Shown here in pieces: positions 1 to 34,847 of a stretch of DNA of 34,847 nt (the first letter of the stretch is position 1; each line of letters opens with the position of its first letter). Made by a program: the position numbers and the translations under genes. The stretch lies in the sequence record SRR31147125_2715; one strand, given 5' to 3'. The notes beneath the pieces are model-generated. The model did not search any database and was not told the origin of the DNA. It worked only from the letters and a program-made list of their open reading frames with translations.

Positions 1-1932
1 AACGAGGCTCGTCAGCTTTATGGAGTCTTTTTGATCTTCAAACAATTTAAGTTCCAGGGCTTTTTGTAATCGTTCATTGGTGCGAAAATCAAAACTTTTG
101 CCATCCAGTGAAAGAGCACCGATATAATTCATGATTTCCCGTCGAAAGTCTTCCTTGCGGCTTTCCGGAATATCAATTTTTTCCTCAATGGACCGCATGA
201 GTCTTTCGTCTGGTTCTTCAGCCTGACCCGTATACCGATTTTTCACCTTTTCCTTTTGTGTATATGCTTTGATATTATCGATGTAATTGGCACATAGTCT
301 GCTCAAGGCCTCTTCATCCGCGGCAATAGCCCGTTGCACTTCATTCTTGACAATATCTTCATATTCCTCTTTGACAACAGCCAACAAATCACGATACATC
401 ATTCGTGTTTCTTCAGAGGAGATAAGAATATGATGCGCCAGTCCTGCTTCCAATTCATTCATGACCATAAAGGGATTTACGCAACTTTCGGTTTCATTGA
501 CCAGGGCGTTTGAAATCTTGTCCTGAATGTACCTTGGTGATATACCTTCGAGTCCTTCACGCTGTGCTTCTGTCTTGAGCTCTTTAACACTGTCCTCAGT
601 AAAACCGGGCAGTGTTTTGCCATTGTAAAGTTTCAGTTTTTGCATAAGCGTCAGCTGGGCTCGTTTGGGCTCTTTCAAACGTGTCAGGACAGCCCACATA
701 GCCGCCATCTCGATGGTATGCGGTGCAATGTGTTTTCCTTTTATTTTTCCTTCGCTAAAATCTTTTTCATAGATCTTTATTTCATTTTCCAACCTGGTAA
801 TATAAGGGATATCAATTTTTACAGTTCGGTCTCTTAATGCTTCCATGAACTCATTATTCTGCAATTTTCGGTACTCTGGTTCATTGGTATGACCGATAAT
901 AACCTCATCTATATCTGTCTGGGGAAACTTTTTCGGTTTGATTTTGTGCTCCTGCGACGCACCAAGGAGATCATACAGAAAAGCCACATCCAGTTTTAAC
1001 ACTTCAATAAATTCAATCAGACCTCTATTGGCGATATTAAATTCTCCATCAAAATTAAAAGCCCTGGGATCGGAATCCGATCCATAAAGGGCTATTTTGC
1101 GATAATTGATGTCGCCTGTCAACTCTGTAGAATCCTGATTTTTCTCATCCTTGGGTTGAAAAGTACCGATACAGATGCGATCTTTTTCAGAAAAAACCAG
1201 TCGGCGTACCTTGACTTCCTGAACGACCTTGCCCCAGTTGCCATTATACTGATTCAGATATAGCCAATAATAATGCCGACAAAATGGACAAAGATCCCCT
1301 TGCAGGACGGTTGAATTGTCTTCGAAAGCGAGATCCATCTCTGAAAGAACCTGTTTGCGAAATTCAAGTGGTAAAAGATGAACAGGGTCTTCGTGCATGG
1401 GACAACTTTCCCAGTGTTCTTTACCTTCCTCATCCGTAACACGCCAGTCATAGGAATAAACAGCACCTTCATCTGTTTTGGTGTAATCCTCCAGCCCTTT
1501 TTTAAGCAGAGAAACAATGGTACTCTTGGCACTGCCCACAGGTCCGTGTAATAACAGCACACGATTTTGAGTTCCATAACTGTTAGCAGCAGATTTAAAC
1601 AGATGGGTGAGCTTCATTAATGAACGATCCAATCCATATACAGCATCGCGCCCTCCGTGTAATGGATCATCGAAAAATTTGTAATGTAATATCTTTTCCT
1701 TATTCTCCTCATACTCACTCACCCCATGAGAGAGGATCATATCATATATTCGCTGAAAAGCGGTCCGCAATACAGCTGGATTCTTTTTCACAATATCTAA
1801 ATAATCCTGAAAAGATCCGCTCCAATTAAGCTGTTCATAATACGTGTTATCACACAATTCCTGAATACGCTTAAAAAGGTTAGGATTCTCGTCTTTCTTT
1901 TGAATATTTGTATTTTGATTCATATTATCCAT
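1..1932 (-). CDS. prkA: PrkA/YeaG-family serine protein kinase (AAA+), 3' end runs off the window
   Basis: Absent from the ORF track. Manual translation from ATG 1932 (GGAGG RBS upstream) gives Walker [14 protein letters not shown] and the PrkA motifs [40 protein letters not shown] and EGISPRY. The frame is open to base 1 (...[18 protein letters not shown]). Confidence 0.95.
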
Positions 1933-2698
1933 AATATCCTCCACGCAAATAAGTTAGATTCTTGTTTTTACATGTGTTGGATATAATATCATATTTGCTA
2001 AAATCATTTATCATCCTTCTCTCACTATATAAAACTCTGAAAAGAATACAATAGTTTCATAAATGCAAAAACTTAATTTCAACTCTTCTGTAGTTAATAC
2101 ATTTCTACTTGAAATAATTCCTCATAATATTCAGTTTTTTTATCATCGTCCTTTTTTCAGTTATTTATTTTCTTTTTGATTCTGTTGCAAAATCAGTAAT
2201 AATATTATAGTTAATCAAAATTCCAGTAACATTATTACCCCTCTATTACCTTTAACAATTAATTCCTTAATTTATGCTCCATTTATGAATATATTACGCA
2301 ATTCACAGCACATTTATTAATTTTCCCTATTCTAAAAAATCATCCTTGATTTTCAGAAATAATGTAAACTGATCCACGCCAAAGTCACATTTCCTTGTGA
2401 AAAATAATTAATGTCCACAGATTTTGTTTTTCGAATTCCTGATTCCCATGTTCATAGTAAAATAAATATTTACTTTTCATTAATTTATTAATGCAATTTC
2501 TTTAAGGTTGGAGGGTAAGATTCATTTAAATATCTAATATAGATGTTGGATTATAGAATTAAGGTGGGTAAAAGTATAAATTGCTGATAAAAAAGATAAA
2601 AAAAGGGATTCGACAACCTGGACGACCCTTTAAAAATCATCTTATAAGCGTATAATTAACAGCAGGCAGAGGTGGGACAATAAAAAAGAAACGGAATC

Positions 2699-4801
2699 CT
2701 ATTTTTCTTTATGAAAAGGTAAAAAAACGATTTTAAAAGCTGTACCATTGCTGGTGTCAAGTTCAATGTGACCATTAATTTGTCTTGTCAGGTTCGTAAC
2801 CAGCTGAAGGCCTAGCGTGACTGTTTCTCTAAAATCAATTTTTACTGGAATCCCAATCCCATCATCACTAATTTTTAGTATGTATCGCCCCTCTTTGCAC
2901 TTGAAATCGACACGAATAATACCGTGATTCTGATTTGGAAAAGCATATTTTAAAGAATTCGTCACCAATTCAGTGATAATAAGACCACAGGGAATAACGG
3001 TATCGATTCCTAAAGATACATTTTCCACACGAGTTTTGATCTGTACTACACTCTGTTCAGGAAGGTAACTTTGATGCAGGAAAGCGGTTAACGCTGTAAT
3101 GTATTCCTGCACATTAATTTCCCCAAGATTATCTGCATTGTAAAGAGTTTCATGCACGAGAGCCATGGTCCTGATGCGGTTTTGGCTTGCTTTAAAAACA
3201 TTTTTTGCAAGCTCATCCTGAATAAAACCAGACTGAAGATTCAGCAAACTGGATATAACCTGCATATTATTTTTAACCCGGTGGTGAATTTCTTTTAACA
3301 GAACATTTTTCTCCTTTAAGGCCGACGCAATTTGCTCCTCGATTTGTTTTCGTACCGTAATATCTTCAATAACGCTAATATAATATTTGAATTCATTTGA
3401 AGGATTTTTAAGCACAGTTGCCCGAAGTTTCACCCAGATAATCGATTTGTCTTTACGGATGTACCTTTTTTCCAAAGTAAAGGAATTCATATTGTCAGCC
3501 TCAACCTGGCGCCCCAACTCGATACTTTCCGGGAGATCATCTGGATGTGTGAGATCTCTAAAATTCATTTTTAAAATTTCATCCTGAGAATAACCAACGA
3601 TATCGCAAAACATTTTGTTTGCCTTTATGAATCGCCCGTCAGCTGACACATTTGTTATTCCAATAAAAGCTTTTTCAAAAATAACCCGAAATTTTTCTTC
3701 ACTCTCTTTTAGCATGGCTGCCGAGTGGAGTCGCTCTTCTTCTGATGCTATGGCCGAGGCAACAAGACTCAGAAACCATTCATCCTCCTTAGATGGCACA
3801 GTATCCTTTTCATACCAGACACAGATGGTTCCTATCTTTTCATTAAACAACTTGACTACTTTGCCAACATAGGTGGTTACATTAAATGCCAGTATGGCTG
3901 GATCTTCTGCGGCATATTTGCTGTTTGGTAAATCACGAACGATTTTTAACTGATCATTCGTCTCTTTAAGCAGGTCAGAACAAATACGCCCTTTAGGTCG
4001 TCCGTGTGAATCGCCACAAAATTCATTACCCCAAAGTCCAATGGTACAGAGTTTGCCATCTTCAAGTCTGTTATACAGGGCTAATTTAGCTCCCATTTCC
4101 TCTCCGCAGAGCGAAACCATTTTTATTATATTTTCCAGTGGATCATGGCCGAGATTCACTAAACAATCATTCAACTTTTCCAGACGGTTTTCTGTTTGCT
4201 TTCGTCTGGTGATATCCCGAAGCGTACCCACAACTTTAACGGGTTTATCATCCTCATCCGTAATAATCATGGCATTAGCTGAAAAGGGCACAAAACGGCC
4301 ATCCTTATCTTTCAGAACAAATTCATAATCAATGACTTTTCCATACATTGCAAGGGCTTTTAGAAATTCCCCACGACTTTCCGGGTAAGCATATACCTTA
4401 TAGATGGATGTTCCAATTAATTCTTCTCTGGTATATTTTGTCAGATGCTTTACAGCCTCATTTAATTCGATGATAATACCGTCTATACGCACCTCATAAT
4501 AAACATCCTGGATATTCTGAAATATCGTACGGTATTTCTGTTCGCTTATTCGCAGTGCCTGCTCTGCCCATTTTCGTTTCCTTGTGCTTTTCAGCACAAA
4601 AATATTCATCGTAATAAAAAGGGCGAGAAAGATTAAATGTAAAAAACCTTTAATAGAAAGCAGCTTCAGCCCGAACTCGCATCCAAATAAATTGTTATCA
4701 AAAAGTATATAATCCAACGCCCAGTCAAATATCCAGAACATCGACCCAAAGAAAAAGAAAAGAATAAGAATATAAGATTTGTTTTTCATTACTTTTACCA
4801 T
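2699..4801 (-). CDS. Membrane-anchored PAS-GAF-PAS sensor histidine kinase (HisKA_2/HWE type)
   Basis: Two N-terminal hydrophobic segments, two PAS/PAC repeats (SEQKYRTIF...RDITRRK; SEEKFRVIF...EDITVRK) and a GAF between them. H-box LLKEIHHRVKNNMQVISSLL; ELVTNSLKYAF, SDDGIG and LGLQLV boxes. Confidence 0.92.
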   Translation of the reverse strand: MVKVMKNKSYILILFFFFGSMFWIFDWALDYILFDNNLFGCEFGLKLLSIKGFLHLIFLALFITMNIFVLKSTRKRKWAEQALRISEQKYRTIFQNIQDVYYEVRIDGIIIELNEAVKHLTKYTREELIGTSIYKVYAYPESRGEFLKALAMYGKVIDYEFVLKDKDGRFVPFSANAMIITDEDDKPVKVVGTLRDITRRKQTENRLEKLNDCLVNLGHDPLENIIKMVSLCGEEMGAKLALYNRLEDGKLCTIGLWGNEFCGDSHGRPKGRICSDLLKETNDQLKIVRDLPNSKYAAEDPAILAFNVTTYVGKVVKLFNEKIGTICVWYEKDTVPSKEDEWFLSLVASAIASEEERLHSAAMLKESEEKFRVIFEKAFIGITNVSADGRFIKANKMFCDIVGYSQDEILKMNFRDLTHPDDLPESIELGRQVEADNMNSFTLEKRYIRKDKSIIWVKLRATVLKNPSNEFKYYISVIEDITVRKQIEEQIASALKEKNVLLKEIHHRVKNNMQVISSLLNLQSGFIQDELAKNVFKASQNRIRTMALVHETLYNADNLGEINVQEYITALTAFLHQSYLPEQSVVQIKTRVENVSLGIDTVIPCGLIITELVTNSLKYAFPNQNHGIIRVDFKCKEGRYILKISDDGIGIPVKIDFRETVTLGLQLVTNLTRQINGHIELDTSNGTAFKIVFLPFHKEK

Positions 4802-5487
4802 TTGCCAGGACTATGTCCTAAACCGACTGTCTGAATTTATATTGTTTTTTGTCAGTATAAAAGTGAGACAATTTAATCCATACTCTCACGGTGTTTTTCC
4901 CTATACAAACCAGTCTTGACCAATTCCATGTTAGAAAAGATTCATCCTTAAATGTAGAACAATCTACAATAATCAAGCCAGGAGAGGTCTTATCTTGAAA
5001 CAGCCTTATACTATAATATTTTCTTGTTTTACACATTCAATTAAAAAAGAGGATATTAATATTTGGGGCATGAGGGGGACATGAAAAGATACGAACGAAT
5101 CCTTTGTGCACACACGTAATTTTCAGCCATAGATCCCAAATATACACAGTCTTTATAATTCAGCCATATAGCGAACATTTTTAGATTGCTACGTGGGTAT
5201 TGGCCATCTGACGTAATCTGCCAATCAAAATTATTATAATTTACACACGTTACCAACACTCTGGCAATCCGTGCAAAAATAGATTCTTCTGGTTTTGTAC
5301 GTGGCCAAATAAATTTTCTGCAATAGGATTTTTGGATAATGCGGTTAAAAATAACGTACGTTTTTACAGACAGAATAAAACGCACTGATTCTGGCAATTT
5401 TTCCGGGGAAAAAAGGGATTCGTTTATCACTGGATGAAAAAAGGACACATTGACAGAAACGCTATCACAGATACAGGAATTTAAAAT

Positions 5488-5931
5488 TTATCGAAACTTT
5501 CCCTGTTCCCGTAATTTCGCTTCAATCGATATTTCTGTATGTGGAATTGCCTCCAGCCTCTCTTTGGCAATTGGCTTGCCAGTGGCCCTGCAAATTCCAT
5601 AGGTTTTATTTTCTATACGTTGTAAGGCTCTGTCCAGATACCCAATCAACTTTTTCTCGCGATCAATCATAATATAGATTCGCTCACGTTCCATGGCATC
5701 TGTTGCAGCATCAGCCATATGAAGACTGTAAGCCGAATCACTATCCAGTTGATCCCGATTTTCAGTGGCAAGTTGTTTCCTTAATCCTTCAATTTCCTTG
5801 ACTGCTTCTTCTCTCTTTTCTATTACAAGATTGCGAAAATACTCGAGTTCAACATCACTAAATGGCGATTTTGCTTGTTTCGCTGTCTGATCAGCTTCTG
5901 CTTGACGGATCTGACGATCTTGCCTACCCAT
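5488..5931 (-). CDS. DksA/TraR-family RNA polymerase-binding protein, single-Cys variant
   Basis: Coiled coil with HMADAATD tip, then ALQRIENKTYGICRATGKPIAKERLEAIP. The start is placed at ATG 5931 after GAGGGG. Confidence 0.88.
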   Translation of the reverse strand: MGRQDRQIRQAEADQTAKQAKSPFSDVELEYFRNLVIEKREEAVKEIEGLRKQLATENRDQLDSDSAYSLHMADAATDAMERERIYIMIDREKKLIGYLDRALQRIENKTYGICRATGKPIAKERLEAIPHTEISIEAKLREQGKFR

Positions 5932-6022
5932 AGTTTCACCCCTCACCTTTTTTGGTTATAAATACAATAATAGCTGTAATAAAGTTACTTTCCTTAAATG
6001 TTATATTGTTACCTTTAAATAG

Positions 6023-6063
6023 AAAAAGGCACATAAAGTCTGACATTAACTTTTAGTGTACCT
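6023..6063 (-). terminator. Intrinsic-terminator-like hairpin in the leader of the DksA-like gene
   Basis: Minus strand AGGTACACTAAAAGTT...GACTTTATGTGCCT followed by TTTT. Confidence 0.5.
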
Positions 6064-6127
6064 CCATTTCAAAGTAGAGCAAAGTTATATTAGCTTTTTT
6101 TCCTGCTTGTATTTCTTAACCGATCAG

Positions 6128-6156
6128 ATTATAAGAAAATGATTAATTATATACAA
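6128..6156 (-). promoter_or_regulatory. sigma70-type promoter upstream of the DksA-like gene
   Basis: TTGTAT-17 nt-TATAAT on the minus strand. Confidence 0.5.
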
Positions 6157-6481
6157 GTAAAAAATATCATTTTTCAACAAATTTCCTTTTTTTGATGATG
6201 TGGATATACATAAAATTACAGATAAACACCTTAAGCATTTTTTTTATGACAGATGAATTTTGTCACAAAGCCCCCTGCTTCCATACCAAAAAATTCTCCA
6301 TGGTAATCACGCAGGCTAAAATTGCTCCTTTATTATAAAAATATTTTTAATACCCGTGTCTGTTAATACAACCGTAATAGATGTGTATCATTTATATGAT
6401 ATAATCATGCACGACAATATATCTGATAATTGGCCAATAAACTTTTCCCCCATGGGAATCCTTTTTTTACAGGACTGATCT

Positions 6482-8503
6482 TTACGTCATTTTTACTAAT
6501 CGCGCAATCTCACTTCTTTTTTGGTTCTCCAGTCGTGTGATCTTGGGTTGTGCCAGGCCAAACAAGAATCCCTGCGCATATCTAACATTTAATTTATTTA
6601 CCATCTCACTCAAGAGAATATTACTCTTGTTATCAATACCTTCGACAATAACCCGAATGCCGCCTACGATTGCAATATTCCTCAAGCTATGCAGGTAACG
6701 AATGACCTGCATCCCAAGTTTATGTTCATAATGTAGCACATCCCGGTCTATTTTCACGTAACTGGGCAACAGGCGATTCAACCTGGAAATGGAAGAATAA
6801 CCAACTCCGAAATCATCAATCGCAAATTGAATCCCAAAAGATGAGGACAGATCTTCCATAAAACCCCTGAATTCATCAAGATTATGGGCAAGACCGCCAT
6901 CCAGATTTAATGAAGATATGAGAATCTTTTCGCTAATTTCAAAGATCACGCTATCATCATCTGACAATAACGTCTCTTGTACCAATTTTTTTAATTCATT
7001 GCGAAAAGTTGGACTCGTGATTGAGTCTGGATAGACATTCACCGAAAGAGGAGCCCTTTCATTCCTCCTTCGTGTCTGTGGAATATAGGATTCAAGTGCC
7101 CTTCTGAGGCACACCATATCGATCTGCGTCTGAAATTGAATGCCCCACAATTCAGCGGCCTTGAATAATTCAACAGGGATTTTTTTTGTTTTTTTATCAC
7201 GTGCCAGAGCTTCCCAACTTTTTATATAAATATCTTCCTCCGAATTGGCAAGATGCACAATTGGTTGAAAATAAATATCCACGTCAACCAAAGATTCACA
7301 AAAAGCATTAAATCGTTTATCGTACATTCCCGGACTCACAAATTTATAAACACCTTTAATACCATCATATATAGCGGATCGTATCACTTTTTCAGGCTTG
7401 AGTTTATGAAAACCATCCGATACTTTGTAAAGACTATTCAATATTGTTCCGATAACATTTTCAATATTATTTTTCTTTTCTTCAGAAAATCCATATAAAA
7501 CGATAATGGAAAATGTTATGTGATTGATAATGGGTACGATAACACAATATTCGTTTTTTAACACAGGAATATCCAGAGGCATAAACATACCATGAGGAGA
7601 ATCATGCTTGAACACATCCGGATTCATAGATCGTAATTTATTATTAAATTCAACAGCTGTCAAATTATCTGCAAAATGCATGGATTTGCTTTCAAAGATA
7701 ATTTGAGAGTGATTCTGCTTACTTTCAGCGTAGTAAACCAGGTCCACACCAAATAACTTTCGTAACACATCCATAATAAAAATACCGGATTTTTCATATT
7801 GATTGACATGACGCTGATTCAGCTCCTTTAACAGCTCTTCAATGAAATAATCATATTTATCTAACAGGCCGGGCAAGGGCGTCATCTCGGTACGTGAAGA
7901 TACGTCTATAGCAGATTCCTTTAATTTAGGCATACCAGAATGAGCGAAATACGTGGAAGCAGGTAATTGTAATTCTCTGAGCTTTTGTTTATACAGACCA
8001 TATTTCTGTTCTTTTTGAACTGGCGGGAAATTGGCTTGCCTGGTAAAATCCTCGATGGACACACGTAAACCTTCAGAAATATTATAAAAGGCAGCATCCG
8101 GATTTTTCCATTCGCTCACAGGTTTGGCATTTTGTGGCAGAATATTTAAACGGTTAAAAAAAGTATTATGCCATTCCACAGGACGAAGATAAATTGGAAT
8201 AACGAGCGCTTCTTCCGATTCATGACGTTCCATAGCGATATTAAGTTCATCGCCATAATAATAATCGGATTCCAGGAATTCGTCACTGATAAGAAACAGT
8301 ATAATCTGGGAGGACAAGATATGATCATCAATGTCGCTAATCAATTCTTTCTGTGCATTTATTCGATGATCATGCCACTCAAGTATAAATCCCTGATGCC
8401 TTAAAAAATTGAGCCGTTTTACGAGTTGGTTTCGAAATTCTTCATCTTTATGGGAGTATGAAAAAAATATCTTGATTGGGTAAAAAAGTGAATTCACCTG
8501 CAT
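6482..8503 (-). CDS. TIR domain - GAF-like region - EAL (c-di-GMP phosphodiesterase) fusion protein
   Basis: N-terminal TIR_2 motifs KIFFSYSHKD, ILFLISDEFLESDYYYGDEL and VIPIYLRPVEW. C-terminal EAL motifs YFQPIV, WEALAR, LSVNV, FEISE, IDDFGVGYSS, VKIDR, VEGID and QGFLF. Confidence 0.88.
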   Translation of the reverse strand: MQVNSLFYPIKIFFSYSHKDEEFRNQLVKRLNFLRHQGFILEWHDHRINAQKELISDIDDHILSSQIILFLISDEFLESDYYYGDELNIAMERHESEEALVIPIYLRPVEWHNTFFNRLNILPQNAKPVSEWKNPDAAFYNISEGLRVSIEDFTRQANFPPVQKEQKYGLYKQKLRELQLPASTYFAHSGMPKLKESAIDVSSRTEMTPLPGLLDKYDYFIEELLKELNQRHVNQYEKSGIFIMDVLRKLFGVDLVYYAESKQNHSQIIFESKSMHFADNLTAVEFNNKLRSMNPDVFKHDSPHGMFMPLDIPVLKNEYCVIVPIINHITFSIIVLYGFSEEKKNNIENVIGTILNSLYKVSDGFHKLKPEKVIRSAIYDGIKGVYKFVSPGMYDKRFNAFCESLVDVDIYFQPIVHLANSEEDIYIKSWEALARDKKTKKIPVELFKAAELWGIQFQTQIDMVCLRRALESYIPQTRRRNERAPLSVNVYPDSITSPTFRNELKKLVQETLLSDDDSVIFEISEKILISSLNLDGGLAHNLDEFRGFMEDLSSSFGIQFAIDDFGVGYSSISRLNRLLPSYVKIDRDVLHYEHKLGMQVIRYLHSLRNIAIVGGIRVIVEGIDNKSNILLSEMVNKLNVRYAQGFLFGLAQPKITRLENQKRSEIARLVKMT

Positions 8504-9656
8504 AATTTTGAACCCTTATATTATACAATACTTTTTAAAATAAAAACCAGAACATTCCGGTTTCTTACCTGTATTAAAAAAATACAAAAAAAGTTTCACA
8601 GCTAATATGCATGTAATCATGTATCGTTTACATCAACAAAACGAAAAACAGGTTGGAAACGGGAAAAAAATATTTTACATGATATCAAAATTATAATTTA
8701 TCTCAGCAGGACAAGGTTGTAACAACATGTTTTGGCAGGATAAGACTGATTGAATTGAGATGAGACGTTTGTAGCGTTTTCGTGTAACCGGGCAAGTCTA
8801 AAAAAATCTCAGTGCATGCGAATAATCCGGTCGTGCTGCAATAACAAGCGAAGAGAATTTACCAGAAATAACATAGCAAAAGCAGTAATCATTTATCCTT
8901 TTTTTTACGTCATTTTTCGCTATTTTCAACTCTGATAAAGAGCAAAATAATTGCAAAAACCAATTGGGGCTACATTCGATGATAGTCTTTATTCAGGCTA
9001 TTTAAAATAAATGACAACTTGAGATTGGTACATTCCATTCTTCAGTAGCCATTCTTACTATACTGATCTTTCCGAACACTTGCACATATTATATTAAAAA
9101 ACATTTTTATTTGGAAATCAGATTTTAAAAAGAGTAAATGGAATCAATCTATGCTTTTCCCACGATATTTAGCGAAAAAAGATCTTTTTATTTTATTACC
9201 CAAAGAGATAAAACATATGTGGAGCCAGGACACAGACACTATGTCCTTCCGTTGGTCCTATTTTTAGTATAAAACAAAAAATAGGTTGGATTGGAATAGC
9301 ACTCTTGTGGAACTTTTTCTATAACAAATTAAATCATTAATCTAATCCCGGAGATATCATTTTCAAAATCCTGACAGCACAATAAACATAAAAAAACACA
9401 GGTCAAATCTTGTTTTTCACAATTCTTCCATCCACTCCTCAAACAGCAAATAAATAAATAGTTGCACCATTCTTATCTTCCCAGACTTGCACCTATCAAT
9501 GACGGATTATACTGCATCCACATTTTGCTGTCTTATTTGAATTGCTTTTGCCCCCATTTATGTATACTATTCTCCCTTTTCTAATTACAAAAGGTAATGT
9601 AACGAATTTGGATCCACATACAAAATTTAGGTCCAATATTTTAATTCATTTATTTG

Positions 9657-9675
9657 ATAAATGAAAAACATTTTA
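9657..9675 (+). promoter_or_regulatory. Possible Fur box upstream of the porin
   Basis: AAATG-AAAAA-CATTT dyad; 12/19 match to GATAATGATAATCATTATC; about 30 nt before the ATG. Confidence 0.35.
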
Positions 9676-9706
9676 ATCCAACAACTATTAATATAAAGGA
9701 GTATCT

Positions 9707-10774
9707 ATGACTCTCATATACAAATCAATCAACACAATACTTATTCTTTTGAGTTTTTCACTGGTTCTTTACGCTCAGGACGAATTTTTCGAACCACATT
9801 CTACTATTGGTGGATATGGTGAATTGCATTATAATGACGATAGAACAAACGATAAGAAAATCCTCGATTTTCACAGATTTGTCTTGTTTTACGGTTATAC
9901 ATGGAATGATAAATGGTCCTTTAATTCCGAAGTAGAACTGGAACACAATTTTGTCAAAGGAGGACAAGGCGAACTGGAGTTAGAACAGGCCTATATCGAT
10001 TTCCATCCTTCAGAATATATTAGCTTTCAGGTTGGTGTTGTACTTCCATCTGTTGGACTCGTAAATGAATATCATGAACCGCCAAGATTCCTCAGTGTTG
10101 AAAGACCTGATTATGCCAAAAATATCATTCCCACAACATGGTTTGGCAATGGAGCCAGTGTATATGGTTCAGTAAAAGGCTTTGAATATAAAGCGACTAT
10201 TATGGAAGGTTTGAATGCGGATAATTTCAGCGCCAGTTCCGGAATAAGAGGTGGCCTCCTGAAAGGTTATAAAAGCAATGCAGAAGAATTGTTGTATAAT
10301 TTCAGATTAGACTATACAGGTCAATTGGGTGCACGAGTGGGTCTTTCTTATTCTTACAATGACGCTCTCTCTACAACAAACGGAACGATTGGCACCAGCA
10401 TTTTTGAAGCACATGCCCGATATCAGGCTCATAATATCTACAGTGTATTGGAATATGGTAAAATATCTTATGATACCGGCGATCTGGAATCATCCAAGGG
10501 ATTTTATATTGATCTCGGTTATAATGTCGGCTCATTTTTCAATTTCAAAACAGAACTCATTCCCTGGTTTAGATATACCGACCATAATACAGCACATAAA
10601 ACCAAAGCGGGTGGAGATCAGGATAAAGAATTTCACTTTACAAAATGGATGGTAGGACTATCTGTCAAGCCAATACCCAGTGTTGTTTTCAAGATTGATT
10701 ATGGCGTTCGTCAAAGAGAACTCGATGACGCAAGAACAAAGCTCTTTAATCTGGGTGCGGGTTATATGTTCTAA
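9707..10774 (+). CDS. Outer-membrane beta-barrel porin (OprO/P-like family)
   Basis: Signal peptide; IGGYGELHY, DFHRFVLF, SEVELEH and ELEQAYIDF motifs; alternating beta-strand pattern; C-terminal Phe (LGAGYMF); AAGGAG RBS. Confidence 0.8.
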   Translation: MTLIYKSINTILILLSFSLVLYAQDEFFEPHSTIGGYGELHYNDDRTNDKKILDFHRFVLFYGYTWNDKWSFNSEVELEHNFVKGGQGELELEQAYIDFHPSEYISFQVGVVLPSVGLVNEYHEPPRFLSVERPDYAKNIIPTTWFGNGASVYGSVKGFEYKATIMEGLNADNFSASSGIRGGLLKGYKSNAEELLYNFRLDYTGQLGARVGLSYSYNDALSTTNGTIGTSIFEAHARYQAHNIYSVLEYGKISYDTGDLESSKGFYIDLGYNVGSFFNFKTELIPWFRYTDHNTAHKTKAGGDQDKEFHFTKWMVGLSVKPIPSVVFKIDYGVRQRELDDARTKLFNLGAGYMF

Positions 10775-10785
10775 AAAAACAACTA

Positions 10786-10818
10786 CCCGGCCAGGATACA
10801 CCCACGTTCTGGCCGGGG
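10786..10818. other. GC-rich intergenic stem-loop between the porin and FMN-binding genes
   Basis: CCCGGCCAG(G)...(T)CTGGCCGGG inverted repeat with no U-tract. Confidence 0.5.
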
Positions 10819-10833
10819 ATTCAATTAAAGGCT

Positions 10834-11376
10834 TTGATAATGATCATAAAAAAACTTTTATTTATTCTCTTTTTCGTGCCCGTCATGGCCCTATCTGAAA
10901 GCCTGAAAGAGCAAGCTGAACAGGTCATTTTGAATCAGATGGGGACGGACGTCTCTCTGCACTTTGAAAAATACGACATTCCGGCAGATATTAAAACCCG
11001 CGTTCAAAATCAAAGCCGACAAAAATTTTACAGCCGTTTTGTCTATTTTTGGAAGATAACAAAAAACGATTCCCCGGTCGCACATGCCTTTCTTGATAAT
11101 GTTAAGGGGAAATCCGCGCTCATAACTTTTCTGGTGATTCTGGATAAAAATAATCAGATTCACTTTACAGACATACTGAAATACAGAGGATCACACGGCA
11201 GGAATGTAACACACAGAGGCTGGCTCGATTTATTTAATGGTAAAGATATGCATTCTGAATTCAATTATGGCGGGAACATTGATGCTGTGAGTGGAGCCAC
11301 TATTTCTGCACATGCCATGATTAAAGGGGTAAAAAAATGTCTTTACTTGTTTAAAGAAATACAACTAGCCGAATAA
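10834..11376 (+). CDS. Exported FMN-binding domain protein (ApbE flavinylation substrate, RnfG/NqrC-like domain)
   Basis: Signal peptide and the C-terminal flavinylation motif IDAVSGATISA. The exact start codon is uncertain. Confidence 0.85.
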   Translation: MIMIIKKLLFILFFVPVMALSESLKEQAEQVILNQMGTDVSLHFEKYDIPADIKTRVQNQSRQKFYSRFVYFWKITKNDSPVAHAFLDNVKGKSALITFLVILDKNNQIHFTDILKYRGSHGRNVTHRGWLDLFNGKDMHSEFNYGGNIDAVSGATISAHAMIKGVKKCLYLFKEIQLAE

Positions 11377-11388
11377 TAGTATGTACAA

Positions 11389-12276
11389 TTAATATATTTC
11401 CGGTACAAAAGTCTGGTCAGATATAGGCGGTCGTACATAGCCCATATTTTCCTGACGAGGTGGCAATTTAATAGGATCAGGTGTCAAATCGTGATAGGGA
11501 ATTTTACTCAAGAGATGATGGATGCAATTTAACCGGGCGCGTCTTTTATCATCCGCGTCCACAACATACCAGGGAGCTTGCTTGATATCCGTATAATTGA
11601 ACATTTCATCTTTAGCTTTGGAATATTCTACCCATTTAGCCCGGGATTCCAGATCCATGGGACTCAACTTCCACCGCTTTGTTTGATCCTGAATTCTGGC
11701 CTGAAAGCGTTTTTCCTGTTCCTCATCGCTCACTGAGAACCAGTACTTTATCAATATAATACCAGAACGTACGAGCATACGTTCAAACTCGGGACAGGTT
11801 CGTAAAAACTCCTCGTATTCTCTGTCTGTGCAAAATCCCATGACACGTTCGACACCGGCACGATTATACCAGCTACGATCAAAAAGCACCATTTCACCTG
11901 CAGCGGGAAGATGAGCAACATAACGCTTAAAATACCACTGTGTTTTTTCACGTTCAGTGGGTGTTCCAAGGGCAACGACACGACAGATACGGGGATTGAG
12001 AGACTGTGTAATGCGCTTGATAACGCCACCCTTTCCGGCAGCATCCCGTCCCTCAAAAATAACAACCACTTTTAAACCCTTGTGCTTTATCCATTCCTGC
12101 AATTTAACCAGTTCTATCTGTAGTTTTGCCAGTTCGGGCAAATAAATATTGTTTCTTAATTTGCCGTTTTTATTGAATTTTTCTTTTTGGTCATTCTTAT
12201 TTTCCGCTTTTTTCTCACTTTTATCCATGCGAACACCATCGTATTTTTTGTTTTTACTGTTTTTATTTTCTTTCAT
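11389..12276 (-). CDS. ppk2: Polyphosphate kinase 2
   Basis: Walker A FEGRDAAGKGG, Walker B LFDRSWYNRAGVERVMGFC and KRWKLSPMD. The start is ATG 12276 or 12228 rather than the ORF-track start. Confidence 0.95.
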   Translation of the reverse strand: MKENKNSKNKKYDGVRMDKSEKKAENKNDQKEKFNKNGKLRNNIYLPELAKLQIELVKLQEWIKHKGLKVVVIFEGRDAAGKGGVIKRITQSLNPRICRVVALGTPTEREKTQWYFKRYVAHLPAAGEMVLFDRSWYNRAGVERVMGFCTDREYEEFLRTCPEFERMLVRSGIILIKYWFSVSDEEQEKRFQARIQDQTKRWKLSPMDLESRAKWVEYSKAKDEMFNYTDIKQAPWYVVDADDKRRARLNCIHHLLSKIPYHDLTPDPIKLPPRQENMGYVRPPISDQTFVPEIY

Positions 12277-12500
12277 TTCACTAATTCTTATTTGTATTCT
12301 TGATTCAAAGAATATAAATACAAATATCCTGTCACGCAAACTTATTAATCATAAAAATCAACGTTTCAATCATACATCTTATTCACACAAATATTCAAAT
12401 ATGGTTATTTTCGTGCAAACGGGTTACTATCATGAAGGAAAAAGGAGAGTTGGCACATTTAACATTCTGTTTACAATAAATGGAACGAATAACAATCCTT

Positions 12501-12538
12501 TTTCGTGGCGGAGCTTATCTTTTATCTCCGCCACGAAA
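12501..12538. other. Perfect 13-bp inverted repeat downstream of the 12574-13194 gene
   Basis: TTTCGTGGCGGAG-12 nt-CTCCGCCACGAAA; no U-tract follows on either strand. Confidence 0.55.
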
Positions 12539-12573
12539 TGGATTTATGGTAAGATCATTCTATCTCCATTTCT

Positions 12574-13194
12574 TTACAAAATCAATACCCGATCTCCAAC
12601 ATAAACTTCAGGATAACGAACATTATTACCATTGAGTTTCTCAAGAACGACTACATTAGAATAATTTCCCGATAATTTAAATCTACCCAGAGACCGAAAT
12701 TTATGATGAACCCTATCCAGACTTTTTATTTCGAGAATTCTGGAAAACCGATGAATGCATGTTTCATCATCACACTGTACAATAACCAATTCAGGTATCA
12801 AATTGACAACAGTCCCCAAGTATGTCGGTTTAGAAAAGTGGGCATCACCTGGCTTTACCCGGGGATTCACCTTAGCTGTATATTCCAGTCTTGAAATTTC
12901 ATTGGACGTTACTGGTCTTTTGATCAACCTGCCCGGATTCATTTTTGAGTGAACAATTTCAATCTTTTGGGATTGCACGTTACCATTCGTTACATCACGT
13001 AAATTAGACTTTTCCTCAGGATTGTCGCTGAAAAATTCTTTTATAAAATTTGTTGTGTCATCAACCGCCTCTTTAGGATCACATTTAATATCAACCCAGC
13101 CTAAAGAGACCAGAACCAGAAAACCCACGATCACATAGAATATTTTAAAAGGAAAAACAAGAATCCCTTTAAAATATCTCATCAAGTTTATCAT
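12574..13194 (-). CDS. Hypothetical membrane-anchored protein with a beta-rich C-terminal domain
   Basis: Strong RBS AAAGGAGGGG, an N-terminal TM helix, and PGD...LGTV and VGDRV motifs typical of small beta-barrels. Confidence 0.7.
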   Translation of the reverse strand: MINLMRYFKGILVFPFKIFYVIVGFLVLVSLGWVDIKCDPKEAVDDTTNFIKEFFSDNPEEKSNLRDVTNGNVQSQKIEIVHSKMNPGRLIKRPVTSNEISRLEYTAKVNPRVKPGDAHFSKPTYLGTVVNLIPELVIVQCDDETCIHRFSRILEIKSLDRVHHKFRSLGRFKLSGNYSNVVVLEKLNGNNVRYPEVYVGDRVLIL

Positions 13195-13316
13195 GTTTCA
13201 CCCCTCCTTTCATTGGGTTTTAGATGACCCCACGCACCACACCCATACTTTTTATTTTAAAGCCCCATAGCTCCGATTTTACTGATGGACATCCTCCTCA
13301 TTCTTATCTGCAGAAG

Positions 13317-13373
13317 AAAAAAAAGGCCACACAGAAAAGGATACAACGGAGTACATCCAAATTTGCGCGGCCT
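13317..13373 (-). terminator. Intrinsic terminator-like long hairpin
   Basis: AGGCCGCGCA pairs with TGTGTGGCCT, with an inner GGATGTA/TGTATCC stem, running into a T8 tract. Confidence 0.6.
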
Positions 13374-13450
13374 CGGGAATTCAGGAATCAGGGCTTAATG
13401 CCTCAGTTCTTTTATCTCAGGACCTTAAATTTACGATTTTAATTTACATT

Positions 13451-13966
13451 CTATAGCTGTAATACATTCTCCCTATTTAATCTCTTTGCCTTGATCCTTA
13501 CCGGCAATTCGATTTCAACAACAATTCTATACCCCAATTTCCTGTTCTTGCCAACCTGGATCTCTAATATATTGCCCCTGATTTTTCCCAGCATCCTGCT
13601 GGAGGTCTCGGACAATTTCACTTTTTGCGTGCTATCCGCTGGTATAACTGTTAATTTTTGTGGTTTATTAAACATGATATAGAGCGGCTTGAGTGCATGG
13701 TTTTCGTTTTCAGAGAAAGACACTTTTCGAATAGTCCCATGAATTGGAAGTTCCACGTCAACAAGTATCTTTCGACCACTATGAGTCATATTCACGACCT
13801 GTCTCTCAAGCCAAGCACCTGCTACAAATCCGAGACACCTTTTCAAGCCAGAATTTTCAATGATATTTACTTTTTGTCTTTTTGACGGATCGATTCCCTG
13901 GAGGTTAAAGCTCTCACCCTCGTAAAGATGCATCTCTTTTACGTAAATCCCCGCATAAACAGTCAC
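13451..13966 (-). CDS. Hypothetical protein with an internal domain duplication
   Basis: GTG start after GGGGAG; two copies of QKV...R.LG...G..LE.QV...G.+I+V++ELP. Confidence 0.7.
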   Translation of the reverse strand: MTVYAGIYVKEMHLYEGESFNLQGIDPSKRQKVNIIENSGLKRCLGFVAGAWLERQVVNMTHSGRKILVDVELPIHGTIRKVSFSENENHALKPLYIMFNKPQKLTVIPADSTQKVKLSETSSRMLGKIRGNILEIQVGKNRKLGYRIVVEIELPVRIKAKRLNRENVLQL

Positions 13967-13989
13967 AATTTGCTCCCCGATATAAGTAA

Positions 13990-14652
13990 TTAGTCATTCA
14001 GATTATCATCAATCCAGTGTAAAAGCGTTTCTGTAACTTTTGTACCTTTTATGAGTTTATCATCATGAATGATAAAAATCCGTTGATGGTCTTTTATCAG
14101 TTCAGCCAATTCCTTTAATACATTTTTATTTTTTTCGAGCATGGAATTGATAAAATTGCGTTTATCATAAACACTGATGACGCTGACTCTTTTTTTAAGT
14201 GCTTTTTCAAATGTCGTTCCCAACAACCGCTCTGTTTCGAGATAATTAAATCCTTCCGGCCACTTTTGATAAAACTTGTCCGACACTTCGTTAATGACCC
14301 AAATATGATCCATCTTTTCCCACTCAATTCCGCGGGTTATGGCTTCCTGGCGAACATATCGGGTCAATTGGCGCCAGATCACTTTTTCATCAATATTTTT
14401 TTTGGAATCTTTCTTTTTTCTCGATTTAAAAATGGCCTCTTCAATATTTCTCACCACAAATCGATATTCAACAGCAAACATCATTTTTGTTTTTTCCTTG
14501 CTGCTGGTCAAATTCTTTTGTAATCCGGCTGCCACGTGCCAGGCTCTGGCTCTGGTTATCAACACAACCATCTCATTTACGGCGCCCTGTACAATCCGCT
14601 CCAGAATATTATGAAAAAGCTTTTCCCTGGTGGGTACATTATATTCATTCAA
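13990..14652 (-). CDS. Hypothetical protein, weak resemblance to the MEDS/DcmR sensory domain
   Basis: 220-aa ORF tightly coupled to its neighbours. The segment ETERLL...VISVYDKRNF...ELIKDH recalls the MEDS C-terminal pattern. Confidence 0.6.
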   Translation of the reverse strand: MNEYNVPTREKLFHNILERIVQGAVNEMVVLITRARAWHVAAGLQKNLTSSKEKTKMMFAVEYRFVVRNIEEAIFKSRKKKDSKKNIDEKVIWRQLTRYVRQEAITRGIEWEKMDHIWVINEVSDKFYQKWPEGFNYLETERLLGTTFEKALKKRVSVISVYDKRNFINSMLEKNKNVLKELAELIKDHQRIFIIHDDKLIKGTKVTETLLHWIDDNLND

Positions 14653-14657
14653 AAAGA

Positions 14658-15120
14658 TCAGAGTTCGTTCGCCCCTTCGGATCCCGAGTATATCTGTTTT
14701 TCCGGACTCTGATAACCCATGACACTGGACCGCATCAGTATCCTTTTATAAGCTTCTCTAAGTATTAATTTTTCATTTTCATCTTGCATGTTTTCCAGTT
14801 TTTCTATTAATTGCTCTTTATCGATCTTTTTACCCAGTTCCTCAATAGCTGCTTTGATATTTCTTCTACCAGACCCACTTTCTTTATCCGAATCCGGTTG
14901 GGCAAAATCCTTTAATAAAAGTTCCATTATCTTTAAATCAGTGCGGGTGTATTTTTTTCTCATAAACGTCTCCCTTGACTCTTACCGGATAAACGATTCC
15001 TGTTTCGACCAGATAAAGCAACAGACGTTGATCTATTTTATCTTCAACCAAATCCAACTCTTTGCATTTGGACTTTAATATTGTTAGAAATTCATTTGAT
15101 GTGTATAGTTTTCTGGGCAT
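14658..15120 (-). pseudogene. MerR-like HTH regulator split by a 1-nt frameshift (or two coupled small ORFs)
   Basis: ORF1 ...QRLLLYLVETGIVYPVRVKGDVYEKK and ORF2 KKYTRTDLKIMELL join into a MerR-type winged HTH if one A of the A7 run (plus-strand T7, 14952-14958) is removed. Confidence 0.5.
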
Positions 15121-15352
15121 GAGAACTATCAAACTTTTTTGTAATAATTAAAATTTTTACGTAAAATATTTCTATAATATGTAACATTATATTTATTACA
15201 ATATATTTCAATTTATTTGTAAAATTAAAAAATATCTGTGTTTTATAATAATTGTTTACTTTTTCTGATACGTTAAAAGCATTTTCACAGAATTGACACC
15301 ATTTGTGTTTTGCATTGATTAACAAAAAAAGCATCAGTGGGATGGCGAGTGT

Positions 15353-15480
15353 GCAAGGGGTTGAAATCCCTTGTGATTTCAGCTTTGCTCTATGCTGATT
15401 CATAAAGGTTTAGTTTGGTTTATTACATTTTTTGAGTTTTTTAACGTCCAACCTTGAGGCAAGGGTTTGAAACCCCTTGT
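15353..15480. repeat. Pair of 22-nt REP-like palindromes
   Basis: GCAAGGGGTTGAAATCCCTTGT (15353-15374) and GCAAGGGTTTGAAACCCCTTGT (15459-15480). Confidence 0.7.
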
Positions 15481-15655
15481 TATCTTCGTATTGGCCACCT
15501 TCTTAAATCCCTGGTCCTGTGTACATCAATATGTCTGTGAATCTTTAATTATAACCCTTTTGATATTTTTCCTGATAATCACAATCTGTCTTTGCCCTTG
15601 ATTTAAAAGCATATTTTCACTATAATAAAGCTTAATCACCGGAACGGAAATCAAT

Positions 15656-16608
15656 ATGGCGCCACACAGAGTGAATCGTCTTCTTGCCCTGTTTAATCGT
15701 CTTTTCGTGTTCTGGGTTATACTGGCTGGTTTGGCAGCCTTTTATTTTTCCGGATTTTTTATCCCTTAAAAAAAATATATGGAACTGTTTTTCGCCATCA
15801 CCATGTTTGGTGTGGGAATGGTGCTTAATCCAACTGATTTTGTTGCTATATTTAAAAAGATCAGGGTCGTATTGGTTGGCGTTCTGGCTCAGTTTTCGAT
15901 CAAACCGATTTGTGCGTTTTTGATTTCCAAAGTTTTTACCTTTTCAAAAGATAATTCTCTTGGACTCATTTTGGCTGGTTCCGCACCCGGAGCTATGGCA
16001 AGCAATGTGCTGAGTTATCTGGCTGGAGCAGATGTCGCTTCTTCTGTTTCTCTGACCACGGCTTCAACGCTGCTGGCACCTGTGCTGACGCTCCTTTTGA
16101 CTCTTCTTCTCGCACACACCCTATTGGACATTCCATTTTGGGGTATGTTTTTCAGTGTAACCCGCATGGTCCTGATTCCACTTTTTCTGGGTATACTTTT
16201 AAAAAGAATCTTTAACGAAAAGGTTCAACCTGTTTCCAGGATTTTCCCAGCGATTTCTACAACTTTTATCGCTTTTATATGTGCTTTGGTAATCGCATAA
16301 CACAAAAAATTTCTATTAATGATCAATCCCTGAATCTTTTCGCTGCCATTATCCTGAATATTTCAGGTTTTATTCTTGGTTACATAGCGAGCCAGTTATT
16401 TAGATTTGATCTCTTGAAAAAACGCGCTCTTTCTATAGAAATCGGCATGCAAAATGCCGGTCTGGGCAGTGTCCTGGCTTTAAAACATTTCAGTGAAAAA
16501 GCAGCCCTGCCGGCTGTTATATTTGTCTTTATTTGTATTTTTAGCGCCTCTCTGCTCGTGCCCTTGTGGGCGAGATCCAGCCGGAAAAAATCAACGTCCG
16601 CTACATAA
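15656..16608 (+). pseudogene. Bile acid:sodium symporter (BASS/SBF) family, disrupted
   Basis: Motifs MFGVGM, GVLAQF, APGAMASNV and SIEIGMQNAGLG. In-frame TAA at 15767, TAA at 16298, TGA at 16331 and a frameshift near 16340. Confidence 0.85.
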
Positions 16609-16787
16609 CAAGACTGAAAATCGTGCACTCGTCCTGATTTTTAAAAACAGAGTTTTATTTATTCTATGAAACCGGTTGTTCAGCCCCTTTTTATTTATCA
16701 TGGAATTTTATCCAATTCTTGATTATATTATCATATAATGACCCCTTTAATAATAGATATAATGAAACACCAGAGGAGATTTTCCTT

Positions 16788-17336
16788 ATGTCTGAACAAA
16801 TAAAACAAATTGCCATGCGGATTCGTGATCTGCGGGAAATAGCCGGGCTCTCTGTTGAAACAGTGGCAAAAGAATTTGATTTACCTGTGGATAAATGTCT
16901 CGCCTATGAATCCGGCACCGTCGATATACCAGTCAGTTTTTTATCCAAAGTAGCTCACAAATTTAACGTGGAAATGACCACCCTCCTGACCGGGCAGGAG
17001 CCGCACCTGCATATGTATTCACTCGTTCGCAAAGGTAAGGGGGTTATCGTTGACCGTTTTAAACAATACGAGTACCAGAGTCTAGGTTACAATTTCATTC
17101 ATAAAATGGCAGAACCTTTTCTGGTGACCGTGGATCCGGACGAGAGTGAACCGCAGTTCAATTCTCATCCGGGTCAGGAATTTCAATATGTTCTTGAAGG
17201 AAGAATGCAGGTCATTATCGATGAACGTACATTGATTTTAAATGAGGGGGATTCCCTGATTTTTGATTCTCATTACCAACACAGTATTAAAGCACTTGAC
17301 AATAAACAAGCCACATTTTTAGCCGTCGTTATATAA
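16788..17336 (+). CDS. XRE-family HTH plus cupin transcriptional regulator
   Basis: RIRDLREIAGLS...YESG HTH and cupin NSHPGQEFQYVLEG; ATG 16788 follows GAGGAG. Confidence 0.92.
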   Translation: MSEQIKQIAMRIRDLREIAGLSVETVAKEFDLPVDKCLAYESGTVDIPVSFLSKVAHKFNVEMTTLLTGQEPHLHMYSLVRKGKGVIVDRFKQYEYQSLGYNFIHKMAEPFLVTVDPDESEPQFNSHPGQEFQYVLEGRMQVIIDERTLILNEGDSLIFDSHYQHSIKALDNKQATFLAVVI

Positions 17337-17354
17337 GCGTTTCAGAGGAAAAAT

Positions 17355-19031
17355 ATGTTAGAAAAATATGTAGAGAAAACCGAGTTCGAATCCTATAAGG
17401 ATTTCTACGAAAATTTAAAAATCCAGGTACCGGAAAATTTCAATTTTGCCTACGATGTTGTGGACAGACTGGCAGAAGAAAAGCCCACCAAAACCGCCCT
17501 TGTCTGGCTGGATGACCATGGACACGAAGCATGCTTTACGTTTGCACAGTTGAAAATCTATAGTGACAAAGCAGCGAATATGTTTACCTCACTGGGTATA
17601 CAAAAAGGTGATTCTGTCATGTTGATGTTGAAGAGACGATACGAATTTTGGTATTGTCTTCTCGCTTTACATAAAATTGGAGCAGTAAGCATTCCGGCAA
17701 CCCACTTGCTCACATCAAAAGATATTGTTTATCGAAATAATGCGGCTGACATCAAAATGATTTTGACCGTGGATGACGAAGAAATCTGTCGACATGTCGA
17801 GGAAGCAGAGCAAAAGTCACCCACATTAAAAATAAAGGCACTTGTTGGAGGCCACCGACGGGATTGGCTCTCTTTTGATACGGAATTCGCCAATGCAGCA
17901 GACACATTCGAGCGACCAACCGGCGATAAAAAAACAACAAACGACGATACCCTGCTGATTTACTTTACGTCCGGCACAACAGGCATGCCCAAAATGGTTC
18001 AACACACCCATACTTATCCATTAGGTCATATTGTGACAGCAACCTATTGGCAAAATGTAATGGATGGTGGTTTACACCTCACAGTCGCGGATACAGGCTG
18101 GGCCAAAGCTGTCTGGGGGAAAATTTATGGACAATGGATTGGCGGCAGTGCTGTTTTTGTCTATGACTATGATAAATTTGTACCGAAAAAGTTACTGCAA
18201 ATCATCGATGACTACGGCATCACCACATTTTGTGCTCCTCCGACTATATACCGGTTTTTCATCAAAGAAGATCTGTCCCAATTCAAATTTGACAAATTAA
18301 AATACTGCGTTATTGCCGGTGAACCTCTGAATCCGGAGGTTTATCGTCAATGGCTCAAAGCGACGGGGCTTAAATTGATGGAGGGATACGGTCAAACAGA
18401 ATTAACCGTGACCATTGCTAATTTCCCATGGATGGAACCACGACCGGGCTCTATGGGAAAACCAGCCCCTGGGTATGATATTGACATAATTGATGAAAAT
18501 GGCAATTCCTGTGCTGTGGGAGAAGAAGGCCAAATTGTTATTCATACTGACAAACAAAAACCACATGGTATGTTTGTCGGTTATTACCGTGATAAAGAGC
18601 TGACCAAGAAGGTCTGGCATGAAAATATTTATTATACCGGTGACACGGCCTGGCGCGACGAAGATGATTATCTCTGGTTTGTTGGCCGCACGGATGATGT
18701 CATAAAAAGCTCGGGTTACCGTATTGGTCCTTTTGAAGTAGAGAGCGCCCTGCTGGAACACCCCGGAGTTATGGAATGCGCCATCACCAGTGTGCCGGAT
18801 CCGGTCAGAGGACATGTGGTAAAAGCGACTGTGGTGCTGACAAATGCTTATACTGCTGGAGAGGAACTTGTACACGAGCTGCAGGAACATGTCAAACGGG
18901 TTACCGCGCCGTACAAATATCCACGCATCATCGAGTTTGTCGATGAACTGCCAAAAACCATCAGTGGTAAAATACGACGGGTTGAGATCCGCAGCAAGGA
19001 TGAGGATAGTCATTCGACAAATGGGGATTAG
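17355..19031 (+). CDS. AMP-forming short/medium-chain acyl-CoA synthetase
   Basis: [44 protein letters not shown] and [11 protein letters not shown]. Confidence 0.95.
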
Positions 19032-19055
19032 GGATTTTTCTGTTGTTAATTCAAT

Positions 19056-19268
19056 CAACATCGGGGGCGGATACCCCAATCCAATATCCGCCCAGGAAAA
19101 ATTCCCTGGGCGATCATGTTTATGGGCGATCACGATAGATCGCCTGGATATTGCAAAGGCTTGATTTATTGACATTTTTCTACTGTAGCATCGTGGGGGC
19201 GGAAGCCCCAATTCATCGTCCGCCCAAGGAAGGATTCCCTGGGCGATCATATAACTTCCAGGGCGATC
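19056..19268 (+). repeat. Palindromic repeat cluster A (two ~60-nt units plus linker)
   Basis: Units 19056-19117 and 19185-19250 of consensus GCAACGTTGGGGGCGGATGCCCCAATTTATTGTCCGCCCAGGGAAGGATTCCCTGGGCGATCAT; linker AGATCGCCTGGA(A/T)ATTGCA...ATTGACATTTTTCT. Confidence 0.9.
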
Positions 19269-19456
19269 TTTTTTTTACTTGCACTGTGTTGTATTTTTTG
19301 TAAGTTATTAAAGTATTTCACACCTATTCTATAATATTTTCAACATATTAAGCTATTACAATTTATTTCGTATTTCCTTGCAATCTGTGGCTCTTTCTTA
19401 GCAGTTGTGGTACTCTATTTATAGTGTTAATCAACTTTATAATAAGGACCAAACCC

Positions 19457-20124
19457 ATGGATCTTAAAAAAGCAACTATCCTCGCCATATCAGCTACAAT
19501 CTATACCATTTTATTAAAGGCGGCCCATTTTATTTTTCCCGGGTTGTTTCGCTTTTCCCTGGTTATTAAAACAACCAATATCCTGATGCTTGGTGCTATC
19601 TTTGCGGTCGTTCTTTTCCTGATTTACTTTTACAAGGATTATGTCAAACCGGATCAGAAAAATCTTAAAGTGGTAACCCTTGTGGCACTTTTATGGCAAT
19701 CCATTTTCTTTTAACTCGATTAAAAATTTTATTGCTTCTTTTCCCGAAATTAGGTGTATCGTTTTATAGTGTTTTTCCAACTTTGTACAAATTTTTAACC
19801 TCTCCCTCCATAAAAAATTACACTGTTACTACTAGCTGGATTGGATCGATTATTTTTCTCACCTTTTTTATTATCTATTTTAATGAATTGAAAAACTCAC
19901 CTCAAACACGTCTCTTCAAGGCAACCTTTTATATGATAATTATTTCGGCCATTAGCTTTCTCAAGAGCACACTTGCTTTGTCCAGTTTTCTATTTCATAA
20001 ACAGAATGCGATGATCGAAGCAATGTCGGATAAAATGCCGTTGATTATGGTGCCTGTATTTCTTGTCAGTTCGTTGGTAGAAATTTATTTTTTGTGGGTA
20101 TTTTTGAAATCGCGGGATGGATAA
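19457..20124 (+). pseudogene. Multi-pass membrane protein split by a single-base frameshift
   Basis: Two overlapping hydrophobic ORFs. Adding one T to the T4 run at 19709-19712 gives one 222-aa frame. AAGGA RBS precedes ATG 19457. Confidence 0.65.
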
Positions 20125-20325
20125 TTGTAGCAGATCGCCTGGAAATTGCAAAGGTTAAATAATTGATATTTTTCTGTAGCGTCAACGTTGAGGGCGGATG
20201 CCCTAATTCATTGCCCACCCAGGGATGGATTCCCTGGGCGATCATGGGTTTTCTATGGCAGCAACGTTGGGGGCGGATGCCCCAATTTATTGTCCGCCCG
20301 GAGAAAGGATTGGCTGGGCGGTCAG
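20119..20325 (+). repeat. Palindromic repeat cluster B (linker plus two units)
   Basis: Same linker and unit as cluster A; the upstream gene's TAA lies within the repeat's GGATAA. Confidence 0.9.
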
Positions 20326-20387
20326 TACAATCAAATCCGCCCCATTCACGGCATTCGTGATCTATTAAAGACCAGGAGACAGTCCTT

Positions 20388-20948
20388 ATGTCAACAACAT
20401 CAGTTTTAATCTTATTGGGCATCACCCTTTTGGGATCCATTTCTCTGTTTATTTTGTTATCCATAAAAATAAAAAAAAGAGGGGGAAGCTTTACCTCCAT
20501 GCTGTACGGTTCGACATACGAATTTTATGATCACGATAAGAGAAATTCTATAAAAGAGGTTGTAGAAGAAAAAGCTGCGAAGAAACGGAAAGAACAAGGA
20601 TCCAAAGAACCTGATGAGGATTCCCAGGAAAATATAGATGCAAACGAGATTTATCAAAAACTATATCCAAAAAGTGATCCATACTTAATGGGAACTGAAA
20701 GGATTCTAAGCGTTATCTGGTTGGCCGGATTTTTGATAAAATACTTGATTACTCTGAAATTGCGGGGTAAAAAAAATGACCTTTTTCTATGGCAGCAACG
20801 TTGGGCGCGGATGCCCCAATTTATTGCCCGCCCGGGGAAGGATTCCCTGGGCGATCATATTGAATTTTTTCCTTGCAATCAATTGATTATTTTTATATTA
20901 TATACTGTATTTAACAACGAATATCAATTACACTTACATCACCAATAG
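20388..20948 (+). CDS. Hypothetical single-TM protein; the C-terminal part reads through repeat C
   Basis: AGGAG RBS, N-terminal TM helix and a charged segment. Residues LFLWQQRWARMPQFIARPGKDSLGDH are the translated repeat. Confidence 0.55.
   Translation: MSTTSVLILLGITLLGSISLFILLSIKIKKRGGSFTSMLYGSTYEFYDHDKRNSIKEVVEEKAAKKRKEQGSKEPDEDSQENIDANEIYQKLYPKSDPYLMGTERILSVIWLAGFLIKYLITLKLRGKKNDLFLWQQRWARMPQFIARPGKDSLGDHIEFFPCNQLIIFILYTVFNNEYQLHLHHQ
20782..20858 (+). repeat. Palindromic repeat copy C
   Basis: TTTTCTATGGCAGCAACGTTGGGCGCGGATGCCCCAATTTATTGCCCGCCCGGGGAAGGATTCCCTGGGCGATCAT. Confidence 0.9.
20873..20901 (+). promoter_or_regulatory. sigma70-type promoter
   Basis: TTGCAA-17 nt-TATTAT. Confidence 0.5.
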
Positions 20949-21030
20949 CATGTGTGGTGTTCTTGTAATCCATTGGAATTGAACAGGTCAAATAGTTTGG
21001 GCTGGGGAGCTATGATAACCGATTATTTAT

Positions 21031-21078
21031 AGGCGTAAAAGTGGTTTAAACAAAAACCTTTTACGCCTTTTTGTGTTT
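21031..21078 (+). terminator. Intrinsic terminator in the long leader of the DUF3857 gene
   Basis: AGGCGTAAAAG(T)GGTTT-loop-AAACCTTTTACGCCT followed by TTTTGTGTTT. Confidence 0.75.
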
Positions 21079-21457
21079 CAGGGGTTCGGCCTCCAGAGTT
21101 TCCAGAAAAAATTTCCGGTATCACATATCTTTACATAAATCACCAAAATGAACAAGCTTGTACAATCTGCCAGTTTGTTTGCAAATAAGAGTATTCATTA
21201 AAATTGTTCGGGCATGAAAGTGACCTGGCCCATTGAACAAGATACAGCTAGCGGACTAACTTTTTCAATCCGTGGTTTATTATCAAAAGTTAGGTAAAAT
21301 TATGAGCCGGTCACCAACTCAGATTAAAAAACGCGTCATCCGTGATTTAATTCAATGATGAATATGCAATCCATATTAACCATATTTCAACTTTTAAACG
21401 CGAATTAAAAAATCCACAAAAGCCAGGGAAATGACTCATTCAATGGAGGTCTTCATC

Positions 21458-23449
21458 ATGCGTGTTTTAAAGATTTTTCTTTTATTTTCTATATTTTTTT
21501 TGGCAGGCTGTGCCGGTAATCAAAAATTAAGTCAGGATAAAATGCTCCAGCATGCCGGGCTTGAAAGGCTCCCCGTTCAGGAGGAATACCCGGATGACGG
21601 TGCTGTCATTCTTTATGAAGATACAAAAACTCAGTTTTATCTGGATAGTAACTGGGACCTCATACGAAATCAAAATTATCATCTTGTCTTTATTTACTTC
21701 AACGACAAGGCTGAAAATTGGTTGACAAGGGCCATTTATTTGGATTCGCACCGAAAATTGATCAATTTTCAGGCACGGACTATAAAACCAAATGGTGAAA
21801 AGGTGGAACTTTCCAAAAAGGACCTGTTTCCAACCCAGGTTAAAGAAAATTTCGTTGAATTCAGTAAAAATGAATCAGTCAAATTCACCTTTTCAGGAGT
21901 AGAACCGGGTGCCATTTTAGAGTATTCTTACCAGGTAGAGATTTCGGATAAATTTTCATTCAACGATTACTGGCATATTCAAAACTCGATTCCCAAATGT
22001 TACTCGCGGTATTCCATTCAAATTCCCACGTTATTATCTGAACATGATTTAAGCTGGAATTATTATCCTGTAAACACATCTTTAGAGAAACCACAAAAAA
22101 TGGGTGAATTGGCAGCCCAAAAATCACGTAAAGACAGAAACTATACCTTTTTCTGGGAATTACAAGATATTCCTGCCCTGGAACACGAACCCGGTATGCC
22201 GGCATGGTACGATATTGCCCAATATGCGGTGTTGGGAATACCAAGAAAAAACTGGAATGAACTTTCGCAATATTACTGGGAGGATATTAAAGATCGATTT
22301 ACCACAGAAACAAATAAGGACATAAAAGAACTCGCCCTTTCTCTTACAGAAGGCGCAGAGGATGATTATGCAAAGATTGAGAAAATCTACCAATATACTC
22401 AACAGAATTATCGTTATGTTGCTATTGATATAGACGATAGTGGCTATATTCCCAACTTTCCGGATGAGATTATCGAACGAAAATATGGGGATTGCAAAGA
22501 TATGACTGTCTTGAATGTTGTTCTATTAAGAGCACTCGGATTTGAAGCTTACCCGGCACTGGTCAAAACAAAGGATTCCGGAGTACTGCAGGCTCATATC
22601 ATCCAATTGGATTTTAATCACATGATCGCTTTTGTAAAAGACAGTTCAGGAAAAGAATACTGGTTGGACGCAACAGGTAGCAGCTGTCCACCTGAGGAGA
22701 TTTATCCGTCCATAGAGGGTGTAAATGCATTGGTCATAAAAGATGATGGTTCATCCTTTTTTAAGAGTATCCCAAAAAGTGAAAGCCAGGAAAATCTTTT
22801 CTGTCGTACAATTACCATACAGCTGCAGAATGACGGTAATATAACTGGACACGCATCATTAGAATTTAGAGGAAATGAAAATCTATCCCTTCGATCCTCA
22901 TTAAAGGATGCAACAGCCAAAGATGTGAAAAAGGTTATTGAAAGCTATGTGAATTCCAATACTCCTAACATCAATATAACAAATCTTATTTATGATGAGC
23001 TGAATGAAATTGCTGATAAAACAACCATTGAATTTGATTTTAGTCGTGATCAATTCGGTTCATCCACAGATAAGCTGCTGATTATAAATCCATCCTTATT
23101 TACAATTGAATCTCAACTGAGCCGATATCACGATGTGGAGAGAGAATTTCCAATCATTTTTTCTGCACCTATAAACATAAAAGACGAGGTGCATATTTGT
23201 TTTGATAAAAATAATTTTAGTACCGAATCAACAAGCGAACCAATAGGAAAGAGATACGAGTTTGGAGACCTGAATTGTTCCTTAAAGTCTGTAAATCCCG
23301 GAAAGGTCATATTTAATCGTAATTACAGGCTGACCAAAACCATTATAAAACCGGAACAATATAAGGATTTTCGCAATTTTCACCGTGACATTGCCAAATC
23401 CAATGATTTAAAGTTTGTATTAAAAAAGAAAGAAGAACATTCGATGTGA
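21458..23449 (+). CDS. Lipoprotein with DUF3857 and transglutaminase-like domains
   Basis: ATG 21458 after GGAGG; lipobox LAGC; GVEPGAILEYSY; Cys-His-Asp triad motifs YGDCKD, FNHMI and WLDAT. Confidence 0.9.
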   Translation: MRVLKIFLLFSIFFLAGCAGNQKLSQDKMLQHAGLERLPVQEEYPDDGAVILYEDTKTQFYLDSNWDLIRNQNYHLVFIYFNDKAENWLTRAIYLDSHRKLINFQARTIKPNGEKVELSKKDLFPTQVKENFVEFSKNESVKFTFSGVEPGAILEYSYQVEISDKFSFNDYWHIQNSIPKCYSRYSIQIPTLLSEHDLSWNYYPVNTSLEKPQKMGELAAQKSRKDRNYTFFWELQDIPALEHEPGMPAWYDIAQYAVLGIPRKNWNELSQYYWEDIKDRFTTETNKDIKELALSLTEGAEDDYAKIEKIYQYTQQNYRYVAIDIDDSGYIPNFPDEIIERKYGDCKDMTVLNVVLLRALGFEAYPALVKTKDSGVLQAHIIQLDFNHMIAFVKDSSGKEYWLDATGSSCPPEEIYPSIEGVNALVIKDDGSSFFKSIPKSESQENLFCRTITIQLQNDGNITGHASLEFRGNENLSLRSSLKDATAKDVKKVIESYVNSNTPNINITNLIYDELNEIADKTTIEFDFSRDQFGSSTDKLLIINPSLFTIESQLSRYHDVEREFPIIFSAPINIKDEVHICFDKNNFSTESTSEPIGKRYEFGDLNCSLKSVNPGKVIFNRNYRLTKTIIKPEQYKDFRNFHRDIAKSNDLKFVLKKKEEHSM

Positions 23450-23516
23450 GACGCAATTGTATTAGTGATGTCTCAGAAACGGATAATACCGGGAACCAAT
23501 ATCACGTTTTATATTT

Positions 23517-23577
23517 GCAGAATCATTGGGGGCGGAAGCCCCATTTATTGTCGGCCCGGGGAAGGGATTTTCCCTGG
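23517..23577 (+). repeat. Palindromic repeat copy D (degenerate)
   Basis: TTGGGGGCGGAAGCCCCATTTATTGTCGGCCCGGGGAAGGGATTTTCCCTGG. Confidence 0.8.
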
Positions 23578-23633
23578 ATAATCTAGATTAATTAATGCAA
23601 GAAAACAGAACCCAATCCACAATGGAGGTAAAT

Positions 23634-24701
23634 ATGAAAAGGAGTTTTTCTGTCAAATATCTCTTGAAATCTGCTATCGTCCTCTCGCTACTTTTATCAG
23701 TATCTATTGTTCAAGCCACTGAAACAACCAATTACAAGACAGAAATAATATCGCTAAAGTACATTTCCCCGGCTGATCTGGAAGATCTTTTAGCTTTGGA
23801 TAATAGTAAAACCGGCTATGGCAAATTCCTTATCGGCTCCCATGAAATTTTAACCCGCATTAACACTGCCACCAATCAAATTTTATTGACAGGACCGGAA
23901 GAATCCTTAAAAATGGCCAAAGACATTATAGAGTCTATGGACGTCGCACCCAGACAGATTATCATAGAAGCAAAAATCGTCGAAATAAATAATGAAAAAT
24001 CAGATGAACTCGGCCTGGACTGGCAATATTTATTAGATGAATCATATGCCGAAATTTATATCCAAAAAACAGATTCTGAGAAAAAAACAAATGATATAAA
24101 AACAACATTTGAGGATTATGATAAACGACGTAGAATACAATCGAATGCAAGATTGGGGGATTTCCTAAAAATCATTCAAGAATCAGGTAGCGGCAAGATC
24201 ATAAATGTTCCCCACATTGTCACAACCAATAATAAAAAAGGCACAATTTTCGATGGCCAAAAACTGAGATATGTTAGCAATCTCTCCAGTTATGCAAACA
24301 TATACCAGACAGAGGAAATAACAGCCGGATTAATGCTTTCTGTAACACCGTCTCTTGGGACCAGCGGGTATTTAAAGCTCAATGTCAACGCAAAATTTAC
24401 AGCCCTTGAATTTGCACACAACATCAATCAATCTATGGACAGATCTCAACCCATAGAATCAGGTCAAACCCTGGAAAATACGGTTATTGTCAAAGATGGA
24501 GAGTCAATTTTGTTAGGCGGATTTAAAAAGACAGAACATTTCAATTCCAAAAGAAAAACTCCCATACTGGGAACCATTTTACCTTTTCTGTTTTCCAGAA
24601 CCGTTCAATCTGAAATCACCAAAGATGTCCTCGTTATATTAACACCTAAAATTATAGACCTGGACATTCCGGACATTCCGGACATTCCGGAATACGAATA
24701 A
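23634..24701 (+). CDS. Short secretin (GspD/PilQ superfamily; one N3 domain plus secretin domain)
   Basis: ATG after GGAGG; signal peptide; TNQILLTG, MDVAPRQIIIEAKIVE, ELGLDW, VKDGESILLGG, PILGTI..LFS and VILTPKII. Ends with (GGACATTCC)x3 encoding DIP repeats. Confidence 0.88.
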   Translation: MKRSFSVKYLLKSAIVLSLLLSVSIVQATETTNYKTEIISLKYISPADLEDLLALDNSKTGYGKFLIGSHEILTRINTATNQILLTGPEESLKMAKDIIESMDVAPRQIIIEAKIVEINNEKSDELGLDWQYLLDESYAEIYIQKTDSEKKTNDIKTTFEDYDKRRRIQSNARLGDFLKIIQESGSGKIINVPHIVTTNNKKGTIFDGQKLRYVSNLSSYANIYQTEEITAGLMLSVTPSLGTSGYLKLNVNAKFTALEFAHNINQSMDRSQPIESGQTLENTVIVKDGESILLGGFKKTEHFNSKRKTPILGTILPFLFSRTVQSEITKDVLVILTPKIIDLDIPDIPDIPEYE

Positions 24702-24716
24702 AAAAGATTTCCTTTC

Positions 24717-24923
24717 GCAGTAGCATTAGGGACATCTGCCCCAATCCATTGTCCGTCCAGGAAATGGATTCCCTGGGCGATCATATCGCTGGAGGGATAA
24801 TCGTAACAGATCGCCTGGAAATTGCAGCGGTTTGAATAATTGACATTTTTCTATTGCGGCAACGTTAGGGGCGGATGCCCCAATCTATTACCCGCCCAGG
24901 GAAGGGATACCCTTGGCGATCAT
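24717..24923 (+). repeat. Palindromic repeat cluster E (unit, linker, unit)
   Basis: Units at 24717-24784 and 24856-24923, with the same linker as clusters A and B. Confidence 0.9.
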
Positions 24924-25048
24924 ATTCTCACTAGTAAAGCACATCATCAATAATTTTTTCATAGCACCTAAATCCAAAGATATTTATATTCCATTTGACG
25001 GTCCGATTGAATCAATAATCGTGATTATCCATTTAAAAGGACGATATC

Positions 25049-25888
25049 ATGTGGAATATCCTGTTATTGCTCTTTCTTTTGATTGTTATCTCTATTATAC
25101 TGATCCTGATTATTGGTAGGATATCTTTCAACGTAAGGGTAAAAAAAGAAGTTAAGAGCCTTATCAAAAACATTTCAGACGCGGAATCTGAAATTATCTC
25201 CGCTGATGACATTAAACACCTACCGGAACCTGTGCAAAGATATCTGAACTATGCTCAGGTAATAGGAAAAAAGAAGATAAGATTTGCCCGTCTAAAGCAG
25301 GAAGGATCGATTCGAACAAGTGAGGAACAAAAATGGATTTCTTTTAAGGCAAAGGAATATTATTCTGCTGAACCACCCTCGTTTATCTGGTCTGTTTCGA
25401 TAAAATCCATTGTCAGGGGCAGGGATATCTATTCGAATGGTAAGGGTAACATGCTCATCAAACTCTTTTCCCTGATCCCCTTTGTTGATGCCAAAAGTAA
25501 AGAAATAGATCAGGGCTCCTTTATCCGCTACTTTAACGAGCTGGTATTTTTCCCTACCGCCTTTTTGAACGACAATATCACCTGGGAGGAATTGGATGAA
25601 AATTCGTGCATTGGCACCATGATCGATCACGGTTTAACAGCTTCAGCTGTGTTCTATTTCTCCGAGTCAGGTGAAATAACTCACTTTATCTGCCATGATC
25701 GCTATCGCACTGTTGGCAAGCATTATATCAAAGAAAAATGGACGACTCTATTTCGCAATTATAAGGGAATGAACGGATTTAAAATTCCCACTGAAGGTGA
25801 AGCCATATGGAACCTTAGTTCCGGTGATTTCACCTATATTAAAATCAACATCATTGATATAAACTATGATACATTTTCAATTTATTGA
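25049..25888 (+). CDS. DUF6544-like membrane-anchored protein
   Basis: N-terminal TM; LPEPVQRYL, FIW, RD.YSNGKGNM and EIDQGSFIRYFNELVFFPTA match my recollection of this family. Confidence 0.75.
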   Translation: MWNILLLLFLLIVISIILILIIGRISFNVRVKKEVKSLIKNISDAESEIISADDIKHLPEPVQRYLNYAQVIGKKKIRFARLKQEGSIRTSEEQKWISFKAKEYYSAEPPSFIWSVSIKSIVRGRDIYSNGKGNMLIKLFSLIPFVDAKSKEIDQGSFIRYFNELVFFPTAFLNDNITWEELDENSCIGTMIDHGLTASAVFYFSESGEITHFICHDRYRTVGKHYIKEKWTTLFRNYKGMNGFKIPTEGEAIWNLSSGDFTYIKINIIDINYDTFSIY

Positions 25889-26201
25889 ACAATTACATTT
25901 TTCCTGAATCAATATTATCTGTAACATTTTTGTGCAAAGAATCCATCATTAAATAAAATTGCCCCGAAATTACAATTTCACGTCGATCGAATCTTGTCAT
26001 TATCCGCTTGTGCCCAAGATGCTTATCGATTACAATAGTGGAGAGTATTACCGTTGAGTTGAGTCGAGTCTGTGAAATCCGTATCGTTGTCGTTTCCGGA
26101 AATTCGATCTGCCCGAAATTTGTACTCGGGGCGTAATTCAATTAATTCACAAAATGTTAGAGACTTTATAGGAAACCAACCTGGTATTCCATTCAGCACA
26201 T

Positions 26202-26741
26202 TCACCTGTGCATCGACTTTAATTCCCGTTCATATATAGAGTTATACCCTAACTTTTTAAAAAGGTTGGTATAACGCTCTTCTACCAGATTTCGAAAACT
26301 ATCCCGCGCAGAGATAGTAACCTTGTGGACAAGAGCAAGAGTGCGGTCGGAATAGGTCTCCAACTCGCATGAAAAATAATTTTGAAATCCTGCCCCTTTA
26401 TCTTCAAAGGTACGAGGATATTTCGCATGCATTTCTTTCATCCACTCATTTTCTATAGAAACAATCTCATGGATCAATTCATTGTCATTAAGGGGTGGAA
26501 TTATATTTTCCATGCGAGCGTATTTTTCGGTCATAAAATTCCGATCCTCCTGAACAGCTTTTTCGAGATCGTCAAAATAGGACTCGAGCACCTCTTCAGG
26601 CAGAACAGAATAGCTCATCCAACGCATCAGTCGAAAAACTTTTAGTTCATCCTGGCAAGGGGATGGTTCGGATGCTTTGACATTCTGAAACATATTTTGT
26701 TCAATGTCGATTATGTGCTTTATCAATTCATCATTCGTCAT
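26202..26741 (-). CDS. DUF4125 family protein
   Basis: E..MFQNV....SPCQD...F..MR....LESY..DL..A....RNFMTEKYARM and YFSCELETYS; ATG 26741 follows GGAG. Confidence 0.8.
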   Translation of the reverse strand: MTNDELIKHIIDIEQNMFQNVKASEPSPCQDELKVFRLMRWMSYSVLPEEVLESYFDDLEKAVQEDRNFMTEKYARMENIIPPLNDNELIHEIVSIENEWMKEMHAKYPRTFEDKGAGFQNYFSCELETYSDRTLALVHKVTISARDSFRNLVEERYTNLFKKLGYNSIYERELKSMHR

Positions 26742-26797
26742 TTGTTTTCTCCAGGTACTATCTGTCGATGACATTCATATGAGACAGGTCTAAACAC

Positions 26798-28099
26798 CTA
26801 CAACTTGAACAAAAACTCGATGCGTGCCCAATCATAGCCATCTGCGTCATCAAAATAAAAATCACCAGGTATAAAATGTTCCCACAAGAGATGGCCGGAA
26901 ATATATTTATTAATCTTGTAATTTAATTTTCCAATAACCAAATCACCACGTGTGTTTCCGCTACCTCCGGGAAAAGCACTGCCATCCGGGTCCTGCGGCG
27001 CCATCAGGTGATGATAATCAAACTGGAAACTTAAATCCGGAGTAAAAACAAATTTTGCTGCTCCGTTTATGGATATTATATTCGACCAGTAAGCAACCTT
27101 GCCACCATTTTCACGAATTTGCGTATAGATATAGGATTCGCTCCACTTGGGCCAGCGGCTGAAAAGGGGATCCCAGCCCTCATAATCGGCTGTTGAGGGA
27201 TCATCACCGCTCAGGTAGATACTACCCAGTTTGAGCAATTTTGGCAGATAAAGAGCCGTCCAACTGGTTTTGTAATCCAGATGAAGATAGCTGCCAAGAG
27301 CCGTACGATCACCATCACCTTTATCACCAAATTGATAGGCAGCTTCGCCTGTAATTGATAAACGAGGCATAAGCGGAACACTCAATCTGGAACCCAAAGT
27401 AGTGATATGCGATTTTTCCGGATGAGAGTCTGTCTCTTTAATATTTTTTTGAATAACATAACTCTGTAAATTAACTTTACCGATGTCTCCGGCAAAATAG
27501 GCACCTATACCTTCTTCCGGTTGCTCGATTAATCTCTGATTTTCAACATCGTGTGCCATAACGAAATTTTCATCTGTTTCCGGTTGATATGTGTAAAACA
27601 GAGTTAATTTTTTATTTTTTGAAATAGTCCAGTCATAGCGAGCTGCATTAAAATAAATAGACCGCGATCCGTCAAGGGGATGTCCGTCCATAACCACAAA
27701 ACCTTCACCCAAAATAATATTCTGTCGGCCAAGGGTCATGGTTCCTGGAAGGACCTTGTCATTTTGCCATTTTGCGTATAATAAATCAACAAAGATTTCG
27801 CTATTTTTAAAATCTTTGCCTTCCGGGGCAAAATAATTACGAAATTCATTGGTCACTTTTAATCCGATTTCAAACTGTTTATTGGGAATCCATTGTCCCA
27901 TCACATTCGTGCGATGACGGGTAAATGTACTGGAAGCTCCAGCATCATTCGAAAGATGTATGGCATTGTCCCAGCTCACCATGCGAAACCGCTCCGCAAA
28001 ACTAAACTTGAATTTTGGTTGTTCATTTTCCTGTGCATAAATACTGCCGTTTAAAAAACAAGCTAATACGACGAGTGCTAATAAGTAATTCCTTTTCAT
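26798..28099 (-). CDS. Alginate-export (AlgE-like) outer-membrane beta-barrel
   Basis: Signal peptide; TLGRQNIILGEGFVVMDG, GEAAYQFG and YLSGDDPST..EGWDPLF; amphipathic C-terminal strand. Confidence 0.8.
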   Translation of the reverse strand: MKRNYLLALVVLACFLNGSIYAQENEQPKFKFSFAERFRMVSWDNAIHLSNDAGASSTFTRHRTNVMGQWIPNKQFEIGLKVTNEFRNYFAPEGKDFKNSEIFVDLLYAKWQNDKVLPGTMTLGRQNIILGEGFVVMDGHPLDGSRSIYFNAARYDWTISKNKKLTLFYTYQPETDENFVMAHDVENQRLIEQPEEGIGAYFAGDIGKVNLQSYVIQKNIKETDSHPEKSHITTLGSRLSVPLMPRLSITGEAAYQFGDKGDGDRTALGSYLHLDYKTSWTALYLPKLLKLGSIYLSGDDPSTADYEGWDPLFSRWPKWSESYIYTQIRENGGKVAYWSNIISINGAAKFVFTPDLSFQFDYHHLMAPQDPDGSAFPGGSGNTRGDLVIGKLNYKINKYISGHLLWEHFIPGDFYFDDADGYDWARIEFLFKL

Positions 28100-28203
28100 A
28101 ATCTACCCGCTCTTTTACATATAATGAATCATTCTCAATATTTTGCTCTATTTCTGCCTCTAATCCGAACGAACACGTTCTTTTCAAATCATGCGACCAG
28201 CTT

Positions 28204-29178
28204 CTAAAAGGGCGTTTCGTATCCTACAAAACAAACGAGTCCTTCATTTTCAATAATCCGTTTAAGATGCCGCATGTGTGAGTCTGCAGGTGGCTTTTGC
28301 TCGGCAAACTTGTATACCTGTCCAACCTGACGATATTTTGACTCGCCCAGACGATGAAAGGGAAGAATGTTTATCACTTCCAGGCCAATGTCTTTAACAA
28401 ATTGCGCCGTGGCTCTGATATTCTCGTCAGAATCATTTATCTCGGGTACAACAGGGATCCTGGGCACAATAAATCCATTCCAGTCAGCCTCTGCTAAAAG
28501 TCGAATATTCTTTAAGATCAGTTTATTGTTAACACCCGTGATTTCCAAGTGTTTTTGAGAGTCCATATGTTTGATATCGGTAAAAACCCAATCCACATAT
28601 TGTATCGCTTGCATAAAAAATTCTGTTGGAAGATTGGACGTGGTTTCAATACAGGTATGAATATAGGATTTTTTACATTCCTTTAATATTGCCAGCATAA
28701 AATCCCGCTGCATCAGGGGTTCGCCGCCGCTAAATGTGACTCCGCCACTGCCTCCCCAAAACTGACGGTCTCGCTGAAAAAGCCGCATTAATTCATTAAT
28801 TGAATAATATTTGCCGCTGAGCTCAATCGCCTCATTGTAACACGTTTCAATGCATTCATGGGTCTTACATTTATCACACATTTCCCTGTTAAATACCAGT
28901 TTGCCTTCTTTTGAAACGGAAACGGCATCGTAAGGACAGCTCTTAATGCATCTGCCACAGCATTTGCATTTGGTCTCGCGATACATGATCACTGGTTGAC
29001 GAAATAATCCTTCCGGATTACAGCACCAAATACAATGCAATGGGCAGCCGCTCATAAAAACCGTAGTCCGGGTACCCGGGCCATCGTGCACGGAATGTCC
29101 CTGGATATCAAAGACAAGGCCTTCAAGTTTCTTTTCTGGTGTGCTATCTGCAATTAATTCTTCTTCTGATGTATGCAT
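28204..29178 (-). CDS. hpdA: 4-hydroxyphenylacetate decarboxylase activating enzyme (radical SAM with ferredoxin insert)
   Basis: SVHDGPGTRTTVFMSGCPLHCIWCCNPE (CX3CX2C), Cys-rich insert CKCCGRC...C...CDKC...C...C, GGVTFSGGEP and LPFHRLG. The likely start is ATG 29178. Confidence 0.9.
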   Translation of the reverse strand: MHTSEEELIADSTPEKKLEGLVFDIQGHSVHDGPGTRTTVFMSGCPLHCIWCCNPEGLFRQPVIMYRETKCKCCGRCIKSCPYDAVSVSKEGKLVFNREMCDKCKTHECIETCYNEAIELSGKYYSINELMRLFQRDRQFWGGSGGVTFSGGEPLMQRDFMLAILKECKKSYIHTCIETTSNLPTEFFMQAIQYVDWVFTDIKHMDSQKHLEITGVNNKLILKNIRLLAEADWNGFIVPRIPVVPEINDSDENIRATAQFVKDIGLEVINILPFHRLGESKYRQVGQVYKFAEQKPPADSHMRHLKRIIENEGLVCFVGYETPF

Positions 29179-29340
29179 TTTTGTTTCACTTTCCATTCTC
29201 ATTGCGTCACAAGTGCCAATCAAATTGAACATACCATTAAAAGTCATTTTTTCACTCTTAATGGTATGCATTCATCTTTGGTATTTATTTTGCGATTCTA
29301 TGCAGGCGCAAAATAAATGTCCACATCATCTCTAATCCTA

Positions 29341-30651
29341 TTAACGTGCGGATTCCACAAACTCTTCAGTGGCTTTAACTGTCTTTGGTTTAGCGACCAA
29401 TGGCAGAGAAAGCGCCAGTAAGATAGATACAACAAAGGAACCCAGCGCATAGTAGATGGAATAGGTATAACTACCGGAAATATCCTTTAACAATCCACCA
29501 ATAAATGAGCCGGTGAAGGGGCCAATACCCATAACGATGAGTGTGGCCAATCCCCAAATTTTACCCAGCGTTTTTCGGCCATAAATAGCGCCGGTATAAC
29601 CAACAACGCCACCTGGTACGATCGCCCAATAAACAGCGAAAATAAAACAGGCGACATAAGCCCATGTCATGGACTGACCGGACATTAACAAAAACAAACA
29701 AGCCAGAACGCCTGTTGACGGACCAATAACCAACATGACTTTACGTCCCTTGGCTTCATGACCCACTTTTTGAACGATCTTGTCAGCAACAACGCCCATG
29801 ATAGGCATACTGAAAATTCCGATTAAACCTATAATGGCATATACATTGACAGCTGTATCACGTGCCCAACTCAAATCTGTGACCCAGTAGCTGACAACCT
29901 GTGTCCAGATAAGGAACTCGGCCATCATACTGGTTAAAAAAGTGAGGACAGCTGCCCAGATTGCGTATTTGGAAAAGGCTTCCTTGACACTCCAATCATA
30001 TTCCGTAGACGCAGCTTTTTTTCCACCTGCAGCAGGTATTTCACCAAAAGCTTTCATGTTGTAAGCTTCCGGACTCTTTTTTGCCAGAATCACGGCAACA
30101 ACAAGAGCGAAGAAAATTATAACGGCTAACAACTGCATGGTACCACGCCATAAATCAGTGGCATCACCCCGCAAAGTGGCTTTGGTAATATAAGCTAATA
30201 TAAACTGTGCCATTGGAGCACCGGCAAATGCGATTCCCCACATGGTTGCATAAGATTTTCCCACATACCATTTACGAACGGAAACTGTTGAAGTCACCCA
30301 GAGCATACCCGTAGCAACACCTGCCAAAAGCCCAAAAGTGAACAGATAGGCCAGATGGCTATTAACCAAACTGGTCGCATAAAAACCCAAACCACCAAAA
30401 ACCGCGGCAATAGCGTAAACCGGTTTTGTACCCCATTTATCAAGAATCATACCGCTGAAAAAAGCTGTAATAGCATAAAAGACCATCATCAGGGAATAAC
30501 CCAAAGTGACCTGCGCTTGAGACCAGCCCAGATCAGCGCTCATTGGGCCTTTTAAGATAGCAAACGTAGCCCGGTAACCAAAAAGGCAAAAGACTGCCAG
30601 CCAGGAAGCGGCTACGACCGACCAACCGAAACGTTTTGCATTATTATCCAT
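29341..30651 (-). CDS. MFS transporter, oxalate:formate antiporter (OFA)-like
   Basis: About 12 hydrophobic segments; motif A GMILDKWG and GVVADKI; VRKWY; ATG 30651 after GAGGAG. Confidence 0.88.
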   Translation of the reverse strand: MDNNAKRFGWSVVAASWLAVFCLFGYRATFAILKGPMSADLGWSQAQVTLGYSLMMVFYAITAFFSGMILDKWGTKPVYAIAAVFGGLGFYATSLVNSHLAYLFTFGLLAGVATGMLWVTSTVSVRKWYVGKSYATMWGIAFAGAPMAQFILAYITKATLRGDATDLWRGTMQLLAVIIFFALVVAVILAKKSPEAYNMKAFGEIPAAGGKKAASTEYDWSVKEAFSKYAIWAAVLTFLTSMMAEFLIWTQVVSYWVTDLSWARDTAVNVYAIIGLIGIFSMPIMGVVADKIVQKVGHEAKGRKVMLVIGPSTGVLACLFLLMSGQSMTWAYVACFIFAVYWAIVPGGVVGYTGAIYGRKTLGKIWGLATLIVMGIGPFTGSFIGGLLKDISGSYTYSIYYALGSFVVSILLALSLPLVAKPKTVKATEEFVESAR

Positions 30652-30673
30652 TCTATTCTCTCCTCGAAGTTTC

Positions 30674-30706
30674 AAAAAAGGAGGTACATATCTGCACCTC
30701 CTTTTT
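30674..30706 (-). terminator. Intrinsic terminator-like hairpin between hpdC and the MFS gene
   Basis: AAAAAGGAGGTGCA-GATA-TGTACCTCC-TTTTTT on the minus strand. Confidence 0.75.
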
Positions 30707-30716
30707 ATCGATTCAA

Positions 30717-30983
30717 TTACTTGTTTTCTTCATACATTTCACAAGTTGTGGCGACCAAATCCGGATAAGCCATAAATTTGGGCTCAGCCATTGAAGCCTG
30801 GCAAATGCCGATAAACTTGTCTGTTTCTTTAAAGTTTTTACAAAATTTACATTTTGGCATGATTTCATAACCTTCTGGTGCTTCAGAGTCTGCCAAAACG
30901 GTTTCTTTTGTTAAAAGATCCACTCCCTTTGTGACATCAGTAGGAGCGTAATTTCGTGCATCTTTATACAATATTCTTGCCAT
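30717..30983 (-). CDS. hpdC: 4-hydroxyphenylacetate decarboxylase small subunit (variant)
   Basis: 88 aa, 2 nt downstream of hpdB; D.TKG, MPKCKFCKNF, GIC and ATTCE match HpdC. Confidence 0.88.
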   Translation of the reverse strand: MARILYKDARNYAPTDVTKGVDLLTKETVLADSEAPEGYEIMPKCKFCKNFKETDKFIGICQASMAEPKFMAYPDLVATTCEMYEENK

Positions 30984-30985
30984 TT

Positions 30986-33700
30986 TTATACTCCTTCGTA
31001 TTCAGTTCTAGCAATCAATTCATCTTGAACGCCCTTACCAATCTCAACCCAGTACTGTGTAAAACCAGCTACACGTACCATCAAGTCCCGATATCTGTCA
31101 GGATGGTTTTGCGCGTCTACCAACACCTTTGAATCCACAATGTTATACTGAACATGGAAACCGCCTTTTCGCATATAAGCACGGGTTAATTCGAGTAATT
31201 TTTTGGATCCCTCAAGGCCTTTGATAGCACTTGGGTGAATCTTGATATTTAATTGCGAGTTTTGTGACATGGAATGATCCCAGATAGAAGCAGAGTTCAG
31301 GAGCGCAAAAGGACCATTTCTGTCTGTACCGGGATAAGCTGACAGAGAGGCATCAGCAAAGGTTGTTCCTGCCAATCGACCATCGATCGTGGCAACTGTA
31401 GCCGCACCCATGGCGCCATGTGTGGATACGGAAATCTGGCATGGATACATCGGATGAGCATAAAGTGATTCATAGTTGGAACAATCCGGACAGAAAAAGT
31501 TCTCCCATTCGAGAAGAATATTATCAACGTAAGGATCGTCATTTCCATATTTTGGTGCCTGCAAAGTCTTGAAATGCAACTTGTCATACTTGCCATCACT
31601 GTCTGCTCTTTTTTCCTGATCGGAAATAGAGAAAGAATTAACTTCCTGTGCAGTCTTGAAGCCAAAGTTCTCTTTCAAGGCGACTTTCATTTCGTCAAGT
31701 GATACTTCTTTATCATCGAAAACCAGTTTTTTAAGAGCAGCCATACTGTTAACAAAAGTAATGGTTCCGGCACTTTCCACATTAAATGTGGCGTTGTAGC
31801 GGTAACCAAGCTCATTAATCAGGTGGCCGGTATCCAGACAATCTGGTTTAAGCAATGACGTAATGATCGCCATATTATTTTTTCTCCAGATATCATGCTG
31901 GATATTGTTGGTCAGGGCCAACACATCAACGGTTTCCTGCCAGTACAATTTGTACTGTTCCCAAATTTCTTCATATGTTTCGAATTTTTTGTTATGTGGT
32001 TCGAAAACCTGTTCACCGGTTTTTTGATCAACACCGTTAAAAAGTGTTAATTCCAGTACTTTTGGCATGGAAATAAAGTGAACACCAACGCTGGTAGGTT
32101 GTCCTGCACCGCCAGGAATCCAGTATTCTTTGCCATTCAAGTGTAAAGGTTTCCAGGTACATGGAGATGTTTCCAGACATCCACCGATAGCCCAGGCGCG
32201 AGCGTCTTCAACATCCATACCTTCCGGACCATATTGTGTCTTTAAAAATTCCTGCGCGATAGGACTGTTCATAAATGCAGGATAGCCGGCACCTGTTTTG
32301 ATAACTTCCATAGCCAACATTAAGAAATCTTCGGGAAGTTTTTCATCATATAACAGAGCGATTGTGGACTGTGGCATGGCGTTATTTGCAGCTGCTTCCA
32401 GAATCAGGTACTCCAGTCTGTTAGTAGCAGGTTTGCCGAATTTATCCAAACCACCGACAGAGACGGTGTTAAAAGTATTTCCGGAGAGCACACCACCGAC
32501 AACACCGACAGAGGCAAAACAGTCGATCGATGTTTTAACAACACGATCCTGTTCCAACAGTTCAAGAACCTCATCTTCGATAATTCTGCCAGCTTCAATA
32601 TCCTGTTCAAAATAAGGATACAGTACCTGTCCGATTCTACCAGGAGACATACCGGAAATGGCGTCTTCATTCAACACAGCCAGATGAATGGTTTCAATCA
32701 TCTGGAAAGCTTCAATAAAGGTTCTTGCTGGTTTATAAGCAAGCCATTCCAGGCGTTCGGCCATTTCTTTATATTCTTTTTTCTGTTGTTCGTCTTTTTC
32801 AATGCCTTCCAGTCGACGAGCTTCTTTAGCATAATTGAGGATCCAATTCTGCAAGCCTTGCATAGCAAGAATAACAGCTTCGTAATTATACAGACGATTC
32901 GTACCCACCATACCATCACCATCTGCTCGACCAGCGACTTTGTCTTTCATCTCCTGGGCTATTTTGATAATACCTTCAATACCATATTCCAGGGGATAAT
33001 AGTAATTAATTACTTCACGACCCTGTGGCAGAGTAAAACCGGAATCAAACATACAGACGATATTACGCATAATTTTTTCTTTGGTGCTGTAATTTGGCAC
33101 CATTTTCTCATATTTGTTGCCCAAATCGTCAACAGATTTTCCATACCACATTCTGGCCAATTTTAACAGAGCGGGAATTTCTTCCTGGCGCATACCGAAT
33201 TTACCAGCAATAGAAACCACTTTACCAAAACTCTTTGGTACATTTCCGCCACCCTGTCCGAATTTAGAGTGTTCATCTACGGATGCAGAACCACGTTTTA
33301 AAGCTTCCTGGTAAAATTCATCTTCCTTGGCCATGTAAAATCCCTCAGACAACCATGGCATCGGAAATGAGCCGCGAAAATAAGGAGCTTTACGCATGGT
33401 CAAAAGTTCGCCCGGAATAATAACCGGGGTTGAATGAGAAAAGGCAGCCTTTAGTGCCATTGCTCTTCGTACCACAGGAACTTCATTGTCATGTAACATA
33501 TATTCGCGTGTGTACCAATAAGGGAATTCATTACTTGCTGAGGACAGTGTGTCCATAAAAATATCTTTCAGCTTTTGAACGCGTAGATGCGGTTCCCTTT
33601 TAATCTCGCGATCCGTCAGCGCTTCCGGGGCTTTTCCACCAGCCTGAAAATCCATTGGAATACCGGCATCGGCCATAACATCTTTTAGTGTCTTAGCCAT
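30986..33700 (-). CDS. hpdB: 4-hydroxyphenylacetate decarboxylase glycyl-radical large subunit
   Basis: Gly loop [12 protein letters not shown], Cys loop GGCLETSP, and HpdB-specific blocks [49 protein letters not shown] and [17 protein letters not shown]. Confidence 0.95.
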
Positions 33701-33779
33701 TTAACTACCTCCTGTTAATTAGTTCTTCAAATCGTTTCTCGGTTCCATATGAGAGCCTTTGTAAATAATGCCATCCCTT

Positions 33780-33796
33780 ATTCACAAATTATGCCA
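33780..33796 (-). promoter_or_regulatory. sigma54 (-24/-12) promoter candidate for hpdB
   Basis: TGGCATAATTTGTGAAT: good -24 element, deviant -12 (GA for GC). The adjacent regulator is a sigma54 activator. Confidence 0.55.
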
Positions 33797-33826
33797 CAAT
33801 AATTTTGCGCACCTTATTTAACATAT

Positions 33827-33839
33827 TATCAACAACTTG
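33827..33839 (+). promoter_or_regulatory. IHF-binding site
   Basis: TATCAACAACTTG exactly matches WATCAANNNNTTR and lies between the promoter and the activator sites. Confidence 0.6.
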
Positions 33840-33879
33840 CAGAAAAAAATATTTTTACAATAACGACTTTTTTTTCAGG

Positions 33880-34044
33880 TGTCTTCAAACGTGACACTTT
33901 TTTATATTTTTGATGATTAGGTTAACATATTCAAATTCAAGCTTAAGGTGCTTTTAATTATTACTTTACACTGTTTTCTTATGAGTCCTTGATAATTTTC
34001 CTCTCACCTGTCTATGTACGTGACACCTGTCATGATCATAGACA
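33880..34044. promoter_or_regulatory. Three TGTC-N9-GACA palindromes (putative activator binding sites)
   Basis: Sites at 33880-33896, 34009-34025 and 34028-34044; the first two share ACGTGACAC. Confidence 0.7.
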
Positions 34045-34197
34045 AATTTTATTGGAAAACGACTTTTCAGCTCTATTTTGGGTTAGAATTCATGTATTAT
34101 GTGTGTTGGCTACCATTAGCAGGTAAAAAAAACTTTTAAATGTTCAACAAAAAGAGTATATTTGCAGAATTCAGTTTAGTTAAAATGGGTTATTAAA

Positions 34198-34847
34198 ATG
34201 CCTGTCGCTAAATATCATTTATTAAAAAACATTGCCGAGAATAAAAATCTCATACGAAAAATTCTGGATGTTTCAGCTGACGGTTTAATGGTTGTAAACC
34301 GTGAGGGAATTATTGTTTATGTCAATCAAAGTTTTGTTGACATTCACAAGATACCGGAAAAAGAGGCTGTCGGACGACACGTAACTAAAATAGTCGAAAA
34401 CACACGTATGCATTTCGTTGCCGAAACAGGTATAGCTGAAACGGATGCCATACAAACCATCCACGGCCGGGAAGTGATTGTTTCCAGAATTCCGCTTATT
34501 GAGGGCGATGAATGTATCGGCGCGGTTGGGAAAATCCGTTTTCTGGATGTTGGTGAAGTAAAAGACCTGACTGAAAGAGTTAATAAAATTGAAAAGCAAT
34601 TAAAGCAAACCCCTCTAAAACATACTGATACCCATTATACCTTCGCTGATATTGTCGCTTTTTCCGCTACAAGTTTAAATGCAAAAAAATCTGCTTATCG
34701 TTCTGCCACGTGTGATGCCTCTGTTCTTTTACTTGGTGAAAGTGGTGTTGGTAAAGAAGTGTACGCCCACAGTATCCATAATTTAAGCAAACGCAACAAG
34801 GGCCCGTTCATACGTTTGAATTGTTCAGCAATCCAGCAGGAACTTTT
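34198..34847 (+). CDS. PAS-domain sigma54-dependent transcriptional activator, truncated by the window end
   Basis: Absent from the ORF track. MPVAKY...[25 protein letters not shown] (PAS), then YTFADIV and [19 protein letters not shown]...[11 protein letters not shown] (AAA+). Confidence 0.93.

Follow-up and report, generated by a model that had tools for sequence, protein, structure and literature searches.

Gene content of the locus

The analysed stretch of DNA (34,847 nt, hereafter called the window) contains six ORFs, all on the minus strand between positions 33700 and 26202, in the order hpdB-hpdC-MFS-hpdA-barrel-DUF4125. They are separated from a divergent regulatory gene by an intergenic region. 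The features are the following, in operon order:

34198..34845, plus strand: divergent PAS and sigma-54 AAA+ activator (Pfam Sigma54_activat and PAS); the window end cuts the gene, leaving 216 aa visible
33701..34197, minus strand: candidate regulatory intergenic region, assigned by reading of the sequence
30986..33700, minus strand: hpdB, glycyl radical 4-hydroxyphenylacetate decarboxylase (HPAD) large subunit by score, 904 aa (NF033715)
30717..30983, minus strand: hpdC, small subunit, 88 aa (NF033716, 72.6 bits, cut-off 50)
29341..30675, minus strand: MFS carrier, MCT/SfMCT-like, 444 aa (PF07690, 118.6 bits)
28204..29271, minus strand: hpdA, radical SAM activase with a ferredoxin-like insert, 355-aa maximal ORF
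26798..28099, minus strand: predicted 18-stranded outer-membrane barrel with a signal peptide and an AlgE-like fold, 433 aa (AF2 and Foldseek)
26202..26774, minus strand: DUF4125, predicted cytoplasmic and all-helical, two repeats of about 85 residues, 190 aa (PF13526, 166.8 bits)

The initial annotation had described this co-oriented order with a divergent PAS sigma-54 activator, and ORF positions and domain matches bear it out. From hpdB to DUF4125, the gaps between successive genes measure 2, 41, 69, 104 and 23 nt; no call of a terminator-like site fell in the hpdA/barrel or the barrel/DUF4125 gap. The assignment of the host to the diderms is likewise supported, as two outer-membrane barrels and a secretin are encoded within the window. 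Beyond the clostridial hpdBCA named there as the known system, PMC6181972 already reports a diderm hpd operon, the Tannerella forsythia HPAD, as well as MFS genes in HPAD clusters. With the core operon and its MFS gene thus known, the new part is the extension by porin and DUF4125.

The activator has a PrdR-like protein as its top NCBIfam match, and homologues sharing 50-61% identity adjoin hpd in several other loci (L001, L002, L003, L005, L006, L008, L058, L059, L062, L071, L122 and L123). The region between hpdB and the activator contains a -24/-12-like element, TGGCATAATTTGTGAA, at 33796-33781, and two copies of the repeat GTGTCACGT, at 34026-34018 and 33897-33889. No canonical TGGCAC-N5-TTGC site was found within 33701..34197. 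The TGGCATAATTTGTGAA element resembles counterparts at the equivalent position in the nearest relatives, L062 and L002; in many other hpd loci, canonical -24/-12 sites lie 62-80 nt upstream of hpdB.

Decarboxylase core and carrier

Judged by equivalog score and retained catalytic and phenol-binding residues, HpdB scores as a 4-hydroxyphenylacetate decarboxylase: it reaches 1579 bits against NF033715 (cut-off 1150) and aligns over residues 37-902 to the C. scatologenes enzyme 2Y8N_A with an E value of 8.7e-298. Cys503-x-Glu505 (GGCLE), His536 (GVHF), Glu637 (NVE) and Gly873 (RVAGF) are all retained in this alignment, including the Cys-x-Glu loop, His and Glu that had been picked out before. We take Cys503 and Glu505 to form the thiyl loop, His536 and Glu637 to bind the phenol, and Gly873 to be the glycyl site. 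HpdA falls slightly below the cut-off of NF033717 (406 versus 420 bits) and well above that of TIGR02494 (325 versus 174); its true start is probably near 29178, because the NF033717 match begins at residue 49. HpdC, aligned with 2Y8N_B and 64 relatives, keeps the four C-terminal Cys residues and lacks the N-terminal His/Cys ligands.

The locus shares with HpdBCA/CsdBCA of Clostridioides difficile and Clostridium scatologenes (2Y8N, 2YAJ) the large and small subunits and a dedicated activase. It differs from them in the missing N-terminal ligands of the small subunit, in the addition of an MFS gene between hpdC and hpdA, a porin, DUF4125 and a sigma-54 activator, and in its diderm host.

Of 72 related loci, 49, including some in Gram-positives, likewise have an MFS gene placed between hpdC and hpdA. 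The best PDB match of the window carrier is SfMCT (6G9X, E 2.6e-14), and among family models it comes closest to those of the lactate symporter SfMCT and of human MCT1/2, although far below cut-off (125.7 versus 320). SfMCT, its best solved relative, and OxlT have the MFS fold and transport small carboxylates; the SfMCT stretch FSNAATR, which presumably binds substrate, aligns at low confidence to FSMPIMG in the window carrier. MFS genes also lie within the HPAD and IAD clusters of Olsenella (Tractidigestivibacter) scatoligenes, and Liu et al. 2018 (PMC6181972) suggested that the product brings in arylacetates; the window carrier is presumed, along the same lines, to take up 4-HPA.

Porin, DUF4125 and operon versions

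The barrel scores 21.6 bits against Pfam Alginate_exp, below the cut-off of 25.2, and its AF2 model (pLDDT 76) has 18 strands. Foldseek places AlgE (3RBH) first, with an E value of 4.9e-16 and TM 0.66-0.70, followed by MOMP and by OccK/OprD channels; OccK/OpdK matches, including an OpdK entry solved with vanillate, have E values of about 1e-10. AlgE and Pseudomonas OccK/OprD proteins are, like the model, 18-stranded monomeric barrels; identity, in contrast, is only about 12-13%. No alginate synthesis genes lie near the window barrel, whose neighbors, unlike those of AlgE and OccK, are arylacetate decarboxylase genes or, in relatives, chemoreceptor genes.

The whole arrangement, divergent sigma-54 gene included, recurs in two other genomes, G350 and G586, where identity to the window is 83 and 81% for HpdB, 49 and 45% for the porin, and 52 and 48% for DUF4125. 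The same full gene order is found in Aminicenantes and Acidobacteria MAGs; in Bacteroidales porin and DUF4125 exchange positions, and in Holophagales DUF4125 lies upstream. Of 72 loci, 13 have the barrel gene beside hpdA, as do L122 and L123 in addition, and DUF4125 is present in 26 of 74 hpd loci. Among 55 informative loci, 41 contain an MFS gene, 13 of these with porin and 23 with DUF4125; neither gene was found in the 14 loci lacking MFS (DUF4125 versus MFS presence, Fisher p = 1.2e-4, kinship ignored). Conservation of both genes beside hpdB, the lack of which was to refute the initial annotation, holds for a subset of lineages.

Of 10 informative Atopobiaceae loci, 5 have DUF4125 following MFS. 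One of these is the characterised HPAD cluster of O. scatoligenes (L043), in which DUF4125 is divergent and comes directly after MFS. This cluster has no porin, because the host is monoderm, and, unlike the window, its activase is divergent and upstream. Its DUF4125 gene receives no mention in the main-text passages of PMC6181972 examined here.

The DUF4125 model is of high confidence (pLDDT 90.9), the internal duplication is supported by hhalign (probability 97.9%, E 3e-13), and comparison with solved folds gave no match. Polar residues conserved across the family (E25, C40, Q41, R51, E137, S142, T145 and N162) point to a defined site. No proposed function was found in the literature, and the initial annotation had assigned the protein no role; neighborhood, co-occurrence and fusion link the protein with glycyl radical enzyme (GRE) systems generally, not with transport. 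A GRE or GRE activase lies within 8 kb in 8 of 20 fetched DUF4125 loci of Desulfobacterota, versus 0.63 expected by our own calculation from 157 Gly_radical matches in 87.6 Mb (Poisson p = 3.5e-7), and within about 8 kb in 5 of 10 loci of a Bacillota-type phylum sample, versus 0.28 expected, again by our own calculation, while GREs occur in 28 of 30 genomes with DUF4125 versus 81 of 271 without (Fisher p = 8e-12), all statistics which overstate independence, since GRE-rich anaerobes are related to each other. Four of the five GRE-near loci in the Bacillota-type sample adjoin GRE microcompartment loci.

An in-frame fusion to DUF4125 of a GRE activase with an intact CxxxCxxC, known from one 90% cluster, is found in P0052 (490 aa, from an NCBI MAG labelled Promethearchaeota); its unfused relative P0053 stops at the fusion junction. 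In a limonene degrader, bssE, which encodes a GRE chaperone, is directly followed by lrcL, itself a DUF4125 gene, and by lrcM (DUF4037); the products of lrcL and lrcM are expressed according to PMC12583861. BssE, the spare part GrcA/YfiD and lrcL/lrcM are, like the window gene, small and non-catalytic and kept near a GRE or its activase; unlike BssE and GrcA/YfiD, the window protein has no AAA+ domain, no glycyl motif and a fold with no solved match. DUF4125 is dispensable for HPAD, no copy having been found anywhere in the genomes of Tannerella forsythia, Crenobacter and Clostridium uliginosum.

Alternative readings and proposed working of the module

We favor, with a probability of about 0.6, the reading of the locus as a sigma-54-controlled module for 4-HPA uptake and decarboxylation in a diderm, with DUF4125 as a GRE accessory. 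It is very improbable that the carrier is instead an OFA-type electrogenic antiporter or uniporter, along the lines of the initial annotation, running a cycle in which the 4-HPA anion enters, decarboxylation consumes a proton and neutral p-cresol leaves, so that proton-motive force is made and barrel and DUF4125 serve the cycle or p-cresol export. The constant placement of the carrier gene inside the operon, between hpdC and hpdA, and the confinement of porin and DUF4125 to MFS-bearing operons would suit such a cycle, and its chemistry is plausible by analogy with the oxalate/formate and malolactic systems. However, the oxalate/formate antiporter model TIGR00890 gives only 51.5 bits (cut-off 374.85), which also sets the carrier apart from OxlT, and the nearest characterised relatives, SfMCT and MCT1/2, are H+-coupled monocarboxylate symporters, so that family scores lend nothing to antiport or energy conservation. 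Moreover, p-cresol is neutral and membrane-permeant and therefore needs no exchanger, and DUF4125, which lacks membrane and signal features, is found after GREs whose chemistries are unrelated. We also consider it improbable that the enzyme uses another arylacetate (indoleacetate or phenylacetate), or, instead of forming an end product, carries out the first step in oxidising 4-HPA completely and anaerobically via p-cresol. Phenylacetate-CoA-ligase-like genes do adjoin hpd in L015 and L062, and growth of Desulfobacteraceae on 4-HPA and on p-cresol is described in PMC11887813. Yet HpdB reaches only 670 bits with the IAD model (cut-off 1100), whereas it clears the cut-off of the HPAD model; Glu637, specific to HPAD, is retained and the small subunit present, Glu2 and small subunit being the marks of HPAD according to PMC6181972, and the window showed no genes for p-cresol degradation.

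For the barrel, the possible, if doubtful, alternative is a general or otherwise specialised lineage porin, near hpd by chance or loose co-regulation and not an aryl-acid channel. The porin tree follows mostly organism groups; in it the window barrel forms a clade (support 95/96) together with two proteins linked to hpd and three linked to chemoreceptors, each genome having given one match. Because of this mixture, the barrel may be a lineage porin whose link to hpd is occasional. In one phylum sample, three of its six close relatives adjoin chemoreceptor genes, and HpdB was not found in those three genomes, so that the clade is not dedicated to hpd. Among 28 informative diderm loci with MFS, moreover, 15 have no porin (all Desulfobacterota, Tannerella, Neisseriales and the Leptospirales MAG), and many diderm hpd loci have no gene for any channel in the vicinity. 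On the other hand, at least four deep groups show linkage to hpdA, with varying gene order (Aminicenantes; Holophagae/Thermoanaerobaculia; Bacteroidales; G350, G586 and the window), only 23 nt separate the barrel from the next gene, and substrate-specific carboxylate channels are among its fold neighbors. It seems unlikely, in turn, that DUF4125 is unrelated to the radical enzyme and forms, with DUF4037 and TPR, a general stress, small-molecule-modifying or regulatory module in catabolic islands of anaerobes, for instance to deal with hydrophobic and toxic products like p-cresol or limonene. DUF4037, a KNTase-like nucleotidyltransferase classed in PMC3710099 with C-terminal domains of aminoglycoside nucleotidyltransferases, is indeed the constant partner, accompanied by TPR or not (11 of 20 and 10 of 10 loci), though not in the window. 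Forty-odd of 51 long forms are DUF4037-TPR-DUF4125 fusions, other neighbors vary (carboxyltransferases, old yellow enzymes, TRAP transporters), and roughly half of the examined DUF4125 genes lack a GRE within 8 kb. Against this stand the excess of GRE proximity and co-occurrence in two phyla, the direct fusion to an activase, and the position immediately 3' of the activase, which DUF4125 occupies in most hpd loci as well as in the non-HPAD GRE locus L146.

Of the initial interpretation, an hpd operon with carrier, AlgE-fold barrel and DUF4125 stands; the OFA carrier, the novelty of a diderm host and MFS, and an hpd-dedicated barrel clade do not. In the favored uptake and decarboxylation module, 4-HPA would cross the outer membrane through the monomeric 18-stranded AlgE/Occ-like channel and the inner membrane through the MCT-like carrier, a step for which a proposal exists in Gram-positive clusters. 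By homology and conserved residues, HpdA would install the glycyl radical, and HpdB-HpdC would then convert 4-HPA to p-cresol and CO2. Because of its neighborhood, co-occurrence across genomes and fusion, DUF4125 would act not in transport but as an accessory of the GRE system; its target or partner would most likely be the activase or the GRE, and its task one of maturation, protection or regulation. The form with porin and DUF4125 would thus be one among several versions of the operon, occurring only with MFS, that is, where the substrate is imported.

The hpd operon and its core enzyme

On the minus strand of the window, six head-to-tail ORFs occupy positions 33700-26202, and a seventh diverges from them at 34198. 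ORFs and family scores together confirm the set named in the initial annotation, which comprised hpdB, hpdC, an MFS carrier, hpdA, an AlgE-like outer-membrane barrel and DUF4125, with a divergent activator. HpdB, the large subunit of 4-hydroxyphenylacetate (4-HPA) decarboxylase (HPAD), is a glycyl radical enzyme (GRE) of 904 residues, scoring 1579.4 bits against the HPAD large subunit equivalog NF033715 (cut-off 1150); the next-best model, that of indoleacetate decarboxylase (IAD), gives 670.6 bits, below its cut-off of 1100. In the alignment to the solved Clostridium scatologenes enzyme 2Y8N_A (residues 37-902, E 8.7e-298), the window protein keeps G873 (RVAGF), C503/E505 (GGCLE), H536 (GVHF) and E637 (NVE), which, in 2Y8N_A numbering, we take to be the glycyl radical site, the C503-x-E505 thiyl loop and the two residues holding the phenol. 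Since all are kept, the Cys-x-Glu, GVHF His and NVE Glu had been correctly picked out from the sequence; Glu1 and Glu2 of HPAD are likewise named in the available part of PMC6181972. The window HpdBC is assigned to p-cresol formation from 4-HPA, a function predicted from sequence.

The small subunit, HpdC (88 residues), scores 72.6 bits against NF033716 (cut-off 50). It retains four C-terminal cysteines, and Y, A, D and P stand at H3, C6, C19 and C36 of 2Y8N_B, presumably cluster ligands in a clostridial small subunit with two [4Fe-4S] sites; the loss of the N-terminal His/Cys residues, with the C-terminal cysteines kept, points to a subunit with a single cluster. Among loci L001-L072, this motif is also lost in HpdC of Desulfobacterota, Bacteroidales/Tannerella, Neisseriales and Atopobium; it is retained in Clostridia, Terriglobia, Holophagales and Olsenella. 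In the genome G586, hpdC is found in two tandem copies (L123:11828-12350).

HpdA is clearly a GRE activase: it falls slightly under the cut-off of the specific model NF033717 (406.2 against 420 bits) and well exceeds that of the general GRE-activase model TIGR02494 (325 against 174 bits), and both the radical SAM CxxxCxxC and the Cys motifs of the ferredoxin-like insert are invariant in the HpdA alignment (A3). The match to NF033717 begins at residue 49, so that the true start probably lies near 29178.

The divergent gene encodes a PAS and AAA+ sigma-54 activator, whose sigma-54 interaction domain is present and cut by the window end; twelve hpd loci carry a homologue with 50-61% identity. Many relatives feature canonical TGGCA-N-TGC elements 62-80 nt before hpdB. 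A search of the window intergenic region for a canonical -24/-12 sigma-54 promoter found none; the region contains TGGCATAATTTGTGAA (TGGCAT-N5-GTGAA) at -96, resembling the elements of the nearest relatives, and, farther upstream, two GTGTCACGT repeats, which might bind the activator. We infer sigma-54 control of the window operon. No terminator-like sites were called in the last two of its intergenic gaps, sigma-70 and terminator scans being at or below shuffled expectation.

As to the affinities of the DNA, the porin clade and full synteny point to two genomes, G350 and G586, within a phylum sample centred on a Bacteroidales MAG, and the strong AGGAGG preceding hpdB is found in G350 as well, unlike in Bacteroidales loci. 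PrkA of the window matches at only 22-32% in ten candidate genomes, and the acyl-CoA synthetase points elsewhere, its closest match (52%) coming from a Desulfobacterium MAG. Elsewhere, the window contains a 673-residue protein (6482-8503, minus strand) combining an N-terminal TIR with a C-terminal EAL (c-di-GMP phosphodiesterase) domain, an unusual pairing, and five consecutive ORFs of 206, 171, 220, 101 and 103 aa (12574-15403, minus strand) with no Pfam match at E <= 0.001. A bile acid:sodium symporter (SBF) gene (15779-16608, plus strand) is seemingly split into two ORFs, 173 and 109 aa long, which overlap. The first alone matches the family, over the first part of the profile only; the split may reflect a frameshift or a pseudogene.

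Synteny, carrier and outer-membrane barrel

A scan for HpdB, limited to one genome per species, resulted in 72 loci, with HpdB relatives at 58-86% identity, from Desulfobacterota, Acidobacteriota, Aminicenantes, Bacteroidota, Neisseriales, a Leptospirales MAG, Clostridia, Coriobacteriia and others. By window-protein and profile searches, 49 of these loci, Gram-positives among them, have an MFS gene separating hpdC from hpdA, 13 have a barrel gene and 24 have DUF4125. Loci were considered informative when at least about 2 kb flanked the core on either side: this left 55 out of 74, 16 being too truncated and 3 short-flanked ones being dropped. The 41 informative loci bearing the MFS gene include 13 with the barrel and 23 with DUF4125, while neither is found in the 14 without it, mostly from Terriglobia. 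Conservation of porin and DUF4125 beside hpdB in relatives, the lack of which would have told against the initial annotation, is therefore borne out in a subset of lineages.

The exact order of the window, activator and then hpdB-hpdC-MFS-hpdA-barrel-DUF4125, recurs in G350 and G586, both identified by a barrel profile search of the 301 genomes of the phylum around the Bacteroidales MAG. Elsewhere the order is shuffled: DUF4125 precedes the barrel in Bacteroidales, immediately follows hpdA in Desulfobacterota, whose hpd loci have no barrel, and follows the MFS gene in Olsenella-type Atopobiaceae, while in Holophagales/Thermoanaerobaculia (L005, L008, L040, L057, L058 and L059) two tandem DUF4125 paralogues lie upstream, divergent from hpdB. 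Gene order that varies around a maintained association usually marks a functional link.

Some diderm loci feature AMP-binding acyl-CoA-ligase genes adjoining hpd (L015:7700-9710 and 15626-16963; L062:15585-17722; L010:8738-10318), a hint of further aromatic-acid metabolism there; those of L015 are of the phenylacetate-CoA-ligase-like type (AMP-binding and AMP-binding_C_2), and ACT-domain genes are found alongside in L015 and L062. One locus, L009, is labelled as an uncultured Clostridia MAG; it carries an outer-membrane barrel, and in the barrel tree as well as the DUF4125 tree its genes fall among Aminicenantes copies. The taxonomic label or the binning of this MAG looks doubtful.

The window carrier is an MFS_1 protein by Pfam. 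Membership of the oxalate/formate antiporter (OFA) family is ruled out by a score of 51.5 bits against the TIGR00890 cut-off of 374.85, and no sequence feature favours the OFA-type antiport and energy conservation formerly suggested for it; any antiport or energy coupling is conjecture. The SLC16/MCT-like model NF049980 gives 125.7 bits (cut-off 320), and the best PDB matches are the lactate/H+ symporter SfMCT (E 2.6e-14), followed by human MCT1/2 (E ~1e-4). The available part of Liu et al. 2018 (PMC6181972) lists HPAD for the diderm Tannerella forsythia, and describes an MFS transporter, proposed as an arylacetate importer, within the Olsenella scatoligenes HPAD and IAD clusters; both the presence of hpd in a diderm and its pairing with an MFS carrier were thus known before.

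The barrel scores weakly against Pfam Alginate_exp PF13372 (21.6 bits, cut-off 25.2), which two relatives of its clade exceed (L124, 33.0 bits; L126, 37.4 bits). An AlphaFold model built with 14 relatives (pLDDT 76) features a signal helix and 18 strands, and AlgE chains take ranks 1 to 16 in Foldseek (E 4.9e-16, TM 0.66-0.70); Campylobacter MOMP and the OccK/OprD channels come next. The window barrel shares with AlgE the 18-stranded fold; it differs in falling under the PF13372 cut-off and in having no alginate operon around it, since neither the window nor related loci yielded any alginate genes.

Association with hpd is only partial: 15 of the 28 informative diderm MFS-bearing loci lack the barrel, and no other channel gene came to light when their flanks were annotated with Pfam. 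Strong full-length matches occur in six of the 301 genomes of the phylum sample. Three are hpd-linked; the others lie directly after methyl-accepting chemotaxis genes, share 44-46% identity with the window barrel, being as close to it as the hpd-linked ones, and come from genomes where HpdB was not found.

Chemoreceptor-linked barrel genes, adjoining methyl-accepting chemotaxis genes (with CheW in one case)
L124:2093-3463, outer-membrane barrel
L125:7929-9302, outer-membrane barrel
L126:7995-9584, outer-membrane barrel

In a maximum-likelihood tree, the window barrel, two hpd-linked and the three chemoreceptor-linked sequences form one clade (support 95/96), the rest following organism groups. 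From the barrel-less diderm loci, the chemoreceptor-linked relatives and the tree, it follows that this is a lineage-conserved 18-stranded channel, linked to hpd repeatedly, not exclusively. An aryl-acid substrate, helped by structural kinship to the carboxylate-specific Occ channels, is a reasonable guess and nothing firmer. The pairing of chemoreceptor and porin is in itself recurrent among close relatives of the barrel. The window also encodes a second outer-membrane barrel (9707-11376, plus strand; OMP_b-brl / Porin_O_P), followed by a FMN_bind-domain protein.

DUF4125 and glycyl radical enzymes

The last gene of the operon encodes a full-length DUF4125 protein (PF13526, 166.8 bits against 25, profile positions 2-196 of 197). 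A model from 16 hpd-linked sequences is all-helical (AlphaFold, pLDDT 90.9). Foldseek found no solved fold in the PDB at E <= 0.001, VIA-align over a wide set of representatives reached at best Z 6.5 over 61 residues, within helical-protein noise, the sequence profile produced a single PDB match (E 0.094) of no use, and a language-model search of the ESM Atlas returned nothing usable. An hhalign comparison matches one half of the protein to the other (probability 97.9%, E 3e-13): DUF4125 consists of two tandem copies of a module some 85 residues long, in which IxxxExxM/W and RNxxxE(K/R)Y motifs recur. Polar residues conserved across 69 members (E25, C40, Q41, R51, E137, S142, T145 and N162) suggest a defined site. 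In the family tree, diderm hpd-linked copies form three supported clades within one loosely supported group, and Atopobiaceae copies a long branch apart.

The family extends beyond hpd, being present in 30 of 301 Desulfobacterota genomes. Neighbourhoods of 8 kb on each side were analyzed for 20 of 33 matches, and eight contain a GRE or a GRE activase; given 157 Gly_radical matches in the 87.6 Mb of those 20 genomes, 0.63 would be expected by our arithmetic (Poisson p = 3.5e-7, kinship ignored). These GREs are mostly uncharacterised and of the PFL2 type, with PrdR-like sigma-54 activators and TRAP/MFS transporters alongside. At the genome level, 28 of the 30 DUF4125 genomes are GRE-positive, against 81 of the 271 others (Fisher p = 8e-12, kinship ignored). 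In the phylum of Clostridium uliginosum, DUF4125 is found in 10 of 301 genomes, a DUF4037 gene adjoining it in all ten copies, and a GRE or activase lies within about 8 kb in five of the ten (0.28 expected); four of these flank GRE microcompartment loci, containing BMC shell, aldehyde dehydrogenase, GRE and activase genes. As the counts ignore kinship, independence is overstated; despite this, the excess of proximity appears in two phyla and for several GRE classes.

Fused proteins point in the same direction. Among longer relatives, 51 fused forms were found, most with a DUF4037-TPR-DUF4125 arrangement of about 770-820 residues, and the best match is a GRE activase joined to DUF4125. One member of the cluster of this match, a 490-aa protein whose source is an NCBI MAG labelled Promethearchaeota, keeps CxxxCxxC intact and has DUF4125 at 312-480; an unfused relative of 321 residues ends exactly at the junction. 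The accessible text of PMC12583861, on a limonene-degrading Syntrophobacteraceae MAG, reports that lrcL (DUF4125) and lrcM (DUF4037) are expressed and placed directly after bssE, a GRE chaperone gene; PMC3710099, as far as its available text goes, groups DUF4037 among the C-terminal helical domains found in aminoglycoside-type nucleotidyltransferases. Beyond this listing of lrcL and lrcM, we found no link of either domain to GREs in the literature available in part, the supplements of which may name them. In G586, a DUF4037 gene (L123:6442-7389) lies right after the hpd-linked DUF4125.

An essential role is argued against by two observations: no DUF4125 copy was found genome-wide in Tannerella forsythia, Crenobacter caeni and Clostridium uliginosum, all of which have hpd, and no GRE lies close by in roughly half of the DUF4125 loci that were examined. 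A further-reaching reading, to which we give a chance of roughly one in three, is that DUF4125 is a so far unrecognised component of GRE systems in bacteria and in the archaeal MAG labelled Promethearchaeota, working with the activase or the GRE, either alone, as in hpd, or with DUF4037, a KNTase-like nucleotidyltransferase, and a TPR protein. It would put the glycyl radical in place, preserve it, quench it or regulate it, in enzymes as unlike as HPAD, microcompartment-bound GREs and uncharacterised GREs of the PFL2 type.

Proposed working and implications

The analysis shows which genes are present and which residues are kept, along with the folds, the synteny and the statistical links; transport substrates, co-transcription, regulation and any action of DUF4125 are inferred. 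The most likely scheme is as follows. The activator would sense an aromatic acid and switch on the operon as a single transcript; 4-HPA would cross the two membranes through the barrel and the MCT-like carrier; HpdA, with SAM and a reductant, would generate the radical on the Gly873-equivalent of HpdB; HpdBC would then convert 4-HPA into p-cresol and CO2. DUF4125 would most probably work together with the activase or with the GRE. The p-cresol may be an end product or may be oxidised further; according to the available part of PMC11887813, sulfate reducers growing on both 4-HPA and p-cresol exist.

The hpd operon is real, and its extended form is a variant of a known system. The interpretation initially attached to it was half right: a module for uptake is plausible, the idea of an antiporter that conserves energy found no support, and how specific the porin is remains uncertain. 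Of greatest value is a by-product of the analysis, namely DUF4125 as a candidate accessory protein of GRE systems, for which no solved fold gives a match.

p-Cresol is bacteriostatic and a uraemic toxin, and what is understood of its formation comes, to our knowledge, from the clostridial system of three genes alone. The operon in environmental diderms is richer, having a dedicated regulator, a carrier, a channel and an extra protein. The barrel is a candidate channel for small aromatic acids, with moderate evidence as to substrate, in phyla where outer-membrane transport is almost unknown. In vitro activation and upkeep of GREs are a long-standing practical problem, and DUF4125, conserved and unstudied, located beside activases in several phyla and fused to one, is a candidate helper which may have wider relevance.
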